Shown here: positions 1-64,000 of the stretch, piece by piece
Position numbering within the stretch: position 1 is the first letter of the stretch
Layout: every line of letters begins with the position of its first letter
Source of the DNA: an uncultured Verrucomicrobiota bacterium
GTDB taxonomy: Bacteria; Verrucomicrobiota; Verrucomicrobiia; CAIQCK01
DNA: 64,000 nucleotides
Assembly (NCBI GenBank): GCA_964524715.1
Contig: CAZGGF010000002.1
Span: forward strand, 11,630 to 75,629
Reading direction: 5' to 3'
Position numbers and translations under genes: made by a program
Notes under the pieces: generated by a model
What the model was told of the DNA's origin: nothing
The model's database searches: none
Seen by the model: only the letters and a program-made list of their open reading frames with translations

Positions 1-183
1 GCTTCCTACAGCGGCGCGCTGGTCACGTGGGACCAGATCCTGAACTCGGAGTTCAAGTATGGGCCGGACCTGCTCTACACCGACGCCTCCAAGATGACGT
101 GGGGCGCGTTCCGGACGTTGAAGCCGCCGATGCCCAGCAAATACAACATCTTCAAGAAGCCCGCGGAAGTTCCGGTTGCCTAA
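1..183 (+). CDS. 3' end of an upstream gene (partial, unknown product)
   Basis: Frame 1 is open from the window edge to TAA at 181-183 (…ASYSGALVTWDQILNSEFKYGPDLLYTDASKMTWGAFRTLKPPMPSKYNIFKKPAEVPVA*), followed by a terminator hairpin. Confidence 0.3.
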   Translation, partial: ASYSGALVTWDQILNSEFKYGPDLLYTDASKMTWGAFRTLKPPMPSKYNIFKKPAEVPVA

Positions 184-217
184 GCCGGTTTCCCGCCAAG
201 ATGTCGTATAAGAAGCA

Positions 218-251
218 GGGGCGGTCCGCAAGGACCGCCCCTCTTCGTTTT
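218..251 (+). terminator. Rho-independent terminator between convergent genes
   Basis: GGGGCGGTCC-GCAA-GGACCGCCCC, a perfect 10-bp stem, followed by TCTTCGTTTT. Confidence 0.6.
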
Positions 252-290
252 AGTAACTTGGATGTTTCGTTTCCTGAACCGGCGGCGCGG

Positions 291-686
291 CTACTCCTTG
301 GCTACGAAGTCCACCACGAACACGTCAGCGATTACCGGACCGAGGCTCTTGCCGAACGCCTTGTGGGCCGGATGCGGCAGGTAAGCGTCGCGGTCGGCGG
401 CATTGTTGAAGGTGAGCACGAAACAATGGGTGAAGCCCTTGGAGTGTTTCTCCGGGCTGCAGTTGGTGCCCCACTCCAGTGAGACGATTTGCGGAATCTT
501 CGTCTTCAGCGCGCAAAAGGCTTTCTCGACTTCCTTGATCTGCTCGGGCGTGGCACTTTCCTTAAACTTGAACGAGACGACGTGGCGGATTTTGCCTTGG
601 GCAGAGCAGGCGTCGGCTGCAAGAGCGGCGGGCGAGAGGACAACGAGTGAGGCGAGGGCGGCGATCAATACGAGTTTCATGGTCAA
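291..686 (-). CDS. Secreted Dabb (stress-responsive A/B-barrel) domain protein
   Basis: 131 aa. N-terminal signal peptide MKLVLIAALASLVVLSPAALA. HVVSFKFKE…IKEVEKAF…LTFNNAADRDAYLPHPAHKAF is a Dabb-like pattern. Confidence 0.6.
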   Translation of the reverse strand: MTMKLVLIAALASLVVLSPAALAADACSAQGKIRHVVSFKFKESATPEQIKEVEKAFCALKTKIPQIVSLEWGTNCSPEKHSKGFTHCFVLTFNNAADRDAYLPHPAHKAFGKSLGPVIADVFVVDFVAKE

Positions 687-869
687 TTCCTTGGGTTGAA
701 GTTTCGCGCGAGCATAGCAACCTTCGCGATTCTGACAATACGCAAGTAATTGTCACCGGCACCCGGGTGGAACGCGACTTCCAGGCGCGTTCGCATGAAC
801 GAAGGAAATCGTGCCCGGCGACCGCGATCCATTCCGCCTCACACTCCTGCAATCCGAATTACGGGCTTT

Positions 870-1991
870 TCACCGGTCTTCCAAAGTCTTGGATGGCTTC
901 GCAGTTTCTGACCGAGAGCGTGTCTGGATCTCCTTGAAGAATTTCTTGAACACCTCCCGGGTGGCTGGGTCGTTCAACACGTCGTTGAGTGAACAGACCT
1001 GAACCCTGTCACCGCCTCCGTCGAGGATGGCTTGCAGTTCCAAAGTCAATCGCTCAGGGCTTTTGACGGGATAGAGCTTTGGGCGGGTGTACACGCCGAC
1101 GAGCGCCACGCCTTCCACCTTTGGGAAATGTTTTTTCTCCTGCCCGAAAATCACGCGTGAGTAATCCCGAATCTTCTCCCGGCTCCAAAGTGGATCGAAA
1201 TACCACGCGGCTGTCTGGCCGCAATAATCCACGTTCAGCCGGTTGCCATAGAGCGGCTCCGGAAGAAAGACCGGATAGACGTGGCACGCGACTCTCGCCT
1301 CGCACCGGATGGAGCGCGCGTAATCGGCAAGGGCGTTCGTGAAATTCACGAGTGTTTCCAATGAGAACCGCTCCAGTGCCTTGTCGTGCTCAAGGCCGGA
1401 ATGCTGTTTGTGCCATTCCTCGAACGCAGCCTGGGACTTCTTGCACCGGCAGCACCGGTAATTACGGTAGCCGAAGAAATCAAACGCGATGCCCTTGAGG
1501 CCCGGCACTGCGAGCACATCCCTGATCTGCTCCTTGAAAAACTCCAGCACTGCCGGGACGTGAAAGCAGAGCATGGGTGAGGTAAGGACTTCCACGCTCT
1601 GGACAGGCTCGCCACCATACTGGTAGTTGGATTTGCCCTTGCTCTTGTCGGCTTGAATGCGCTCCAGCGCCGCGTTCTCCCGGTCATCCATTTCCTGCAA
1701 AGGAGGAGCGATGCCGCCCCGGCGTTTCGTCCATCCTTTGACGTCGCTGAGAAAAATGGAGCTGTAGATGCCGATGTTGTGCCTCTTTCCGACCTCGACA
1801 AGCTGAGCGAGATAGTCAGGGCTTTGGTTCCATGCGATGATCTCGTTGAACCCGACTTCGGCCGCTTGCGGGACAATTTCCCCGGGTTTGCCGCCACCCC
1901 AGCCGGTGAGCTGGATGAACTGCCCCTCGGCCTGCGCGGATACCAAGGCAAGAACCAGACACGCGCAACAAGCAACGCGCTTCAGCATCAT
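870..1991 (-). CDS. Secreted hypothetical protein, possibly glycoside-hydrolase-like
   Basis: 373-aa ORF with signal peptide MMLKRVACCACLVLALVSAQA. Neighbours are carbohydrate-active genes. No motif recognised with confidence. Confidence 0.45.
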   Translation of the reverse strand: MMLKRVACCACLVLALVSAQAEGQFIQLTGWGGGKPGEIVPQAAEVGFNEIIAWNQSPDYLAQLVEVGKRHNIGIYSSIFLSDVKGWTKRRGGIAPPLQEMDDRENAALERIQADKSKGKSNYQYGGEPVQSVEVLTSPMLCFHVPAVLEFFKEQIRDVLAVPGLKGIAFDFFGYRNYRCCRCKKSQAAFEEWHKQHSGLEHDKALERFSLETLVNFTNALADYARSIRCEARVACHVYPVFLPEPLYGNRLNVDYCGQTAAWYFDPLWSREKIRDYSRVIFGQEKKHFPKVEGVALVGVYTRPKLYPVKSPERLTLELQAILDGGGDRVQVCSLNDVLNDPATREVFKKFFKEIQTRSRSETAKPSKTLEDR

Positions 1992-2202
1992 GCCGGTATT
2001 CTATCCTATTCCTTCCAGAAGCCAATCCAGCATCTCAAACGCTCCAAACCGCGCTGCCGTCTCCGTCCCCTTTTGCGGTTGCGCTTCTCTGCACAAGTGT
2101 GACTGAATGATTGTGCGGACAATGCGGATGGAGATGCGTTGCGGGTTCATGCAGGGACGACAGTCCGGTTGAAGCGGTGTCGCACGGTGCCAAAGGAAAA
2201 CC

Positions 2203-3525
2203 ATGGAACAGATCGACAAGCTGTTGACGAGTATCAGCGATGTTGTTTGGGGGGTGCCTCTTCTCGTTCTGCTGTGCGGCACACACGTTTTCCTCACGAT
2301 TCGATTGGGATTCATCCAACGGTATCTGCCCCGCGCCATAAAGATTTCCTGGCAGCGAAAAAGCGAGGGAGAAGGCGATGTCAGCCAGTTCGGGGCGTTG
2401 ATGACGGCTCTCGCGGCGACGATAGGCACGGGAAACATCGTAGGCGTTGCCACAGCGGTCGCCTCCGGTGGTCCCGGGGCGGTTTTGTGGATGTGGCTTA
2501 CCGGCGTGTTCGGCATCGCGACCAAATATGCAGAGGCGCTCCTGTCGGTGAAGTACCGGATCGTCATGAAAGACGGTTCGATGGCAGGCGGCCCCATGTA
2601 TGTGCTGGAGAGAGGGATGAAATGCCGCTGGCTGGGGATTATCTTTGCCGCGCTGACTGCGGTCTCCGCGTTTGGCATCGGGAATACCGTCCAAGCCAAT
2701 TCGATCTCCACTCTTGTCAGGGATACCTTTCACATTTCACCATGGATAACCGGCATCATCATGACAGTGGCAACGGCCGCAGTCATTTTGGGTGGCATCA
2801 AATCCATTGCCCGGCTGTGCGGATATCTGGTCCCGTTCATGGCCGTTTTCTACGTGCTGGGTTGCGCGATCATCCTGGCCATGAACGCGAGCGCAATTCC
2901 TGAAACCTTGAAACTGATCGTCCAGAGTGCTTTTACCGGACAGGCTGCGGTTGGCGGCTTTCTCGGCGCTGGCGTGCGGGAAGCCATACGCTACGGAGTT
3001 GCCCGGGGGTTGTTCTCCAACGAATCCGGCCTCGGAAGCGCTCCCATCGTCGCCGCAGCAGCCCAGACAAGCAACCCGGTGCGACAGGCGCTTGTTTCTT
3101 CCACCGGCACGTTTTGGGACACGGTTGTCGTGTGCGCAATGACAGGTCTGGTCGTTGTGAATACCGGGACTTGGACCCAGGGCTTGGATGGCGCGGCTCT
3201 GACAAAAACAGCGTTCGCGACCATTCCGATCATCGGGCCGACCGTGTTGGTTCTTGGGCTCCTCACCTTTGTATTTTCGACCATTCTGGGTTGGTGTTAT
3301 TACGGCGAAAAGGCCGTGGAGTATCTCTTCGGCACGCAGGCGATCAAAGTCTACCGCTGGCTGTGGGTGGTCGCCGTCATGGTGGGATCCGTGACTTCGC
3401 TCAAATCGGTTTGGGCATTTGCTGACATCACCAACGGCTTGATGGCGGTTCCGAACCTGATCTCATTGCTGGCGCTCAACGGTGTCATTCTCGCCGAAAC
3501 GAAGAAGTACATGTCAAACACGTAG
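2203..3525 (+). CDS. Sodium:alanine (AGCS family) symporter
   Basis: 440 aa with multiple TM segments. N-terminus …FGALMTALAATIGTGNIVGVATAV… is typical of the alanine/glycine:cation symporter family. Confidence 0.8.
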   Translation: MEQIDKLLTSISDVVWGVPLLVLLCGTHVFLTIRLGFIQRYLPRAIKISWQRKSEGEGDVSQFGALMTALAATIGTGNIVGVATAVASGGPGAVLWMWLTGVFGIATKYAEALLSVKYRIVMKDGSMAGGPMYVLERGMKCRWLGIIFAALTAVSAFGIGNTVQANSISTLVRDTFHISPWITGIIMTVATAAVILGGIKSIARLCGYLVPFMAVFYVLGCAIILAMNASAIPETLKLIVQSAFTGQAAVGGFLGAGVREAIRYGVARGLFSNESGLGSAPIVAAAAQTSNPVRQALVSSTGTFWDTVVVCAMTGLVVVNTGTWTQGLDGAALTKTAFATIPIIGPTVLVLGLLTFVFSTILGWCYYGEKAVEYLFGTQAIKVYRWLWVVAVMVGSVTSLKSVWAFADITNGLMAVPNLISLLALNGVILAETKKYMSNT

Positions 3526-3553
3526 GCCCGACGGGCGATGCCCGCGGATTCCA

Positions 3554-3579
3554 TCGCGAGGCCCTCGCGACCGTTTTAT
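3554..3579 (+). terminator. Possible terminator after the symporter gene
   Basis: TCGCGAG-GCC-CTCGCGA, a 7-bp stem, then CCGTTTTA (short T tract). Confidence 0.35.
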
Positions 3580-3696
3580 GCGTTGAAGAAGAACGGCGAC
3601 GGTGATTACCTCTCCGGCGAAGTGCGCGGACATCTGAGCCCGGCATGAGCGGCCAATCGTTGCTGCCGTCAAAAGCGTTTACTGGCAAGAATCAAA

Positions 3697-5910
3697 ATGA
3701 AACACAATATTGTCCCCCTACTCTGCACATTCCTGATCTTCACCGCCTCCATGTCGAGCGCCGCGCCCCACTGGAAGATCGTTCTTCCAGACTCCCCGAC
3801 GGCAGTGGAGAACACCGCCGGCAAGGAACTCCAGTCGCATTTGCGGCAGGTGACGAACGATGATTTCCCCATCGTCTCGGAAAAGGACGTCACTAGGAAT
3901 GCCAAGTCTCTGATTCTTGTCGGCAAGACGTCGCAATCACCGCAAAGAGATTTCGCGTTCGATGAGATCCTGATCCAGTCGAAAGATGGGAACCTGATCC
4001 TCACCGGGCATCCCCGGCGCGGCGCGCTCTATGCCGTGTACTCCTTCCTTCAGGATGTCGTCGGCGTGCGATGGTGGACACCGGAGGAAACGTTCATCCC
4101 GAAGAAGGAATCACTCAAGATTCCGGACGATTTGAACATTTCCTACGCGCCAAAGATGATCTCCCGTGAAATGTATCATCGTTGGGTGCAATCCGGCGTT
4201 TTCTCGGCGCGAATGAAGGGAAACGGCAACATCCCTGCGGAATACGGCGGCAAAGTGAGCATCATCCACTTCGTGCACTCGTTCTACAAAATCATCCCGC
4301 CGGAAAAATATTTCGACAAACATCCCGAGTGGTTCAGTGAAATCAAGGGGAAGCGGACGAGCGATCACGCCCAGCTCTGTTTGACGAATGACGAACTGTG
4401 CAAGGAAGTGACGAGCAACGTGCTCGCGACATTACGCAAGAATCCCGATGCGCGCTTCATCGACATCAGCCAGAACGACTGGCGCAAAAACTGTACCTGC
4501 GAGAAGTGCAAGGCATTGGACGAAAAGGAAGGCTCCCCCGCCGGCTCACTCGTGCATTTTCTGAACAAAGTCGCGGCAGAGGTGGAGAAGGAATTCCCGG
4601 ACGTGCTGGTCGAATCGCTCGCGTATCAGTACACGCGGAAACCGCCAAAATTCGTGAAGCCGCGGGACAACGTGCTCATCCGCCTCTGCACGATTGAATG
4701 CTCTTATATCCAGCCTCTCACAGGTGAACAGAACAAGAAGTTCGCCGAGGACATGGAAGGATGGAGCAAGATCGCGAAGCATCTGTTCATCTGGGATTAC
4801 GTCACGAACTACACCGACTACATCGGCCCCCATCCGAACCTTCGAGTGCTTGCGCCCAACGTGCGCTACTTCGTCAAGAATGGCGCGGTGGGGCTGTTTG
4901 AGGAGGGCGAAGGAGACGACTTTGCCGACATGCGAAACTGGGTGTTGATGCGGCTGATGTGGGACCCATCGCTCGATGAAAACAAACTGTTTTACGATTT
5001 CTGTGAGGGATACTACGGGAAGGAAATTGCCCCGTTCATTCACGAGTACTGGGACGTGCTGATCAACCAGGCGGAGAAGACCAAAATATACCTGGGATGT
5101 TTCAGGATGACGTCCGAGCAATGGATTGATCTCGAAACGCTCAGCCGCGTCACGGGCATCATGAACAATGCCGTCCAGAAATCGCGCGAGGTCTATGGCG
5201 ACCGTTCCGCCGAGTTGCGACGCCTGCGCAAGGCGAAAATGGCGATCGATCATGTCTGGCTTTCGCGTTACTACCCGCTGCGATGCGAATCGCGCGAGAA
5301 ACACGTTCCCTTCCTTGGCCCGAAAGACCCGTTGAAAGCCGTGACGGAATTTGTCGAGCTATGCCACAGCAACAAAACAAAATCGCACAACATCTCGGAC
5401 AAGACCGCGAAGGAGTTTGAGACGTATTTGAGCAATCTGTCGAAGATGTTCACGTCGCGGAAGTATCCGCCTGAAATGTGCAAGGACATTCCCGAAGACA
5501 CATGGATTGTTTTCGACGACGCGTTATTCAGCAACTACAAGGATGCCGCAACACGCGTCGAAGACGCCAACGCCTCGGATGGATGGACGACGCGAATGAC
5601 GACGAAAGTTGACTGGAACACCGGATACAGACCGGCCGTCACGGGCAAATTCCATGTTTACGCCAGCATGCGATGCGACGCGACCATCGACACGGGCAAA
5701 GCCGGTTCGCTCGGCGTGTACAATTTCAAGAACAAGCGCGGGCTCGTCAGCAAACCGCTCAAAGTCGAGAATCTCAAGGGAGACAAGTATCGCTGGATTG
5801 ACCTCGGCGTCGTTGATTTCTCTGCGGGCGCGGGAATCTGGTTCGCACACGGACACGTTCCCGAAGTGCAGGCGCTGTATGTCGACCGCGTGGTGCTAAT
5901 CGCGAAGTAG
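3697..5910 (+). CDS. Secreted DUF4838-family protein (glycoside-hydrolase-like)
   Basis: 737 aa with signal peptide. CTCEKCKALDEKEG…SLAYQYT and IWDYVTNYTDYIGPHPN resemble DUF4838 proteins of polysaccharide-utilisation loci. Confidence 0.55.
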   Translation: MKHNIVPLLCTFLIFTASMSSAAPHWKIVLPDSPTAVENTAGKELQSHLRQVTNDDFPIVSEKDVTRNAKSLILVGKTSQSPQRDFAFDEILIQSKDGNLILTGHPRRGALYAVYSFLQDVVGVRWWTPEETFIPKKESLKIPDDLNISYAPKMISREMYHRWVQSGVFSARMKGNGNIPAEYGGKVSIIHFVHSFYKIIPPEKYFDKHPEWFSEIKGKRTSDHAQLCLTNDELCKEVTSNVLATLRKNPDARFIDISQNDWRKNCTCEKCKALDEKEGSPAGSLVHFLNKVAAEVEKEFPDVLVESLAYQYTRKPPKFVKPRDNVLIRLCTIECSYIQPLTGEQNKKFAEDMEGWSKIAKHLFIWDYVTNYTDYIGPHPNLRVLAPNVRYFVKNGAVGLFEEGEGDDFADMRNWVLMRLMWDPSLDENKLFYDFCEGYYGKEIAPFIHEYWDVLINQAEKTKIYLGCFRMTSEQWIDLETLSRVTGIMNNAVQKSREVYGDRSAELRRLRKAKMAIDHVWLSRYYPLRCESREKHVPFLGPKDPLKAVTEFVELCHSNKTKSHNISDKTAKEFETYLSNLSKMFTSRKYPPEMCKDIPEDTWIVFDDALFSNYKDAATRVEDANASDGWTTRMTTKVDWNTGYRPAVTGKFHVYASMRCDATIDTGKAGSLGVYNFKNKRGLVSKPLKVENLKGDKYRWIDLGVVDFSAGAGIWFAHGHVPEVQALYVDRVVLIAK

Positions 5911-6023
5911 TGTTCTCTGCGAGCCGGTGTAAACAAGAACTGCGCTGGCGTTTGGCGCGCTCTTCAGATCGTCCGAAGACGGGTGCCGGCCTGCGAACCG
6001 GCTGCCTCATCCACGAGCTGGCA

Positions 6024-7403
6024 TCAATTGTGGAAAACCGTCACCGAGCGGAAGATATCCAAAAGACGTTTGTCGCCAGTCGTGTTCTTGGTGGTTCCGT
6101 AATGCCCGGTCTTCGGATTGGTGCTCATGAACTTCCTCGTCGTCGCGGGCAGCGCGTTGTAGAAGGCAAAAACGCTGCTCGGAGTGCAAAGCTCATCCGC
6201 AAAACCCGTGCAGACGTAAATGTCACATTTGATGCGAGGAGCAAAGTTCACTCCATCGTGATACGCGAGTGTGCGCGCACGGCGGAGATCCGCCTCAATG
6301 CGCGCGATGGATTCCTTGCCGTGGTAGAGGGCCGCCGCATCACGCCCCTGCTTGTAGCCGTTGTATTCGCAACTGGCCGGCACGCTCGCCACCGCCACTG
6401 TCACATCACGATCCAACGCAGCCGCCGCAATCGTCTGGATGCCGCCCAAACTGCCACCGCGCACGATCAGTTCCCTGCCATTCCATTCCGGACGGCTCTT
6501 GACGAAATCAAGCGCGCGCATCACCCGGAAGAACATGTCGTGACCGAACCAGGTATCGCGATCCGTGTCACCGGCCCTCCCTCCTTCCTCATACCAGGTG
6601 CGGGACATCTGTTCGTATTCCTTGTCCGTCTTGCCGGTCGGCAAACCGTGCCAACTGGCATACAAGGAGAGAACACCTTTGGATGCTGTCTCAATCGCAG
6701 TCTTTGGGGATGCGTCCTTCCACACCATGCTCAGATAGTCCACGCAGGCAGGCAGACTCTTTGGCCTTGCGTTCACGGGAACGGCCAGATAACCCGTCAC
6801 TGGAGTGCGGCCAAGGCATTTGATCTCGACGGCGTAACACCTGACCTTGCCCTGAAAAGCCTTGGGGACATCGATCTCGGCCAGCTTCGGATCGAGCGGC
6901 ACCTGGTTGAGCTTGGCGCGGCAGGCATCCCAATAGGCGTCGAAATCCGGGGGGCGGGAATCAAGCGCCTTGATCTTGTCGGCATCGTACATGGCGCCAA
7001 TTTCGCCCACGATGCTGGGTTTCATCTTGTGTCTGCAAAACCCCTCACCCTTGAGCGGCTGGCCATCCTTGCCAAGGATCTCGAACCCGAAGAAAAGCCA
7101 CCCTGGACGGTCCATCGACGCTTTGATCGTCACAGCCTTGCCGTCACAAGCAAACTCATCCCGTCTCAAGATATCGCGCTCACGTTTCACGGTGCAGCGC
7201 AGTTTTTCCCCCACGGCAGGCTTGCCATCCTTCATCAGGGTCGCGGTGCACACCGTCTCTTCGCCCACCTTATAGAATCCATCGGCCTTGTCCAGGCTGA
7301 CGTCCAGAGAGTAGCCGGCGAATGCGGCTGACGCCATTGCCAGGAATCCAATGATCAACATTCCGGATTTTATGAGGGTGGTTTTCATTTGGGCTCGAAA
7401 CAC
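6024..7403 (-). CDS. Acetylxylan esterase / cephalosporin-C deacetylase-like (CE7) alpha/beta hydrolase
   Basis: 459 aa with signal peptide. GGSLGG nucleophile elbow (IVRGGSLGGIQTIAAAA) and AXE1-like surrounding sequence. Confidence 0.65.
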   Translation of the reverse strand: MFRAQMKTTLIKSGMLIIGFLAMASAAFAGYSLDVSLDKADGFYKVGEETVCTATLMKDGKPAVGEKLRCTVKRERDILRRDEFACDGKAVTIKASMDRPGWLFFGFEILGKDGQPLKGEGFCRHKMKPSIVGEIGAMYDADKIKALDSRPPDFDAYWDACRAKLNQVPLDPKLAEIDVPKAFQGKVRCYAVEIKCLGRTPVTGYLAVPVNARPKSLPACVDYLSMVWKDASPKTAIETASKGVLSLYASWHGLPTGKTDKEYEQMSRTWYEEGGRAGDTDRDTWFGHDMFFRVMRALDFVKSRPEWNGRELIVRGGSLGGIQTIAAAALDRDVTVAVASVPASCEYNGYKQGRDAAALYHGKESIARIEADLRRARTLAYHDGVNFAPRIKCDIYVCTGFADELCTPSSVFAFYNALPATTRKFMSTNPKTGHYGTTKNTTGDKRLLDIFRSVTVFHN

Positions 7404-7699
7404 GTGTGCGTGAGATTTGTGGTCAGGTCTGCCTGCGATGCATCGTAGGCCGGTCTAAAGGCCGGTCAAGGTCAAATCCCGCTTGTCGTCAGCAAACGCA
7501 TACCGGGTTCGGAAGGCGGATCTTCGGGCGTTATCCGATTCGGCGAGACACGCGAGCCGGGTTTTCTGTTGCGGGTTTGTGACAGGTCGTTACAGTGCGT
7601 TTGTCCGAGAAGAGCCATGGCCACACTGGCTGGAAACACGAAGCTGCAAAGCCACCGTCATGGCAGCAAAAACAGATGTTTCAACAAAGGAGCGCAGAT

Positions 7700-8620
7700 A
7701 TGAATCGTCGTGAGTTCTTGAAAACGGCATCAACACTGGTCGGATTGAGCGCATTGCCGCCAGGAAGCTCGTTTTCTTGTGCCGCAGAGGTGAAGTATCC
7801 CGCCTACGAGAACAATCTGCAGGATCGTCTTTGGATGTGGGGCCATGATCCGGGGGCTTACGATGGGCCCAAAGGAGTTTACAACATTCCGTTGAGCGCA
7901 CCGATGAGCATGGCGGAAGGCATCAAATCGATGGGAATCCCGAATGTCTGCGTGATCCGCGGCGGCACCCCGAAGGAGGAGTACCGCAAGCAGTTCAAGG
8001 ATGTGAAGCGAATCGCCTGGAACATGTCCGGCGGGTCCAACAAGTCCTATCATGCATTGAAAGACTATGTGTTTGGCTTGCGGGACACGACGCCGAATCT
8101 CACCGGCTATTATCTCGATGACTTCTTCCGTTTTGGCGACAAGCCGAAGTTCAACAAGAACTCCGAGACCGAGGCGGCTCCCGCCGCTCTTTCCCTGGAT
8201 GAAATGAAACAACTCCATGAAGAGACGGTCGCCTACAAACGCCGTCTTGACCTCGCGATTGTTTTGTATACCCACCAGCTATATCCGGCGATCAAGCCGG
8301 TCATGAAGTACGCCGATGTCGTTTCGCTCTGGATATGGAGCGGCAGCGACATTCAGAAGATTGATGCCAATTTCAAGAAGTACCGTTCCCTGGTTCCGGA
8401 CAAACCGACGCTTCTCGGCATTTACATGTGGGACTTTGGCGGCAAGAAGGAATTGAGCAAGGACTTCATGGTCAAACAGCTTGATTATGCCCACAGGCTC
8501 TACAAGGAAGGGCAAATCGAAGGTCTGATTTTCCACTGCACACCGCTTTGCAACAAGGGGCTCGCGGCCGTCGATTATGCCAGGGAATGGATCGCCCGGC
8601 ATGGCAAGGAAGGCCGGTAG
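7700..8620 (+). CDS. Secreted hypothetical protein (Tat-type signal)
   Basis: MNRREFLKTASTLVGLSALP twin-arginine-like leader, in frame with the longer ORF 7595-8620. Function unknown. Confidence 0.5.
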   Translation: MNRREFLKTASTLVGLSALPPGSSFSCAAEVKYPAYENNLQDRLWMWGHDPGAYDGPKGVYNIPLSAPMSMAEGIKSMGIPNVCVIRGGTPKEEYRKQFKDVKRIAWNMSGGSNKSYHALKDYVFGLRDTTPNLTGYYLDDFFRFGDKPKFNKNSETEAAPAALSLDEMKQLHEETVAYKRRLDLAIVLYTHQLYPAIKPVMKYADVVSLWIWSGSDIQKIDANFKKYRSLVPDKPTLLGIYMWDFGGKKELSKDFMVKQLDYAHRLYKEGQIEGLIFHCTPLCNKGLAAVDYAREWIARHGKEGR

Positions 8621-8715
8621 AAACGTTGTTCGAGCGCGATTTGACCCTGTGATGGATGGAGCCAGTGGCCCCGCCCCCGGCAGATGCCGTTGATGATTCA
8701 GGCAACCGTTGTGCG

Positions 8716-9747
8716 TTAACGGCGTTGGACGGAAGCGCGGTGCGCTTCTGCGAACTTGATGATCTGGTTCATCATCTCCACGCACTGGACCGGATAAAGG
8801 CCTGAGGCGGATTCGGCGGAGAGCATCACGTGATCCGTGCCGTCCAGGATCGCGTTGGCCACATCGCACACTTCGGCGCGGGTCGGGATCGGATGTTCAG
8901 TCATGCTTTCGAGCATCTGCGTCGCAGTGATCACGAACTTCTTCGCCCGGTTGCATTTGCCGATGATTCTCTTTTGGACGAACGGTACCTCGTAGACGGG
9001 AATGGAGATTCCCATATCCCCGCGTGCCACCATGATGCCCTCGCAGACGGATATGATTTCGTCAATGTTCCGGATCCCTTCCCGGTTCTCGATTTTGGCG
9101 ACGACACCGCAGGAGTGCGCGTGCCCTTTCAAATAGTCCCGCAAGTCGAGAATATCCTGCCTGTCTCGGACGAAGGACTGCGCGATGTAATCCACCTCGT
9201 GCTCAACGCAGAACCGGATGTCCTCCTTGTCCTTGTCCGTCAGTCCCTGGACGTCCAGTTTTACGCCAGGAATGTTGATCCCCTTGTGTTCCTTGATGGC
9301 GCCGCCGACAACCACACGGGTCTTGAGTTCCTTTTCGCTCCGGGTTTCGACCACAAGCGCGATGTTGCCGTCGTCGATGTAGACATGCTGTCCCGGCTTG
9401 ATCGGCTTGAGAGACCCCGCCCAATCGAACGGAATCCGATCGCCTTCCCCTTGAATGCTCTCGGTTGTGAGCCACAGTTCCTGCCGTTTCTTCACCAGGA
9501 CTGGTTTCTTGTCCTTGAGCCCGCCGATCCGCATGCGATACCCCTCCAAGTCGCCCAGGATGCGAATGTGCCGGCGGTATTTCTTGTTCAGATCCCTCAC
9601 CATGCGAATCTTCTCGAGGTGCTCATCGAGTGTCCCGTGAGAAAAATTGAGCCGGGCCACATCCATCCCGGCGCGCATCATCTGCCGAAGGACACCCTCC
9701 CTGGCCGACGCGGGACCCAGCGTGCAGACTATCTTTGTCTTCGTCAT
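8716..9747 (-). CDS. pyk: Pyruvate kinase family protein (short form, no C-terminal regulatory domain)
   Basis: [14 protein letters not shown]…ARLNFSHG…, [12 protein letters not shown] and TQMLESM are pyruvate kinase barrel motifs. Only 343 aa. Confidence 0.7.
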
Positions 9748-9756
9748 GGGAAAAAC

Positions 9757-10311
9757 CTACAGGTATTGGATCAACTGGAAATACTGTTTATTTGCTTTGA
9801 TGGGTATCGTCTGCCTGTGACCGATGGTCTTCGATTCGAGTCCAATGTTGATCATGGCATGTGCACCTTTGGTTTTCGCGATATAGATGACCGTGGCAAC
9901 AGCCTCCAGATACTTTTTGGAGGCTGTTTCGGTGCCGTCCTCGATCCACTCAAACTGGATGCCGCACAACACATGGTATTTTCGTTCGGGAGCTCCTCCG
10001 CTCCATATAGGTATTCCGTGCGATTCCTCCACCATCCCTCCCCGGCCCCGGCACACAGAGGGACCGCGGTACGTCATTTCAGTGATATCCGTGTAGCTTC
10101 TGCAACTGGTGCAAAAGACCGAAAGAACCGCGATGGTGATTGTGACGATATTCTTCACAAAATGGTGGCTTAAAACATTGGAAACAGGCCGATGCTCAGG
10201 AAACAGCCCTCGTTGAAACATCACCGGGAAAACCGCTTCCCGGCCTGCTCGGTCTGCCTCACAAAATGCGCGACTGCTCCGTTGCTCTCGGCTGCCACAA
10301 CTGCTTGCCAT
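9757..10311 (-). CDS. Hypothetical lipoprotein, possibly YbjQ/DUF74-like
   Basis: Hydrophobic N-terminal region (IVTITIAVLSVFCTSC). C-terminal part weakly resembles the YbjQ heavy-metal-binding fold. Start codon uncertain. Confidence 0.3.
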   Translation of the reverse strand: MASSCGSREQRSSRAFCEADRAGREAVFPVMFQRGLFPEHRPVSNVLSHHFVKNIVTITIAVLSVFCTSCRSYTDITEMTYRGPSVCRGRGGMVEESHGIPIWSGGAPERKYHVLCGIQFEWIEDGTETASKKYLEAVATVIYIAKTKGAHAMINIGLESKTIGHRQTIPIKANKQYFQLIQYL

Positions 10312-10441
10312 CGTTTGAACGCAATGTCGAGTTCAAACGTCCTTCTGCCAATGAGCTTGACAGCTGTTTCGCTGCCCGGCAGCTTTCAACGCCATTGGCT
10401 GCTGCTTTCGACCCTGTCTCTTGCTTGAAACTTTTTGACCC

Positions 10442-12475
10442 ATGAAAAACATCGCCGGAAAAGGAGTGCAAACGCACATGCGAAAACGGGTGATCACTGC
10501 GAGTCTGCGTTTGACCGTTTGCCTGTTCTGCTTCGGTCTCGCGCACAACCCCGCGACGGCGGGGAATTTCACGTCCAACCGCGCGCCGTTGCAGTCCCAG
10601 CCCTATGTGAGCCTGCCGCCGGGCGGCGTCCAAGCGACGGGCTGGCTGAAACACCAGCTTGAATTGCAGCGGGATGGCCTTACGGGCAACGCGGAAGAAC
10701 TCTACGCCGACATCGGTCAAAGCGACTGGATTTCGGGCAAAACACAAGGCGGTGAGTATGCATGGGAACGAGGCCCGTATTACGCCAAAGGGTTGATCTC
10801 TCTTGCCTTTGTTCTGGACGATGCCGGACTGAAGGCCAAAGCGGGGAAATGGATCGATCAGGTCATCAAGAGCCAGAGACCCGATGGCGATTTTGGCCCC
10901 AAGAAACGCAACTGGTGGGCGAATATGATTGTCCTTCACTACATGCGTGATTACTACGAGGCGACCCATGACACACGCGTTCTGGATTTCCTCGGCAAGT
11001 ACTTTCACTTCCAGATGAAGACGCTGCCGGGACACCCGCTGTGCAAGGATTCCAAGTGGGCGCAAGCGCGCGGCGGGGACAATCTTGAGATTGTCATCTG
11101 GTTGTACAACCTGCAGGGAGGCAACGAGTTGCTTGGACTTGCCAATCTTCTGATGGAACAGACCGGACAATGGGAACAGTACTATGCGGATGGAACGGGC
11201 ATAAACGCTTATCCCGAACATATCGTCAACGTAATGCAGGGCCTTAAGACGCCCTCGTTGATGTACTTGCTGTCCCGCAAGCAATCTCATCGCGATGGTT
11301 ATTGGAACGCCACAAAAGCGGATGGCTGGCTGATGAAAAAGTATGGCCGGGTGGATTCCATGTTCAACGGAACCGAGGGTTTGACTGACCGGAGTTCCAC
11401 GGAGGGAACAGAACTCTGCGCCATTGTCGAGCGCATCCTGAGCTGCACGGTGGCCATCGGAATACTCGGGGATGCCGATATTGGCGATCAGCTTGAAACA
11501 GTGGCTTACAATGCCCTGCCGGCCGCCTTGTCTCCCGACATCAAAGGCCTGCGTTACTACTCATTACAGAACCAACCCAAATGCACGGATGAGGATTTGG
11601 GATTTAAACAGAATGGCGCCGCCAAGAGTTCGATCTGCCCGAGTCCGCATTCCGGTTTTGGCTGTTGCCGGAGCAACTTCCATTTCGGCTGGCCCAAGTT
11701 CGTTCAGAACATGTGGATGGCGACAGAAGACCGTGGTCTTGCCCTTATTGCGTATGGTCCGAACTGTGTTACAGCGAAGGTCGGCACAAAAGGCGAGAGG
11801 GTATCCATCAAGCAAGATACCGGGTACCCATTCCAGACAGCGTCCACTCTAACCGTTATCGCAGACAAACGGGTCGCCTTCCCTTTGAAGTTGAGAATCC
11901 CCGCGTGGTGTTCCGCGCCAGACATACGCGTGAATGGGCAGAAGCTCGAACATGTCAACCCGGGAAGATTTTTCGAGATCGTGAGAACCTGGCAGAACGG
12001 CGACGTCGTCAAGCTGGACTTCCCGATGACTCCCAGGGTTTCGCACTGGATCAACAACTCGGCGGCGATCACTCGTGGTCCCTTGGTTTACTCGCTGCTC
12101 ATCGAGGAGAAGCCTTGGAAAAGCACCAAGGACTTCAATGGCAACATGTATCACACCTACGAGATCAGGCCGGCCAGCGCCTGGAATTACGCTCTGCTTC
12201 TCAAAAATACCGATATGCCTGAGATTGAAACCTCCGTTTCCAACACAATACCTCTGCAGCCTTTCAAGACCCCGGATGCGCCTGTCCGGCTGAAGCTCAA
12301 GGCTTTCAAAACCAGCAAAGACGGTTGGGGAACCTATCGCGAAGATTTCCCCGCCCGCGCAGTGGAACCACCGGTCAGCCCCGTTGAGGCCCCCGGAACC
12401 GCCGAGAACATCACCCTAGTGCCTTACGGCTCGACTGGAATTCGTGTCACCCTTTTCCCGTGGGCGAAGAACTGA
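10442..12475 (+). CDS. GH127/DUF1680-like glycoside hydrolase (beta-L-arabinofuranosidase family)
   Basis: 677 aa, secreted. N-terminal region (…QSQPYVSLPPGGVQATGWLKHQLELQ…) and conserved cysteines are consistent with DUF1680; called from memory. Confidence 0.5.
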   Translation: MKNIAGKGVQTHMRKRVITASLRLTVCLFCFGLAHNPATAGNFTSNRAPLQSQPYVSLPPGGVQATGWLKHQLELQRDGLTGNAEELYADIGQSDWISGKTQGGEYAWERGPYYAKGLISLAFVLDDAGLKAKAGKWIDQVIKSQRPDGDFGPKKRNWWANMIVLHYMRDYYEATHDTRVLDFLGKYFHFQMKTLPGHPLCKDSKWAQARGGDNLEIVIWLYNLQGGNELLGLANLLMEQTGQWEQYYADGTGINAYPEHIVNVMQGLKTPSLMYLLSRKQSHRDGYWNATKADGWLMKKYGRVDSMFNGTEGLTDRSSTEGTELCAIVERILSCTVAIGILGDADIGDQLETVAYNALPAALSPDIKGLRYYSLQNQPKCTDEDLGFKQNGAAKSSICPSPHSGFGCCRSNFHFGWPKFVQNMWMATEDRGLALIAYGPNCVTAKVGTKGERVSIKQDTGYPFQTASTLTVIADKRVAFPLKLRIPAWCSAPDIRVNGQKLEHVNPGRFFEIVRTWQNGDVVKLDFPMTPRVSHWINNSAAITRGPLVYSLLIEEKPWKSTKDFNGNMYHTYEIRPASAWNYALLLKNTDMPEIETSVSNTIPLQPFKTPDAPVRLKLKAFKTSKDGWGTYREDFPARAVEPPVSPVEAPGTAENITLVPYGSTGIRVTLFPWAKN

Positions 12476-12931
12476 AGTCTCGCGCCAAATCAGAAATACC
12501 GCCAGCGGCAAGCCCTCTGGGAAGTTGAAGCCGGGATGCTGCTTTGACCCATTTGGGCGTAGCTGGCAGCCCATTGCCAACGTCCTTGCATCTTTGGGTT
12601 GCGATGGGTTTTGGCATGGCTGACGCGTTTATTTGCGATTTGTGACGGCTTGCGACAGAAATCTGTGATAGATTTTAGCAAGATCTGGTATTCACAGCTT
12701 TTCGAAATTACGTAATTGCAATATTCAACCCATTCGTGGAGCGGCCTCAGTTTTCACCGCTTCCACTGTTTTCACCCCTCTTGCGAATCGTTCGTTCGTA
12801 GCGCCATCTGTCACTCGATCTTGGCCGGCGGCTTGCCAGGCTCGCTGCATGATTTGACCGGGTTGCGAAAACGAACAAATGACGGTGACACCGATCACAA
12901 CCCTTCTCCTTCACCCAACTGGATATAGCAC

Positions 12932-14329
12932 ATGCGTCAAGGAATAAAGCCATCCCATGTCCTCTGCCTCTACCCCTATGTGAAGGAGGTGCCCATTTAC
13001 GAGTTTTTCCCGCCCATCGGTCTCGAATATGTCGCGACCGCTGTCAGCGATATGGTGAAAAGCATCAGCATCGTGGATTCCAGATATGTAAAGGACCCGA
13101 TGAGTTGTTTCACTTCTTCGATTGATACCGCTCTGGTGAGCGTGAACTGGAATTATACATACGATGAAGTCTGCTCGGTGATACGGCAGATCCCATCGCA
13201 TATCAGGATCATCGTGGGAGGAAGGCAGGCCACGGATTGCGTCGAAGACCTGTTCCAGAGGTGTCCGAATATATCCGTCATCGTAAGGGGCGAAGGTGAA
13301 GCCACCACAAGGGATCTTTTCAGCGGGAGACCCTTGGAAGAAGTGAAGGGGATCTCGTACGTGAACGACGGAAAGGTCGTTCATAACGAATCCAGGCCCT
13401 TGTCTCCCGTTAGCGATGCAAAAAGACCGGACAGGAAACTCAGGACAACGGCCTACCGCGCCACCATCAGGGGGATTGACTTGGGGTTGAGTTTCGACGC
13501 CGTCATGAGTTCCCGGGGATGCCCTTACAAATGCAAGTTTTGCACCTTCAAGCTCAACCCTCTGGGACAGATGCGGACATGGGAGGCGAGAAGTCCCGAG
13601 TCCACCGTTGAAGAAGTTGAAGCCTTGGATGCGGATTTTGTCGCGTTTGTGGACGACAATTTTTCCGCCGACATGGACAGGGTTGAGGCCATCTGCGACC
13701 TCATTATTGCCAGAGGGATCAAGAAGATGTTCCTGTGCAACGTGAGGATTGACATCGCGCGGAGACCTGCATTGTTGGAGAAGATGAAAAAGGCGGGGTT
13801 CAAAGTCCTGATGGTAGGGCTGGAATCAGCCCAGGATAAGTCGCTGGTGGCAATGCAAAAGGGCTTTAAGACAAACACCGTGAGGGAGGCCTTCAAGGTG
13901 ATCGCGCGGTCCGGCATGTTGGTCAACGGATATTTCATTATCGGGGTCATCGGTGAGAGTGAAGACGAGATGCTCATGATCGCGCCCTATGCCAGCGAGA
14001 TAGGGCTGGATTTTATTTCACTCAACAGGCTCCGGTGGGAGAAATTCTCCCCGTTGGAGGATATCGTTAAAGCGACACCTGGATATTACATAGGTCAGGA
14101 CAATGGGATATACTCAGAGAAGTATGGCCGGAAGGAGCTGACCACCATCCTCAAGAGGATTCATCGGGAGTTTTACAGCCCCGGCCATGTCATGCAGATT
14201 TTGGGAAAGGCACTCAAGCTGGGCGTCCTTTCGCCTCGTCGGCTGTTCACATTGCTATACTATGTGCCCTACATTCTTCTTAAGACGAGCGCAAGCAAAC
14301 GAAGATTAAAGAAGATGATGAAGCGGTGA
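12932..14329 (+). CDS. B12-binding-domain radical SAM protein (copy 1)
   Basis: N-terminal B12-binding Rossmann region, then the radical-SAM cysteine motif SSRGCPYKCKFCTF. 465 aa. About 96% identical to the inverted copy at 51335-52732. Confidence 0.85.
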   Translation: MRQGIKPSHVLCLYPYVKEVPIYEFFPPIGLEYVATAVSDMVKSISIVDSRYVKDPMSCFTSSIDTALVSVNWNYTYDEVCSVIRQIPSHIRIIVGGRQATDCVEDLFQRCPNISVIVRGEGEATTRDLFSGRPLEEVKGISYVNDGKVVHNESRPLSPVSDAKRPDRKLRTTAYRATIRGIDLGLSFDAVMSSRGCPYKCKFCTFKLNPLGQMRTWEARSPESTVEEVEALDADFVAFVDDNFSADMDRVEAICDLIIARGIKKMFLCNVRIDIARRPALLEKMKKAGFKVLMVGLESAQDKSLVAMQKGFKTNTVREAFKVIARSGMLVNGYFIIGVIGESEDEMLMIAPYASEIGLDFISLNRLRWEKFSPLEDIVKATPGYYIGQDNGIYSEKYGRKELTTILKRIHREFYSPGHVMQILGKALKLGVLSPRRLFTLLYYVPYILLKTSASKRRLKKMMKR

Positions 14330-14532
14330 TCCGCAAAAACCGGCTGCCAAACCCGATTCACGTTTATCCCACACGGAACGAATCAGAACAAAAGATGATG
14401 CGCTTGGGGGGCTACCGTGGGAGGTGGTTGCAACCATCCGCAGACGACACCCGCTCTCATGGCCGCGCCTCGAACAATCTTGCCATGGGCTTGAAAGCGT
14501 GCCAATGTCCCTTTCGCTGAAGAAATGCCTGT

Positions 14533-14609
14533 CGGGGCGTAGCGCAGCTTGATAGCGCGCCTGCCTTGGGCGCAGGAGGTCCCGGGTTTAAATCCCGGCG
14601 CCCCGACCA
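14533..14609 (+). tRNA. tRNA-Pro (anticodon TGG)
   Basis: 77-nt cloverleaf with acceptor CGGGGCG/CGCCCCG, T-arm CCGGG-TTTAAAT-CCCGG, anticodon loop CTTGGGC and a 3' CCA. The 5' and 3' ends match the classic tRNA-Pro pattern. Confidence 0.85.
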
Positions 14610-14632
14610 TTTTGACAGGGGGAACCGTGTCG

Positions 14633-14642
14633 CCCCCCCCCC
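14633..14642 (+). repeat. C10 homopolymeric tract immediately 3' of tRNA-Pro
   Basis: CCCCCCCCCC, 24 nt after the tRNA CCA end. Confidence 0.7.
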
Positions 14643-14836
14643 TTCGCATCCCGCTACGCACTCGCTCGCTTGATAAACACCTGAACTGCGAACAGCGATG
14701 GAAGATGTTCGGCACGGCCACAATCAGTCCCCATTGCACAACCGCCGACCGTCAAATTCCGGTCATTTCTGCCACACACAGCGGCCCCTCTTGTGGTATT
14801 GCCAAACAGGTATACGTTACTCTCATAAGGTTGACC

Positions 14837-15124
14837 ATGAATGCTTCGGTATTCTGCCTCCACTGCGGTCAGTACCTGCGGTTCGACGAGGTCAAGGGGG
14901 GATCGGTGGTGCCATGTCCCAGATGCGGGACACGGCTGAGGGTTCCCACACCGTCACGTCCATATCTCGAACCCGTGCCGAAAATACCATCGATTTTCAT
15001 CGCCATGCGAATGCTCCTGCACATGGCGTTCTTCGCTGTGCTGGTCTACCTGTATTACGAAGGCGGGGTCGCTGGAAGGCTTTGGGCTTGGCTCCAACGC
15101 ATCCGCTATTTTCTCCCTTTTTGA
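14837..15124 (+). CDS. Small zinc-ribbon membrane protein
   Basis: MNASVFCLHCGQYLRF…VVPCPRCGTRLRV has two CxxC pairs, followed by a hydrophobic C-terminus. Confidence 0.4.
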   Translation: MNASVFCLHCGQYLRFDEVKGGSVVPCPRCGTRLRVPTPSRPYLEPVPKIPSIFIAMRMLLHMAFFAVLVYLYYEGGVAGRLWAWLQRIRYFLPF

Positions 15125-15240
15125 TCCTTCATATCCGCATGTTCTCAACAAACATCTTTCGTCCGGGAAATCAGATACTCTCCACCGATGACAATAACAC
15201 CTGGAAACAGTTGTCCAAAGGTCCCCTTCAGAAGAACGTT

Positions 15241-16086
15241 CTAGTGCTGGGAGCTTCGTCGAGGGAGAAGAGGTGAAGGAGTTCCTTTCGGTGACGCCAT
15301 GAGCGCTGCGAACCATTTCGCAGCCATCCTTTCCATGCCCACCTGGTTGGGGTGAACGCCATCAGGCAGGAGATCATCGGTCGTGATTGCAGCATGCATG
15401 TCCACGAGTGTGATGCGCTTGCCTGCGGCCTGCTGCGCGGCGACAATCGGGGGCAACGAGGCGTTGTAGGCATCCACCTTCTCCCAACCTGCGCGGGGTG
15501 CTTTCTGCGGGAGGATGGTGGCGACAAAAAGATGAGCGCCGCTTGTTTCGCCGATGGTGCGGATGAGCTTGTCGCGTGCCGGCGCATCGAAACCGTTCGC
15601 TCCGGACATAAGCAGAATCACGTCCGGCTGGTATTTCTTCAACACGTCAACGATGCCGGCAACCTTGATTTCTTTGATGCCTCGTGCCGCGAGCACATCG
15701 GTCGGTGTGGGCACGACTCCGCCCGTGAGGATGCGGGCGTTGCTAAAGCCCGCGAGTCCGTGGTGATCGGGGTCGAACATCGGATCAACAACTCCGTCAC
15801 GGCCAAAGGCGGCGTAGTTGAGTTCACCGACGAAATCATAGGCGACGCCCGCGGCGCGGAGTTTGTCCTGGAGTGCTTTCCGCCAACCACCGCCCTGCGG
15901 ATTCGGCAAGCCAGTGGCTTTGCCGTTTGCCTGCGCGAGGTAAGAGCCTCGCGTGATGCTGTCGCCGAGGGGTAAGATACGCAGGAGCTTTTCAGGCGGC
16001 ACGGCGACGCTCTTCGGCTCGGCTCCCTGCAACACGGCCAGCGGAACCAGCAGCAATGTAATGAGGAGGATGAGGGTGGGGTTCAT
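15241..16086 (-). CDS. Secreted SGNH/GDSL-family hydrolase
   Basis: Signal peptide MNPTLILLITLLLVPLAVLQG. Block I is LRILPLGDSITRG and block V is DGVHPNQVG. Confidence 0.7.
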   Translation of the reverse strand: MNPTLILLITLLLVPLAVLQGAEPKSVAVPPEKLLRILPLGDSITRGSYLAQANGKATGLPNPQGGGWRKALQDKLRAAGVAYDFVGELNYAAFGRDGVVDPMFDPDHHGLAGFSNARILTGGVVPTPTDVLAARGIKEIKVAGIVDVLKKYQPDVILLMSGANGFDAPARDKLIRTIGETSGAHLFVATILPQKAPRAGWEKVDAYNASLPPIVAAQQAAGKRITLVDMHAAITTDDLLPDGVHPNQVGMERMAAKWFAALMASPKGTPSPLLPRRSSQH

Positions 16087-16103
16087 GCCGGTGTCTGGAA
16101 GGG

Positions 16104-16784
16104 TTAGTGAGCAGTTGGGATGACGTGGACATCGTCTATTTCGATGCCCTTGGCACCTCCGTTCTGCATCCAGAGCAATTTGCGTTTGATTGCGTCGAAG
16201 TTGGGACGCTTCAGGGTACGAGACCAAATCCTGCCAGCGACGGACATCACCACCGACTCGCCCGAGAAAACGAGCTTCACCTCGCGCCAGATGTTGGCGG
16301 AGAGGTCAACTTTCTCGGCTGGGAAGTGCTCGTTGGTGCGGAAGGCTCCGCTGACCGGGTCGGCTTCGCGGGTGTTCTGGCGCTGGGGGTGCTTCGGATC
16401 CTTGGTGTGGGCGTCAACTTCCAGAACGATGGAGTCACGCAGGATTTTCACGCGGAGCATGTGATCGACACTGCCGTAACCGTCGTCCCCGTCCACGAAG
16501 AGCCAGAGCATGCCGTCGGAACTCAGGTGGCGATAGCGAAAGGAGATGGTCAAATCCTTGCCGTCCAGTGCGAGGTAGACCATCGGCGGGTATTTGCCGC
16601 CACTGCTGCCGTGGGTCCACATCACTCCGTCACGGATCTGCGTGTTTTTGTTGGGCAATGGCGTCAGGAAGCGCTTCGCGTCGAAGTCCGTGCCGAACGT
16701 CTCATGAACCGAAAACGTTTCCGAGGGCACAGCGGATCCGGCCAGCAGCATGACGATGAACATCAGTAACACATTTCGTTTCAT
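16104..16784 (-). CDS. Secreted hypothetical protein (weak DUF1080/concanavalin-like resemblance)
   Basis: Signal peptide MKRNVLLMFIVMLLAGSAVP. Beta-rich sequence. No firm motif. Confidence 0.4.
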   Translation of the reverse strand: MKRNVLLMFIVMLLAGSAVPSETFSVHETFGTDFDAKRFLTPLPNKNTQIRDGVMWTHGSSGGKYPPMVYLALDGKDLTISFRYRHLSSDGMLWLFVDGDDGYGSVDHMLRVKILRDSIVLEVDAHTKDPKHPQRQNTREADPVSGAFRTNEHFPAEKVDLSANIWREVKLVFSGESVVMSVAGRIWSRTLKRPNFDAIKRKLLWMQNGGAKGIEIDDVHVIPTAH

Positions 16785-17071
16785 GGTCGCCCCTTGGGCC
16801 AACGCATTGCGAGTTTCGAACCAGAATAATAAGGCCGATGGGCTGCAAATCCAGCTCGCAATGAAAGTGTTGTGGAAGGAATCGATGATTTGAACGGCAT
16901 TGACCGGGATATTGGAAAGAAGACCCACCTCCAAGTGTTGATGCAAGGTGCCGCGAATAAATAAAATGGTGGAGGCGGTGGGAATTGAATCCGTTCTTTT
17001 GGGCCGAATTTACGGGAATTGCGGGGTTTTTGAACAGTCGAAAAATCCAAAAAACGTAGGTTGGACCCTTC

Positions 17072-17126
17072 TTTTGTCACGTTTTGTCACGGCCTCGTGG
17101 AGGTGGGTATATGACCCACCCCCACG
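17072..17126. promoter_or_regulatory. att-like site: tandem TTTTGTCACG x2 direct repeat plus 13-bp palindrome
   Basis: TTTTGTCACG occurs twice at 17072-17091. It is followed by CGTGGAGGTGGGT-ATAT-GACCCACCCCCACG. The site lies immediately 3' of the excisionase-type gene. Confidence 0.4.
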
Positions 17127-17139
17127 TGACCGGATCGGA

Positions 17140-17439
17140 TCAGGGACGATCCAGTTTTGACAACGCAATCAGTCTAGGCTTCGGCCCTTGGTTCTCCGTT
17201 TGCAAACGGAGCACGTCGGTTTCCTTGAATCTAACCGCACCGCCTATTCGCACGATGGGAAGTTCCCCCGACTGGGCGAGCCTCTCAACCTTGCTAATGC
17301 TGATGCTCAAACGACTAGCTACTTCTGCCTTGCTCATCAACTGCGGCACCATGTTCGCCGGTGCCGCGTCTTCCATCTCCACCACTACATACTCAGCCTC
17401 GTGCCGAACTCGGCACGATTTACAGGTGACCGTCATCAT
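17140..17439 (-). CDS. Excisionase/AlpA-type helix-turn-helix (HTH_17) DNA-binding protein
   Basis: …LMSKAEVASRLSISISKVERLAQSGELPIVRIGGAVRFKETDV… is a typical Xis/AlpA HTH. The true start is probably internal (MVPQLMSK…). Confidence 0.6.
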   Translation of the reverse strand: MMTVTCKSCRVRHEAEYVVVEMEDAAPANMVPQLMSKAEVASRLSISISKVERLAQSGELPIVRIGGAVRFKETDVLRLQTENQGPKPRLIALSKLDRP

Positions 17440-17587
17440 ACCTATGCGAGGGATTGTCCTCTTCCAGCCGCAATCCCCGCCCTTTGTGGAAGAACGGGAG
17501 CAAGGTCACCACGAAGCGGACTGATCCAAATACAGGCTGGCAAAGGCCGGTCAATTTGGTGTTTTATTCACGAAGAAAGGCGCGATC

Positions 17588-18805
17588 GTGAAAAAACCTC
17601 ACCCGCAACCAGCAAAGCCGATAGATAGGCAAGCGCTAGCTGATGGCCTCGATATGTTGAACGATGAGGGCGAGGAAATGTCGGAGGGCCATGCTTGGGA
17701 AGATAACGCTCGCGTTCCCACAGTGCCCTTCTATCTGCCCGAAGAGCAGGAAGAGGATGGCGGGGGCGACAAAGACGAACGGAAGATCTTGGAACGCGAC
17801 GAAGCAAAGGCGTGGTTGCAGAAAGCCATGTTTTCGCCTCTGCGACAGGAATTCATTATCGCGAGAGTTTTCGACAGTTTGAAGGAGCCAGGGGGACTCG
17901 CGGACCGTTTCAAAAAAAAGGTCGAGTTTATTCAGAAACAGCTTAACGATCCGGCCATTAGAACCTACACTGCCATTTTGCGTCACTGTCGGCGGCGTTT
18001 TGTGCCACTGCCTCCCTTAGATCATAATGAACTGGGTTGGGAATTCACGCCTATCAGAGGTTTTCCGCTGCCGATTTCCAAGATGCTGGCAAAGCAACTC
18101 CTAAAACCTGCCAATCTACAACCGGAGGAAAAAGTCTGGACTGCTGGCAATAATTGCATCCCTTGGAGCCGGGCGATCACAAATCTATACGGTCTCAAGA
18201 TTGAAGGCAGTAGTGATGACACGCTTGAGGTCGGGATCGTATACGATGTCGGCTTTAAAATGCCGCCCAAGACTGCACAAGAAGTAATTGAATTGATTAA
18301 GACGCAGCCCGCACTGCTCTTGCACGACGAGTCAAAACAACTTCGGGAAGCGTTTGTAGACATTTTGGAAGCGGCAAACTACGGCGACTCAGCTCGACGT
18401 GTCAAAGGTATCGTTCCCTCCGGCACTCGAAAAGAGGTTATGGTTTTTGCCACGAAGGCCCTTAAACCGTTAGCGTCCGCACAGGCAGGGAATCGAGTGA
18501 GCTATCCCATTGGAATCCTGAGTCTGGTTCTTCGGTTCTTTTGGGGGAGAGTCTCGGAGCTTCAAGAGAGGTGGAAAAGACGAGAACCCGCCAAGGGTGA
18601 GGAGATTGCGGGAATCGCTCGTTTTCGGGAACTGCACGGGAAAGAGTTTGCAGACATTACGGACACGAGATTACTGCTGATTCTTACGGGGGAGGCAAAA
18701 ACAATTGCCGCAACATTGGCAGAAGAAGCAACCGGCCTCAGTGCGGAAGCTTTTCTGCGAGCACAACGTGATTGCGCCAAATTGAAGAATAAGCCAGCCG
18801 CGTAG
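17588..18805 (+). CDS. Hypothetical protein (ORFan, 405 aa) divergent from the xis-like gene
   Basis: GTG start with GAAAGG RBS. Acidic N-terminus. No recognisable domain and no tyrosine-recombinase motifs. Confidence 0.5.
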   Translation: MKKPHPQPAKPIDRQALADGLDMLNDEGEEMSEGHAWEDNARVPTVPFYLPEEQEEDGGGDKDERKILERDEAKAWLQKAMFSPLRQEFIIARVFDSLKEPGGLADRFKKKVEFIQKQLNDPAIRTYTAILRHCRRRFVPLPPLDHNELGWEFTPIRGFPLPISKMLAKQLLKPANLQPEEKVWTAGNNCIPWSRAITNLYGLKIEGSSDDTLEVGIVYDVGFKMPPKTAQEVIELIKTQPALLLHDESKQLREAFVDILEAANYGDSARRVKGIVPSGTRKEVMVFATKALKPLASAQAGNRVSYPIGILSLVLRFFWGRVSELQERWKRREPAKGEEIAGIARFRELHGKEFADITDTRLLLILTGEAKTIAATLAEEATGLSAEAFLRAQRDCAKLKNKPAA

Positions 18806-19216
18806 CCCTTTGGGCTGTTTATCGACATGGAGGCGAACACCTGAGGTTCGGCCTAGGGACCAATTCGACTGCCGGTTTAATGCGTGGGGAGAAGGGGGCT
18901 GCTTGTCTGCTGTCCATTAGGCCGGTAATTCCCACAACGTCTCCGTTACAGTTCCTAAGCCGTAATTCTCCTGCTGTTTATGCACAAGATTGACCAGTAA
19001 CAATGTCTCCTAGCTGACCAAATCCTCGAAACTCGTAGTCGTTCTCTTTCGACTCACGCCTATCAACGGGTCGCCAGTCGCTTCTTTCCGGCTCCTCCGT
19101 TCGCAGTTCTGCCGTATCCCCCCCAGGTTGTGGGAACAGAGTGACCATTCCCCCGATAGATAGAGACTGCATGCGCGGCGTGGTGCTGCGAACAAGCGGC
19201 CTCGGAAAAGGAAAAA

Positions 19217-20092
19217 GTGAAAAACGGAAACAATAGAAAGTTGGGCAGCGAACATGGTTCGACCGCCGCGCAAGCCGCGGTTTCCAATGCCGCGGAATCG
19301 CGCGAAACGAGCAACGCGACTAGCGCCGCTGTGGAGGCGGAACAACGTGCATCGACAACGTCGAATCAACCAGCAACTGCCCCTGCCACAGGAGGCGGTG
19401 GCGACATCATTGTCGCACACCCAGACCTGAGCGCCAAGGAACGGAAGACGGAGTTGAAGCGGTGCGAGAAGATCATCGCCGGTGGCTTCCAAGGCGCGTG
19501 GGAAGCGGGAAAGGCGTTGATTGCTATCAGGGATGGGAAGCTCTACTTGGGGTCTCACGACACGTTCGAGGACTACCTGCGCGACCGGTGGGGCATGGGG
19601 CGATCCCATGGTTACCGGTTAATTGCAGCCAGCGAGGTTGCGGACATCCTGTCTCCAACTGGAGACAGGGCGCAGCTTCCTGCTCATGAGAGCGTGCTTC
19701 GACCATTGGTTGGCTTGAAGGCCGAGGACGCACAGGCAGCCTGGAAATCTGCTGTCGCCAAGGCGGGAGACGGTCGTCCGGTTACCGCAAAGCTCGTGAA
19801 AGCGGCGGCGGCTGAATTCACGCCGATCAAGCCGAAGAAAACTACGACTCCTGCGGCTCAGCCCAACGGCGCGGAAAAGGCCAACGCGGAAAAACCCCAT
19901 CCGGAGGATGGAGAAGAGGAGGAACAGGAAAACGACAAGCCTTTGGATGTCGTTGAGTTGAAAAAGGCTCTTGGGCTGGTCAATGACATTGATCGACAGG
20001 TTCATGAAGGGGTGAACCGTAATACGATCCGGAATCTCGTGAACCAACTGCGACAGATCCTCATGGATCTGGCGGAGGACGCGCAGGGCTAA
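19217..20092 (+). CDS. DNA-binding protein with phage/plasmid-type (ParB/KorB-like) HTH
   Basis: …GSHDTFEDYLRDRWGMGRSHGYRLIAASEVADIL… is a motif common to plasmid/phage partition and replication-associated proteins. Low-complexity S/T/A-rich N-terminus. Confidence 0.5.
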   Translation: MKNGNNRKLGSEHGSTAAQAAVSNAAESRETSNATSAAVEAEQRASTTSNQPATAPATGGGGDIIVAHPDLSAKERKTELKRCEKIIAGGFQGAWEAGKALIAIRDGKLYLGSHDTFEDYLRDRWGMGRSHGYRLIAASEVADILSPTGDRAQLPAHESVLRPLVGLKAEDAQAAWKSAVAKAGDGRPVTAKLVKAAAAEFTPIKPKKTTTPAAQPNGAEKANAEKPHPEDGEEEEQENDKPLDVVELKKALGLVNDIDRQVHEGVNRNTIRNLVNQLRQILMDLAEDAQG

Positions 20093-20243
20093 CCAACGGG
20101 TGGCGCGGTCGTGCGTGAGAGGCATCGAACCCCACGCACGGCCACAGCCGCCGGATACACACCATAAATAATAATCACACAACGAAGTAATCGGTCCGGG
20201 CAGTCAGAGACGGCTGCCCAGACTACATGAAAGAAACCACTCT

Positions 20244-21224
20244 ATGAGCAAGAGCAAGATCAAGCGCAAGAAGCAAAATATAAATCAGGTCGACCAAGTC
20301 GCCCAAGCCAAGACCCTGGCGGAAGGCATCGTCGGAACCGTGCACTGGACCACAGACACTTTGGGCCATTGCACCTGCCCCGACGAACACTTACACAAGG
20401 CAAAGAGCGCCAGCCAGGATTGCAGCATCAAACTGGACGGCATGCCCAAGATCTCGTGCTTCCATCAGGACTGCAGGGACCCGGTTGCCGATACCACCGA
20501 ACAACTCCGGACCGCCTTGAAAGACGCTGGGATTCGTTTCGACGCGCAGGATTACAAGAAGAGCAAGGACGACAAGGCGCGGATCGAGGCCATTCGCAAG
20601 ATGGAGCGTCTCCACAAACGGACCGTGGCGCTGCAAGGTCGCGTCTTCAAGATCCACCGTTGGCCCTACGCCGATATTATAAAGGCGGCGCCAGTTCCGG
20701 CGAACGGCAAGCCCTCTGAGCACTGGAAGCTGCTGCTTAAGCTATTCAAGCCTGGCGACATCGTCTGGATTGGCGAGAAGGATGACAGCGGAAAAGCGCA
20801 ACACGCGAAGCACTTCAAGAGGGCCCAGGATTGGCTGAACGAGAAGAAGCCCTTCGGCCCCTTCATCTGCCCGTCTGCATTCAAGCCCGGCAGTGTATCG
20901 CGCTGCAATGACTGTGTGTCTGTCCGCCGGTTCCTCGTGGTGGGGGCGGACACAATCGATCGTGACCAGCTCGGTGCAGTCTTCCGATGGCTCCGGGACA
21001 AGGTAAAGTTGCCGCTTCACGCGATTGTGGAGGCGGCAGACAAGTCGATGCAAGGCTGGTTCGAATTCCCTGGGGCCGCTCATGCCGACGAACTGCGGAC
21101 GATCCTGCCTGCGCTGGGCTGCCAGGTTGATTTCTTCCGTCCGAGTCAGCCGTGCAATCTGCCAGGCTTCCCGGATGCAGAGGGAAGGCCAACGCGATTG
21201 GTTTACCTCGGGGAGATGAAATAA
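20244..21224 (+). CDS. Zinc-finger protein, putative primase (AEP/prim-pol-like)
   Basis: HCTCPDEHLHK…DCSIKLDG…ISCFHQDC is a metal-binding cluster. LVVGADTIDRD is a possible hhhDxD catalytic motif. It sits immediately upstream of the P-loop helicase gene. Confidence 0.4.
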   Translation: MSKSKIKRKKQNINQVDQVAQAKTLAEGIVGTVHWTTDTLGHCTCPDEHLHKAKSASQDCSIKLDGMPKISCFHQDCRDPVADTTEQLRTALKDAGIRFDAQDYKKSKDDKARIEAIRKMERLHKRTVALQGRVFKIHRWPYADIIKAAPVPANGKPSEHWKLLLKLFKPGDIVWIGEKDDSGKAQHAKHFKRAQDWLNEKKPFGPFICPSAFKPGSVSRCNDCVSVRRFLVVGADTIDRDQLGAVFRWLRDKVKLPLHAIVEAADKSMQGWFEFPGAAHADELRTILPALGCQVDFFRPSQPCNLPGFPDAEGRPTRLVYLGEMK

Positions 21225-22543
21225 TGAACAGGCCAAGCACAGTGTTGCCTCTGCCGGAGGTTTACTACGATCACCAGCGGAAGCAGTTCTACGTCCAAGA
21301 CAAACAGGGGGACTGGATCATCTTCAGCCAGTGTGATGTCGAACGCTACTTGAGGGACATCGGCTATTCCATCAAGAGGTCTGGTTCCGAGAACTCCGAG
21401 GTGCACGACTGCATTCTCAACATCCAGCGTGAACAGAACATCGCCTACGCTGGATCGCTGGCGGGGTATTCGAAGGGCTGCTATGAAATCCAAGGCAACC
21501 GCATCCTCGTCACCACCTCGCCCAAGTTGATCGTGCCACAGCCGGGTGATTGCCCCCTCCTGCGCAGGTTGTTTGATGGACTGTTAATTGATGGAGCGAC
21601 GGACCAGCGGCCCTACGTGTTTGGCTGGCTGAAGGTCGCCGTTGATTCTCTCTACTCGGGTGAACTGCGTCCTGGACAGGCGTTGGTATTGGCCGGCGTA
21701 AGGGACTGCGGCAAATCGCTGCTCCAGAACCTCATCACCATCATGCTGGGGGGCCGCTCAGCCAAGCCCTACCAGTTCATGACGGACAGGACCGCCTTCA
21801 ACGCAGACCTGTTCGAGGCGGAGCACCTGATGATTGAGGATGAGCCAGCCTCCAAGGACATCCGCGCCAGGCGCGCCTTCGGCAATACGATCAAGCAGAT
21901 CACGGCGGCCGACGTGCAGCGCTGCCATGCGAAGAACCGCCAGGCGCTCTCGTTGACCCCGTTCTGGCGGATTACGGTGTCAGTCAACAGCGAGCCAGAG
22001 AACCTCATGGTGCTGCCTCCCTTGGACGAAAGCATCGAGGACAAGCTGATTATCATCAAGGCAATGAAAGTACCGATGCCGATGCCCACGACAACGCCAG
22101 CCCAGAGAAAGGAATTCTGGAACAGGCTCATCCAGGAACTGCCCGCCTTTGTCCATCATTTGCAGACGATGGAGATACCTGAAACACTGAGGCACGGCCG
22201 GTTTGGCGTCATTCACTTCCACCACCCCGAACTCGTTGCAGCCATCAACAGTGAGTCGCCCGAAGAGATCCTTTTGGCGCTGATTGACGCCAGATGCTTC
22301 GATGAAGGCGATGCTGTATGGACAGGCACGGCGGAAGTCTTGACGGCCCGCCTGACCGACCAAAGCGCCAAGTCATCCCGTACGGCGAACCAACTGCTGT
22401 CCCACCCGTCAACGTGCGGCCACTATTTGGGCCGCTTGCGCACTCGTTACCCTCACAGGTTCTCTCAAGGCAGGGATCGCAATGCCCGGGTCTGGACCAT
22501 TCACGCTCCAGATCATCTGCAGCCCCGGGAAGGGCAGGGGTGA
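21224..22543 (+). CDS. Phage/plasmid primase-helicase P-loop NTPase (D5_N/DUF5906/VirE-like)
   Basis: Walker A is ALVLAGVRDCGKSLLQNLITIMLGG. Walker B-like is HLMIEDEP. The architecture matches primase C-terminal NTPases of satellites and phage-plasmids. Confidence 0.6.
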   Translation: MNRPSTVLPLPEVYYDHQRKQFYVQDKQGDWIIFSQCDVERYLRDIGYSIKRSGSENSEVHDCILNIQREQNIAYAGSLAGYSKGCYEIQGNRILVTTSPKLIVPQPGDCPLLRRLFDGLLIDGATDQRPYVFGWLKVAVDSLYSGELRPGQALVLAGVRDCGKSLLQNLITIMLGGRSAKPYQFMTDRTAFNADLFEAEHLMIEDEPASKDIRARRAFGNTIKQITAADVQRCHAKNRQALSLTPFWRITVSVNSEPENLMVLPPLDESIEDKLIIIKAMKVPMPMPTTTPAQRKEFWNRLIQELPAFVHHLQTMEIPETLRHGRFGVIHFHHPELVAAINSESPEEILLALIDARCFDEGDAVWTGTAEVLTARLTDQSAKSSRTANQLLSHPSTCGHYLGRLRTRYPHRFSQGRDRNARVWTIHAPDHLQPREGQG

Positions 22544-22559
22544 CACCGTCACAGTAGAT

Positions 22560-22925
22560 CGCACGCTCCCATTGGTTGACACGACTCTGCCAGACTGCCA
22601 GATACTTTATACCCTCTATTCATTCATTTAATAACAACCCAACTACGTAATAATACCTATAGCTAATAACTACCTATGTAAGACGTGTAGAATAGTCTGG
22701 CAGTCTGGCAGTGGGTTGTTGACATGCGCTGTGGGTACCTGGGTCACATATCTTATTCCGGGTCTTTACTAAGTATGGCGCTTATAGTTAGGCCGTCCAT
22801 TTGCCAACGTAGTACGTTGTGCTATATTAATACTCTATAGAGACTAGAGACTCTCTATAAGTGCAGTGAAGAGTCAGAGTAGATAGTCTCTTGACAGGTC
22901 GAGAGACCTGTGGTAAGTTGCAGTA
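22560..22925. promoter_or_regulatory. AT-rich ori-like/regulatory region with iterons, inverted repeats and an operator-overlapped promoter
   Basis: 15-bp inverted repeats CTGCCAGACTGCCAG (22587) and CTGGCAGTCTGGCAG (22697) flank an AT-rich stretch of about 90 bp. Each repeat contains a CTGCCAGA x2 iteron. TATAGAGAC-TAGAGAC-TCTCTATA lies at 22833-22860. TTGACA(22891)-17nt-TAAGTT carries the CAGGTC-GAGA-GACCTG palindrome in its spacer. Confidence 0.45.
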
Positions 22926-23012
22926 CGACTTAAAGCAGGACCGCTTACTTGTCCCGCCTAGATTGATGCTTCGGATGTTTCGAGCATCCCAACTTCAGAT
23001 ACCCCGTGCCGT

Positions 23013-23801
23013 ATGTATTTATTACGGCGCGCTCTTGCACATGGACAGCAAGCGCCGCGTGCAAGCGATTCGAAGACTGCACAGCGTAATATGAACAACG
23101 TAACGAATAGTAATAACGGCGTCGGCAAAGCCCAGACCACGGTGGAGACAGGCGCAGCCACCAACAATGATACATTGGCAAAGACCGATGCTCCCAAGAC
23201 AAGCATCGGAGATAAGAAGCCAGCGACCCCCAAGGGCAAATCCAAGAAACGCGCCAAGGCTAACCGCGCACCCATCATGGTGGACCAAGAAACAGCCGAC
23301 AGGATGGCAATCGCAAGCGTATACGATGCTCTGTTGGGGCACGCCCCAGGTAACAGCGCTGGCGACAATGCAGGAGCAGCATTTGATTCAGTGACACTGA
23401 TGGCACTGGAAATGGAAGCACGCAGGGAGGGAGGTGAAGCGTGGAAGGCAGATGAATGGGTGTCAATTGGGGACGGGTATATCCGCATGGACATGTATGA
23501 GGAGGCTCTTCACGCCTATCAACGCGCTTACGAAATAGCCCCGGAACAGATCTATACTCAGATGCAACTTGCTGCCGCCTACCTCGAGTTGGAAAGAGCA
23601 GACGAGGCTTACCCGTTGCTGATGGATGTAACAGAAGAGGAAGTTGAACAAGTGGGCTTCAAGTATTGGGTCACTCTAGCCAGGTGCTATTATCTCCTAG
23701 GTCGGCACGAAGATGTCAGAACCGCAGTAAAGAAAGCCTTGGAATATGAAGATGAACACCCCGAATGCAGGACACTACTTAAATTAGCGGGGCTCCTGTA
23801 A
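23013..23801 (+). CDS. TPR-repeat protein with low-complexity basic N-terminus
   Basis: C-terminal TPR-like helices (…YEEALHAYQRAYEIAPEQIYTQMQLAAAYLELERADEAY…). Lower GC than the flanks. The start may be the internal ATG at 23093. Confidence 0.45.
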   Translation: MYLLRRALAHGQQAPRASDSKTAQRNMNNVTNSNNGVGKAQTTVETGAATNNDTLAKTDAPKTSIGDKKPATPKGKSKKRAKANRAPIMVDQETADRMAIASVYDALLGHAPGNSAGDNAGAAFDSVTLMALEMEARREGGEAWKADEWVSIGDGYIRMDMYEEALHAYQRAYEIAPEQIYTQMQLAAAYLELERADEAYPLLMDVTEEEVEQVGFKYWVTLARCYYLLGRHEDVRTAVKKALEYEDEHPECRTLLKLAGLL

Positions 23802-23983
23802 CGGATCGAATACAGTAACGCGATAAGGATTCCTTGATGAGCGGAGCAAAAGGACCCATGAACAACGTGAAGATACAGCACTCAGCACCAACTATAGGTA
23901 AGGGTTCTTCCTCTCTCGATCATACACCCCTGGCCGCCGGGGGTTAACACGCGCGGCATCGTAGTAACTCGAAGGACAATACA

Positions 23984-24631
23984 ATGAAAGACGAAGACAA
24001 ATCACATACAGGGGCAGAACAAGGAAAGGGCTACTCTGGTGACCAGCCAGAGGACGGTGTCTCAAGCGCAAGTGACCGCAAGCCACATTACCTGAGCCCG
24101 CGCTACATACGGATGGCCGCGGTGATGATCATTGGGGAGTGCGTTGGTGGAAGGTTGCTAACTCTCCGGTTGCCGCTAACTGGAAAAGAATGCTCCGGTG
24201 GAACCGGGGTTGGAGAAGCCGATGGGCGCAACACCGAGCTGCAGTTCATACCCAAAGACGCAGCCACAACACTGCTTGGCGAGTACATTGAGACATGGAA
24301 GAGGCAAGTTGCTTCGGGTGAACTCACCAAGCTATTCGAGATGTATGGCGGCTGTGGATGTCAGTTGCTGGGCGCCACGCCAACTTCAGACTTCTGTGCG
24401 AGTAAACGGCGCGTGTTGTTGGCCGTGCTGAATGACCCGGTGGTTCATAGAGCCATCCTGATCTGCGCTGAATCACTGCACAAGGTAGTTGAACGAGAAA
24501 GCCCGTTCATCCTGCACAGGCCGCACATTGAGCGGCTGTGTAATACGTGTCTGGAGTTCGGTGAGCTGGTAGTGCCCACCGTGCAGGAAGATTGGATCAC
24601 ACAAATGTTAAGGATATACACGAAGGGATAA
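23984..24631 (+). CDS. Hypothetical protein (ORFan)
   Basis: 215-aa ORF in the lower-GC block. No recognisable domain. Confidence 0.4.
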   Translation: MKDEDKSHTGAEQGKGYSGDQPEDGVSSASDRKPHYLSPRYIRMAAVMIIGECVGGRLLTLRLPLTGKECSGGTGVGEADGRNTELQFIPKDAATTLLGEYIETWKRQVASGELTKLFEMYGGCGCQLLGATPTSDFCASKRRVLLAVLNDPVVHRAILICAESLHKVVERESPFILHRPHIERLCNTCLEFGELVVPTVQEDWITQMLRIYTKG

Positions 24632-24736
24632 ATGCTGCGTTGGGGTGGGGGGCGGATCCACATTCATACTGGCGTATTGCTATGAGCTGCGCAGGCGCCA
24701 GGGATTCCGCCCTCCACGTTTCAGCAAGAGACATCG

Positions 24737-26056
24737 ATGAATACACATAACTATAGATTGCCCGGCCGCGGGCGAAACAATCGCGGCCAAAGACGTAAGA
24801 GTGAGAATAGCATTATGAAGAATACAAGCAACAAGGCAGTAGGCACCGGGACCAAACAAGTCCTGAACGTGGCGGACAGTGGTGCCCCCGCCAATGTTGA
24901 TAGTGGAAAGACAACGAACGAAGAACATAACCGCGCCAAACGCTGGTTCCTTAAGATATGCGTAGAAGCTGGTATCTCCCCCAAGGAGTTCTGGCTGCTG
25001 GACGAAATGCTCGACATGCCGACCAAGTACTCCAGGAATCGTGGATACGCTCCCTGGGCGTTTACGGCGGAGCAACTGTCAGAGATGCTGGAGGACAAGC
25101 GCAGAATAGAGGCGCATGACAAGCGGTACGAACAGGTCTCACTGGCGGCCATTCAACAGGTGATGGACAAGCTCTTCGACGGACGAAAGCTCGATGCTGA
25201 TCGTGTGATTTCGCATATCCACATTCACCGCGCCGGCCTCGATGAAGTCGATAAGGCTGGCCGCCAGGTTAGGTTGCCCGTCTACACGTTCTGGAGCAAC
25301 CCGGAAGAGCGGAAGAATGGGTGTGCGAAATACAAGGCCATGACGTTTAGCGAGAAAGAGGTTCAGGAGGCTGAGAAGGAGATCAAGGCGGAGCTTCATG
25401 CAAGGTCCTGTGACGTTGCGGCCTATGCCCGGAAAGAAATGAGGAGAAAGCGGTCCAAGATCCGGGAGAACTCCCGCGTTGTACTGGACAAGGAATTCGA
25501 GGGCCTGAATGAGAGGGCGAGGGTCTTCCTTTGTCGGGATGAGTACTGGAACAACTACTCCCGGCGCCTGCAGAAAGAACATGGCATAACAGCCGAGGAG
25601 TGCAGAGTGTTGGAATGCCTAACGAGTCTTGACTGGCGCTGTGGCCATACGATGAATGACCTGGCGGCCTACGTTAACCAGAGCACGGCCAACAAACTCC
25701 ATCCATCGAAGTGGCCAGAGGCAAAGTTCATCACCGGCGAGGAAGTTAGGGCGATCTTGCAGAAGCTTTGGAACAAGAAGGGTTCTGGCGGCTCAGTCGA
25801 GTTTGGCGATTGCTGGATATCCTGTGATGAATCCGCGCGGACAGACGAACACGGCGAGAGTGCAACACTCGATGGCTGTTCCATAAGCCCCAACTTCAAT
25901 AACTGGTTATTGCTGGAACTCCACGCTTACGAGGCGGAGATCATCAGGGGCAGCCTGGTGAAGACGGCCTCGGGTGACTGGGTAATGCTGGATACAGGTG
26001 AGGTGGCGTTCAAGGGCGAAGCCAAGCCCAGTGAGCCACTGAAGGCTGCTGCTTAG
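24737..26056 (+). CDS. Hypothetical protein (ORFan, 439 aa)
   Basis: Long ORF with coding-like composition in the lower-GC block. No recognisable domain. Confidence 0.45.
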   Translation: MNTHNYRLPGRGRNNRGQRRKSENSIMKNTSNKAVGTGTKQVLNVADSGAPANVDSGKTTNEEHNRAKRWFLKICVEAGISPKEFWLLDEMLDMPTKYSRNRGYAPWAFTAEQLSEMLEDKRRIEAHDKRYEQVSLAAIQQVMDKLFDGRKLDADRVISHIHIHRAGLDEVDKAGRQVRLPVYTFWSNPEERKNGCAKYKAMTFSEKEVQEAEKEIKAELHARSCDVAAYARKEMRRKRSKIRENSRVVLDKEFEGLNERARVFLCRDEYWNNYSRRLQKEHGITAEECRVLECLTSLDWRCGHTMNDLAAYVNQSTANKLHPSKWPEAKFITGEEVRAILQKLWNKKGSGGSVEFGDCWISCDESARTDEHGESATLDGCSISPNFNNWLLLELHAYEAEIIRGSLVKTASGDWVMLDTGEVAFKGEAKPSEPLKAAA

Positions 26057-26845
26057 TAAAACGAACGCAGAAGGATGCCCGGAACCAAAGTTGCTGTACT
26101 TGAACCCGGAGGCAGATGGAATTCCTATCGCGAACAGAATACCAAAGCCACAGGTGAGTGAGGATGTTGGCGTTGTTCTTCTCAAGGCGGCGTGATGCAA
26201 CAAATGAGCGTTATCGAGTAACTAACTAGTCGGTAGGAGGCGGGCCCCAACCTCATGCTTCACTATGGACCAATACGGTTCTTCCATAGTGATGGGGGTC
26301 CGCCTTCCTATTTGTTGAAGATCAATCTACCAGGTCGTCCAAAGAAGCAGCATCCTTCATACGTTATAAGAGAGGTGCCGCTTTATCGTCGTCGGTACCC
26401 AATGTCACCAATTGGCGACACTCTCAAGAAGCCCATCCTGCCCCCGTCAGCCACACAGACCGACTATGGCATGGTCATGTGGGAATGGACTTGGTCGGAG
26501 ACATCAATACGTGAATCCCCCTCCAACATCTTGAATAATCCTCAAAACAAGGCTGAAAGCGGCGATAGATGGGTTCTTACAGCTCTCTTCGTAAGTGTCT
26601 CATAAACTCACGGTTAAGAGCTGCCCTTACTCCGCACAGTTTCGATATGTTACACTGCTCTTATAGGGGGGCGGGTAATCACTCCTTTTCACACATTGGC
26701 ACTTCCTGCGGTGCCGTTATGACGAGCAAGGGAGGAGCAAGAGCAATTCAACCTGGGATTCCGAAAGGATTTGATTTGAGGGGCCAAGATGAAAAGTATC
26801 ACCGAGGCTGGAAGGGGTTGGCTTGCCACGTCCCTGACCTTGCCA

Positions 26846-26913
26846 CCGTCGATGTGGGCCTGAACTGAGTTCGGACGGATTGTGGGATCTGTGGCGTCCG
26901 TCTCGTTGAAATA
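26846..26913 (+). repeat. ~70-nt structured repeat, copy A
   Basis: GTCGATGTGG…CTGAACTGAGTTCGGACGGATTGTGGGATCTGTGGCGTCCGTCTCGTTGAAAT. It shares TGAG-TTCGGACGGAT-N-TGGCGTCCG-N-GTTGAAA with the copies at 30046 and 51149. Confidence 0.55.
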
Positions 26914-27305
26914 TTGGTGACCGGGTGCTTTCTGTTTGATTGCCGATGCTATCTTCAGCGATTTTGATATGCTATGCAACCTCTGGAAGCTCGACTATTC
27001 TGAATGCCCAAGCAGCCGTTCGTGGTTTGGCTGAGTATCTGACACATGAAAGGCCAAATACGATGCAATGTCGAAAGGTTGGCACTTCCCGGAAGCGACC
27101 CTGTGGTGGGACATCTTTCCGAAGCGAGCTAAGAACGTGGTCTCCATGCGCAAACACAAAGTCGCAGCCTGATTCTCTGGCTGTCGAAACTCCCGCGTAA
27201 GCCAGCTTACGAAAGTTGAGGCGGAGCGGTTTTGGGCACGGCGACCGGCTTCGGGTTTACAAGTTACCCGTTAGTCGATAATCCGGACCTGTTGTTTCGC
27301 TAAGC

Positions 27306-27560
27306 CTAGTGCGAAACGCCCTCGTTGCGGCAAGGCCACGACAAGTCTTGAAACTGGCGGGCCTTGCCGACGGAGTTTGTCGCCGAAGCTGGAAAGAGCG
27401 CGGCGAACGTCCTGTTCATCGAGCGATGAGTCTCTAATCTTGCTCCGCCAGTCAATTGAAATATCACGGGGTATTGTCGCAATGAATTGGATGCGCCATT
27501 GTTCGACAGCATCGGCGAGTTCCTTGATCCCCGCGAACGGTGGACGTCAAGGGTGAGTTT
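27306..27560 (-). pseudogene. Frameshifted gene remnant (unknown family)
   Basis: Two minus-strand frames join to give …FHHLPGLDGLFFIETAWKKSGDKLTLDVHR / GIKELADAVEQWRIQFIATIPRDISIDWRSKIRDSSLDEQDVRRALSSFGDKLRRQGPPVSR…, a coherent peptide broken by a frameshift near 27540. Confidence 0.3.
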
Positions 27561-27623
27561 ATCGCCGCTCTTCTTCCACGCGGTCTCGATGAAGAATAAT
27601 CCGTCCAGACCGGGCAGGTGGTG

Positions 27624-27706
27624 AAACTGAACTGAACTGAACTGATAGGAAATTGCTTTTGACGCCCAGATCACGCTTGCACAGGGGGGGGGGGATTTCC
27701 TATCAG
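27624..27706. repeat. Simple-sequence cluster: (AACTG)x4, a 12-bp inverted repeat and a G11 tract
   Basis: AACTG occurs four times in tandem at 27625-27644. CTGATAGGAAAT (27642-27653) is the inverted partner of ATTTCCTATCAG (27695-27706). The 41-nt loop between them contains GGGGGGGGGGG (27684-27694). The cluster lies 10 nt 3' of the minus-strand gene that ends at 27713. Confidence 0.7.
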
Positions 27707-27712
27707 TAAACG

Positions 27713-29245
27713 TCAGCGCTTCTTCGCCGGGGACGACACCTTATCCAGCTCTTTCAAGATGGCGACCGTCGCTTCAACCAGCTCGACACCGCCCTCGGGA
27801 CCCACCACGCAGCTCTGCGGAATGGCACCGTAGCCCTTGTTCTTCACCGCCCGTTCGGTGGGCAGATAGGTGGGGGTGGTCGTGCTGCTGGTGAGCTGGA
27901 CCACGAAAGTCTGGACAAAGGGACTGCGCCCCTGAATCCGTTTGCCGTAATCGACCGGGAACTCGAAGGGGTTGCTGGCAAAGGCGATGTCACCCAACCG
28001 CACCACATGGAACTCGATCTCCTGACGCGGCTGCGTCAAATTGCGTTCATAGGTCTCCAGCACCCGGTTGGAACGTCCTTTGCCGGAGTCGACATTATCC
28101 TTCCACTTTTTGAGTTCTTTCGGAGTGAGTCCGGCGGCGGGCTGCATTGTTTCCAGCACGGCGAGGTCGCGTCTGGCCTGGGCGCAATCCTCCTCGGAAA
28201 TCTTGAACTTCGAGAGTCCGATCGTTTTGGTGACGTGACAAATTGGAAGAGTGTCGAAACGCTCTTTCCCCGCCCACGACAGTGTGCGGTCAAGCGCGGC
28301 CACAACGCGTTCGCTGATCTCAATGCGGTCGAACTCTTCGCGGTACGCCGGCATTCTGCCGTAGCGCAGACGCCAGCGGCGATCCTGGGCACGGTCGTAA
28401 TTCATGTGCCGGTAGCGCGGCGCAAGATCCCCGGCGGCGGAGCACTGCGAGAGCACAAAGACGTCGCCGTAGTTCTTTCTGATCATATCGCGCAGCGGCG
28501 CGCAGAAGTCGGCGGACTGATGGTAGTTGCTGTTGAGATTCTCGGCCGGCGACGGCACATTGACGATCATACCGGTGAGTTTGTCGCTCATGTCGTAGGT
28601 GAAGAGGAACTGCACGAAGGGGTCGGCTATCGCTTCGACGTGGCTGAATTTGTCGTCGTTGTGGCTGCCGTACATCTTGCAGTGACCATTGCACTGGATA
28701 CCGGGAATCCCGGCCATGTCCGGACGCTTCGAGACATCATCAAGGTAGACGGTGCGCCGGTTGAAAGCGCTGGTGGCGAAATCGTAGCCGTAGGCCACTT
28801 TGCCCGGAGCGCGCTTCTTCCACGCCTCGACGATGGCGGCGGCGGCCTGGTCGACGAAGAACTTGTGGTACTTCAGCGACAATTGGTCGCGCCAGTAGAA
28901 GCCTGCATTGGAGTGGCTGTGGGTGGCCGAGAAGAAGATTTTCTCAAGCGGAATGTTGGGATCAAGTTTTTCCACCTCCCGACGGACCTCTGCGTTGAGG
29001 GAAGGCAGCACAAAGATGATGTCGGCCGAGAGGAAGATCACGCAGTCCTTGCCGCCGTCGATGACAAGACTCGTGACCGAGAGTTTGTCCAGCGGCCCCT
29101 GGGAGATGCGCTCGTACATCATGCCCGACAATTTGATCGGGTCGTTGGTGGTGATGTCGCGCGTGGCCCAGCCGATGTTGAGCGCTTCGGCCTCAAGCCC
29201 GCCAGCCAGCAATGCCGCCGACAAGAGTAAAAGTGCTTTTTTCAT
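27713..29245 (-). CDS. Secreted neutral/alkaline ceramidase-like hydrolase (N-terminal domain family)
   Basis: Signal peptide MKKALLLLSAALLAGGLEA. …IGWATRDITTNDPIKLSGMMYER… and SATHSHSNAGFYW resemble the ceramidase_alk N-terminal domain. 510 aa, shorter than canonical enzymes. Confidence 0.45.
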   Translation of the reverse strand: MKKALLLLSAALLAGGLEAEALNIGWATRDITTNDPIKLSGMMYERISQGPLDKLSVTSLVIDGGKDCVIFLSADIIFVLPSLNAEVRREVEKLDPNIPLEKIFFSATHSHSNAGFYWRDQLSLKYHKFFVDQAAAAIVEAWKKRAPGKVAYGYDFATSAFNRRTVYLDDVSKRPDMAGIPGIQCNGHCKMYGSHNDDKFSHVEAIADPFVQFLFTYDMSDKLTGMIVNVPSPAENLNSNYHQSADFCAPLRDMIRKNYGDVFVLSQCSAAGDLAPRYRHMNYDRAQDRRWRLRYGRMPAYREEFDRIEISERVVAALDRTLSWAGKERFDTLPICHVTKTIGLSKFKISEEDCAQARRDLAVLETMQPAAGLTPKELKKWKDNVDSGKGRSNRVLETYERNLTQPRQEIEFHVVRLGDIAFASNPFEFPVDYGKRIQGRSPFVQTFVVQLTSSTTTPTYLPTERAVKNKGYGAIPQSCVVGPEGGVELVEATVAILKELDKVSSPAKKR

Positions 29246-29419
29246 GAGGGAACTCCCGGTAACTATTTTTCTGAACTAAGTTGAGGGTTGAGGTTCAGTT
29301 TTTGGTGTTCTGGCGGTCATGGTATCTCCTGTGGTTGTTGATATTCTGTTGTTGGTTTCTTCGTTTCGATTCGTTGGTTCTTCGTTTTCAGACGGCTCAT
29401 AGCGGTAATAACTGCAACC

Positions 29420-29990
29420 GCACGATCTGTTCATAGCGGGCCAGATTGCAGAGCAGGTTGATCAACCCGATCGCCGCCGCGTTGCGCCGCGCATACTTCT
29501 CGATCAAGGGATAGGAATTTTGATTCTGGCCGCCTCACGGTGCGGCGCTGGTTTTCGGCCTGCAGGCGTAGCCCGCCAGGCCGGTGAGCAGGCCGAGGAA
29601 ATCCACCGAGGCAAAATCCACGCTCCGCCTGTCGCACTGGCTCTCTGGAGGCCGTGGTTGTGCTCATCCGTGGTTTGCGCGGCATTATCGTCCGGCGAAA
29701 ATCCGACGCAAGCACAAACTCCCCGCGATTCCAATGACGCGAATGCGAATTGCTCTCAGCTCTGTATGCAGTCACTACTTCGCCGTTGATTCACACCGAT
29801 AGCTGTCCGCTTACACTCCAGCACGGCGCGGTCGCCTTCCGTGCGCAGGAACTTCACGCCGGTCGCTTTCGCCAGCGGCTTGCCGACTTCGGTGATCGCG
29901 TCGGCGCTCTTGGTGGGCAGGAGGAAGGCGGCTTTCTGTTTAATGCCCCATCCGCATCTGTAATCTGCCTACGTTCGTGGAACACCAGGA
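29420..29990 (-). pseudogene. Gene remnants (no intact ORF)
   Basis: Minus-strand coding-like fragments include …QKAAFLLPTKSADAITEVGKPLAKATGVKFLRTEGDRAVLECKR… and …LIEKYARRNAAAIGLINLLCNLARYEQIV…, with no intact ORF. Confidence 0.25.
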
Positions 29991-30045
29991 GATGAATCGG
30001 GAGATGGGACTCCTATGTCAGATTCCAGTTGTTGCAGACGCCCCT

Positions 30046-30123
30046 GCTGTCGATCTGGTTGACGTGAGCAAAAACTGAGGTTCGGACGGATTGAGGCGTC
30101 TTTGGCGTCCGCCAGGTTGAAAC
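30046..30123 (+). repeat. ~70-nt structured repeat, copy B (leader of the ATPase cassette)
   Basis: TGTCGATCTGGTTGACGTGAGCAAAAACTGAGGTTCGGACGGATTGAGGCGTCTTTGGCGTCCGCCAGGTTGAAAC. Confidence 0.55.
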
Positions 30124-30281
30124 AGGAGAGACCGACGGTTTCACTTCATTGCAGTTCGGACGAGTATTCCGCCAGCTTGAAGCGCGCCGTAAGAAAATCC
30201 TTGCTGGCGTTTTCCCTCGGAGCGACACTCGGCGCACAACACAGAGCAGACGATGATGGCGGCAACGTGAATGCAAAGCAA

Positions 30282-30476
30282 ATGATCCCGACGCCCCAGA
30301 TTGCGAAAGCGCCAGATGTTCCGGCACAAGTTTTCGAGCAATTTCTTGCAGAGCTTGCGGGTGCTGGCGTCCCAGAAGAAGTGGTAATGCGATTGCGCAA
30401 GACTCTCGTGGAAGATCGGGCGTTCGGCGAGATGGCCCTGAAAAAGGCCGTTCTCGGAGAGGAAGCGGCTTCGTGA
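30282..30476 (+). CDS. Small protein translationally coupled to the SMC-like ATPase
   Basis: MIPTPQIAKAPDVPAQVFEQFLAELAGAGVPEEVVMRLRKTLVEDRAFGEMALKKAVLGEEAAS. Its stop TGA overlaps the GTG start of the next gene (GTGA). The open frame extends upstream to a TTG at 30102 inside the repeat, so the start is uncertain. Confidence 0.35.
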   Translation: MIPTPQIAKAPDVPAQVFEQFLAELAGAGVPEEVVMRLRKTLVEDRAFGEMALKKAVLGEEAAS

Positions 30477-32926
30477 TTCGGGTTGATTCCATCACGATCA
30501 AGGAGTTCCGTGGCATCCGTGAACTCACGCTTGATTTCAGAGGTAAGAATTATGCTATCTGTGGCCCCAACGGCACCGGCAAGAGCGGCGTCGTTGATGC
30601 GCTGGAATTTGTTCTAACGGGTAATGTTTCACGCCTCTCAGGCGAGGGAAAAGGCGAGATTTCCCTAAAGCAGCATGGTCCACACGTGGATTTAAGAAAC
30701 AACCCCGATAAAGCGCGAGTACTGGTGACACTCACCATAACCAACCTTGGCAAGAGCGTTACGATAGAGCGAAGCGTGAAGAATCCTGGAAGGCCGCTGG
30801 TTACACCGAACGAACCGGCTGTTCTCGAAGTGCTCCGACAGGTTAGTGAACATCCTGAAATCGTTCTCTCGCGACGCGAACTCATTCGGTATGTGCTGGC
30901 TACGCCAGGCGACCGAGCTCATGAAGTTCAAGCTCTGCTTCATCTGGACCGCATTGAGCAAGTGCGGCAGGGCTTGCAGAAAATCGCCAACAGCGCAGAA
31001 AAGCAATTGCCGTTGCTTGCAAGCACGGTCGAGACAGCCGCAGAAAACCTTTTGCGTGTGTTAGCGATTGCGGAAATGTCTGTCGGAAAAGTGTTGGAGG
31101 CAGCCAATGCCCAGCGCGCGGTCCTTGGTCTTCCGGCACTGACAGAACTCACTGCTGCCGCGTCTCTCAAGGATGGTATGGTGGCGCCGCCACCTGCGAA
31201 GCCTCAACCTGTTCCGAAAGCTCAAGCTCTGGCTGACATTAAGGCAACCCGTGATGCACTCGACAAAACTGGTGGAATCACGATTGCCACTCTGACTTCG
31301 GAGCTAGCCGCCGAAGTTGCTGCACTCGCTGCAGATCCGGCAAGCGCCGCAGCTATCACGACAGAGAGTTTTTACACGACCGGCATCGCCCTTCTCAACG
31401 CAGAAGCATGCCCATTTTGCGATACTGCTTGGGACTTGAATACGCTTCGCGCTCACGTGCAGACGAAGATTGATCGACTCGAAGGGTTTTCACGCAAACG
31501 CAATGCCATTGAAACGAAGATTGTGCCACTGACCGCAGCTCTGGGTAGGGCGCAGGCCGCCATTGAAACCCTGATTCGTTATGGGACGCTTGCGAATCCA
31601 CCCGTGGTGATGCAAGTAGCAAAAGATTACGCCAAAAGCTGCCGCCTTAAAAACGGACAGCTCACCGCACTGCTGCCTTTGGCCGATACAGTCAAGACGC
31701 TGAACAATCTGCCGGTGGTGCCACAGGGAGTGTGCGACGCGATTGCCGATCTGGAAAAAGTGGTGCTCGCTTTGCCCGAACCGAGCAAACAGGATGGTGC
31801 CCGGGAGTTTCTCGCGGTTGCGCAAGAACGCCTTGAAGTATGGCGTGATGCCAAGAGGAAGCAGAAGACGGCTATCGAGCAGGCCCAGCGATGCCGGCAG
31901 GTATCCGACATCTATGCCGCCACCAGTGACAAGCTACTCGTCGGGCTATATGCGGAGGTTGAAAAGCATTTCGCCGCTCTTTACAGCTCCATCAATCGGA
32001 CCGACGAAAACGCGTTCAGGGCCAAACTCGTTCCTTCAATCGGCAAGCTCGGCTTCGATGTGGATTTCTACGGTCGTGGCTTTTTCCCGCCGGGTGCCTA
32101 CCACAGCGAAGGTCATCAGGACGGCATGGGACTTTGTTTGTATCTTGCGCTCATGCGCCATCTGCAAGGTGATGATTTCACTTTTGCCGTGCTCGATGAC
32201 GTGCTGATGTCAGTTGATATCGGACACCGGCGCGAAGTCTGCGCCTTGCTCAAGAAGGAATTTCCGAAAACGCAGTTCATTGTCACGACACACGATCCGG
32301 TTTGGCTGCGCCACATGAAGACCGTGGGCTTGATTGGCGCGAAGAATGGCGTGCAGTTCAGGACTTGGAGCGTGGATGCTGGACCTGCCCAATGGCTTGA
32401 TCGTGACGTATGGACGGAGGTTGATGAGCATCTGCAGAAGAACGACGTGCGTGCTGCCGCCGGCCTTCTGCGGAACTATCTAGAATACGTCGCCACAGAG
32501 CTGTGTCATCGCCTGCGTGCTCCGGTTGAGTTTCGTTCCGACGGTCAATATCAGCTCGGGGACCTGCTACCCGCAGTCGTCGCGCACCTACGCAGACTCT
32601 ACAAGAGTGCAAAGGAAATCGCCAATTCATGGAATCAGAGGGAGATCGTGTCCGCCCTTGCCGCTCGTGAAACCGACTTTGGCAGGTTCGCACAGACATC
32701 GCAGGTCGAGCAGTGGCAGGTGAATACCGCGATCCATTTCAACGCATGGGATAATTTGACCAAGGAGGATTTTGCTCCCGTGGTGACGGCCTATCGCGAA
32801 CTTCTCGCCGGATTTACTTGCCCAGACTGTCACGAAATCCTTCACGTGTCCCCTGATCGCGGCGCTTCCGAATCACTACGCTGTGAATGCGGCAAGACCA
32901 ATATCAATCTGCGCAAGAAAACCTAA
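30473..32926 (+). CDS. Rad50/SbcC-like ABC ATPase with CxxC zinc hook and C-terminal zinc-ribbon domain
   Basis: Walker A is ICGPNGTGKSGVVDALEF. A long coiled-coil region has EACPFCDTAWDL at about residue 330. The ABC signature is YHSEGHQDGMGLCLYLAL, Walker B is FAVLDDVLMSVD and the H-loop is TTHDPVWL. The extra C-terminal domain of about 220 aa ends CPDCHEILHV…CECGKT. Confidence 0.75.
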   Translation: MIRVDSITIKEFRGIRELTLDFRGKNYAICGPNGTGKSGVVDALEFVLTGNVSRLSGEGKGEISLKQHGPHVDLRNNPDKARVLVTLTITNLGKSVTIERSVKNPGRPLVTPNEPAVLEVLRQVSEHPEIVLSRRELIRYVLATPGDRAHEVQALLHLDRIEQVRQGLQKIANSAEKQLPLLASTVETAAENLLRVLAIAEMSVGKVLEAANAQRAVLGLPALTELTAAASLKDGMVAPPPAKPQPVPKAQALADIKATRDALDKTGGITIATLTSELAAEVAALAADPASAAAITTESFYTTGIALLNAEACPFCDTAWDLNTLRAHVQTKIDRLEGFSRKRNAIETKIVPLTAALGRAQAAIETLIRYGTLANPPVVMQVAKDYAKSCRLKNGQLTALLPLADTVKTLNNLPVVPQGVCDAIADLEKVVLALPEPSKQDGAREFLAVAQERLEVWRDAKRKQKTAIEQAQRCRQVSDIYAATSDKLLVGLYAEVEKHFAALYSSINRTDENAFRAKLVPSIGKLGFDVDFYGRGFFPPGAYHSEGHQDGMGLCLYLALMRHLQGDDFTFAVLDDVLMSVDIGHRREVCALLKKEFPKTQFIVTTHDPVWLRHMKTVGLIGAKNGVQFRTWSVDAGPAQWLDRDVWTEVDEHLQKNDVRAAAGLLRNYLEYVATELCHRLRAPVEFRSDGQYQLGDLLPAVVAHLRRLYKSAKEIANSWNQREIVSALAARETDFGRFAQTSQVEQWQVNTAIHFNAWDNLTKEDFAPVVTAYRELLAGFTCPDCHEILHVSPDRGASESLRCECGKTNINLRKKT

Positions 32927-33269
32927 TTTGTGGCGCAGCATCTTCATTCCGGTTTGCCGTGCCTCAACCGTAATCTGCGCTCGTTCGCAAAACACTCGAA
33001 GATGAGCCAGAAGATGGATGCGGTAACGAACGACAACGTGAAAGTGTGCCGGCTGCGTGTTCCATTCTTCCCTTCACTCGCATAGCGTATCCTTGATTTC
33101 CCGCATATCCGCTCCTCGAGTTGCGGCCGATCATAAGCTTTAGGGGTGTGGATGCCAGAGCAACACCAAGACCCTACAGCGGCAGGAACGTCTTCAACGC
33201 ATGGTCATTTGGCGTTATACGTTGCAAATCTTTGCGCCTTACGCTTTGGAACATTTAGGAGCGACACAC

Positions 33270-33959
33270 ATGAAACTGGATGCGGACTTGCTGAAAATGG
33301 TCGGTCTTGTGTTGTTGTCTGCCGCTTGTTCGGGTTGCATGACGACCAAGGCAGTGACGGACATCGGGAAACGCACAGAGATGTTGGATAGGGTTCCGGA
33401 CGCAGGTTCGGTAATCGTGGCAGAGGATGGCTCCATCGCCCTGAAGGTGAGGTCGAGAGTCATTGCGGACCGTAGCTTGGTATGTGAATGCGACAAGTAT
33501 CTGGTCACCTCACGGTCTGCTATTGAAAGCTGCATCAGCAACACGGCGGTGGGGCGGGATATTCGTTCTCCCCGACAACGGATGTTTCCGGGGGTGGCAA
33601 GTCAACCCTCCGTGCGGATCTGGGCCAACTGCGGAGACACAATGTGGGACGTGGTTCCGAACGGCATCAGCAACGAGAACATGACACTGGAGAAGCTGCC
33701 TTCGAGTTTCAGGAAGAACACTACCTCATTTAGACAAGGACAACCGATCCCCTATGTCATGAAGGACAAGAACATTAACTTGCAGGTTTATCCCACAGCC
33801 GTAATGCAGCGTGAACATCGAGTGTGGTGGGGGTACCCAGCGCAGGTGTTGGTGCCCCCGGCGTTCATGCTCGATCTGCTGTGTTGCCCGTTATGTTTGG
33901 CCACTGTGGGAGAAAACAACGAGTTCATACACTACGAACCTCCTTGGAAGGCGTTTTGA
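33270..33959 (+). CDS. Lipoprotein of unknown function
   Basis: AGGAGC RBS. Lipoprotein signal MKLDADLLKMVGLVLLSAAC. Cys-rich C-terminus. Confidence 0.5.
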   Translation: MKLDADLLKMVGLVLLSAACSGCMTTKAVTDIGKRTEMLDRVPDAGSVIVAEDGSIALKVRSRVIADRSLVCECDKYLVTSRSAIESCISNTAVGRDIRSPRQRMFPGVASQPSVRIWANCGDTMWDVVPNGISNENMTLEKLPSSFRKNTTSFRQGQPIPYVMKDKNINLQVYPTAVMQREHRVWWGYPAQVLVPPAFMLDLLCCPLCLATVGENNEFIHYEPPWKAF

Positions 33960-34048
33960 AAACGTTCCCTCAATTGAGCCTCGACATCTTGCTGAAACAA
34001 TAGTAACTACCCTCCGCAACCGAGTGCAGCGAAGAATAAGCAATCGTC

Positions 34049-34396
34049 ATGAACCTGACAACCCTGACATCCAAAGATTTCGCCAAGATCTCAAAGCTCC
34101 TCAGGAAGAAGAAAACTCTGCTTGAGCGTGTCGCCAAGGTGGACGCGAAGCTTTCAGCGTTTGAAGGTGGCAAGCCTGCGGTTGTTGTGGTTAAGAAGCG
34201 CGGGATGAGCGCAGCTGGACGTGCTCGTATTGCCGCTGCCCAAAAGAAGCGCTGGGCCAAAATCAACAAGGGCAAGAAGACCGCGAAGCCGGTTGCCAGG
34301 AAGAAGCACAAGATGTCCGCCGCTGGTCGTGCTGCCATTGCGGCTGCTACCAGGGCTCGATGGGCAAAGGTCAGGGCGGAGAAGACTGAAAAATAG
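34049..34396 (+). CDS. Small basic tandem-repeat protein (H-NS-like nucleoid-associated candidate)
   Basis: 115 aa. N-terminal helical region. SAAGRARIAAAQKKRWAK and SAAGRAAIAAATRARWAK are tandem basic repeats separated by a K-rich linker. Confidence 0.5.
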   Translation: MNLTTLTSKDFAKISKLLRKKKTLLERVAKVDAKLSAFEGGKPAVVVVKKRGMSAAGRARIAAAQKKRWAKINKGKKTAKPVARKKHKMSAAGRAAIAAATRARWAKVRAEKTEK

Positions 34397-34651
34397 GTCT
34401 TCCACGGCAGTATTTCAACAAATGCTGTTTTTGGGTGTCAGCCCGGCATCGAGCACAGCTACTTTGCCTTCACCTGCACCGTTCCATTTGATGCTGGACC
34501 GGCTGGTGGGACTTGAATCGTCAATGGGGCTGGTTTGGCGTTGGCGACCGGTCCCTTCACGCTTGCCACGGCCTTCTTCATCGCCTCGGAGTATTTCTTC
34601 TGCGCTTCCATGAACGCACAATGCGCTGCTTCCGTGCGCGAAGCGTCCGGC

Positions 34652-35575
34652 TCAGAAGTTTACATGGCAGCTGATCTGGGCGTAGGGCGCAGGGTCGTTG
34701 CTGCGAATCACCGTGTGTGGATCGTCGAACTCGAACTCCCTGTGAATCATGCACCCTGCCTCCGCTTCGAGGGTCACGTTGGGCAGCAGCTTCCATGACA
34801 CACCCGGTCCGATGCGTATTTCGAAGAAGTCGACCGTCGTGTCGTTGAAGCGGGGATCCAAACCATGCGTGTCGCCAAAATTCTGTGCCAGCCGATACGT
34901 GCCCCCGAGAATCCTTCCGCCGAAGAAGATCTGACATTGCTTGTTGAGTTCGTATTCCAGCCGTGGCTCGGGGAACATCATGTTCAGCGTCCACTCATCG
35001 GCGAACTTCCAGCGGGCGCCCGCTGCCGGCACGACCCAATAACGGCTCCGTGGGTCTATCCGCAGGCCAAGGAACCACTGGAGATTGGAGTCCACCAGGT
35101 AGGACGCGCCCAGGATCACCGGCACGTTCAGGTCGTGAAAATTAAGATCGCTGAAATCACTGTAGATGCCCGGCTGCACTTCCAAGCGCAACAGCCATTG
35201 GTCGCTGAGCTGGCAGTCGATCCCAATGATGCCGCTGATCTGTTGGAGCGTGTTGGGCAACGGCGCGTTGCCGGTCAGGCCAAACGAATAGCGGTCCCAC
35301 TCGAGACCGGCTCGCAAGAACAGGTTCTTGGTGAGTTCGGGCGAGACAACGTATTTCAGGCTGGCGTTCTGTTCGCTGACATATCCCACGTCCGTGCCAC
35401 CCGTGTGCGCCTTGGCTCCCGCCACAAAACCGTAGTTGACCTCCAACTCCGATCCCATGCCCGTCGTTTCAGCCGCCTTCACCTCTTTCTGTTCCAAGGA
35501 AATATCAGCGCCGTGCGCGAACGGCAGCGCGATACACACGGCCACTAACCATGCAATGCTGAACAGCTTCTTCAT
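34652..35575 (-). CDS. Outer-membrane beta-barrel protein
   Basis: Signal peptide MKKLFSIAWLVAVCIALPFAHG. Alternating hydrophobic pattern. C-terminal …QISCHVNF ends in an aromatic residue. Confidence 0.55.
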   Translation of the reverse strand: MKKLFSIAWLVAVCIALPFAHGADISLEQKEVKAAETTGMGSELEVNYGFVAGAKAHTGGTDVGYVSEQNASLKYVVSPELTKNLFLRAGLEWDRYSFGLTGNAPLPNTLQQISGIIGIDCQLSDQWLLRLEVQPGIYSDFSDLNFHDLNVPVILGASYLVDSNLQWFLGLRIDPRSRYWVVPAAGARWKFADEWTLNMMFPEPRLEYELNKQCQIFFGGRILGGTYRLAQNFGDTHGLDPRFNDTTVDFFEIRIGPGVSWKLLPNVTLEAEAGCMIHREFEFDDPHTVIRSNDPAPYAQISCHVNF

Positions 35576-35604
35576 GAACAATTCCCTGACATTGGATTCC
35601 GAGA

Positions 35605-36636
35605 TCATCGCGCACCCTTTAGATCATCCTGGAACGCACGAATCCCCTTTTTAATCTCCAGCAACATGACGGCCCCATAGGCAATCCGTTCCATGCCCTT
35701 GGTATAGGCCAGTCCGCCCGCGGAAAACAGATCACCCCGCCACACCAATGAGCCGGTCTTGTCCCCCACTTTGATCGGCCAGACTTCGTAGAACGTTGCC
35801 GAAGCGTAATAGCTCCCGCTGACGTAATACTCCAAATCCAGAAGCTGATAATGATCATCCACCGGCAACGAATACGTCGCTCCAAGACACAGCGTGCCGT
35901 AGCCCTCTGATGAGAACAGGTTCCAATAGTAGGACGGCTTCAGAGTCGCAGCACCTCCGGCCAGTCCGACCTTCTGAATGAGCGGATCAAATTCGCGGGC
36001 AATCCGGCTTTTCTCTTTCACCATCAACCGAATCTGCTCCGTTGGAGAAACCTTGTCACCTGAGACCTCGTAAGGAGTTATGCCGTCGAAACCTTTCGAC
36101 TGGAACGCCGACACGCGCGCCAGCAGGAGCTTTGTCCAGCACGCAGCCACCTCCTGCGGCGTGGAGTTCTTCTTCAGGCTCAATGCGATCTGCTGGCTCT
36201 CAGCACGGCTCAGGTTCAAATCGGAATCCCCCACCGTGGTGGTCAGCGTCTTGTTCAGCAGCCACCGCACCGCGCGTTTGTCCAGTTCGAAATCCAAGTC
36301 CTTGAAATCAGCAACATCCGGCGGCGCACCCGTGGGATGGAACCGGTAAACGCCTAGCGACTCGTGGGACACAGGATTCCATTCCTGCAATCGCTTGGCA
36401 GTCTCCGCTGGCGACGCGGGCGTCGCAAAACAAGACTGCGTCGAGATACCCGTGCGCAGGTTCATCAGCGCTCCGCGCTCGGAAGCGATCTCACCGTTCA
36501 ACAAACGCTTGAGATCCACCTCATGAAAGTCGCTGAAGCTTTTCAAGTACGCCACCGGATCCGCTGTTTGTGCAACTCCGTCCTGACCCAATGCTCCACA
36601 CAACGCCAGAATTACATGAAACCCCAATTTGCGCAT
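35605..36636 (-). CDS. Secreted hypothetical protein, in an operon with the OMP and TetR genes
   Basis: Signal peptide MRKLGFHVILALCGALG. 4-bp overlap with the downstream OMP gene. Confidence 0.45.
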   Translation of the reverse strand: MRKLGFHVILALCGALGQDGVAQTADPVAYLKSFSDFHEVDLKRLLNGEIASERGALMNLRTGISTQSCFATPASPAETAKRLQEWNPVSHESLGVYRFHPTGAPPDVADFKDLDFELDKRAVRWLLNKTLTTTVGDSDLNLSRAESQQIALSLKKNSTPQEVAACWTKLLLARVSAFQSKGFDGITPYEVSGDKVSPTEQIRLMVKEKSRIAREFDPLIQKVGLAGGAATLKPSYYWNLFSSEGYGTLCLGATYSLPVDDHYQLLDLEYYVSGSYYASATFYEVWPIKVGDKTGSLVWRGDLFSAGGLAYTKGMERIAYGAVMLLEIKKGIRAFQDDLKGAR

Positions 36637-36660
36637 GATCTATTATTCCTGTTTCATCTC

Positions 36661-37293
36661 TTACTTCGATGATCCAAGCGCGACGTTTTTAATATGATTA
36701 ACCACGTTATTAGGACTCAATACCGTCATCTTAAGCTCAGGGAAGATTTGTCTGAGTGAGTCTTGAGCCACACAATAGAACACACACTGACTGAGTACGC
36801 TCAGCGCGTGCAGACGCACCTCGTCCATATCAACATCGGGACTGAGCATCTTTCTGATGGCCGATTGAAGGAGTGCCAAGTACCCGCACAATCCCGCACC
36901 CAATGCACGTGTTGTTGCCTCGCTGGGTTCCACCACTTCTCTGATCGCGAGTTTAGCAATCCATTTGGCATCACTGCCATTTAGTCTTTGGAACAGGGAT
37001 TCTATGATCACATGCAGCTCTTGCTTTGGCGTCATGTATGAAGTCGATGAGGCAAGACGCGAAGCGGGTGGGTTCAGGAGTTGTTGATATGCTTCCTGCG
37101 TTACTGCCTCGAACAGCCTCTCCTTGTCTACATAGTGGTAATAAACGGTTGCGGTATTAACTCCAGCGCGTCGACACACCTCGCGAATATGGGTGCCGCG
37201 GAACCCGTATTCGGAAAATAGCCGGCACGCCTCTTCCAATATGCGCTGCTTGCAGTCGCATCCCTTATTGAGGACTCTTGTTTTCAGTTTCAT
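36661..37293 (-). CDS. TetR/AcrR-family transcriptional regulator
   Basis: …RILEEACRLFSEYGFRGTHIREVCRRAGVNTATVYYHY… is a TetR HTH. Confidence 0.8.
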   Translation of the reverse strand: MKLKTRVLNKGCDCKQRILEEACRLFSEYGFRGTHIREVCRRAGVNTATVYYHYVDKERLFEAVTQEAYQQLLNPPASRLASSTSYMTPKQELHVIIESLFQRLNGSDAKWIAKLAIREVVEPSEATTRALGAGLCGYLALLQSAIRKMLSPDVDMDEVRLHALSVLSQCVFYCVAQDSLRQIFPELKMTVLSPNNVVNHIKNVALGSSK

Positions 37294-37854
37294 CTACATT
37301 CTCCGCTTACCGTGTTGAATGTGCACCAGAACTATTCCTGTGTTCGAGCAGCGCGCAACGCAGCCGATGCGAGTGGGAGACTGGCGGGATGGACGCCAGG
37401 TGAGAACGCATGGCTGCGTGCGCGCAGAGTGTGAAGTTGCTATGTCCTGTATGGAGGCAGTAACCTCAATCTTGGGGCGAGGATCTTCGTGTTGCGAGTT
37501 GTTACTCTTACTTGATGTGTTCATTGCAAGTTCTCTTTCAAAATCAGTATTGCAGAATCAGCAATGCATTTACTGCCGCCGGCATCACTCGCTGCGTCAA
37601 GTGTCATCCCATACAATAGTTGAATATCATGTTGGAACTGCTGTTCGTTCACCCAAGCCATGACGCTCTACACATCAGCGGAACAGGTCAGAAACGAGTG
37701 ATTGTGTTAGGGCACGTTCTCGACAAATATGTCATGTCGCGTGTTGTAGGGCCGGCGTGATGTTGGCATCTGGCATCTCATCACGCAGGCAAGGAACACG
37801 TATTGTCGCTGTTCTCTAATTGCTTCTGCGAAACACGACATAGGAACAGTGTGT

Positions 37855-38139
37855 TTAGTGAGCCTTCTCGCCCTCAACTGGTTGCATCGTCACCGCAATG
37901 GTCCCTAGGGCACGAATGGCTGGGAGTATTGTGGAACGAAGACGGTAGTATTCATGTCTTGCTTGGTGATCGTGCGGGGGTGGATTAGGCACATCGAAGT
38001 AAGTGAGTGCACAGGCTGCCCCACACAAATAGACCCTTCGATTCGAGTCATGGATGCGAACAAACCAACTGTCGCCGCAATCCTTTCCGCAGACATAACA
38101 TGGCGTGTCATTCTCTGTAGTTGTTTTGGGATTTATCAT
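37855..38139 (-). CDS. Small YHS/TRASH-like metal-binding protein
   Basis: CYVCGKDCGDSWFVRIHDSNRRVYLCGAACALTYF matches the YHS-domain pattern C-x-V-C-G…Y-x-C-x-x-x-C…F. The start is uncertain; the open frame continues upstream in another frame across the DUF2934 gene. Confidence 0.35.
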   Translation of the reverse strand: MINPKTTTENDTPCYVCGKDCGDSWFVRIHDSNRRVYLCGAACALTYFDVPNPPPHDHQARHEYYRLRSTILPAIRALGTIAVTMQPVEGEKAH

Positions 38140-38410
38140 GACGGTTGTGCCTATTGTCACCGGCAAACATTGAAGCGCGTTCTTGTGTAAGTTCACGTTC
38201 GGCCTGAAGCCAATCGTCCAGTTCCTGTCCCGGGGTGCCGCCGCGCGCCAGAAAGATTTCATGGGCGCGCTTGGCGACTTCAGCGCGGCTGGGTCGCGTT
38301 TCGGACTCCGGAACAGCACGTGCCATGGTAATTTGCTTGGTTCGGTGCTTTTTCATGGTTTCTTTTCCTTTCATTGTTTCTTTTCCGACTCCAGCATCCG
38401 CCTTGTCCAA
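38108..38410 (-). CDS. DUF2934-family protein
   Basis: …RAHEIFLARGGTPGQELDDWLQAERELTQ… is the DUF2934 signature. Basic N-terminus. The start is possibly internal (MARAV…). Confidence 0.55.
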   Translation of the reverse strand: MDKADAGVGKETMKGKETMKKHRTKQITMARAVPESETRPSRAEVAKRAHEIFLARGGTPGQELDDWLQAERELTQERASMFAGDNRHNRHDKSQNNYRE

Positions 38411-38412
38411 CC

Positions 38413-40467
38413 TCAGCCAACGTCACGGTTCATTGCGGTTTGGCCGCGGACACGCCCCAAGGCTTGGAGCGGGAAGTAATGACGATACATGTTGTAGTCG
38501 ATCATGAAACCGCGGGCCAATTCGCGTCCCTGGGCCAGCGCCACCGTGTTCTTCCTGAGCCGGATGCGTTCGCCAATTCCGTAGCCGGGGAAGCCGGTGC
38601 CCACGTAGTAAGACTGCGCCCAGGTGCCATCGCGTTGCTGTGCAAGCAGCCAGTCCACCCCGCGCTGAATCGCTGGATCGAACCTATGATTATCGATGGC
38701 CAGCAGACCGATCAGTGCCCAGGCCGTTTGGGCGGGAGTGCTGGGTCCCACTCCGCGCAAGGCATCATCCATGTAGGACGCGCAGGATTCGCCCCAGCCA
38801 CCATCGGCATTTTGCCGGGAGGCCAGCCATTCTGCGGTCTTTTGAATGCGGGGATCCTTCATGTCGAATCCGATGGAACGCAGTCCGGGCAACACGAGTG
38901 CGGTCCCGTAAAGATAATTGACACCCCAGCGGCCAAACCAACTGCCCTCCGGTTCCTGTTCGCGCATCGCGTAGTCAACGGCGCGCTTGACCGTGGGGTC
39001 GCTCATGGTGAAGCCCATCAACCCCAGGGCTTCGAGTTTGTGCCCGGTCAAATCGGCGCTGGGAGGGTCCAGCACTTCGCCGAAGTCGCAGAACGGGAGC
39101 TGCGCGAGAATCCAGCGGTCGTTGTCCTTGTCGAAAGCGCCCCAGCCGCCGTTTGAGGATTGCATGGCGCGCACCCAGACTTCTGCGCGGTGCAGGACGG
39201 TCTCGATCCGTGGGACGAATTCAGGCGGCGCAATCTTGCGGATGCGGGCGAGCACGATCATGGCCACGGCGGTATCGTCGAGATCGGGATATTGCGTGTT
39301 GGCCCGCTCGAAAGCCCATCCACCGCATTCCACGTCTTTGACAACCACGGCCCAGTCGCCTTTGACCAGGATCTGTTTCTTCAGAACCCAGTCCAGAGCG
39401 CGCCCCATGCCGGGGAACGACTGAAAGTTCTCTCCGCAGTCGAGCAACGCTTGCAGGGTCAGGACCGTGTCCCAGATGGGTGATTCACTGGCCTGAAGAT
39501 AAATCGCATCGTCGCGTTTGTAGGACCAATGGTGATTCCATGCATCCAATCCACTGCGAATCACAGGATGATCCAGCGCATACCCTTCGACGTGGAGCGC
39601 CAGCAGACTGTAAATCCACGGCGGTTGAATGCCGCCCCAGGCGCCGTCGGCATCCTGGTGGCTGATGATCCATTCCATGCAGAGCTTGATCGCGGTTTCG
39701 CGACCGGGCTTCCACGGGCTGCTCATATATAAGCGCAGCAGCTTCTCGGTCAGACGGAACAGGGTGGGCCAGAAGCCGCTGTGACGCTTTGGCATCGAGT
39801 AGTCGAAGTTCTCCCTTCCTTCGGGAAACAACTCATCCAGACGGCGATCAGGCGGGAGCGGACGAACCGGCATGCGGGCCGAAAGAATCGCCAAAGGCAC
39901 GAGGGTGGCTCGCGCCCAGCAGCCAAACCAATAGATGTTGAACGGCGCCCAAGTCGGGACGCGGAAGATCTCCGGGGGGACGACGGGCGTGCGCTCCCAT
40001 GGCCACTCGCCTATAAACGCCAGCCAGAAACGGGTGAAGTTGCGGACCTTTTTCAGGCCGCCGTGGGACAGTATCCACTCCCGCGCCTTGCGCACCGGCT
40101 CGTCATCAACCTTGAACCCCGAACAACGCAGGGCCGTGTAACATTCCACCGTGGTGTTGATGTCCCCCTGGGGAGCGTCATGATACACTTCCCAGGAGCC
40201 ATCCGGTCGTTGCTCCTTCAAAATGGCCCGGATCACTCCCGCGTGCTTGGGATCGTCTTTGATGCCCAGGAAGTGCATGGCCAGAATCCATTGCGCTTCG
40301 ATGCAGCAATTGGACTTCAACATGCCCACCCAGAAGCCGTCTTCCAGTTGTTCGCGCGCCAGCCATTGGTTCGCGCTGGCGATTGCCTCGTCGAGCCGGG
40401 CCCGAGATGTTGCCGTTGATCCTCCAGCAGCGTTTTCAGCGTGTGATTCGTCTTGAGGCTCGTTCAT
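38413..40467 (-). CDS. shc: Squalene-hopene cyclase
   Basis: 684 aa. Several QW repeats. The DxDD(TA) catalytic motif lies in …QYPDLDDTAVAMIVLAR…. The N-terminus is SHC-like. Confidence 0.85.
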   Translation of the reverse strand: MNEPQDESHAENAAGGSTATSRARLDEAIASANQWLAREQLEDGFWVGMLKSNCCIEAQWILAMHFLGIKDDPKHAGVIRAILKEQRPDGSWEVYHDAPQGDINTTVECYTALRCSGFKVDDEPVRKAREWILSHGGLKKVRNFTRFWLAFIGEWPWERTPVVPPEIFRVPTWAPFNIYWFGCWARATLVPLAILSARMPVRPLPPDRRLDELFPEGRENFDYSMPKRHSGFWPTLFRLTEKLLRLYMSSPWKPGRETAIKLCMEWIISHQDADGAWGGIQPPWIYSLLALHVEGYALDHPVIRSGLDAWNHHWSYKRDDAIYLQASESPIWDTVLTLQALLDCGENFQSFPGMGRALDWVLKKQILVKGDWAVVVKDVECGGWAFERANTQYPDLDDTAVAMIVLARIRKIAPPEFVPRIETVLHRAEVWVRAMQSSNGGWGAFDKDNDRWILAQLPFCDFGEVLDPPSADLTGHKLEALGLMGFTMSDPTVKRAVDYAMREQEPEGSWFGRWGVNYLYGTALVLPGLRSIGFDMKDPRIQKTAEWLASRQNADGGWGESCASYMDDALRGVGPSTPAQTAWALIGLLAIDNHRFDPAIQRGVDWLLAQQRDGTWAQSYYVGTGFPGYGIGERIRLRKNTVALAQGRELARGFMIDYNMYRHYFPLQALGRVRGQTAMNRDVG

Positions 40468-40521
40468 GGGCCTGTCTCGTTCTTTTCAGGTGGTTTCTTT
40501 TCCGACGCGCGGATCAGTGTA

Positions 40522-42000
40522 TCAATTCTTCTTCGGCTCTTCAGGCGCAGTTTTCGCGGCCTCCGGGATGGATGGCTTGTGGGCCTCCCAACCGCCGCCC
40601 AACACGGCGTAGAGTCTCACGTCGTTGGAGAGTTTCGTCAGGTTCAGTGTAACGAGTCCCTGCTGCGCTGAATACAGGGACCGTTGCGCATCAAGGACGC
40701 TGAGGTAGCTGTCAATTCCCATGGTATAGCGGAAATTGGACAAGCGATAGGTCTCGGCATTGGCATGGACCAGGGATTGCTGCGCCACGATCTGGTCGTC
40801 CACGGTGCCGCGAACGGCCAGGGCGTCGGCCGTTTCCTTGAACGCATTCTGAATCGCCTTTTCGTATTGGGTCACGACCATTTCCCGCTGCACTTTGGTT
40901 GCCTTGAGAGCGGACCAGGTGCGGGCGTCAAAAATCGGCATCACAATCTCCGGCGCATAGCTCCACGCGCCGGAGCCAGCTTTGAAGAGCCCGGAGAGTT
41001 GGCTGCTTGCAGTGCCGAAGGCGGTGGTCAGGCTGATGCGCGGGAAGAACGCCGCCCTGGCCGCGCCGATATCTGCATAGGCTGCCTTGAGCTGGTCTTC
41101 TGACTGGAGCACGTCTGGCCGGCGCAACAGAACCTCGGAGGAAACGCCCGCGCTGATTTCCTTGGGCGGCTTGACGGTGGCCAGTTGCCCGGGCAGGAGT
41201 TCTGGCGGGGTGGGGGAACCGACCAGCAAATCCAGGGCGTTCTTGTCCTGCGCGACAAGCTGTGTGAAGCGGGCCACATCTCCGCGGGCGGTATCCACCT
41301 GCGTTTGAGCCCGGAAAAGGTCCAGCTCCGGCGCGAGGCCGAGTTCGCGGCGTTTCTTGACCAGATTATAGGTTCCCTGTTGTGCCTCCAGAGTTGTCTC
41401 AGCCAGTTTGAGGCTTTCTTTGTCCGCGGCCATCGTCAGGTACGTTTGAGCCACTGAGGCCACCAGCAGCAGTTGAGTGCTGCGGCGAGCTTGCTCTGAG
41501 GCCATGTATTCCTCCAGCGCGCGGTCCTTCAGGCTGCGGATACGGCCAAAGAAATCGATCTCCCAGGATGCCACTCCGAGATTGGCATCGTAGCGTGACG
41601 AAATCTGCCTGTTGCCACTGCTCGAAAGATCGGCAGGGACCCGTTGTCTGCTCCCGCTGCCAAAAGCGCTAAGCGTTGGCAACAACTCGGCCCGGCGGAT
41701 GCCGTATATCGCCAGCGTGTACTCGACATTCAACGCAGCCACCCGCAGGGTGCGATTGTTTGTCAACGCGAGGCCAATGACCTTTTGAAGCTTCGAGTCG
41801 GTGAAGTAGTCCCGCCATTTTACGTCCACAGCCTGTGGAGCGTTGGTGGACACGCCGACTTCATAGGCCGTGCCGGTCGGCCACGCGGTCGGAATCGGCG
41901 CTGCTGGCCGGGCATATTTCGGGGCCAGGGTGCAGCCGGTTGCGAGGACGGCGATTCCAGTCAGAACCGGAAATAGTAAGCGCAAAACGTTCTTGTTCAT
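40522..42000 (-). CDS. RND efflux outer-membrane factor lipoprotein (NodT/OprM family)
   Basis: Lipobox LATGC. OEP repeats. The gene abuts the RND pump gene. Confidence 0.8.
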   Translation of the reverse strand: MNKNVLRLLFPVLTGIAVLATGCTLAPKYARPAAPIPTAWPTGTAYEVGVSTNAPQAVDVKWRDYFTDSKLQKVIGLALTNNRTLRVAALNVEYTLAIYGIRRAELLPTLSAFGSGSRQRVPADLSSSGNRQISSRYDANLGVASWEIDFFGRIRSLKDRALEEYMASEQARRSTQLLLVASVAQTYLTMAADKESLKLAETTLEAQQGTYNLVKKRRELGLAPELDLFRAQTQVDTARGDVARFTQLVAQDKNALDLLVGSPTPPELLPGQLATVKPPKEISAGVSSEVLLRRPDVLQSEDQLKAAYADIGAARAAFFPRISLTTAFGTASSQLSGLFKAGSGAWSYAPEIVMPIFDARTWSALKATKVQREMVVTQYEKAIQNAFKETADALAVRGTVDDQIVAQQSLVHANAETYRLSNFRYTMGIDSYLSVLDAQRSLYSAQQGLVTLNLTKLSNDVRLYAVLGGGWEAHKPSIPEAAKTAPEEPKKN

Positions 42001-42001
42001 T

Positions 42002-45000
42002 TTAGTGATCCACAGATGGATCTGGCTCGGCATGCCCGGAGAGCGCTGCCTTGCTTGCTTGCGGCTTTTTGCCAAAGGTTTTCTCGATCAACACATAGAA
42101 GAGGGGTGCGAATATGGTGACCAGAAAAGTCGAGGTCACCACTCCTCCCAGCACGGAGGTGCCGATGGCCCTTTGTGCACCGGCGCCGGCTCCATCTGCG
42201 AGAGCCAGCGGCAGAACGCCGAACCCGAAGGCCAGCGAGGTCATAATGATGGGACGCAACCTCAGTTTCGCTGCTTCCAGAGTGGCGTCGATCAACCCCA
42301 TTCCTTCCTCCACTCTGGTTTTGGCGAACTGGACGATCAGGATGGCGTTCTTGGTGGTCAGACCAAGCGTGGTCAACAGTCCGATCTGGAAATAAACGTC
42401 GTTGGGCAATTCCCGGAGCGTCGAACCGATCATGCCGCCGATGCCACCCAAGGGCAGCGCCAGCAGAATCGAGATGGGGATGGGCCAGCTTTCGTACAAT
42501 GCCGCCAGGCAAAGGAAGATCACAAGGATGGAGAAGGCATAGAGTGGAGCCGCTTGGGAACCCGCCATCCGTTCCTGATAGGACAATCCAGTCCAGTCGA
42601 AACCAATGCCTCGCGGCAGTTTCTTGACGAAGCCTTCCATGGCTTGCATGGCTTCGCCGGAACTTCTTCCCGCCGCAGATTCACCCAGAATGTTGATGGA
42701 CGGAAAACCGTTGAACCGTTCGAGTTTTGGCGAACCGGACGTCCAGTGGCCCGAAGCAAAAGAAGAGAACGGAACCATTTTGCCCTGGTTGTTGCGCACA
42801 TAGAGTTTTTCAAGGTCGGTGGGCAACATTCGATAGGGCGCATCAGCTTGCGCATACACCCGCTTCACCCGGCCGCCCTGGATGAAGTCGTTGACATACG
42901 CGCTGCCGAAGGCCGCCGAGATCGTGGTGTGGATCGAGGAGATGGGCACGCCCAATGCCCCGGCCTTCTCCCAGTCCACGTCGACCCGGTATTCGGGCAC
43001 GTCTTCCAAGCCGTTGGGCCGCACCTTTGTCAACGCCGGGTCTTTCGCCGCCATGCCGAGGAGCTGGTTTCGGGCTGCCATCAGATCGGCATGACCCAGG
43101 CCGCTCCTGTCCAGCAGCTGAAAGTCAAACCCTTTGGCTTGGCCCAACTCGATCACCGCGGGCGGCGCAAAGGCAAACACCATCGCATTCCGGATGCGAG
43201 CGAACCTGCCCATGGCTCTCCCGGCCACGGCGCTTACCTTCAAGTCCGGCTTGTCACGCAGCTTCCAGTCTTTCATCCTGACGAACGCCAGACCCGAGTT
43301 CTGGCCGCGTCCGGAAAAACTGGTGCCCGAAACTGTCAGGAGGTTTTCCACCGCGCGACTTTCGTCGTGCAGGAAGAAGTTCTGAACATCCAGCATGATC
43401 CGCTCAGTCTGCTCCAGGGTCGCGTTGGCCGGGAGCAGCGTTTGCACCATCAGGATGCCCTGATCTTCATCCGGCAGGTAAGCCTTTGGCATTCGTTGAA
43501 ACAGCCAACCCATGGCGACAACGATTGCAACGAAAACCAGCAGGTAACGGACTTTGTGGACCAGCGATTGGCCCACCCGGCGGACATACCAGTCCCGGGG
43601 CCGGAAATACATGCAGTCAAACCATCGAAAGAATGTCCGCAGAAACCAGACACTCGCTTCCGCGGGTTCATGCCCTTTTGAAATGGGTCTGAGCAGCGAG
43701 GCGCACAACACGGGGGTCAACACCAGGGCCACCACCACGGAGAGCAGCATGGAAGCGATGATGGTCACGGAGAACTGGCGATAGATGACGCCGGTGGAAC
43801 CGGTGAAGAACGCCATCGGTCCAAACACCGCCGAAAGCACCAGCCCGATACCGATCAAGGCGCTGGTGATTTGGTCCATGGATTTGCGCGTAGCCTCGAA
43901 CGGCGAAAGACCTTCCTCGCTCATGATCCGTTCCACGTTCTCCACCACGACGATGGCATCGTCCACCAGCAGGCCGATGGCCAGCACCATGGCGAACATG
44001 GTCAGCATGTTGATCGAGAAACCAAACAGTCCCAGCACCGCAAACGTTCCGAGGATCACCACCGGCACCGCGATGGTCGGGATCAGGGTGGCCCGCATGT
44101 TGCCCATGAACAGGTACATCACCAGAAACACCAGCCCGATTGCCTCGAACAATGTTTTGACCACCTCTTCAATAGCCACCTTGACAAACGGCGTTGTGTC
44201 GTAGGGATAAACGACCTTCATGCCTGTGGGGAAGAAATCGCTCATCTCCTTCAGCTTGTTCCGGACATTGTCCGCTGTCTCCAAGGCGTTGGCCCCTGCC
44301 GACTGTCGAATGGCCATTGCGGCCGAAGGCATGCCGTTGAAGAGGGCCACAACGTCGTAGGCCTCAGTGCCCAACTCCGTTCGCCCCACGTCCTTGATTC
44401 GCACGATGGACCCATCCGGGTTGGTGCGCAGAGGGATGGAGGCGAACTCCTCCGGCGTCTTCAGCAGGTTCTGGACGATGATGGCTGCATTCAGCCGTTG
44501 CCCCTCCGTCGCTGGAGCGCCGCCAAACTGGCCCGCTGAAATTTCCACGTTGTATGCCTTCAGTCCCGCGATGACATCCGCCATCGTCATCTGGTAATCG
44601 GTCAGTTTGTCGGGGTTCAGCCAGATTCGCATGGCATACTGGCTGCCAAAATTCTCCACTTCGCCCACCCCGGGCACTCGTGAGAGCACCTTCTCAAGGT
44701 TCGATTGCGCATAGTCGCGCAAATCATTCCCGTCCATGCTGCCGTCTTCCGAGATCAGGCCCACAATCATCAGGTAGTTGCGGGTGGATTTACTCACCTT
44801 GACGCCTTGCCGCTGCACCACCTCCGGCAGGTTCGCCATCGCAAGCTGGAGCTTGTTCTGCACTTGAGCCCAGGCGAGGTCCGGGTCGGTTCCTGGCGCG
44901 AAGGTCAACTCGATGCGGGACTGCCCTGACGAATCACTGGTCGCCGACAGGTAGAGCATCATGTCGAAGCCAGTCATCTTCTGCTCAATGATCTGCGTCA

Positions 45001-45184
45001 CGCTGTTCTCAACCGTTTCCGCCGACGCCCCGGGATAGAAGGCCGTGATGGCGATGGAAGGAGGCGCGATGGGTGGATACTGCGCGATCGGCAGATTGTG
45101 GATCGCCAGGCAACCCGCCACCATCAGGATGATGGCGATGACCCAGGCAAAAACCGGACGATTCAGGAAAAATCTTGATAACAT
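42002..45184 (-). CDS. RND multidrug efflux permease (AcrB/MexB family)
   Basis: 1060 aa. N-terminus MLSRFFLNRPVFAWVIAIILMVAG… and 12-TM organisation. Confidence 0.9.
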   Translation of the reverse strand: MLSRFFLNRPVFAWVIAIILMVAGCLAIHNLPIAQYPPIAPPSIAITAFYPGASAETVENSVTQIIEQKMTGFDMMLYLSATSDSSGQSRIELTFAPGTDPDLAWAQVQNKLQLAMANLPEVVQRQGVKVSKSTRNYLMIVGLISEDGSMDGNDLRDYAQSNLEKVLSRVPGVGEVENFGSQYAMRIWLNPDKLTDYQMTMADVIAGLKAYNVEISAGQFGGAPATEGQRLNAAIIVQNLLKTPEEFASIPLRTNPDGSIVRIKDVGRTELGTEAYDVVALFNGMPSAAMAIRQSAGANALETADNVRNKLKEMSDFFPTGMKVVYPYDTTPFVKVAIEEVVKTLFEAIGLVFLVMYLFMGNMRATLIPTIAVPVVILGTFAVLGLFGFSINMLTMFAMVLAIGLLVDDAIVVVENVERIMSEEGLSPFEATRKSMDQITSALIGIGLVLSAVFGPMAFFTGSTGVIYRQFSVTIIASMLLSVVVALVLTPVLCASLLRPISKGHEPAEASVWFLRTFFRWFDCMYFRPRDWYVRRVGQSLVHKVRYLLVFVAIVVAMGWLFQRMPKAYLPDEDQGILMVQTLLPANATLEQTERIMLDVQNFFLHDESRAVENLLTVSGTSFSGRGQNSGLAFVRMKDWKLRDKPDLKVSAVAGRAMGRFARIRNAMVFAFAPPAVIELGQAKGFDFQLLDRSGLGHADLMAARNQLLGMAAKDPALTKVRPNGLEDVPEYRVDVDWEKAGALGVPISSIHTTISAAFGSAYVNDFIQGGRVKRVYAQADAPYRMLPTDLEKLYVRNNQGKMVPFSSFASGHWTSGSPKLERFNGFPSINILGESAAGRSSGEAMQAMEGFVKKLPRGIGFDWTGLSYQERMAGSQAAPLYAFSILVIFLCLAALYESWPIPISILLALPLGGIGGMIGSTLRELPNDVYFQIGLLTTLGLTTKNAILIVQFAKTRVEEGMGLIDATLEAAKLRLRPIIMTSLAFGFGVLPLALADGAGAGAQRAIGTSVLGGVVTSTFLVTIFAPLFYVLIEKTFGKKPQASKAALSGHAEPDPSVDH

Positions 45185-45196
45185 GGCGCGCCTTCG

Positions 45197-46375
45197 TTAG
45201 TTCGATTTTGAAACAGCCGGGGCCGTGTTTGCTGACTGTTTCCGGCCATCATCGAAGGGAACCGCTTTCACGGCGGCACCGGGCCGCGCCTTCTGTATGC
45301 CTTCTACGATCACACGGTCATTGGGCGCCAGACCTGAGGAAACGAGCCATTGATCGCCGATGACCCGGTCGAGGCCAAGCTTCCGCTGTTCGACCTTGCC
45401 GTTGTTATCCACAACCAAAACCACGGGATTGCCCTTTGGATCGCGTGCCACTGCCTGTTGGGGGATCAAAATCGACTGGTCGTTAACGCCTTCCTTCAGC
45501 AACACACGGACGAACATGCCTGGCAGAAGAACTCCCTTGGGATTGGGGAAGACCATGCGCAAAGTCACAGTTGCCGTAGTCGGGTCCACCGAGACGTCGC
45601 GGAACTGAAATGTCCCTTCCAAGGGATACGTCACGCCGTTGCCAAGGATCACCTGCACCTGTTTCAAATTCGGCCCGCTGCGGTTGAGTTGTCCATCCTC
45701 CAGGCGGCGCTGCAATCGCAGCAACTCCGTCGTGGATTGGCGCACATCCACATAAATGGGATCCAGTTGCTGAATGGTTGCGAGGGCCACGGGCTGATAC
45801 GCCGTCACAATGGCACCGTCCGTCACCGAGGATGTTCCAATGCGGCCGGTGATGGGAGAGACGACCCGGGCGTATCCGAGATTGATGCGCGCTGTTTCCA
45901 CCATCGCTTTGTAATACTGGATATCGGCCTCGGCTTGTTTCAATGCCGAATCCGCATCGTCGAAATCCTGCCGGCTGACGGCTTGTTCGGAGAGCGCTTG
46001 CTTGTAGCGCTCCGCCCTCAACTGAAGGGCAGGCCGGTGGGCCTCAGCCCGGCCGAGAGCCGCCTTGGCATTGTCCAGCACCGCCTGAAAGGGAGCGGGG
46101 TCGATCTGGTAAAGCTCCTGGCCGGCTTTGACGTCGGACCCTTCAGTGAACAGGCGTTTCAGTATGAGGCCGTTGACCTGGGGCCGGATTTCCGCGATGC
46201 AATACGGCGACGTGCGACCGGGCAGTTCGGTGGTCAAAACGACCCGTTGTTGGACAACGGTGACGGTTGCCACTTCCGGCGTGGCTGCCGGTGGCGGGGC
46301 TTGCGTTCGCGAACAGGAGGTTGCAAGCACCGCCAGGGCCGCGATCAGATAACGTGGATGAAATGGAAGATTCAT
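45197..46375 (-). CDS. RND efflux periplasmic adaptor subunit (AcrA/MexA family)
   Basis: Lipoprotein signal. Coiled-coil hairpin. Directly upstream of the permease gene. Confidence 0.85.
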   Translation of the reverse strand: MNLPFHPRYLIAALAVLATSCSRTQAPPPAATPEVATVTVVQQRVVLTTELPGRTSPYCIAEIRPQVNGLILKRLFTEGSDVKAGQELYQIDPAPFQAVLDNAKAALGRAEAHRPALQLRAERYKQALSEQAVSRQDFDDADSALKQAEADIQYYKAMVETARINLGYARVVSPITGRIGTSSVTDGAIVTAYQPVALATIQQLDPIYVDVRQSTTELLRLQRRLEDGQLNRSGPNLKQVQVILGNGVTYPLEGTFQFRDVSVDPTTATVTLRMVFPNPKGVLLPGMFVRVLLKEGVNDQSILIPQQAVARDPKGNPVVLVVDNNGKVEQRKLGLDRVIGDQWLVSSGLAPNDRVIVEGIQKARPGAAVKAVPFDDGRKQSANTAPAVSKSN

Positions 46376-46463
46376 ACTGTATTGCAGAGATGATTGATGG
46401 CTTGGTGAAGAAAAAGTATTTGAATGGTGAAGTTGTGCCTCTCAAACAATGTGCCGTGCAGCA

Positions 46464-46952
46464 TCAGTTATTTTCGCTCAGCACCATGGACAGCACGCGC
46501 AGTTGCTTCCTCATATCGTTGCCGGTGAGTTCGCTCAACTTCTGCTGGTCCGACACCGGCTGGAGACCGGCCTTCGAGAGTCGCTCAAGCAATTGTTGAG
46601 GCGGAATCTGCGCCACTTGGGCCAGCGTTGTGAGAGGTGCTTGTGAAAGCGCCCGAACGGGTTGCATGAAAGGAGGTTCGCCCTGCTTTCCCATGGGGAG
46701 AGCAATACTGACTGCAAGAATGGCGGCGAATACCCCAAAGATGAGCGCTCCTCGTTTGGTCGAGAGACACATTTTCAATCCGTGGAAGTTCGGCACCATG
46801 TGAAGAACGACACCGCCCACCAGTATCCAACTCAACCACTCGTGGACAACCTTGGTCGCTCCCGAATTCACGTGAAAAAACATCAGAATGCCTGTCACGG
46901 CCGACAGCAAGAATGCACCCGCAGTCACCGGGGTTATCCATGCGCGTTTCAT
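46464..46952 (-). CDS. DUF4405-like membrane protein
   Basis: MKRAWITPVTAGAFLLSAVTGILMFFHV… Four predicted TM helices. Confidence 0.45.
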   Translation of the reverse strand: MKRAWITPVTAGAFLLSAVTGILMFFHVNSGATKVVHEWLSWILVGGVVLHMVPNFHGLKMCLSTKRGALIFGVFAAILAVSIALPMGKQGEPPFMQPVRALSQAPLTTLAQVAQIPPQQLLERLSKAGLQPVSDQQKLSELTGNDMRKQLRVLSMVLSENN

Positions 46953-46990
46953 GTTCGTAACAAGTTCCTTTCTGTAAAAAATCGCAGTGC

Positions 46991-47371
46991 TTATTCTTTT
47001 TGTTGGGTGGAAGAGAGAGGTGCGGCATCGCTGTCGCGGAAGACCGACTGCCATTTGGAAAGAATCGCTTGCGTGCTGGCGGTTCCAACGACTTTGGCGC
47101 GGAGGCTCCCGTTCACAAAGAACAACAGCGTCGGGATGGATTGGATCTCACACACCAGGCTGAGGTCCGGGTTGTCGTCGGCATTGATCTTGACGACTTT
47201 CACTTTTCCTGTGCACGCAGTCGCGACTTTGTTCAGCACCGACCCGATAATATGGCAAGGCCGGCTCCAAGGAGCCAAGAATGCCACCAAGACTGGTTGT
47301 CTCGACTGAAGCACTTCCGACTCAAAGTTCGCTTCGCAGATTTCAACGATCTGTGCTTTGTTACCGTTCAT
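46991..47371 (-). CDS. Thioredoxin-fold protein with non-canonical SxxC active site (W-S-R-P-C)
   Basis: …VLVAFLAPWSRPCHIIGSVLNKVA…VVKINADDNPD…IQSIPTLLFFVNG… is the thioredoxin layout, with the first active-site Cys replaced by Ser. Confidence 0.7.
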   Translation of the reverse strand: MNGNKAQIVEICEANFESEVLQSRQPVLVAFLAPWSRPCHIIGSVLNKVATACTGKVKVVKINADDNPDLSLVCEIQSIPTLLFFVNGSLRAKVVGTASTQAILSKWQSVFRDSDAAPLSSTQQKE

Positions 47372-47397
47372 TTTCTTGATTGCGTCACAAGATTCAT
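47368..47397 (-). other. 9-codon upstream ORF overlapping the thioredoxin start (ATGA)
   Basis: Minus-strand GGAGGG-ATGAATCTTGTGACGCAATCAAGAAAATGA. The uORF stop overlaps the trx ATG. Confidence 0.3.
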
Positions 47398-47408
47398 CCC
47401 TCCTTTAC

Positions 47409-47424
47409 GCAAGACGTGTGCCAA
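47409..47424 (-). promoter_or_regulatory. Candidate sigma-54 (-24/-12) promoter for the thioredoxin gene
   Basis: The minus strand reads TTGGCAC-ACGTC-TTGC, matching TGGCAC-N5-TTGC. It lies about 25 nt upstream of the uORF/trx start. A sigma-54 activator gene is 2 kb away. Confidence 0.4.
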
Positions 47425-47759
47425 TGTGCTTGAATATTCGCAACTAATTGATGTGCAGTGTGTAACGTAAACATGCATTGGGGTTTTATGGGGCGAAATA
47501 TTGACCATTCGGAAATCCAAGCCGTTTCTTATTTGAAACAAGTATGAATTCGATTATTAGCTCGGTCGTGGAATCAAACAGTGTCAACCGCTTTGGTCAG
47601 GGTATTGATCCCAAGTTCGCTGCTCAGATTCCGTTCATGGTTCGTCGTTTCATTCCCTTGAATTCACCATGATCGAGTTCAATCCATCACTTTGTCGCTT
47701 TATCTGAAAACAGCCGCATCAAGAATGGCTGACTGATTTCCTTTTCCGCCCAAGCGAAA

Positions 47760-49085
47760 TCATCCACAGCGTTGGGTGGCGAATCGCATCAACGTCACAT
47801 CATCATTGATCGATCTCCGGCGCTGCGCCTCGTCAAGCCACAGGAGGATCGACTCGTAGGGCGGATGACCCGCAGCAATGCGCGCGCGCAAATGGCGCAG
47901 AAATTCGTCGTAGGAACCGTGTTGTTTGCTCACGCCCCTCGTTTCGTAAATGCCGTCGGTGAAAAGAAAAAGCTCGGATCCGGACGGAAACTCGATCATT
48001 ATCTCGGTCGCCTTGATCTCCGGAAAAACCCCAAGCACCGATCCTCCCGGCACTGTTTCTGTCAACACCAACCCGGCCCTGCCCTCCTTCCGCGTCAGCA
48101 GTAGCGGCGGAGGATGACCCGCGTTCGTATAGGTGATGCGCCGCTCCGAGTGGGAATAGACGCCGTACCAGACTGAAATGAATCTGCCCGCATGGTCTTT
48201 CATCTGGAGGAGGCGGTTGAGACCTTCCAGCACATGGGCAGGCCGGGCAAAATCGATGTCTTTCGTATTGACCCGCAACACATCCAGCGCCGTCACAGCC
48301 ATCAAGGCGGAACTGAGCCCGTGGCCAGCTACGTCAAGAACATAGAAAGCAATCTGGTCGTCATTGATGCGACGGTAGCCAAGTCCGTCGCCCCCGAGAT
48401 GGATCGAGGGCTGGAATTTCCAGTCGATCGTCTCGCGCCCGGCCAGCGGTGGCGGCAGCATCCAGCGGACGTACTTGGCCGCGTCGGCGAACTCATGTCG
48501 AAGCCTTTCCTCCGCCTTCACAAGCTTTTGCCGGGTGCTGAGCAATTCCTTCTGGGCCTGGATGATTTCCGAGAGATCGATCTCGCGCTGGACGATCTTG
48601 CCGAAGTTGATCAGGATCGCTAGATCCTCCTCGGTAAATTCCCGGGGGCGCGTGTCCGCCAGGCAAAACGTCCCGATCTTTTGCCCACGCGGGCCATCCA
48701 GCGGAACGCCCGCATAGAAGCGAAGGTAAGGCTCGCCCTTCACCAGCGGATGACCCCGGGCGACCGGGTGCTGGTGCGTATCGGCAATAACGAGCGGCTC
48801 GTTGTGCTGGATCATGTATTGGCTAAGCGAAACCTCGCAGCTGGTTCCGGTGACGCGCATCCCGACACTCGACTTGAACCATTGCCGCTCCGATTCGATG
48901 AACGCGATGTATGCGATTGGCACCTTGAAAACCGTTGCCGCCAGTTTCGTCACACGGTCGAATCGGTCCTCGGCCACGTATTTATTGAGATCAAGCGAAT
49001 GAAGCGACGCCAGTCCCTTGCTGAGCGCTGGCACCATCTCTTCGCCAGTTTTCACGGTCGGCCCTGTATTTTTATTTGAGTTCAT
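47760..49085 (-). CDS. GAF-domain PP2C-family serine phosphatase (SpoIIE/RsbU-like)
   Basis: The C-terminal PP2C motifs are …FYVLDVAGHGLSSALMA… and …FLFTDGIYE…. The N-terminal half is GAF-like. ATG at 49085 with a GAGG RBS. Confidence 0.75.
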   Translation of the reverse strand: MNSNKNTGPTVKTGEEMVPALSKGLASLHSLDLNKYVAEDRFDRVTKLAATVFKVPIAYIAFIESERQWFKSSVGMRVTGTSCEVSLSQYMIQHNEPLVIADTHQHPVARGHPLVKGEPYLRFYAGVPLDGPRGQKIGTFCLADTRPREFTEEDLAILINFGKIVQREIDLSEIIQAQKELLSTRQKLVKAEERLRHEFADAAKYVRWMLPPPLAGRETIDWKFQPSIHLGGDGLGYRRINDDQIAFYVLDVAGHGLSSALMAVTALDVLRVNTKDIDFARPAHVLEGLNRLLQMKDHAGRFISVWYGVYSHSERRITYTNAGHPPPLLLTRKEGRAGLVLTETVPGGSVLGVFPEIKATEIMIEFPSGSELFLFTDGIYETRGVSKQHGSYDEFLRHLRARIAAGHPPYESILLWLDEAQRRRSINDDVTLMRFATQRCG

Positions 49086-49283
49086 AGTCTCAACTGCCTC
49101 ACAAGTATCATCACTCCTGTCACAGATTGCGCGCCAACTTGGTTGAACATTCGCAACTACTTGGTGATTATTGTGTAACGCAAAATGACTATCAGTGTTT
49201 GATGGGTCAAAATATCGCCCGCGCGAATTATCGTCCGATTTGAGTTGCAAGAATCGCCTCGCTTTTGACAGAATCTGCCTGTT

Positions 49284-50936
49284 GTGGAATCACCTAGTGA
49301 TAGTCGGTTCAATCCGAATTTCGCCACGCATTTGCTCTTGGATATCGCCCATGAGCAATCAGTGGAACACCTGTTGCAAAAGTACGTCCGCAGTGTGATG
49401 GAACACTCTGACATGGTCTGCGTCCAGATATGGCTGCTTGATAAAGGGGATCTTTGTTCCATTTGTTCCCAAAGACCGAAGTGTCCCAACCACACCCGCT
49501 GCCTGCACTTGGTCGCCGGTGGGGGCAAATCGCTATCCAATTCTGGAGCGGGTGTTCGGTCTTTCGACGACCCCAACGCGCGGATGCCGCTGGGAGTTGG
49601 CCTGGTGGGAAAGGTGGCTGCGACAGGCCAGCAGCTTGTCCTGAGAGGCTTGGGCGGAAAACTGAGAGAGCTGGCTGAGCTTGACTGGCTGAAGCAAGAG
49701 CAAATTCGTGGATTCGGCGGATCGCCGATTACTTTTAAAGGCGAGGTTCTGGGAGTTACCGTTGCGTTTGTTCGTAAGGACATGCCGGATGAATCGCTCC
49801 CTTGGGGCCAAATCTTTGCCGACCACATCGGCGCAGCGATCGCCAACGCGCGGGCTTTTGAGGAAATTCAGCGACTCAAGGCACAACTCGAACAGCAGAA
49901 CACCTACTTGCAGGAGGAAGTGGTGGGAGCCAAAGCCTTCGGTGACCTCGTCGGCCAAAGCGCCGCCTTGCAACAGATCATCAGCCAGATTGACTTGGTG
50001 GCACCGACGGAGGCCTCGGTCCTCATCCTGGGTGACACCGGGACGGGCAAAGACTTGGTCGCACACGAAATCCACCGCCGTAGTCGGCGCAAAGACAACC
50101 CCCTCATCCGGGTCAATTGCGCTTCGATCCCAAAGGAGTTGTTTGAAAGCGAGTTTTTCGGCCACGTGAAAGGTGCTTTCACAGGCGCCATCAAAGACCG
50201 GCCTGGTCGTTTTGAAACAGCCGAGAGCGGGACCCTGTTTCTGGACGAAATCGGGGAAGTGCCCTTGGAAATGCAGAGCAAACTGCTGCGCGTCTTGCAG
50301 GAAAAGCGTTACGAGCGCGTCGGTGATGACCGAACGCGCCACGCAGATGTGCGCATCATCGCAGCCACGAATCGGGATTTGAAGAAAGCCGTGGCCGCAG
50401 GTCGCTTCCGTGAGGATCTTTATTACCGCCTCAACGTTTTCCCGATCCATGTCGCCACACTGAAGCAGCGAAAGGACGACATTACGCTTTTGGCGAGCCA
50501 CTTTGTCGAGTTGTCCGCCAAAGAATTGAGATGCCCAAAGCCTCGATTGACACGAGCGGCCGTAGCTAGACTTCAGAACTACGACTGGCCTGGCAACGTC
50601 CGGGAACTGCGCAACGTCATCGAACGTGCTGTTATTTTGGCGCGCGGTGGTCTACTGCACTTTGACTTGCCAGTGACAGACTCCGCACGCCTCCCGGCTT
50701 CATCCACACCACATCCGGGCACCGAGGCCGGCACCGAGTTCTTCACCGAAGCGGAAATGCAGCGCCGAGAAAGAGAGAATATCATTGCAGCTCTCGAAAG
50801 GGTCGGGTGGAGAATCAAGGGTGCGGACGGAGCGGCGGAACTTTTGGGAGTGAAGCCCAGCACGCTGCTATCACGAATGAAGAAGATGGGACTGAAACGC
50901 CCACCAACTAGTTTTGCACCGTCGGCAGCATCGTAG
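49284..50936 (+). CDS. Sigma-54-dependent transcriptional activator with N-terminal GAF domain (NtrC/Fis family)
   Basis: AAA+ sigma-54 interaction motifs are GDTGTGKDLVAHEIH, ESEFFGH and GAFTGA. C-terminal Fis-type HTH. GTG start assumed. Confidence 0.85.
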   Translation: MESPSDSRFNPNFATHLLLDIAHEQSVEHLLQKYVRSVMEHSDMVCVQIWLLDKGDLCSICSQRPKCPNHTRCLHLVAGGGKSLSNSGAGVRSFDDPNARMPLGVGLVGKVAATGQQLVLRGLGGKLRELAELDWLKQEQIRGFGGSPITFKGEVLGVTVAFVRKDMPDESLPWGQIFADHIGAAIANARAFEEIQRLKAQLEQQNTYLQEEVVGAKAFGDLVGQSAALQQIISQIDLVAPTEASVLILGDTGTGKDLVAHEIHRRSRRKDNPLIRVNCASIPKELFESEFFGHVKGAFTGAIKDRPGRFETAESGTLFLDEIGEVPLEMQSKLLRVLQEKRYERVGDDRTRHADVRIIAATNRDLKKAVAAGRFREDLYYRLNVFPIHVATLKQRKDDITLLASHFVELSAKELRCPKPRLTRAAVARLQNYDWPGNVRELRNVIERAVILARGGLLHFDLPVTDSARLPASSTPHPGTEAGTEFFTEAEMQRRERENIIAALERVGWRIKGADGAAELLGVKPSTLLSRMKKMGLKRPPTSFAPSAAS

Positions 50937-51148
50937 GAGTCGTCGCAAAATCCCAGTGACCGAACTCATCTTTTCAAGCCACTTGGAGAGTCAGTCTGTG
51001 GCCATGGTGGATGCTGTCTGGTTGTTTGCGTGTTGTCCATCCCAGCACAGGGAGGGGCGTAGCCCGGCCAAAGCGAAACATGGATAGCCGCATCGTTTCA
51101 TTTCTATTAGTCGGTCCCTCTTATTTCAACACAACAGACGCCCCCGAC

Positions 51149-51233
51149 CTTGCTGTGGTTGACGTGAGCAGAAATTGAGGTTCGGACGGATCGTCGGGTC
51201 CGTGGCGTCCGTCAGGTTGAAATGAGTGGGACA
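51149..51233 (+). repeat. ~70-nt structured repeat, copy C
   Basis: TGCTGTGGTTGACGTGAGCAGAAATTGAGGTTCGGACGGATCGTCGGGTCCGTGGCGTCCGTCAGGTTGAAAT. Confidence 0.55.
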
Positions 51234-51334
51234 GGCTGACCCTGCGCCCAATTGGATGTTTTTGTGCCAATCTCCGCTCCAGCCCGTTTCTGGAGGGACG
51301 ATTGTGAATCGTGTTTGACAATAATTATACAGCA

Positions 51335-52732
51335 TTACCGCTTCATCATCTTCTTCAATCTTCGTTTGCTTGCGCTCGTCTTCAGAAGAATGTAGGGCAC
51401 ATAGTATAGCAATGTTAACAGCCGCCGGGGAGAAAGGACGCCCATCTTGAGTGCCTTTACCAGAATCTGCATGACGTGGCCGGGGCTGTAAAACTCCCGG
51501 TGAATCCTCTTGAGGATGGTTGTCAGTTCCTTCCGGCCATACTTCTCTGAGTATATCCCGTTGTCCTGACCTATGTAATACCCGGGGGTCGCTTTAACAA
51601 GGTCCTCCAACGGGGAGAATTTCTCCCACCGGAGCCTGTTGAGTGAGATAAAGTCCAGCCCTATCTCGCTGGCATAGGGCGAGATCATGAGCATCTCGTT
51701 TTCATCCTCACCGATGACCCCGATAATAAAGTATCCGTTGACCAGCATGCCGGATCGTGCGATTACCTTAAAGGCTTCCCTCACGGTGTTTGTCTTAAAG
51801 CCCTTTTGCATCGACACCAGCGACTTATCCTGGGCCGATTCCAGCCCCACCATCAGGACTTTGAACCCCGCCTTCTTCATCTTTTCCAACAATGCAGGTC
51901 TCCGTGCGATATCAATCCTCACGTTGCACAGGAACATCTTCTTGATCCCTCTGGCAATAATGAGGTCGCAGATGCTCTCGACCCTGTCCATGTCAGCGGA
52001 AAAATTGTCGTCTACAAACGCAACGAAATCCGCATCCAGGGCTTCAACTTCCTCAATGGTGGACTCGGGACTTCTCGCCTCCCATGTCCGCATCTGCCCC
52101 AGAGGGTTGAGCTTGAAGGTGCAGAATTTGCACTTGTAAGGGCATCCCCGGGAACTCATGACGGCGTCGAAACTCAGTCCCAAGTCAATCCCCCTGATGG
52201 TAGCACGATAGGCCGTTGTCCTGAGTTTTCTGTCCGGTCTTTTCACATCATTGACAGAAGACAAGGGCCTGGATTCATTATGAACGACCTTTCCGTCGTT
52301 CACGTACGAGATCCCCTTCACTTCTTCCAGAGGTCTCCCGCTGAAAAGATCCCGCGTGGTTGCTTCACCTTCGCCCCTTACGATGACGGATATATTCGGA
52401 CACCTCTGGAACAGGTCTTCGACGCAATCCGTGGCCTGCCTTCCTCCCACGATGACCCTTATATGCGACGGGATCTGTCGTATCACCGAGCAGACTTCAT
52501 CGTATGTATAATTCCAGTTCACACTCACCAGAGCGGTATCAACCGAAGGAGTAAAATGGCTCATCGGGTCCTTTACATACCTGGAATCCACGATGCTGAT
52601 GCTCTTCACCATATCGCTGACAGCGGTTGCGACATATTCGAGACCGATGGGCGGGAAAAACTCGTAAATGGGCACCTCCTTCACATAGGGGTAGAGGCAG
52701 AGGACATTGGATGGCTTTATTCCTTGACGCAT
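51335..52732 (-). CDS. B12-binding-domain radical SAM protein (copy 2, inverted)
   Basis: 465 aa. About 18 substitutions relative to copy 1. The radical-SAM motif SSRGCPYKCKFCTF is identical. Similarity ends exactly at the start and stop codons. Confidence 0.85.
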   Translation of the reverse strand: MRQGIKPSNVLCLYPYVKEVPIYEFFPPIGLEYVATAVSDMVKSISIVDSRYVKDPMSHFTPSVDTALVSVNWNYTYDEVCSVIRQIPSHIRVIVGGRQATDCVEDLFQRCPNISVIVRGEGEATTRDLFSGRPLEEVKGISYVNDGKVVHNESRPLSSVNDVKRPDRKLRTTAYRATIRGIDLGLSFDAVMSSRGCPYKCKFCTFKLNPLGQMRTWEARSPESTIEEVEALDADFVAFVDDNFSADMDRVESICDLIIARGIKKMFLCNVRIDIARRPALLEKMKKAGFKVLMVGLESAQDKSLVSMQKGFKTNTVREAFKVIARSGMLVNGYFIIGVIGEDENEMLMISPYASEIGLDFISLNRLRWEKFSPLEDLVKATPGYYIGQDNGIYSEKYGRKELTTILKRIHREFYSPGHVMQILVKALKMGVLSPRRLLTLLYYVPYILLKTSASKRRLKKMMKR

Positions 52733-53295
52733 TTCTTAAATCCATTTTAGGAATTTTGATTTGGGCCACCTGAGGAGAGGCGGTTGCCTGTGGATTGCTT
52801 TTGGCCGCGCAAAATCGCCCATATCTACATGCCGAAGCGGGACAAACGACAGCGCAGCGGCGGAACGACCGTGTGGTGTTGTTATTCTCACATGATTAGC
52901 ACATCGCAAGTTACACAGTTATACCAAGTGCTCCACCATAACGACCTCAAGCACATGCGACGGGATTCGGTTGTTCACACGCATTCCGACCTATCGTCAC
53001 ATATTGATAGGGTTACAAGTCCGGGTTGTAAGCGTTTCGAGGGTTCGGATACCACGCGCATGAGTGGTAGTGCCGTTTCTTCATTGGCGCCCTGTAATCC
53101 ACTTGACGACCGGTGGCGTGGAATGGGGAGGTGCATTCCGGAGGAGTGCCTACGCACTGACTGCCAGTGATGAGGCAGCAGTGGGAGCGGTCGTCAAATC
53201 AAAGAACACGTACATCAAAGCTTCCAGGTTGCTACTTTGCAGTCGAATCACTGCTTTCTGATTCAAATCAGCCATATCTCCAAACGGATTTGATT

Positions 53296-53541
53296 TCATT
53301 GTTTTGCCTGAATGGCTGCGTCTTGCTTTGTTAGGGTGAGAATGCGGGCCGCGATCTCCAAACGTTGTGGGTGCGGGCAGAAGCAGCCATCGCCAAAGGC
53401 CAGCCTGTATTGGCACTGGAACGTTGACTCCGTCAAACAGTCCACTGCGTCAGGCGCAACAATGACTTTGGCCCGGCAAGCCGGCGAGATGGTTACGCGG
53501 AGTTCTTTCCTGAGGTATTTATCCGATTCTTGTTCGCTCAT
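53296..53541 (-). CDS. Small hypothetical protein downstream of TetR (ATGA overlap)
   Basis: 81-aa ORF whose start overlaps the TetR stop. No homology recognised. Confidence 0.3.
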   Translation of the reverse strand: MSEQESDKYLRKELRVTISPACRAKVIVAPDAVDCLTESTFQCQYRLAFGDGCFCPHPQRLEIAARILTLTKQDAAIQAKQ

Positions 53542-54215
53542 TGGATTTCCTCCTGGAGCGGCACGGCTATTTCTTCCTGTTCTCCTCGCCCGCTATGGTC
53601 CGAGGCTCCAAGCGAGATGTGCATAACATGCTTCGCAAGATTTTCAGGGCTCAAGGTCGACTTGTCGAATTCGGGGAAGATTCGCAGAACCGTGGCCTTG
53701 GCCACACAGTAGAAAACACAAAGACTAAGCACACTCAAGGCACGCAAGCGTACCATGTTCCGATCAGTTTGCGGCCCCAGCATGGCCCGGATGGCTGGTT
53801 GCAGGAGCAGCAAATCTTTGCGTAGTCCCGTGCCCACTAGGTTTTGGATTGTCCCGATGGGTTCAACCGATTCTCTGATTGCGAGGTTGGCAATCCATTC
53901 GGAGTCGCCACTCAATCTTTCAAACAGAGACTCGATGATGACTTGCAGTCTCTGCTTCGGTGCCATGTTTGCAGTCAAAAGAGCATCGTGTTTCGCCGGG
54001 AGTGCAAGCCGCCGACAAGCTTCCAAGGCCACAGCTTCGTAGAGCTTCTCTTTGCCATGGAAGTAGTATTGGACTATTGAAACACTGATTCCGGCGCGCC
54101 TGCAAACCTCGCGGAGGTAGGTTCCGTGGAACCCGCGTTCGGCAAATAATTGGCAAGCTGCTTCCAGTAAACGCTGCTTGCTGCCGGTTGCCTTAAGGAA
54201 TGGTTTCGCTTTCAT
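53538..54215 (-). CDS. TetR/AcrR-family transcriptional regulator (paralogue of 36661-37293)
   Basis: …RLLEAACQLFAERGFHGTYLREVCRRAGISVSIVQYYF… Same overall layout as the other TetR. Confidence 0.8.
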   Translation of the reverse strand: MKAKPFLKATGSKQRLLEAACQLFAERGFHGTYLREVCRRAGISVSIVQYYFHGKEKLYEAVALEACRRLALPAKHDALLTANMAPKQRLQVIIESLFERLSGDSEWIANLAIRESVEPIGTIQNLVGTGLRKDLLLLQPAIRAMLGPQTDRNMVRLRALSVLSLCVFYCVAKATVLRIFPEFDKSTLSPENLAKHVMHISLGASDHSGRGEQEEIAVPLQEEIQ

Positions 54216-54864
54216 GTGTTTTTGGCTTATTGTGATTTCCCGAATGTGGTGTCCTTTCCAGATTCATAAGCACCTCTTCCGGCAACAACCGGGGCTTACG
54301 CGGCCAGTTTCCCGGCGTGCCGTGACCGACTGCAATCAGCATCACCGGTAGGAATTGCTCTGGTATCTGGAATTCCCGCCTCAGTGCTTGAGGGTCAAAC
54401 CCCACCATCGGCCCGGAGACCAAGCCCTTTGCTTCAGCCGCTAACATTAGCGTCATCGCCGCAAGCGATGCCGAGCGAATGACTTCATCGCGCTGCGTCG
54501 TTGGATTCGCATACATCTGGTTGGCCATGCCCACCATGGAGTTCGCCACCGCTTGGTCAAAAATACCCGCCTTGACGGACTGACTGAGAATGTCAGGCAG
54601 CTTGGTGTGGGCCTGCAAGTCGCCCAAGACGATGAAGGTCACCCCGGCGTCCACCACCTTCTGTTGGCCGTAAGCGACCTTCTTCAGGCGTTCCTTGTCC
54701 GAACGTTCGGTGACGGCGAGGAAACGCCAGTGTTGCAGGTTGAACGAGGATGGCGCCTGCGTGGCATAGAACACCAGTTCCTCGATTGCGACAGGCGACA
54801 GCGGTTTGTCGGGGGCAAACCGGTTGGCTGAGACGCGATGGGTGATGGCTTCCAAAGTGTCCAT
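54193..54864 (-). CDS. Nitroreductase-family protein
   Basis: MDTLEAITHRVSANRFAPDKPLSP… and the downstream sequence fit the NfsB/nitroreductase fold. The ORF is open further upstream to 54951. Confidence 0.7.
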   Translation of the reverse strand: MDTLEAITHRVSANRFAPDKPLSPVAIEELVFYATQAPSSFNLQHWRFLAVTERSDKERLKKVAYGQQKVVDAGVTFIVLGDLQAHTKLPDILSQSVKAGIFDQAVANSMVGMANQMYANPTTQRDEVIRSASLAAMTLMLAAEAKGLVSGPMVGFDPQALRREFQIPEQFLPVMLIAVGHGTPGNWPRKPRLLPEEVLMNLERTPHSGNHNKPKTHESETIP

Positions 54865-55039
54865 CGGTCGGGAGTGTTTGAAGAATGTGTTCATAGTGTT
54901 TTTCGAGGCTCGTGTTTTGACTTGGGCAAAGATTTGTCGGTATTGGGTCATGTTGGGGCCGTAGGGCCGTCTGTCGCTGAGCCGGTCTGAATCGCTGACG
55001 CGCCAGCTTTTCCCGCCCTTGTGTCGGATTCAGCTTTGA

Positions 55040-55094
55040 GTTCACGTTCGGCCTGAAGCCAATCGTCCAGTTCCTGTTCCGGGGTGCCGCCGCG
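55040..55094. repeat. 55-nt near-identical duplicate of the DUF2934 coding segment at 38191-38245
   Basis: GTTCACGTTCGGCCTGAAGCCAATCGTCCAGTTCCTGT(T/C)CCGGGGTGCCGCCGCG differs at one position. It encodes a truncated peptide MDRGGTPEQELDDWLQAEREL… that ends ATGA-overlapped with the nitroreductase ORF. Confidence 0.7.
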
Positions 55095-55099
55095 ATCCA

Positions 55100-55369
55100 T
55101 CCTTTCTCCGGATACCAGTTGGCCAAGTCTTGCTGAGGGACGCTCAGCGTCGCAAATCTCTCAGAGAAGCTGAGAAACGTGAATCCCGCTTCAATCGGCA
55201 GCGCCGCGTTTCGCAGGAAACGCGTGAGTTCGATATCATTGAGGCCATCTCCGACGATCGCCCGGGTTTCTCTGACCGAGTCCAGTAAATGTCTGCTCGG
55301 CCTGGAAATCACTTCGATGTCAGGGGGATGCTTGGGTTGCCTGATAGCTGAAGAAATGTCGTGTTTCAT
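55100..55369 (-). pseudogene. Fragment with HAD/P-type ATPase GDGxND motif (remnant)
   Basis: MKHDISS…LLDSVRETRAIVGDGLNDIELTRFL… is an isolated HAD motif at the wrong position for an intact protein. The frame then runs into the duplicated DUF2934 segment out of frame. Confidence 0.3.
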
Positions 55370-55563
55370 CTGATCTTAGCAAACAACTTCAATCTGGAAA
55401 GAACCGCTGCCTTGCTGGCAGTCCCGACGATTCGGAGGCACTCCCTGCCGTTGACGAAGCAGACCAAGGTTGGGATGAATTGGATTCCATACAGGTTGCT
55501 TCGACCCCAGAATCTTCTACTTGAATTTCGTTTCGTCGATTTCGACGATTTGCGGTTTATCAC
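55366..55563 (-). pseudogene. Thioredoxin C-terminal fragment (partial duplicate of 46991-47371) with duplicated upstream region
   Basis: …IQFIPTLVCFVNGRECLRIVGTASKAAVLSR… aligns with IQSIPTLLFFVNGSLRAKVVGTASTQAILSK. The upstream about 60 nt (55612-55670) resembles the trx and PP2C upstream regions. Confidence 0.5.
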
Positions 55564-55783
55564 TTTTCATGTTCTTGACTACGTCACCATACTTTCATCT
55601 TTTCACAGAAGGATGTGTGCCAACTTGCTTGAATAATCACAACTAATTGATGTGAAGAGTGTAATGCAAATAGCATCTCGGTCTTTTGATGGGTCAAAAT
55701 ATCGCCCGCGCGAATTATCGTCCGATTTGAGTTGCAAGAATCGCCTCGCTTTTGACAGAATCTGCCTGTTGTGGAATCACCTA

Positions 55784-56846
55784 GTCACCTGTCCACTAGA
55801 TTCTTGTGATTATAATCAAAGAACTTCATGCGATTATACATGTCTCGAATCGCACCGATGATCGCACTGACCGACACGCAACAGGCCGAACTCCAACATC
55901 TCTTGCGCACACGCAGTGCTGGCCAAGCCGATGCGTTGCGTGCGCGTATTGTGCTCTTGGCCGCTCAAGGTTGGCCTAACGACGAAACCGCTGTGGAATT
56001 AACCACCGCACCCAACACGGTTTGCAAATGGAGACGGCGGTTCGCCGCGGAGGGAATGGCCGGGCTGGTGGATCTCCCGCGATCCGGTCGGCCTCTGTCC
56101 TTGGCGGCCCAAACCTTCAATCGCGTGTTGACCGAAGTGACGCGCCCACCCCATCGACCGACATCAAGCCGCATCAAACGCGCACCTTCAAGCTGTCGCA
56201 AGACCCCAAATTTGAACCGAAGTTTTGGGACATCGTCGGTTTGTATCTGAGTCCGCCGCAGAAAGCGGTGGTATTGTGTTGTGACGAGAAAAGCCAGTGT
56301 CAGGCGCTGGAACGAACCCAGCCGGGCCTGCCGTTGGGCCAAGGGCATGTGTGCACTCGAACCCATGATTATTCGCTGACCTTCTTTGCCGCCTTGAATT
56401 ACCTCAACGGCAAGGTCATCGCCCAGAGTGCCTCACGCCATCGGCATCAGGAGTGGTTGCGGTTTTTGAAGCAGATCGAGGCGGAGGTGCCGGTCGGACA
56501 GCAGATTCATCTGATTCTGGACAACTACGCCACGCACAAGCACCCCAAGGTTCGGGCATGGCTGAAGGAACATCCGCGGTTTCATCTGCACTTCACACCC
56601 ACATCAAGCTCATGGCTGAATCTGGTGGAGCGATGTTTCCGAGACTTGAGCCAAGAGGTGCTGATGACTGGCAGCTTCAGCAGCGTGCGACAGTTGGAAG
56701 AAACCATCTTTGGCTACCTGAACGAGCGCAACTTGTGTCCCAAACGTTACGTGTGGCGGGCCGAAGGCAGCCAGATACTGGACAAGATCAACCGCGCGCG
56801 AGAAGCACTCACGAAGATAAAACAACGAACTTAGTGGACAGATGAC
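55784..56846 (+). mobile_element. IS630-family insertion sequence (about 1.06 kb) with TA target-site duplication
   Basis: The left end is GTCACCTGTCCACTAG and the right end reverse-complements to GTCATCTGTCCACTAAG. Both ends are flanked by TA. The element interrupts a sequence that is contiguous in the copy at 49285-49300. Confidence 0.75.
55828..56834 (+). CDS. IS630-family transposase (HTH plus DDE_3), in two frames 55828-56250 and 56022-56834
   Basis: The HTH part is …RARIVLLAAQGWPNDETAVELTTAPNTVCKWRRRFAAEG…. The DDE part is …LDNYATHKHPKVRAWL…HFTPTSSSWLNLVERCFRDL…. A frame change is needed near 56150-56180, either a programmed frameshift or a disruption. Confidence 0.65.
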
Positions 56847-57074
56847 TAGTGATAGTCGGTTCAATCCGAATTTCGCCACGCATTTGCTCTTGGATATCGC
56901 GATCAATTCTGTGTCCATTATGCAACTCAACTGGGATTCGATCTTCGAAAGCGTCACCCGGCTCAGTTCCAAGCCAAGCTTGCTGCACCGTGCCGCAAAT
57001 TGCTCCTGGGTCATTCCCCTCTTGCGGCGGAGCTTTGCAACTTGAGGTCCCGTGATGTTTTGTTTGGCCGCCAT
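56610..57074 (-). CDS. XRE-family HTH protein with aberrant C-terminus (reads into duplicated repeat; likely 3'-disrupted)
   Basis: MAAKQNITGPQVAKLRRKRGMTQEQFAARCSKLGLELSRVTLSKIESQLSCIMDTELIAI… parallels the neighbouring XRE gene for about 62 aa, then diverges inside the duplicated segment next to IS630. Confidence 0.4.
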   Translation of the reverse strand: MAAKQNITGPQVAKLRRKRGMTQEQFAARCSKLGLELSRVTLSKIESQLSCIMDTELIAISKSKCVAKFGLNRLSLVICPLSSLFYLRECFSRAVDLVQYLAAFGPPHVTFGTQVALVQVAKDGFFQLSHAAEAASHQHLLAQVSETSLHQIQP

Positions 57075-57222
57075 ACGTCTTTGAAGTTGTGTTCGTGTCA
57101 GATCAACGGCTCGGAACTGCTCCAATAACAGAACACCGTCAGATCGTTCAGGCAGCAGTATAATGCCCGATTTGGATCAAGTCGAGCGGCTTTACCCCAA
57201 TCTCTCCCGCAACCAGGGTGGC

Positions 57223-57456
57223 TTATCGCTTCCCTGGGTACAACTCCTTCAATTCCACCTTTAACGCCTTCGCCAGCGTCCACAGCTCTGAATCAGACAC
57301 GCACCTCAACTGGGTTTCAATCTTGGCCAGTGTCACCCGGGTCAATTCCAAGCCCATCACGGTGCATTTCGCTGCGAACATCTCCTGCGTCAACCCCAGC
57401 TTGTCGCGGAGTTTTCGGATCTGCGGACCAACGACGTTTTGCTTGTGAGAGGCCAT
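57223..57456 (-). CDS. XRE/Cro-C1-type HTH repressor
   Basis: MASHKQNVVGPQIRKLRDKLGLTQEMFAAKCTVMGLELTRVTLAKIETQ…, 78 aa. Confidence 0.6.
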   Translation of the reverse strand: MASHKQNVVGPQIRKLRDKLGLTQEMFAAKCTVMGLELTRVTLAKIETQLRCVSDSELWTLAKALKVELKELYPGKR

Positions 57457-57458
57457 GT

Positions 57459-57519
57459 TTCCGAGTTCGGAACTTGACGGTATCGAAAAGCAGGCGTAAA
57501 AAGGTTCCGAGATTGGAAC
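57459..57519. promoter_or_regulatory. Divergent switch region with two operator-like inverted repeats
   Basis: TTCCGA-GT-TCGGAA at 57459-57472 and GTTCC-GAGATT-GGAAC at 57504-57519. They sit between the XRE gene on the minus strand and the plus-strand gene starting at 57523. Confidence 0.45.
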
Positions 57520-57522
57520 AAC

Positions 57523-57723
57523 ATGAGTCGCGGAAGGATAACCATGAGAACATCTGTCATTAAGCTGGGGATCTCTGCAATACTGCTGCTGTTCACGGTT
57601 GGGATCGTCATGGCAGCCGTTTACACCTACAAATGCCCGGCCTGTGGCCTCATTCAGCAATATGACCGGATCGGGGCTTACAAATGCCCCAAGGACGGGT
57701 TCATCATGGTTCTACAGCGATAG
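57523..57723 (+). CDS. Small membrane protein with CxxC…C zinc-ribbon-like tail
   Basis: TM helix ISAILLLFTVGIVMAAV, then YKCPACG…YKCPKDG. Confidence 0.4.
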   Translation: MSRGRITMRTSVIKLGISAILLLFTVGIVMAAVYTYKCPACGLIQQYDRIGAYKCPKDGFIMVLQR

Positions 57724-57726
57724 GGG

Positions 57727-58182
57727 TTGCGGAAAGAGATGGATTCGGAATGTAAAATTATCGAAACACAAACACAGACAGAGGATCGATCTATGAAACC
57801 AACTCAGATTGCGTTTACAATTGCGGCACTCGCCGGGCTTTTGTTCTTCTACGAAGTCAACGAAATCACAAATCTGAATGAAGAAGCAGCAGCGCTTAGG
57901 GCAAAAATTGACAGTCAGATAAATGTGGGATCTATAATTTCGTCAGGGATTAAGTCTATCGTTGATGGTTTCACACTTGGCATGTTTGCCGATGAAGGGA
58001 TATGGACCGAAACGAAGAAGTGGGAAAGGCTAGGCACGGAATTCTCAGTAGCTGCTGCACGGTTAGTAAGCCGGTATGAGACCGCTGTATTCCGTCGGAA
58101 CGGAGGGTTCATTTGTGGCGTAATTGCTTTGGTTGCAGGGTTCTATTTGAAACCCAAGGATGCTTCTGCGAGTGCAAGTTAA
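57727..58182 (+). CDS. Hypothetical membrane protein
   Basis: Two hydrophobic helices. Start uncertain (alternative MKPTQIAF…). Confidence 0.3.
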   Translation: MRKEMDSECKIIETQTQTEDRSMKPTQIAFTIAALAGLLFFYEVNEITNLNEEAAALRAKIDSQINVGSIISSGIKSIVDGFTLGMFADEGIWTETKKWERLGTEFSVAAARLVSRYETAVFRRNGGFICGVIALVAGFYLKPKDASASAS

Positions 58183-59170
58183 GTTGTCACACTACGTCAT
58201 CCCCAATGTTCTGGCGTTGATCCCCCGTTGTTGCCTGTTTTGCTGTCTTGTGTTGATCGCTCAAGCTGGGTTTGCAGGAGCGCCCAATTCCAAAACCGCC
58301 GAGCAAGGGGATGCAGACGCACAGTTCGCCCTGGGCCTCCGCTATTACAACGGCGATGGTGTCGCCAAAGATTTTTCCAAGGCCATGAAATTGTTCCGCA
58401 AAGCTGCGGAGCAAAACCACGCTGCCGCTCAATGCCACTTGGGGATCTGTTACTTTCTGGGTGAAGGCGTGGCCAAGAACGAGGCGGAAGGGCTGAGGTG
58501 GTATCGGAAAGCCGCTGATCAAGGACAAGCTAAGGCTCAATACATCCTCAGTTGTTGCTACGCAAATGGCCAAGGTGTGAAGAAGGACCAAGCCGAGGCC
58601 GTGAGGTGGTGTCGTAAATCAGCGGAGCAGGGAATTGTAGAAGCACAACTGGCTCTCGGAGGCTGCTACGCTCAAGGCAGAGGTGTTGCCGAGAGCACAG
58701 CCGATGCCGTGAAATGGTTTCGTAAATCGGCGGAGCAGAAATTCGCCGGAGGCCAATTTCAACTGGGGGTGTGCTACGAACAAGGATATGGCGTTGCTCA
58801 GAACATGGCCGAAGCCGTAAAGCTCTATCGCTTGGCAGGGGATCAAGGACACAGTGGAGCGCAATTCAACCTGGGCTGCTGCTATGCGCAAGGAAATGGT
58901 GTGGCAAAGGACATGGTGGAAGCTCTGAAATGGGTGCGCAAATCGGCAGAACAAGGCGATGCAATTGCCCAGAGCCGCCTCGCCAACTGCTATGCACAAG
59001 GCGATGGAGTGACCCAAAACCTCGTGGAAGCATACAAGTGGTTTAGCCTTGCAGGGAGAGGTGGAGATAAGAACGTCAAGGAAGCCCTTGCGATTCTGGC
59101 GCGAGACATGACTCCTGCTCAGATTACAGAAGCCAAACGCCTGGCCAAGGAATTCAGCATCCGAAAATGA
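58160..59170 (+). CDS. Secreted Sel1-repeat (SLR/TPR-like) protein
   Basis: At least 8 tandem 36-aa repeats of the form AQ(F/Y)xLGxCYxxGxGVxxxxxEAxKW(Y/F)RK-AAEQG. Confidence 0.75.
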   Translation: MLLRVQVKLSHYVIPNVLALIPRCCLFCCLVLIAQAGFAGAPNSKTAEQGDADAQFALGLRYYNGDGVAKDFSKAMKLFRKAAEQNHAAAQCHLGICYFLGEGVAKNEAEGLRWYRKAADQGQAKAQYILSCCYANGQGVKKDQAEAVRWCRKSAEQGIVEAQLALGGCYAQGRGVAESTADAVKWFRKSAEQKFAGGQFQLGVCYEQGYGVAQNMAEAVKLYRLAGDQGHSGAQFNLGCCYAQGNGVAKDMVEALKWVRKSAEQGDAIAQSRLANCYAQGDGVTQNLVEAYKWFSLAGRGGDKNVKEALAILARDMTPAQITEAKRLAKEFSIRK

Positions 59171-59313
59171 GATTGGGACACCCCTCCTCCTGAACCTCGG
59201 TAACAAGCTGGTATAATTTGTTGAAGGAAACCGTTTAGCGTTTCCACCCCGACCCGGTTCTCTTGATCCGGGTCTTTTTGTTTCCACCCACCAACCACAG
59301 GAGGTCCATTATC

Positions 59314-59505
59314 ATGTGCAGAGGTCATTATTCCCCCAAGCTGTCCCGCCCCCTCATTGCCAAGCTGTATCAAGCTGCCAAAGAAAAACACGTCCCCATG
59401 ACTGTGTTGGCTGAGCAAATCGTCTCAACAGGATTGGGCATGAAGCAAGAGCCAGGGCCAGTTGCAGCAGTTCACGAGCAACCCAGCCAATACCCCCAGC
59501 CGTAG
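59314..59505 (+). CDS. Small hypothetical protein (possible DNA-binding)
   Basis: Strong RBS AGGAGGTCC 6 nt upstream. MCRGHYSPKLSRPLIAKLYQAAKEKHVPMTVLAEQIVSTGL…. Confidence 0.4.
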   Translation: MCRGHYSPKLSRPLIAKLYQAAKEKHVPMTVLAEQIVSTGLGMKQEPGPVAAVHEQPSQYPQP

Positions 59506-59608
59506 TCCCCCTGAATCCCACCACCCAAAGTTTCAAGAAGCCTGGGCTCATCAAAAAAGGTGCCGTGTTTTTTGTTTTCACCCACAACCTCACTGAAAGG
59601 TCACACGA

Positions 59609-59839
59609 ATGTTCAGAAACAAGCGTCACATCCGCGCCAGAAACAACGAATGGATTCATGTCCACCGAGACCGAGGCAACAACAACAAATCATCCACAGG
59701 GCAGATCATCTACACGGTTCTTGGATGGCTGATCGTGGGAGCTGTCGCCTTTGAGATTTTGAAGGCAGTGCTGCCGTATCTGTTGGTCATCGTGATGATC
59801 GGCGGCGTCGGCTTTGCTTTCCTCAACTCCAGGAGATGA
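59609..59839 (+). CDS. Small hypothetical membrane protein
   Basis: Basic N-terminus, then one TM helix IIYTVLGWLIVGAVAFEIL… and another. Confidence 0.3.
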   Translation: MFRNKRHIRARNNEWIHVHRDRGNNNKSSTGQIIYTVLGWLIVGAVAFEILKAVLPYLLVIVMIGGVGFAFLNSRR

Positions 59840-59943
59840 CCCTGACCTGGCGCTTCTTGTCCTGCCTCCTCAACCACCCAACCCCACAGCGGGACACGCC
59901 AGGCATTTTCCGCAACCAACAACCAACGAAAGGAAATCGCATC

Positions 59944-60450
59944 ATGGCTATCGTATTTGAAGCCAACTACTCGAAGAAGCTGGGTCTTCCCGGTTTCAGT
60001 TCACATCAATATTCGGTCACAGTTCGCTGTGAAGTGGCCGACATCAAACAAGTCCCTGCCGAAAGCAACAGGCTCTACCGGCTCATGCAGGATTCGGTGG
60101 ACAAGGAGATCCAGAGCACCGGCTTCCTGCCCAACGGCAACGGAGGCAATGGAGGCAACGGCCGTCAGGAGCACAAGGACAACGGCAACGGCCAAGACGA
60201 CACTTGGGAATGCTCGGACAAGCAGAGGGATCTCATCCTCAAGATCGTCAACGAGAACGATCTCGATAAACAAGAAATCGAGTCGTTGGCTCAGGAACGG
60301 TTCAGCAAAGGCGTCAAGAAGCTCAACAAGTTGGAGGCATCCGGTCTCATCGAGGAGCTCTTGGAAAAGCATGGCGGCAAAGACAATGGCAACGGCCGCA
60401 CAACCCAACGACGGTATCCTTCCCGCCGTTACCAAGGAGCGTCCAAGTGA
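59944..60450 (+). CDS. Hypothetical protein with GNG-rich linkers
   Basis: 168 aa. The stop overlaps the GTG start of the nuclease gene. Confidence 0.45.
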   Translation: MAIVFEANYSKKLGLPGFSSHQYSVTVRCEVADIKQVPAESNRLYRLMQDSVDKEIQSTGFLPNGNGGNGGNGRQEHKDNGNGQDDTWECSDKQRDLILKIVNENDLDKQEIESLAQERFSKGVKKLNKLEASGLIEELLEKHGGKDNGNGRTTQRRYPSRRYQGASK

Positions 60451-61268
60451 TCGCACCGGCTGTTGCTCCACCAACACGGCAACCAACTACCAAGGATGTA
60501 GTGGATGAACTGTTGGAAACGGTATCCGCGACGAGGCTTCTGCTTTGGCAGCAGTGCCGCCTGAAGTTCTGGTTTCGCTACGTCCTCCGGCTCAAGAAAC
60601 CTCCGCAGTCGGCATTTCATGTTGGCAGCGTCGTCCATGTGATCCTCCAGGCATGGAACCTGGCGCGATGGCGGCACAGGTCGGTGGATGTCGAGGCTCT
60701 CAAGAAGCTGTTCCATCAGAACTGGCAGGAAAGCCTAGAAGGCAAGAAGATCAACTGGAAGGACGAGGAGGAAGAGCAGAAGACAACCGCATGGTCGTTG
60801 CTGGAAACCTACTTCAGGGACACGCCCATCACGCTGGACGAGAAGCCTGAAGCAGTCGAAGTCTCCGTGGAAGCCGATCTGTCGGAACACGGTTTGCCGA
60901 AGCTCATCGGCGTGATTGACCTGGTGAGGGCCGGTCGAAGGATCGTTGACTTCAAAACGGCGAGTCAGACACCAACGCCAGACAAAGCGGCTCACCTCAA
61001 TGAAATCCAGACCTCTTGCTACTCGGTCATGTATCGGGAAGCAACGGGAAGGATGGAATCGGGGATCGAACTCCATCACCTCGTCAAACTGAAAACACCG
61101 AAACTGGTGGTCACGCCGCTGGAGCCGATGAGTGATAGGCAGCGGTCACGCTTGTTCAAGATCATCGAGTCCTACGCTGCTGGACTTGACCGTGAGGACT
61201 TCGTGCCATCGCCGGGTTTGCATTGCTCCGGTTGTGAGTTCTTCAACGAGTGCCGTCGCTTCTGCTGA
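60447..61268 (+). CDS. PD-(D/E)XK nuclease (Cas4/RecB-exonuclease-like) with C-terminal Cys cluster
   Basis: …LLLWQQCRLKFWFRYVL… is the N-terminal RecB-like motif. The D…ExK signature lies in GVIDLV…IVDFKT. C-terminal CSGCEFFNEC. Confidence 0.6.
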   Translation: MIAPAVAPPTRQPTTKDVVDELLETVSATRLLLWQQCRLKFWFRYVLRLKKPPQSAFHVGSVVHVILQAWNLARWRHRSVDVEALKKLFHQNWQESLEGKKINWKDEEEEQKTTAWSLLETYFRDTPITLDEKPEAVEVSVEADLSEHGLPKLIGVIDLVRAGRRIVDFKTASQTPTPDKAAHLNEIQTSCYSVMYREATGRMESGIELHHLVKLKTPKLVVTPLEPMSDRQRSRLFKIIESYAAGLDREDFVPSPGLHCSGCEFFNECRRFC

Positions 61269-61393
61269 ACTGAAACATCAACCAACGGGAGAGCCAGTCC
61301 TGATTTCGGGACTGGCTCTTCTCATCTTCAAGAAAGGAGTCACATGCCGAAACTGCGTCACCCTCTGACCGTCATCATCACGAAAGGAACCAC

Positions 61394-62089
61394 ATGGAAA
61401 CGCAGACAATCAACTATCCGTTCACGGTCGAGCAATTCAACGCCTTGAGCCGTGAGCAAAGGGAAGCCGTGGAAGCCGTGGTGGAATACCTCAGCGACTT
61501 CCCTCTCAGCGAAGATCCCACCGACGAGGAAATCAGCATGTCATTGAACCTGCTCAAGGCGTGTGAGAGCAGCATTCCACCCGAGGAATTCGATGGCGAT
61601 ATTCTGGAAACCATCCGCAGGAAGTTCAGTGCGGTGTTCTGCGTTGGCCTTGAATTGGCAGATCAGGAACTCACCAAGCAGGGCTTCTCGCAGTTCGAGC
61701 AGTTCAGCTTCTGTCCGGTCATCGAGCCGTGTTTCGATGATGCCAGTCACGTCGTCATCGTGGATTACAAGCTGCCGGTCTGCTACCTGCACGAATGGCA
61801 CAAAGCATGGTGCTTCCACTTCAGCAATCTGGAGGAACTGGCGGAAGCGGTGCTCAACGTGAAGAACCATCTGGTTGTCCAGGTGAAACTGCGTCACACA
61901 CAGAAAGGCCCAATCGAGATGCTCAGGGACTTCGCGGATGTTGTTGAAGCCCATCTCGTGCATGGCGAAGGGGATTTGCCGCACTGGATCGCTGAAGCCC
62001 GGCTGGTCGTGGCGGAAGCCAGTGCAGATGCTGCGGAAGCAGTCCACCAGAAGAGGGTGTTGTGCGAAGAGCATCACTCGGCTCGTTGA
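61394..62089 (+). CDS. Hypothetical protein
   Basis: 231-aa acidic ORF. No recognisable domain. Confidence 0.4.
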   Translation: METQTINYPFTVEQFNALSREQREAVEAVVEYLSDFPLSEDPTDEEISMSLNLLKACESSIPPEEFDGDILETIRRKFSAVFCVGLELADQELTKQGFSQFEQFSFCPVIEPCFDDASHVVIVDYKLPVCYLHEWHKAWCFHFSNLEELAEAVLNVKNHLVVQVKLRHTQKGPIEMLRDFADVVEAHLVHGEGDLPHWIAEARLVVAEASADAAEAVHQKRVLCEEHHSAR

Positions 62090-62265
62090 CCAGTAAAGAT
62101 CAAGTCCAACCCAACCACACGGCCAATTGTGCTGCATGGTCAGGTATTAACAACGCAGCACACCCACCCCCGCCGGGCCAGGCACACCTTTCAGTCTTTG
62201 GTCCTTCACCAAGCCAACACTGGGGTTGTGTCTGGCCCGGCATCAACAAGAGAGGAAAAACCAAC

Positions 62266-63396
62266 ATGCTAACAATGCCCCAGAGAGGCCCGGCCCTTGA
62301 ATCCGGACCAACATCAAAGCCCGATGAAGCCCACCTGTATTTCAGGGAAGGCACATCGGACAAGGAATACCACGCGACGATTGAGCCGAAGGGCAGTTTG
62401 TTCATCGTCAACTTCGCCTACGGCCGCCGTGGAAGCACCCTTCAGACAGGCACGAAGACGCAAGAACCCGTGGACTACGAAACTGCCAAGAGAATCTTCG
62501 ACAAGCTGATGAAGGAGAAGATGGCCAAGGGATACACACCCGGCCCCAACGGAACGCCGCATCAACACAGCGACAAGGCCCGGCAGGTGTCGGGCATCTT
62601 GCCGCAGTTGCTCACACCTATTGAGGAGGCTGATGTGGAGCAATTCATCAACAACACCACGCACTGTGCTCAGGAGAAGTACGACGGCAAACGCGTCATC
62701 ATCCAGAAGCAGGAAGTAGCTTGTCACGGCATCAACAAGAAGGGCCTCATCATCGGGTTGCCTTCCGTGGTGCTTCACGAGATCCGAAACATCCCCGGTG
62801 TCTTCGTCATGGATGGCGAGAGCATTGGAGATATGTTCTACGCCTTCGATCTGCTGGAGCTGAATGGCGAGGATTTGAGGCCCTTGCCCTACAATCGTCG
62901 GTTGCTGGAACTGATGAACCTCCTGGCCTCGGCCCAACACCCTCACATCGAACTGGCAGAAACTGCGTTCACGCCACAGGAGAAGCGATGGCTGCTGGAA
63001 CGTCTCAAGAAGGAGAACCGGGAAGGCATCGTGTTCAAGAAACTCGATGCTCCGTATGTGGCCGGGAAACCCTGCTGCGGCTGTGGGCATCAGCTCAAGT
63101 GCAAGTTCTACGCCACGGCCTCATTCATCGTGGGCAGGATCAACGACAAGCGGAGCGTGATGTTGCAGCTCTACAGTGGCTCGATGCTGTTCAATTCGGG
63201 CAACGTCACCATCCCCGCCAACAAGCAGATTCCCCAATTGGGGAAAGTCGTCGAGGTCCGGTATCTCTACGCCTTCAGGGAGAGCGGTTGCGTCTATCAG
63301 CCGGTGTATCTGGAAGAGCGTGATGACATTGATCCGGCCGAATGCACGGTGGACCAGTTGAAATACAAACCCGCCGGCGCTGAGGACGAGTCGTAA
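62266..63396 (+). CDS. ATP-dependent DNA ligase with N-terminal WGR domain
   Basis: WGR-like …SDKEYHATIEPKGSLFIVNFAYGRRGSTLQTGTK…YETAKRIFDKLMKEKMAKGY. Ligase motif I is KYDGKR (AQEKYDGKRVIIQK). Downstream nucleotidyltransferase and OB-like regions. RBS AGAGGAAA. Confidence 0.65.
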   Translation: MLTMPQRGPALESGPTSKPDEAHLYFREGTSDKEYHATIEPKGSLFIVNFAYGRRGSTLQTGTKTQEPVDYETAKRIFDKLMKEKMAKGYTPGPNGTPHQHSDKARQVSGILPQLLTPIEEADVEQFINNTTHCAQEKYDGKRVIIQKQEVACHGINKKGLIIGLPSVVLHEIRNIPGVFVMDGESIGDMFYAFDLLELNGEDLRPLPYNRRLLELMNLLASAQHPHIELAETAFTPQEKRWLLERLKKENREGIVFKKLDAPYVAGKPCCGCGHQLKCKFYATASFIVGRINDKRSVMLQLYSGSMLFNSGNVTIPANKQIPQLGKVVEVRYLYAFRESGCVYQPVYLEERDDIDPAECTVDQLKYKPAGAEDES

Positions 63397-63488
63397 CCAT
63401 CAACAAGTAACCCAACAGTCAATCAACCCCGAGAGCCGGATGTGCCTCAATAGGTGCATCCGGCTTTTCATTTCCACAGGAGAACTAC

Positions 63489-64000
63489 ATGAACAACGAA
63501 ATCACACTGCCGCTCACTGAAATCAAATCCGTGTTGGCAGGTCTGGGCAAAGTGGTGAGCAAAACCCACTCCCTGCCCATCATCCAGGCCGTGAAGATCA
63601 CCAGAGACAAGGCAGGACAAGTGACCCTGCAAACAACCGATCTGGACAGCTTCGCCACATTCAGGCTGGAGAAGTCCCAGGAATCGAAACCGCTGACCGT
63701 CATCATTCCGTTCAAGGAGCTGGCGTCGGTCATCAAGAACAGCTCCGGCAGTGAGAGCATTGGTGTCGATCAAGCCACGGCCAATCAAGCAACGATCCGC
63801 TATGGCATTGGTTCGACCCCAATGCAGCAGAAGGTCGAGTCGTTCAAGCCGGAGGAATGGCCCACGGCACCGGAAACCCCAGGAGAAACCATCCTCCTGC
63901 CCAATGGGATGCGGGATGCGTTGCTTCAAGCAATGCAGTGCTCCAGCCACGATCCAACCCGCTACGTCATCAACGGGGCTTTCATTGACGTGTCGGACAA
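63489..64000 (+). CDS. DNA polymerase III beta sliding-clamp-like protein (5' part; runs off the window)
   Basis: MNNEITLPLTEIKSVLAGLGKVVSKTHSLPIIQAVKITRDKAGQVTLQTTDLD… resembles a DnaN N-terminal domain. RBS ACAGGAGAA. Confidence 0.5.
   Translation, partial: MNNEITLPLTEIKSVLAGLGKVVSKTHSLPIIQAVKITRDKAGQVTLQTTDLDSFATFRLEKSQESKPLTVIIPFKELASVIKNSSGSESIGVDQATANQATIRYGIGSTPMQQKVESFKPEEWPTAPETPGETILLPNGMRDALLQAMQCSSHDPTRYVINGAFIDVSD

Follow-up and report, generated by a model that had tools for sequence, protein, structure and literature searches.

The segment from about position 16967 to about 27172 of the window (the whole 64,000-nucleotide stretch analysed here) is, with a probability of roughly 0.7, a copy, now in decay, of a small integrative element that was inserted into the 3' end of ssrA by means of a tyrosine integrase. 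An earlier sequence-only reading had seen here a mobile element that sits in the chromosome and carries a replicon, and this holds: an excisionase-family HTH protein (xis), a zinc-ribbon/AEP-type primase-like protein, an initiator-type DUF5906 P-loop helicase and an iteron origin were all found to be genuine. Since the integrase is reduced to 26 codons and catalytic residues of the primase-like protein have been lost, the element is an ordinary decaying island, a worn remnant, and the idea of a new kind of integrase-free element is rejected. The coordinates of all features are listed in Table 1.

Table 1. Features of the element and its left flank, in window positions
Feature	Position	Strand	Basis or remark
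tRNA-Pro(TGG)	14533-14609	+	feature call
att-arm region	16923-17132		core-like motifs, paired direct repeats, imperfect palindrome
ACCCACC(T/C)CCA core-like motifs	16923-16933 (+), 17098-17108 (-), 17114-17124 (+)		
ssrA (tmRNA) 3' end, displaced; att scar, left end of element	16967-16992	-	match to tmRNA 3' ends
Paired direct repeats, TTTTGTCACG x2	17072-17091		3' side of xis
Excisionase-family HTH protein (xis, MerR-like HTH_17), 99 aa	17140-17439	-	profile matches
405-aa ORFan	17588-18805	+	divergent from xis
291-aa protein, motif W-G-x-G-R-S-H-G-Y-R-L-I	19217-20092	+	core domain at about residues 66-215
Primase-like protein, N-terminal Cys/His zinc ribbon and AEP (Prim-Pol/VirE-N-like) domain	20244-21224	+	predicted fold
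DUF5906 P-loop helicase, 439 aa	21224-22543	+	Pfam PF19263
Replication origin	22587-22891		inverted iterons and AT-rich spacer
Cargo: TPR protein (23013-23801) and ORFs of 215, 439, 116 and 99 aa	23013-26868	+	
Tyrosine-integrase remnant, last 26 codons and stop	27092-27172	+	alignment to the L134 integrase

The left end of the element is marked by the displaced ssrA fragment. Positions 16967-16989 match tmRNA 3' ends exactly and 16967-16992 do so at 25 of 26 nucleotides; the 23-mer TTCAATTCCCACCGCCTCCACCA occurs once in the window and is identical to the last 23 nt of the tmRNA genes called by ARAGORN in eight Verrucomicrobial loci and in loci of other phyla. Because its T-stem partner is missing upstream, the match is a fragment and not a gene, and neither ARAGORN nor Rfam detected a tmRNA in the window. 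In Islander the end of an island is defined as a displaced fragment of the target gene (PMC4383910), and the ssrA fragment agrees with that definition. This 23-26-nt fragment is the att scar. The sequence-only reading had instead taken tRNA-Pro as the insertion site and as the point where mobile content begins. The tRNA gene lies where it was said to be, and the 2.4 kb directly 3' of it (14610-16966) hold two genes of host-like codon usage, one for a GDSL lipase and one for a secreted protein. As an attachment site tRNA-Pro was rejected as a bystander, for its 3' end is repeated nowhere in the window and the real scar is the ssrA fragment; tRNA-Pro and the next two genes are ordinary chromosome.

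The att-arm region surrounds the scar, and ACCCACCTCCA, allowing at most one mismatch, has three matches in the 64 kb, all inside the same 200 bp of this region. Both structures reported earlier on the 3' side of xis were located, namely the two direct repeats, which read CGTGACAAAACGTGACA on the ssrA strand, and the palindrome, which is imperfect (17090-17132, with 19-nt arms that are 84% complementary and a perfect 7-bp core) and gives a partial match to the Rfam tmRNA acceptor stem. The TTTTGTCACG repeats represent a paired CGTGACA motif that also adjoins the integrase of locus L134: CGTGACA-N2-6-CGTGACA occurs once in the window, against 0 expected from shuffling, and in only one of 149 fetched loci, L134, where it lies between the tRNA 3' end and the integrase start. 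In both places the pair adjoins a t(m)RNA 3' end.

The assignment of xis is backed by matches to TIGR01764 (40.5 bits, cut-off 28.8), PF12728 HTH_17 (39.6 bits) and phrog_66 (E 1e-10). The protein is 100% identical to that encoded in contig L137, and all 12 of the 12 nucleotide differences between them are synonymous, third-position changes, a pattern that points to purifying selection on xis. The divergent 405-aa gene has an atypical codon usage, and its product, which has an acidic, probably disordered N-terminus and a helical C-terminal half, has no match in Pfam, PHROG, NCBIfam, PADLOC or PDB and an unusable AlphaFold model (pLDDT 44). The only homologues found are P0145, which is 74% identical and in L137 likewise lies divergent from xis, and P0146, with 36% identity across the C-terminal half, the latter in L140, an element with its own tyrosine integrase. 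The L137 contig is too short for the element around P0145 to be read.

The 291-aa protein, recognised earlier by the motif DRWG...SHGYRLI, is present, and its description as ParB-like found no sequence support in Pfam, PHROG, NCBIfam or PDB; even a 52-sequence profile matched neither a curated family nor a PDB sequence. The core domain is one of a very large family that lacks annotation, with 11,709 cluster representatives at E<=1e-3, and plasmids of Nostoc and Streptomyces carry homologues. The one on Actinomadura pAGRA3207_1 overlaps a parA gene at the end of the latter, and on cyanobacterial plasmids the homologue does not adjoin parA. Binding of DNA by the 291-aa protein is probable.

The replication genes follow. 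The primase-like protein is Cys/His-rich, in line with the zinc finger proposed for it, and its AlphaFold model (pLDDT 86) gave five BFVD fold matches at E<=1e-3 (1e-6 to 2e-4) and, more weakly (up to E 0.07), others to named families; these matches span phage VirE-type, Prim_Pol-type and primase-helicase N-terminal domains. The best PDB fold matches, both weak, were the LigD polymerase domain (AEP) and human and archaeal primase. Where the family has the motifs VVESDT, DTAGKSLHGWF, CD and QPVRLPG, this protein has VVGADT, EAADKSMQGWF, CQ and QPCNLPG, with five conserved residues substituted (E234G, D263E, H270Q, D294Q and R305N), and it departs from the consensus at 26 of 106 conserved columns, compared with 0-6 in most family members. 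The motifs are kept in the nearest relatives, L002 and L134, and their loss was seen in this copy only, which is probably catalytically inactive.

The helicase gene, whose ATG overlaps the primase stop codon by one base, matches DUF5906 (PF19263) at 29.2 bits (cut-off 27.6) and, weakly, TIGR01613, phrog_1156 and phrog_1829, as befits the P-loop helicase first proposed. Its product is related to the P4-alpha C-terminal and D5-like group, has more than 1,142 homologues (~50% identity), keeps Walker A (GVRDCGKS) and Walker B (MIEDE), and is off consensus at 5 of 125 conserved columns, within the range of the family. It is presumed to be a replicative helicase that binds the origin and loads itself. 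The first iteron begins 44 nt past the helicase stop, and the origin was confirmed as an arrangement of four CTGCCAGA copies, two at 22587-22602 and two inverted at 22696-22711, separated by an AT-rich spacer of 93 nt (30% GC); no further copy occurs on either strand of the 64 kb. A second cluster (22839-22891) contains AGAGACT x2 with an inverted partner. In relatives the same layout is found just 3' of the helicase gene, the iteron sequence shifting with its TGCC core kept: inverted pairs of TGCCAGGG x2 flank an AT-rich spacer in L134 (5520-5631) and L002 (3701-3815), and L003 has TGCCTCAC x2. The origin matches the published pri-rep-ori layout of SaPIs (PMC9371898).

Among the cargo, which had been described as three ORFans of 45-55% GC, the first turned out to be a TPR protein by its TPR Pfam matches, and the ORFs of 215, 439, 116 and 99 aa have no match in Pfam, PHROG, NCBIfam or PADLOC. 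The dip in GC over the cargo region is marginal (53.1% vs 55.4% for the window). Several cargo genes (TPR, ORF215, ORF116 and ORF99) have atypical codon usage, but the differences in GC and codons are weak, and the primase and helicase genes are host-like. The element does not end at 26100, as had been thought, but continues to about 27172, where the peptide EATLWWDIFPKRAKNVVSMRKHKVAA aligns to the C-terminus of the L134 integrase, DAAAWWSISPKQAENIVPMSRQRATA, both ending at the stop codon (11/26 identities, 17/26 positives, E 0.002-0.005 for the whole window). The tail A-x-x-W-(W/F)-x-I-x-P is common to this remnant and the ssrA-adjacent integrase of L065. In-frame stops lie upstream of the remnant, and no further similarity to integrases was found in the window. 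The claim that recombinases are absent is therefore right for complete tyrosine or serine recombinases among the large ORFs, but not for this remnant of 26 codons, which probably marks where the element, or a decayed copy next to it, ends on the right. Because the 64 kb contain neither an intact ssrA nor a second att core, the right boundary is set only by the 26-aa remnant and by codon usage, which is host-like on both sides (lipase, 280-aa protein and ceramidase-like gene).

A tyrosine integrase was found in six of the seven informative relatives. It is located upstream of the primase-helicase genes in L001, L003, L004, L134, L145 and L146, the helicase relatives usually following an ordinary tyrosine integrase at a distance of 2-8 kb, and the ssrA-adjacent integrases of L065 and L081 are homologous to that of L134. 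L002, which has the closest helicase (68% identity), ends on the left in the same way, with a degenerate ssrA-like fragment and paired direct repeats. Given the integrases of the relatives, the 26-codon remnant and the TTTTGTCACG repeats shared with L134, a decayed element fits best among the explanations offered earlier, and an unrecognised recombinase is not needed. The missing integrase is best read as the outcome of decay.

An alternative that we consider unlikely is that the element is intact and helper-dependent, a satellite or cis-mobilisable element that has given up its integrase, replicates by means of the helicase and origin that it carries, and depends for excision and integration on an integrase supplied in trans by a related element or phage resident in the same genome. 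The purifying selection on xis, the intact-looking helicase and origin and the arm-type repeats still in place all agree with this, as do L002 and L143/L144 (the latter 19 contigs), in which no integrase lies within 10 kb of intact-looking primase-helicase genes with intact primase motifs, so that the lack of a nearby integrase may not always mean decay. However, the pseudogene remnant shows that the integrase was deleted and is not missing by design, the single att core in the window leaves no second recombination partner, and the primase residues were lost in this copy alone; moreover, packaging, capsid-redirection and mobilisation genes were not found, and none of the cargo genes matched a known or candidate defence system.

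It is also rather improbable that the ssrA fragment is the far end of an island of more than 47 kb running to the right, with integrase and intact ssrA beyond the window and the 26-codon remnant derived from an unrelated, older element. The window lacks ssrA, the orientation of the fragment puts the intact gene to the right, the source contig (97.8 kb) is longer than the window, and an ABC ATPase with defence-family matches, an IS630-family transposase and a PD-(D/E)XK nuclease with a ligase cluster lie rightward; yet the housekeeping-type genes in that direction (ceramidase-like, squalene-hopene cyclase and AcrB/MFP efflux) are strongly host-like in codon usage, and relatives of the module are compact elements of ~6-12 kb. 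The earlier suggestion that the 405-aa or the 439-aa ORFan is an unrecognised recombinase, prompted by their size and lack of a detectable family and by the position of the 405-aa gene beside xis and the att region, is very improbable, since the only readable element with a homologue of the 405-aa protein (P0146) has an ordinary tyrosine integrase, the model of that protein shows mainly helix and disorder and gives no fold with confidence, and the t(m)RNA 3' core, arm repeats and remnant indicate a classical tyrosine integrase.

The orientation of the parts and their uneven identity to a relative weigh against the reading as a simple decayed copy. Relative to the att scar, the replication block lies the other way round from that of L134 and of the ssrA-int loci L065 and L081, and the integrase remnant points away from the scar; one or more rearrangements, or else a hybrid origin, must be assumed. 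Identity to L137 is mosaic (96% at the nucleotide level for xis, 81% for the neighbouring ORF), a contrast that suggests recombination between elements.

A satellite or phage-plasmid nature is conceivable for the family and draws no support from this copy; no packaging or capsid-redirection genes were found, the cargo has no PHROG match, and no structural or packaging gene is present among the large ORFs of the window. This copy would no longer be capable of its own excision and would probably have lost the priming of its own replication; xis, helicase and origin retain an intact appearance. In an intact relative, the integrase, with the aid of the xis HTH protein, would recombine the terminus of a tRNA or tmRNA gene with attP, in which a copy of the target gene's final ~23 nt lies between CGTGACA arm repeats. 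After excision, the helicase would bind the paired inverted iterons 3' of its own gene, melt the AT-rich spacer and load itself, and together with the AEP-type primase it would begin theta-type replication of the circle, which is the mode of the SaPI/PICI pri-rep-ori module.

In a window of 55.4% GC, the element at approximately 16967 to 27172 is a decayed integrative island of a kind that is already known, and its left end appears to lie at a remnant of ssrA. The sequence-only reading had placed this island at tRNA-Pro. Because the GDSL lipase and secreted-protein genes that follow this tRNA gene are host-like in codon usage to the degree of the window's best core genes, and because the tRNA 3' end (last 26 and 16 nt) was found to have no repeat anywhere in the 64 kb, mobile-element content does not start at tRNA-Pro; the same direct-repeat search ruled out tRNA-Pro as the att site, and the placement was abandoned. 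Positions 16967-16989, which belong to no tmRNA gene, reproduce the last 23 nt of ssrA exactly. The 23-mer TTCAATTCCCACCGCCTCCACCA was scanned against one genome per species, which returned more than 118 loci, and it forms the last 23 nt of the tmRNA in all Verrucomicrobial loci with an ARAGORN call (L005, L019, L040, L048, L049, L065, L072 and L081). The features considered are listed in the table.

Features of the window by position (window coordinates)
Feature	Position	Strand	Remark
Pyruvate kinase	8716-9747	-	Pfam PK, 394 bits; 7 kb left of the ssrA fragment
Radical-SAM inverted repeat, first copy	12917-14330	+	1,414 bp
tRNA-Pro(TGG)	14533-14609	+	sole tRNA gene in the window (ARAGORN)
GDSL-type lipase	15241-16227	-	downstream of tRNA-Pro
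Secreted protein	~16104-16784	-	downstream of tRNA-Pro; no family match
ssrA 3'-end sequence	16967-16992	-	plus strand reads TGGTGGAGGCGGTGGGAATTGAATCC, the reverse complement of a T-loop-to-CCA end
Tandem TTTTGTCACG repeats	17072-17091		CGTGACAAAACGTGACA on the ssrA strand
Imperfect palindrome	17090-17132		19-nt arms
Mini-helix palindrome	17095-17123	-	GGGGGUGGGU-CAUAU-ACCCACCUCC-ACGA on the xis-sense strand
xis	17140-17439	-	excisionase-family HTH gene
405-aa ORF	17588-18805	+	divergent from xis
291-aa protein	19217-20092	+	RSHGYRLI motif
Primase-like protein	20244-21224	+	326 aa
Helicase	21224-22543	+	439 aa, DUF5906
Iterons CTGCCAGA CTGCCAGA	22587-22602; inverted copy 22696-22711		flank 93 nt of 30% GC
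Second inverted-repeat cluster	22839-22891		after the origin iterons
Intergenic repeat, three copies	26869-26927; 30035-30138; 51135-51238		60-100 nt, 75-82% identical
Tyrosine-integrase remnant	27092-27172	+	26 C-terminal codons; L134 integrase alignment
AACTG x4 tandem repeat and run of 12 G	27625-27696		G run about 40 nt after the repeat
Ceramidase-like gene	27713-29245
ABC/SMC-type ATPase	30473-32926	+	817 aa
Lysine-rich protein	34049-34492	+	115 aa
Radical-SAM inverted repeat, second copy	51334-52747	-	1,414 bp
IS630-family insertion	55619-56900 (against 49133-49348)		1,061 bp at 55786-56846; DDE_3 transposase 56022-56834
Second mobile-looking cluster	57223-63396		right end of the window

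No T-stem partner was found upstream of the ssrA fragment, and no further tmRNA sequence was detected in the 64 kb by ARAGORN, Rfam or blastn with seven Verrucomicrobial tmRNAs, the Rfam e-value scans for a hidden tmRNA covering 16800-17500 and 26800-27800. On these two grounds the sequence reads as a displaced ssrA 3' fragment. In mapped t(m)RNA islands, one end is marked by such a displaced piece of the target gene (PMC4383910), and the orientation of the fragment puts the island to its right. A pattern search allowing up to three mismatches gave no second ssrA core in the 64 kb; a GAGGCGG-containing stretch at 27215-27240 was considered for this role and dropped, its likeness being at chance level.

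Between the fragment and the xis stop codon lie the tandem repeats and the imperfect palindrome of the table, together with three copies of the core-like motif ACCCACC(T/C)CCA, which are the only matches to it in the window. The arrangement CGTGACA-N2-6-CGTGACA occurs once in the window and not at all in shuffles, and among 149 fetched loci it was recovered solely from L134, one of the two nearest relatives by primase-like protein (the other being L002), in which it is situated between a tRNA 3' end and the start of a tyrosine integrase. The CGTGACA repeats are putative arm-type binding sites of the att region. The shorter palindrome reads as a mini-helix resembling the acceptor arm of tmRNA or tRNA-Ala, in which the third pair is G-U and the discriminator base is A; a 700-nt Rfam search matched part of tmRNA to it (E 0.0013). 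A degenerate duplicate of the att core, a terminator of xis and coincidence are all conceivable explanations.

Nine genomic contexts of helicase relatives were readable. A tyrosine integrase is encoded 2-8 kb upstream of the helicase on the same strand in L001, L003, L004, L134, L145 and L146; none was found within 10 kb in L143/L144, and two contexts were uninformative on this point, L002 being cut by a contig end and L136 being a phage-like contig. No Phage_integrase match was obtained among the window ORFs scanned. When the window was searched with the integrases of the relatives, the last 26 residues of the L134 integrase were aligned to 27092-27169 on the plus strand, with 11/26 identities and 17/26 positives (E 0.002-0.005 for the whole window), both sequences ending at a stop codon. 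The tail motif recurs in the L065 integrase that adjoins ssrA, in-frame stops are found just upstream of the remnant, and the CGTGACA arm repeats, too, are shared with L134. There was no other integrase similarity in the window; ORF116 and ORF99 were examined as possible integrase remains and showed none. Most simply, these findings would mean that the element once had an L134-type integrase, which was deleted down to 26 codons. The earlier description of the island as integrase-less would reflect this decay, no complete integrase having been found among the scanned ORFs. With a tyrosine-integrase remnant present, the suggestion of a novel recombinase, for which the 405-aa ORF had been proposed, was not sustained. 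This ORF gave no family, PDB-sequence or defence match, the homologue search yielded two relatives only, and its AlphaFold model (pLDDT 44) was unusable.

L143/L144 constitute a second case lacking a nearby integrase. The element at 7263-12633 of these loci comprises, in this order, HTH_17, a 128-aa protein, an AAA_25 ATPase, an AEP primase with intact motifs and the helicase; it was found in 19 contigs from several samples. The 10 kb flanking it on each side contain no integrase, and a tRNA-Gly is situated 3 kb to its left.

The integrase remnant is directed away from the ssrA scar. Compared with L134, and with L065 and L081, in which a homologous tyrosine integrase comes directly after ssrA, the window has its replication block turned round with respect to the att scar. 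The locus has undergone one or more rearrangements. No genome close enough for an empty-site comparison was recovered; the best relative was the Verrucomicrobia MAG locus L040, which has only the pyruvate-kinase gene in common with the window. As the 90%-identical orthologue (region 710-2922 of L040) adjoins ssrA, at 0.8 kb from the ssrA 3' end, the fragment at 16967 probably marks the ancestral ssrA neighbourhood. A longer plus-strand ORF at 8830-10173 was rejected as a gene, since the true gene is the minus-strand pyruvate kinase. Synteny might be restored by inverting 8716-16966 or the 37 kb that the radical-SAM repeats enclose; both were considered. These repeats are two B12-binding radical-SAM genes of 465 aa with 96% protein identity (93% nucleotide identity), and they bracket 37 kb containing tRNA-Pro and the whole element; they could mediate a 37-kb inversion or could confuse assembly.

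Two other explanations were judged less likely than decay with rearrangement. According to one, a larger island reaches an ssrA gene outside the window. The end of the element is placed near 27172 with support from codon usage, since the ceramidase-like gene beyond it is strongly host-like and several cargo ORFs (TPR, ORF215, ORF116 and ORF99) are atypical. According to the other, the element is mobilised in trans by a related integrase. L002, which has the closest helicase, has a similar left end, with a degenerate ssrA-like fragment and paired direct repeats, and no integrase or tmRNA was found within 10 kb to its right; in the window, the remnant points to an integrase that the element itself once carried. 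No cargo ORF gave a PADLOC defence match.

Some small repeats were also recorded. The intergenic repeat contains a CGGACG...CGTCCG hairpin followed by GTTGAAA, has no Rfam family match, and is present in one copy directly upstream of the integrase remnant; a REP/MITE-like element, a small-RNA motif and a terminator motif are among its possible identities. The AACTG repeat and G run are located between the remnant and the ceramidase-like gene.

The xis gene, described from sequence as an AlpA/Xis-type HTH gene, was confirmed by scores above the curated cut-offs of TIGR01764 (40.5 bits, cut-off 28.8) and PF12728 (39.6 bits, cut-off 27), and also matched phrog_66. Logan contig L137 encodes an identical xis protein, and since all 12 nucleotide differences are synonymous third-position changes, xis is under purifying selection. 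L137 shares 96% nucleotide identity with the window over xis and 81% over the neighbouring ORF, a mosaic pattern that suggests recombination between elements.

The 291-aa protein had been labelled ParB-like, and this label could not be verified, since the protein has no curated family match and a parA neighbour was seen for one plasmid homologue only. Even as a 52-sequence profile it gave no Pfam, NCBIfam, PHROG or PDB-sequence match, so that membership in ParB/Spo0J/KorB was not obtained, and no ParA is encoded in the element. The plasmid homologues are annotated as hypothetical; one follows parA, on an Actinomadura plasmid, and the others do not. The core of this protein belongs to a very large unannotated family, with 11,709 cluster representatives at E<=1e-3 and 4,866 at E<=1e-10, which appears to be without a Pfam model and without a solved structure detectable by sequence. 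In the homologous proteins P0148-P0296, this core spans about 140 aa with the consensus ...IRD.RLYR..H.TFE.YCR.RW..GRSHAYRLI.AAEV...L.P.G.P..E.Q.RPL...

The 326-aa primase-like protein was modelled with an AlphaFold pLDDT of 86. Its best BFVD matches (E 1e-6 to 2e-4, probability 1.0) are for the most part uncultured-phage proteins that carry no annotation, and one is named as Virulence associated protein E; weaker BFVD matches (E 0.03-0.07) include VirE-like, Prim_Pol and Primase C-terminal 2 proteins, and the best PDB structures are the LigD polymerase domain and primases, which match weakly (E 0.04, TM 0.3). The model thus indicates a zinc ribbon with an AEP-type primase domain, the AEP catalytic fold being recognisable. 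In an alignment with its 22 homologues, 26 of 106 conserved columns deviate in the window protein, versus 0-6 in most members. The family motifs VVESDT, DTAGKSLHGWF, CD and QPVRLPG are replaced by VVGADT, EAADKSMQGWF, CQ and QPCNLPG, respectively. G234, Q270 and Q294 of the window protein correspond to E, H and D in 22/23 family members as well as in L002 and L134, and these nearest relatives retain the family motifs. From their acidic, histidine and acidic pattern, columns 234, 270 and 294 would represent AEP motifs I-III. We infer from this equation, which was drawn from the pattern, that the primase-like protein is probably inactive in this copy, its AEP motifs I-III being altered, which would be a further sign of decay.

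The helicase gene follows immediately, its start codon overlapping the primase stop codon by one base. The protein scores 29.2 bits against Pfam PF19263 (DUF5906; cut-off 27.6) and 24.8 bits against the P4-family primase model TIGR01613 (cut-off 108.7), which leaves it outside the latter family. The Walker A (GVRDCGKS) and Walker B (MIEDE) motifs are intact, and with 5 deviating columns among 125 conserved ones the protein is within the usual range of its family. More than 1,142 homologues at about 50% identity were collected, some of them fused to VirE_N or CHC2 primase domains. By tblastn, no helicase match was found in 50,697 phage records or in 72,556 plasmid records; a 47%-identical copy is present on a phage-like IMG/VR contig, and the helicase-based metagenome and viral scans returned only 11 and 2 loci, respectively, all of them distant. 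The L134 helicase and primase are 66% and 53% identical to those of the window.

The origin starts 44 nt past the helicase stop codon. An iteron origin had been noted at this place from the sequence, and the observation was supported by four CTGCCAGA copies around an AT-rich spacer, which are the only copies in the window on either strand. The same arrangement is found at the same position in L134 and L002, as inverted pairs of TGCCAGGG x2, and L003 has iterons of TGCCTCAC x2 in the same place, the TGCC iteron core being conserved across the relatives. By analogy, the helicase would be a self-loading initiator that works with a separate primase.

The passages of PMC9371898 that summarise Ubeda et al. 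(2007/2012) describe the SaPI origin as iterons immediately downstream of rep with an AT-rich centre, at least two iterons lying on each side in opposite directions. The element resembles SaPIs and PICIs in being a chromosomal island with int/xis-type integration, and in having a separate primase gene, an initiator helicase gene at once after it and an origin directly downstream; this pri-rep-ori correspondence is a layout analogy and not sequence membership. It differs in its Verrucomicrobia-like host, in its destroyed integrase, in its AEP-type primase, which is apparently dead in this copy, and in a helicase that has no PHROG match to SaPI Rep and matches DUF5906 and, weakly, P4-type models only. 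The element also lacks a terS/packaging module and a Stl-type repressor: no PHROG or Pfam match to packaging and capsid-interference genes (terS, cpm, ppi) or to a helper-responsive master repressor was found in the cargo ORFs.

Similarity to P4 is seen in the D5/P4-alpha-like P-loop helicase (the weak TIGR01613 match), in the AlpA/Xis-type HTH, in the use of a small stable-RNA gene's 3' end as the integration target and, by analogy, in the way the helicase protein may recognise an iteron-type origin. In P4 alpha, a TOPRIM primase and the helicase are fused in one protein, whereas the element has a primase of AEP type on a polypeptide of its own; the element showed no sid, psu, delta or cos-type functions, and its inverted iteron pairs directly after the gene differ from the P4 ori/crr. 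An AEP-fold domain and a P-loop helicase are also shared with AEP primase plus SF3-type helicase replicons of plasmids and phages (pRN1 ORF904, NrS-1-type primase-polymerase-helicases and VirE-type phage proteins), and such phage proteins are among the BFVD fold matches of the 326-aa protein; however, the two functions are on separate polypeptides in the element, and the AEP motif residues are substituted in its copy. These analogies predict that the module functions in the manner of a SaPI/PICI pri-rep-ori replicon; P4 alpha and its origin are a more distant parallel.

Islands at ssrA have been catalogued by Islander, for example CP4-57 of E. coli (PMC4383910). By its integration target the element belongs with these islands, as it targets the ssrA 3' end and leaves a displaced 3' fragment as the island end, but a regenerated intact ssrA at the other end and an integrase are missing from the window. 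It cannot be counted as a mapped island in the Islander sense, because it has neither an integrase nor an intact target gene. The anatomy given by the sequence-only reading was largely right, apart from the tRNA-Pro link and the novel recombinase.

Several other loci were recorded to the right of the element. The ABC/SMC-type ATPase is encoded a few kb away; its N- and C-terminal ATPase halves match mad3 of MADS (1e-20), PtuA of Septu and LmuB of Lamassu, and it may be part of a defence system. The lysine-rich protein has a duplicated MSAAGRA-IAAA---RWAK motif and no Pfam match. Its gene, with about 95 nt past the stop codon, has 81% nucleotide identity to L002 12184-12630, the flanking DNA being unrelated, and it lies 8.6 kb downstream of the helicase in L002 versus 11.5 kb in the window. 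The IS630-family insertion, with imperfect terminal inverted repeats CACCTGTCCACTAG.../...CTTAGTGGACAGATGAC, is located within a second copy of a sequence found just upstream of a sigma-54 activator gene; its two flanks match 49198-49298 and 49294-49348 at 100% identity, and a short stretch of the target is duplicated. In the second mobile-looking cluster, ORFs having no family match are scattered among an HTH_3 repressor-like gene on the minus strand and genes for a Sel1-repeat protein, a PD-(D/E)XK nuclease and a WGR-domain ATP-dependent DNA ligase.

More than 1,100 helicase members occur in metagenomes and none in the phage and plasmid reference collections searched, and on this basis an undescribed lineage of small self-replicating integrative elements in Verrucomicrobiota and other environmental phyla could be proposed, whose integrase-free copies (the window, L002 and L143/L144) would persist through a used xis, helicase and origin, either trans-mobilised in the manner of satellites or co-opted by the host; we consider this improbable. 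Specialists are unlikely to find any of the element's features surprising. For annotation, the locus illustrates that the nearest tRNA need not be the att site, as a 23-nt tmRNA fragment missed by tRNA finders sets the island end, and that islands described as 'integrase-less' ought to be searched for short remnants of an integrase before any new mechanism of recombination is proposed. It also provides a Verrucomicrobia-type example of the SaPI-like order of primase, initiator helicase and inverted-iteron origin, and the TGCC iteron core could help to locate origins in related elements and to construct replicons for phyla that are genetically intractable.

Follow-up and report, generated by a model that had tools for sequence, protein, structure and literature searches.

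A probable mobile-element replication origin with inverted iteron pairs directly 3' of a D5-like helicase gene

A segment of the 64-kb stretch of DNA analysed here (the window) is probably the replication origin of a mobile element. It sits directly 3' of a replicative helicase gene and is built from two inverted pairs of short repeats (Table 1). We consider it likely that 22587-22711 is the origin of an integrated replicon comprising a primase-like gene, a D5-like SF3 helicase gene and the origin itself; the element probably belongs to Verrucomicrobiota. The closest model is the Rep-ori design of the SaPI/PICI satellites (SaPIbov1, SaPI1, SaPI5), not P4 or a phage-plasmid. The SaPI-type reading follows from the anatomy of the segment and from the coupling between helicase tail and iterons, both of which match the SaPI Rep/ori design. 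This is a known origin design, met here in a little-studied bacterial group.

Table 1 Positions in the 64-kb window of the proposed origin and of neighbouring features
Feature	Position	Strand	Remarks
AlpA/excisionase-like HTH_17 gene	17140..17439	-	Pfam PF12728, E 6e-10
Primase-like gene, 326 aa	20244..21224	+	Zinc-binding N-terminus and AEP-like fold (predicted)
D5-like SF3 replicative helicase gene, putative initiator, 439 aa	21224..22543	+	Pfam DUF5906
Left arm	22587..22602	+	Two tandem 8-bp iterons, CTGCCAGA CTGCCAGA
AT-rich spacer, putative DNA-unwinding element	22603..22695		70% A+T
Right arm	22696..22711	-	Two tandem 8-bp iterons, inverted; + strand reads TCTGGCAGTCTGGCAG
Best sigma-70-like match of the intergenic region	22801..22828	+	TTGCCA-16-TATATT with TG extension; 10/12 positions
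AGAGAC-repeat/palindrome cluster with TTGACA-17-TAAGTT	22836..22919	+	Absent as a conserved feature in L001/L002

The two arms, CTGCCAGACTGCCAGA and TCTGGCAGTCTGGCAG, form a perfect inverted repeat. The original prediction gave its length as 15 bp; the repeat is present where predicted and its true length is 16 nt. Two further parts of that description hold as they stood, since each arm is a direct repeat of two 8-bp units and the AT-rich DNA between them, put at about 90 bp, measures 93 nt. The first iteron starts 44 nt past the helicase stop. The exact 8-mer CTGCCAGA has four copies on both strands of the 64 kb, all four in this segment, and the iteron cluster occurs only once in the window. 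The AT-richest 80 nt of the entire window coincide with the start of the spacer (from 22602; 72% A+T against a window mean of 44.6%). Inverted repeats with a score of at least 16 and a spacer of 30-260 nt were found in 9 of 1237 control windows of 450 nt drawn from related loci. There is no local GC-skew signal, and none would be expected for such a small element. No DnaA box was found within several kb of the segment, and an Rfam scan of 14-30 kb (E up to 1) gave no match at the segment.

The gene upstream had been described as a primase-helicase. The helicase is indeed directly upstream, unfused, and a separate primase-like gene precedes it. The helicase has more than 1100 homologues, although the window's own copy is not recorded as a called gene, and it matches PHROG families annotated as 'DNA primase'. 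Its AlphaFold2 model (pLDDT 83) ends in helices followed by a predicted beta-hairpin, and the protein is predicted to adopt a D5-like SF3 fold with a C-terminal winged-helix domain at about residues 335-430, the wing spanning about 413-427. Foldseek comparison of this model identified the NrS-1 helicase (E 2e-15), poxvirus D5/E5 and, at about 1e-6, SaPI5 PriRep (7ola) and PriRep1 (7pds). In a PDB profile search the NrS-1 helicase was the sole match, with no sequence-level match to SaPI Rep. The Walker A, Walker B and sensor residues fall in invariant alignment columns. The window helicase has four unique deviations, inside the family range of 0-4, and keeps all catalytic motifs.

The primase-like gene is translationally coupled to the helicase gene, and the two genes occur together in the two closest relatives, L001 and L002, whose helicases are 66-68% identical to that of the window. 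The primase-like protein has 23 homologues. Searches with it gave no match in Pfam and nothing meaningful among PDB sequences; its AlphaFold2 model (pLDDT 87) gave weak Foldseek matches to the LigD polymerase domain and human Pri1 (E 0.03-0.1). The motifs VVESD, DTAGKSLHGWF and QCD are kept by 21 relatives; the window copy has not kept them, and three predicted catalytic residues are replaced in it (E234G, H270Q, D294Q). This copy carries 16 unique deviations at otherwise invariant columns. Of the 21 relatives, 20 have 0-3 such deviations and the most divergent one (P0142) has 11. Its reading frame is still full length.

The layout recurs after the helicase gene in relatives, as two to four short repeats with an 8-9 bp period, an AT-rich centre and then the inverted repeats. 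It starts 3-200 nt past the helicase stop, the spacers are roughly 40-110 nt long with an A+T content 15-30 points above that of the locus, and the iterons are found almost only at this site. The sequence of the repeats is lineage-specific. Inverted repeats with a score of at least 13 lie within 450 nt of the stop at 16 of 61 chromosomal loci and in 20 of 1237 control windows (about 1.6%). A stricter requirement, two tandem repeats plus two inverted tandem repeats, was satisfied by 11 of the 61 loci according to the automatic count, which is one too low (12 loci are listed), and by 3 of 1122 controls. Between about two thirds and three quarters of the family lack a clear inverted repeat in the 450 nt that follow the stop; the layout is thus not universal, or the repeats are too degenerate or lie elsewhere.

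In L001 and L002, CTGCCAGG/GTGCCAGG occurs twice and is repeated in inverse form beyond about 80 nt of 71-73% A+T, the array lying about 150 nt past the stop. They keep the iteron core CTGCCAG, and the rest of their intergenic DNA cannot be aligned. Two further CTGCCAG copies of the window, at 21119 and 21159 near the primase/helicase junction, were taken as chance, since they lie within coding sequence, differ at the eighth base and have no equivalent in L001 or L002. Phage contigs from IMG/VR of the same host group carry the same helicase/origin family; in the phage-like contigs each arm has three iterons with a 9-bp period, the spacer is 46-60 nt long at about 77% A+T, and the array starts 18-20 nt past the stop. 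A metagenome scan for the iteron-arm pattern gave three informative contigs (L121-L123), a plain tandem repeat (L120) and a case with a GC-rich spacer (L124). None of these short contigs encodes the helicase, so the scan neither confirms nor breaks the link with it. A point against the origin reading is L123, which has the same iteron arms around an AT-rich centre on 5.6 kb without such a helicase; its arms adjoin a serine resolvase gene.

Evidence that the helicase reads the repeats comes from four phage-like contigs (L078, L080, L085, L082). Their helicases are 97-99% identical over residues 1-396, and 13 of the 22 variable columns fall within the last 26 residues (hypergeometric P = 2e-12), which correspond to the predicted winged-helix wing. 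In the same four contigs all six iterons switch jointly (AAGTGCCC, AAGGGCCC, CAGCACCC) between conserved flanks and around a conserved AT spacer. Since iterons and tail residues switch together in such near-identical contigs, it is most likely that the helicase tail recognises the iterons. The switching is seen in these four contigs; the pairing in the window itself is one of concordance with L001 and L002 only, the three having in common the tail motif RF(S/T)QGR(D/E)xNARxWTI and the iteron core CTGCCAG.

We propose that the helicase encoded upstream would bind the four iterons through its C-terminal winged-helix domain, in the manner of SaPI Rep. The AT-rich centre would then melt and two self-loaded hexamers would move apart, again as for SaPI Rep. 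Priming could be carried out by the AEP-like primase of the element or, in the window, by another primase. For the window we infer binding, melting, double-hexamer loading and replication by analogy with the SaPI system. Autonomous firing may have been lost in the local copy, because predicted catalytic residues are missing from its primase-like gene and the searches detected no integrase.

The analogy can be set out in detail. SaPI origins lie immediately 3' of rep, have a central AT-rich region with at least two oppositely pointing iterons on each side, and are bound by the C-terminal winged helix of Rep (PMC9371898). The proposed origin of the window likewise immediately follows the gene of the helicase and putative initiator, and it too has an AT-rich centre with at least two short iterons per side in opposite orientation. 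The SaPI/PICI initiator is a self-loading D5-like SF3 helicase whose C-terminal winged helix specifies the origin, and the window helicase has a matching predicted fold. In SaPI/PICI elements the primase gene is just upstream or fused (PMC9371898); in the window it is upstream and separate. The C-terminus of the SaPI/PICI initiator and the iterons form a cognate pair, for which co-variation in the present family is seen in the four phage-like contigs described above. The systems also differ. SaPI iterons are 5-6 nt long and number 6-12 in total, whereas here the period is 8-9 bp with 2-4 units per side. SaPI Rep has no detectable sequence similarity to the window helicase. The window primase is AEP-like, with a predicted zinc-binding N-terminus, and the host is probably a member of Verrucomicrobiota.

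The original prediction had likened the placement to P4-like satellites and phage-plasmids. Its core idea, repeats in inverted arms and an AT-rich segment directly after the helicase gene, is well supported by the comparative data; the P4/phage-plasmid model, the promoter and a ParB label are the parts that did not stand. P4 alpha does combine primase function, an SF3 helicase and a C-terminal winged-helix origin-binding domain, as predicted here, and in both P4 alpha and pRN1 ORF904 the winged helix is C-terminal to the SF3 helicase (PMC2777425). In P4, however, the primase is DnaG-like and fused, whereas the window has a separate AEP-like gene; against the P4-family primase C-terminal model TIGR01613 the helicase scores 24.6 bits, far under the cut-off of 108.7. 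The P4 origin has octameric type-I iterons, TGTTCACC, and consists of two separated cis regions, ori and crr. The only copy of TGTTCACC in the 64 kb, at 4723, is unrelated; none lies near the origin segment, and no P4 capsid-size or cos functions were found. Against a phage-plasmid, a PHROGs scan of ten reading frames (nine in 17.6-26.9 kb plus 15241-16227 upstream) detected no phage structural or packaging proteins, and the window contains chromosomal-type genes (tRNA-Pro, squalene-hopene cyclase and others).

Other replicons that use winged-helix initiators or SF3 helicases share only part of this anatomy. In the core origins of SV40 and papillomaviruses the SF3 helicases (large T antigen and E1) bind short elements set in inverted pairs, so that two hexamers assemble head to head beside an AT-rich, easily melted region. 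There the origin-binding domain is N-terminal, the repeats are central and the AT tract lateral; the window combines a predicted C-terminal winged helix with a central AT tract. Classical iteron plasmids (RepA/TrfA/Pi) have 17-22-bp direct repeats on one side of the DNA-unwinding element together with DnaA boxes, and their Rep, which is not a helicase, recruits the host DnaB. Short repeats bound by a winged-helix domain beside an AT-rich unwinding element resemble the origin proposed for the window; in contrast, the latter has 8-bp inverted pairs, no nearby DnaA boxes and an initiator that would be the helicase itself. The archaeal plasmid pRN1 encodes an AEP-type prim/pol, an SF3 helicase and a C-terminal winged helix, as predicted here, but fused into one protein (ORF904), and it has no recognisable iterons (PMC2777425). 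The region 3' of its rep gene is essential (PMC2777425; PMC4234260 abstract). PICMI and Gram-negative PICI have int, alpA and a DUF5906 or DUF3987 'primase'. An alpA-type HTH_17 gene and a DUF5906 protein occur together in a small island there, as they do in the window, and HTH_17 (PF12728) is the family by which AlpA is defined in PICMI satellites (PMC10803314); no integrase or Fis gene was found in the window island.

The local element looks decayed. The alpA-like gene, about 3.8 kb 5' of the primase-like gene and about 5.1 kb from the origin, gives a mobile-element context. Integrases are present in the relatives L002 and L016. Here, neither Pfam on the reading frames of 150 aa or more in 14-37 kb nor a tblastn search with the enzyme of L002 detected one. 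Direct repeats of the att type between the left side of the island and 22.5-34.5 kb do not exceed 12 nt. SaPI/PICI/PICMI satellites are characterised by an integrase, a master regulator, helper-induced excision and genes for packaging or capsid hijacking; in the island neither an integrase nor an Stl-type repressor nor packaging genes were detected. A 291-aa protein had been labelled ParB-like; it gave no sequence match in Pfam, NCBIfam, PHROG or PDB, which leaves the label unconfirmed. Elsewhere in 14-30 kb the Rfam scan gave tRNA-Pro, an sRNA match at chance level (E 0.7) and, at 17095-17123, a weak match to tmRNA (E 0.03). The last is simply a hairpin after the alpA-like gene, and no tmRNA or tRNA was called there.

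With neither integrase nor att repeats found, the local element is perhaps a relic, and the segment could be an origin by descent that is now inert DNA in a decaying island. The 16 unique changes in the primase-like gene, three of them at predicted catalytic residues, would fit such decay. The four iterons are nevertheless perfect, as is the inverted repeat over all 16 nt, the helicase deviates no more than its family does and keeps its catalytic motifs, and the primase-like frame is full length; we regard full inactivity as unlikely. A degraded island might also have kept its helicase-iteron pair through co-option, either as an anti-phage module for replication interference or decoy, or as a satellite that uses the primase of a helper phage, which we hold to be decidedly unlikely. 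In a decoy module the resident helicase would occupy the origin of an incoming phage, or the resident origin would titrate the phage helicase.

The inverted iterons could instead be operator or roadblock sites for transcription, at which a protein of the element loops or occludes the AT-rich DNA. The binding protein could be the HTH protein at 19217-20092 or the helicase itself, whose tail would serve as an autoregulator. Such binding would control a promoter inside the spacer or the read-through by which transcription of the replication operon reaches the cargo genes. Regulated promoters too have AT-rich DNA between palindromic sites, a TTGACA hexamer closely flanks each arm on its outer side (22576-22581 and 22719-22724), the downstream cargo genes share the strand, and the coupling of tail and iterons demonstrates a cognate protein-site pair, not replication. 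Yet the promoter scan called no site within the arms or spanning them, and the layout invariably goes with the 3' end of the helicase gene whatever follows it: in L001 there are 1.5 kb without called genes and then host genes on the opposite strand, and in L016 an opposite-strand host amidohydrolase. The design also equals that of experimentally defined SaPI origins (PMC9371898). The original prediction had itself allowed that the repeats might simply be operators of a downstream promoter; this is improbable, because relatives retain them regardless of the downstream genes, even before opposite-strand host genes. A site of recombination, packaging or transposition (att/dif-like, pac/cos, or the ends of a miniature inverted-repeat element) is suggested by perfect, terminal-looking inverted repeats around an AT-rich core, which resemble MITE ends or recombinase sites, and by the arms beside the resolvase gene in L123. 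The window holds only one copy, however. Its place with respect to the helicase gene is the same in diverged lineages although the arm sequences are particular to each lineage, which is not the behaviour of a mobile MITE. The att site of an integrated element is split rather than intact in mid-element, and arms made of tandem 8-9-bp units co-vary with the helicase tail. We consider such a site highly improbable.

As a probable replication origin of the SaPI type, the segment has wider relevance. The comparative evidence defines a cis-acting origin and a probable specificity determinant for a large helicase family. Members of this family occur on small integrative elements and in phages of Verrucomicrobiota and related PVC bacteria, for which very few genetic tools exist. 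The primase-helicase-origin cassette of an intact relative (about 2.5 kb) is a candidate minimal vector replicon for PVC bacteria. The natural specificity switches of L078, L080, L082 and L085 would supply ready-made orthogonal initiator/origin pairs and a simple system for the reading of an 8-9-bp iteron by the wing of a winged helix. For annotation, inverted iterons that flank an AT-rich core after the stop of a DUF5906 helicase gene would be a usable signature of such replicons.

Downstream of the right arm, conservation in L001 and L002 does not extend past about 30 nt, and the cluster of repeats and palindromes at 22836-22919 is outside the conserved origin as judged from sequence. AGAGAC copies upstream of other island genes (19162, 20206, 24727) were without common context. 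The elements described earlier for this region, namely the TAGAGAC palindrome, TTGACA-17-TAAGTT and CAGGTC-N4-GACCTG, are all in place, but the operator-overlapped sigma-70 promoter read from them is weak. TTGACA (22891-22896) and TAAGTT (22914-22919) are separated by 17 nt, TAAGTT matches TATAAT at 3 of 6 positions, and the combination was not called by a consensus promoter scan. The palindrome in the spacer, CAGGTC-GAGA-GACCTG at 22895-22910, is short and unconserved in relatives; by our own arithmetic, palindromes with 6-nt arms and a fixed loop arise by chance at about 0.25 per kb. Promoter-like matches are no commoner in the sequence than in shuffles, and the best sigma-70-like site of the intergenic region is a lead only, as one match equals the shuffle expectation of 1.0. 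That site sits just 5' of TATAGAGA-N8-TCTCTATA (22836-22859), a perfect 8-nt palindrome that encloses two TAGAGAC. Four copies of AGAGAC fall in 22839-22907, against 21 in the whole window, and the cluster may be the operator or leader of the cargo genes that follow.

Every sequence feature named in the original prediction was found in its place in the window. The inverted repeat past the helicase gene is present, but it is perfect over 16 nt and not 15 as claimed. Counted over both strands, the 64-kb window has four exact copies of the 8-bp unit CTGCCAGA, all of them within the arms, which lie 93 nt apart. The spacer is 70% A+T, and the AT-richest 80 nt of the window start at 22602 (72% A+T vs a window mean of 44.6%). 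An equally strong inverted repeat with a 30-260-nt spacer was found in 9 of 1237 control windows (450 nt, from related loci). The end of the primase-like gene, just ahead of the helicase start, has two more CTGCCAG heptamers spaced by 40 nt; the equivalent positions in the two closest relatives do not carry them and they were set aside as probably chance.

Positions of the features in the window and, where named, in other contigs
Feature	Position (strand)	Sequence or content
Hairpin directly after alpA-like gene	17060-17140 (-)	GGTCACGTGGGGGTGGGT-CATAT-ACCCACCTCCACG..CGTGAC
Primase-like gene	20244-21224 (+)	326 aa
CTGCCAG heptamers	21119-21125, 21159-21165 (+)	
Helicase gene	21224-22543 (+)	439 aa
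Left arm	22587-22602	CTGCCAGACTGCCAGA; two head-to-tail 8-bp units
Right arm	22696-22711	TCTGGCAGTCTGGCAG; two head-to-tail 8-bp units, inverted
Promoter-like site	22801-22828	TTGCCA-16-TATATT
Folded region, untranslated	22830-23095 (+)	
Perfect palindrome	22836-22859	TATAGAGA-N8-TCTCTATA; TAGAGAC x2 inside
AGAGAC cluster	22839-22907	4 copies in 69 nt
Originally predicted promoter	22891; 22914	TTGACA-17-TAAGTT; CAGGTC-GAGA-GACCTG in spacer
55-nt direct repeat	26869-26923, 30080-30134	78% identical; internal CGGACG...CGTCCG hairpin
Ceramidase-like gene	27713-29245 (-)	
SMC/RecF-like AAA ATPase gene	30473-32926 (+)	817 aa
Switched iterons, phage-like contig L078	4011-4118	IMG/VR
Switched iterons, phage-like contig L080	7287-7398	IMG/VR
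Switched iterons, phage-like contig L085	1783-1894	IMG/VR
Switched iterons, phage-like contig L082	7288-7399	IMG/VR
Arms in metagenomic contig L123 (Ga0315284_10052186)	2500-2623	CTGCCAGA x2 arms

An identical database protein confirms the start of the helicase gene. Its product matches Pfam DUF5906 and PHROG families labelled DNA primase; a P4-family primase C-terminal model also matches, with a score far under its cut-off. In a structure search the model of the protein (25 homologues used, mean pLDDT 83) resembles the NrS-1 phage helicase (E 2e-15), with further matches to poxvirus D5/E5, SCCmec Cch and, at about 1e-6, the primase-helicases of SaPI5 and SaPI1 (7ola, 7pds). On these structural matches the protein is classed as a D5-like SF3 helicase. 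Its C-terminal ~100 residues are predicted to form several helices followed by a beta-hairpin, the shape of a winged helix.

The nearest relatives of the helicase come from Verrucomicrobiota metagenome-assembled genomes, so the element's host probably belongs to this phylum. The two closest (L001 and L002, helicases 66-68% identical) have no genes in common with the window other than the helicase and the primase-like gene. Both carry TCTGCCAGGGTGCCAGG about 150 nt past the helicase stop, then about 80 nt at 71-73% A+T, then CCTGGCACCCTGGCAGA, and when the three intergenic sequences are aligned, conservation is essentially confined to the arms with a few bases on their flanks. What follows downstream differs: in L001 a stretch of about 1.5 kb has no called genes and is followed by response-regulator genes on the opposite strand, and in L002 there is an unrelated ORF. 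Loci encoding family members were collected from 63 chromosomal sequences (61 usable) and 54 phage-like contigs. In the 450 nt past the helicase stop, 16 of 61 chromosomal loci scored 13 or more for an inverted repeat, compared with 20 of 1237 control windows. The strict pattern, a tandem pair of 6-mers and then a tandem pair of inverted copies, was counted in 11/61 loci, one too few as 12 are listed, and in 3/1122 controls. The layout is constant across lineages although the units differ (GTGACACC, GTGAGACC, ATGACGCC, TGAGAGGG, TGACAGGG, AAGTGCCC, CAGCACCC). The unit begins 3-200 nt past the stop, its iterons mostly have a period of 8-9 bp with 2-4 copies per arm in most loci, and the spacers of relatives span roughly 40-110 nt with an A+T content 15-30 points above the locus. 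The iteron words of relatives are nearly restricted to this site. Family members occur in small islands with an integrase (for example L002 and a further chromosomal locus, L016) and in phage replication modules such as that of L082, which encodes a PD-(D/E)XK nuclease, a family A polymerase and a dNMP kinase.

A link between protein and site comes from four near-identical phage-like contigs whose helicases share 97-99% identity across residues 1-396. The last 26 residues hold 13 of the 22 variable columns (hypergeometric P = 2e-12; four contigs); the L080 and L082 proteins differ at 18 residues, 12 of them within 397-422. In the alignment, the variable tail positions coincide with the wing predicted for the window helicase. 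Downstream of the helicase, the flanks and AT-rich centre are conserved in all four contigs and the six iterons of the two arms all change in concert (L080, AAGTGCCC; part of L078, AAGGGCCC; L082, CAGCACCC). The window and its two closest relatives have in common both the tail motif RF(S/T)QGR(D/E)xNARxWTI and the iteron core CTGCCAG. Judged from their sequences, the four contigs are a natural switch of initiator/origin specificity. This is strong evidence that the iterons are the cognate partner of the helicase C-terminal domain, which does not of itself prove replication.

In SaPI origins, iterons lie immediately 3' of rep around an AT-rich centre, with at least two on each side in opposite directions, and are read by the winged helix of the Rep C-terminal domain; origin binding and melting are ATP-independent (PMC9371898). 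P4 alpha and pRN1 ORF904 have the order primase, SF3 helicase, winged helix (PMC2777425), and in pRN1 the sequence lying 3' of the replication gene is essential (PMC2777425; PMC4234260). The unit in the window and family reproduces the published anatomy and coupling of SaPI origins, and on the strength of this likeness we propose that 22587-22711 is a replication origin of the SaPI type. The helicase would bind the arms, the inverted iteron pairs would position two helicase assemblies for loading as a double hexamer, and the 93-nt centre would melt before priming and replication. The original prediction of an ori-like AT-rich region with repeats beside the helicase gains support from the anatomy, the family-wide conservation and the protein-site co-variation, all of which are observed. 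The locus should not be classed as a P4-like satellite or a phage-plasmid: searches gave no P4 iterons, no DnaG-type primase fused to the helicase and, among ten ORFs compared with PHROG, no phage structural genes. Membership of the SaPI, PICI or PICMI islands was likewise rejected after a search for integrase and packaging genes yielded none. By its predicted function the locus is a SaPI-type Rep-ori replicon, all replicon-level defining features testable in silico being present. The origin design itself is known and would not surprise a specialist; here it is found in a phylum that has been little studied, with a helicase family that has diverged, an AEP-like primase encoded separately and iterons that repeat every 8-9 bp. 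The family-wide origin signature and natural specificity switches are useful, and the module is a possible vector backbone for Verrucomicrobiota.

A purely operator role for the arms and AT-rich centre is unlikely, because the unit is kept regardless of downstream content and no promoter-like site lies across it. Nor does a recombination, packaging or MITE site fit: the unit is single-copy and tied to the 3' end of the helicase gene, and its lineage-specific tandem units co-vary with the helicase tail. That the unit is a relic would be compatible with the origin reading. One observation stands apart: in L123 (5.6 kb) the same arms belong to a longer inverted repeat, of 32 nt, with an AT-rich centre, and adjoin RHH, HTH and serine-resolvase genes; the contig has neither the D5-like helicase nor the primase-like gene.

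The state of the local copy bears on whether such an origin would fire today. The primase-like gene overlaps the helicase start, and its product has no family match in Pfam, PHROG, NCBIfam or a sequence search of the PDB. The structure model (pLDDT 87) weakly matches archaeo-eukaryotic primases, namely human Pri1 and the LigD polymerase domain (E 0.03). Three motifs kept in its relatives, VVESD, DTAGKSLHGWF and QCD, look like AEP motifs I-III. The window protein has 16 unique deviations at columns otherwise invariant among the 21 relatives compared, 20 of which have 0-3 and the most divergent (P0142) 11. These include E234G, H270Q and D294Q, across the three AEP-like motifs. The reading frame is full length and the adjacent helicase well conserved, and the primase-like protein is probably catalytically dead. 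The helicase looks intact, with four unique deviations (family range 0-4), all catalytic motifs present and four perfect iterons beside it. An integrase was found neither by Pfam on the neighbouring ORFs nor by tblastn with that of L002. The primase-like deviations and the missing integrase suggest that the element is decaying or depends on another primase, and for the same reasons an origin by design and descent appears more secure than one firing at present.

Comparison of the left side of the island with 22.5-34.5 kb gave no flanking direct repeats longer than 12 nt. Chromosomal-type genes in the window include tRNA-Pro and squalene-hopene cyclase. Upstream of the primase-like gene are two proteins of unknown family (291 and 405 aa), and on this side the opposite strand encodes an AlpA/excisionase-type HTH_17 protein. 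The long imperfect hairpin after the latter gene has a weak tmRNA match (E 0.03), and after it comes a direct repeat, GTGACAAAAC GTGACAAAAG. In other members of the helicase family, words of the GTGACA type are the iterons.

The predicted sigma-70-like promoter with an operator palindrome fared less well. Its hexamers and palindrome are present, but a consensus scan made no call because the -10 matches at only 3/6 positions, and the 6-bp palindrome is too short for significance (about 0.25 per kb expected with a fixed loop, by our arithmetic). TTGCCA-16-TATATT is a better promoter-like site, one match being the expectation from shuffles. Just 3' of it, AGAGAC forms direct and inverted repeats around the longer palindrome, with 21 copies in the whole 64-kb window. 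The cluster is real and, calculated from these counts over all hexamers and positions, of borderline significance; it may be an operator array for the cargo genes, the same-strand ORFs downstream (one TPR protein and several ORFs without matches). The RNA before the TPR gene is predicted to fold into several discrete hairpins (-90.9 kcal/mol, z = -4.06 vs shuffles), has no Rfam family match and may be a structured leader or small RNA. This promoter/AGAGAC region has no conservation in the three-way alignment with L001 or L002. It is separate from the origin, and a role as structured leader or operator region for the cargo genes may be taken as a lead only.

Further downstream, the 55-nt repeat pair brackets a region with the ceramidase-like gene. 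The N-terminus of the 817-aa ATPase resembles PtuA-type anti-phage ATPases (NCBIfam NF041760, E 5e-11, far under cut-off), and the gene, at a distance of 8 kb from the replication module, may serve in defence.
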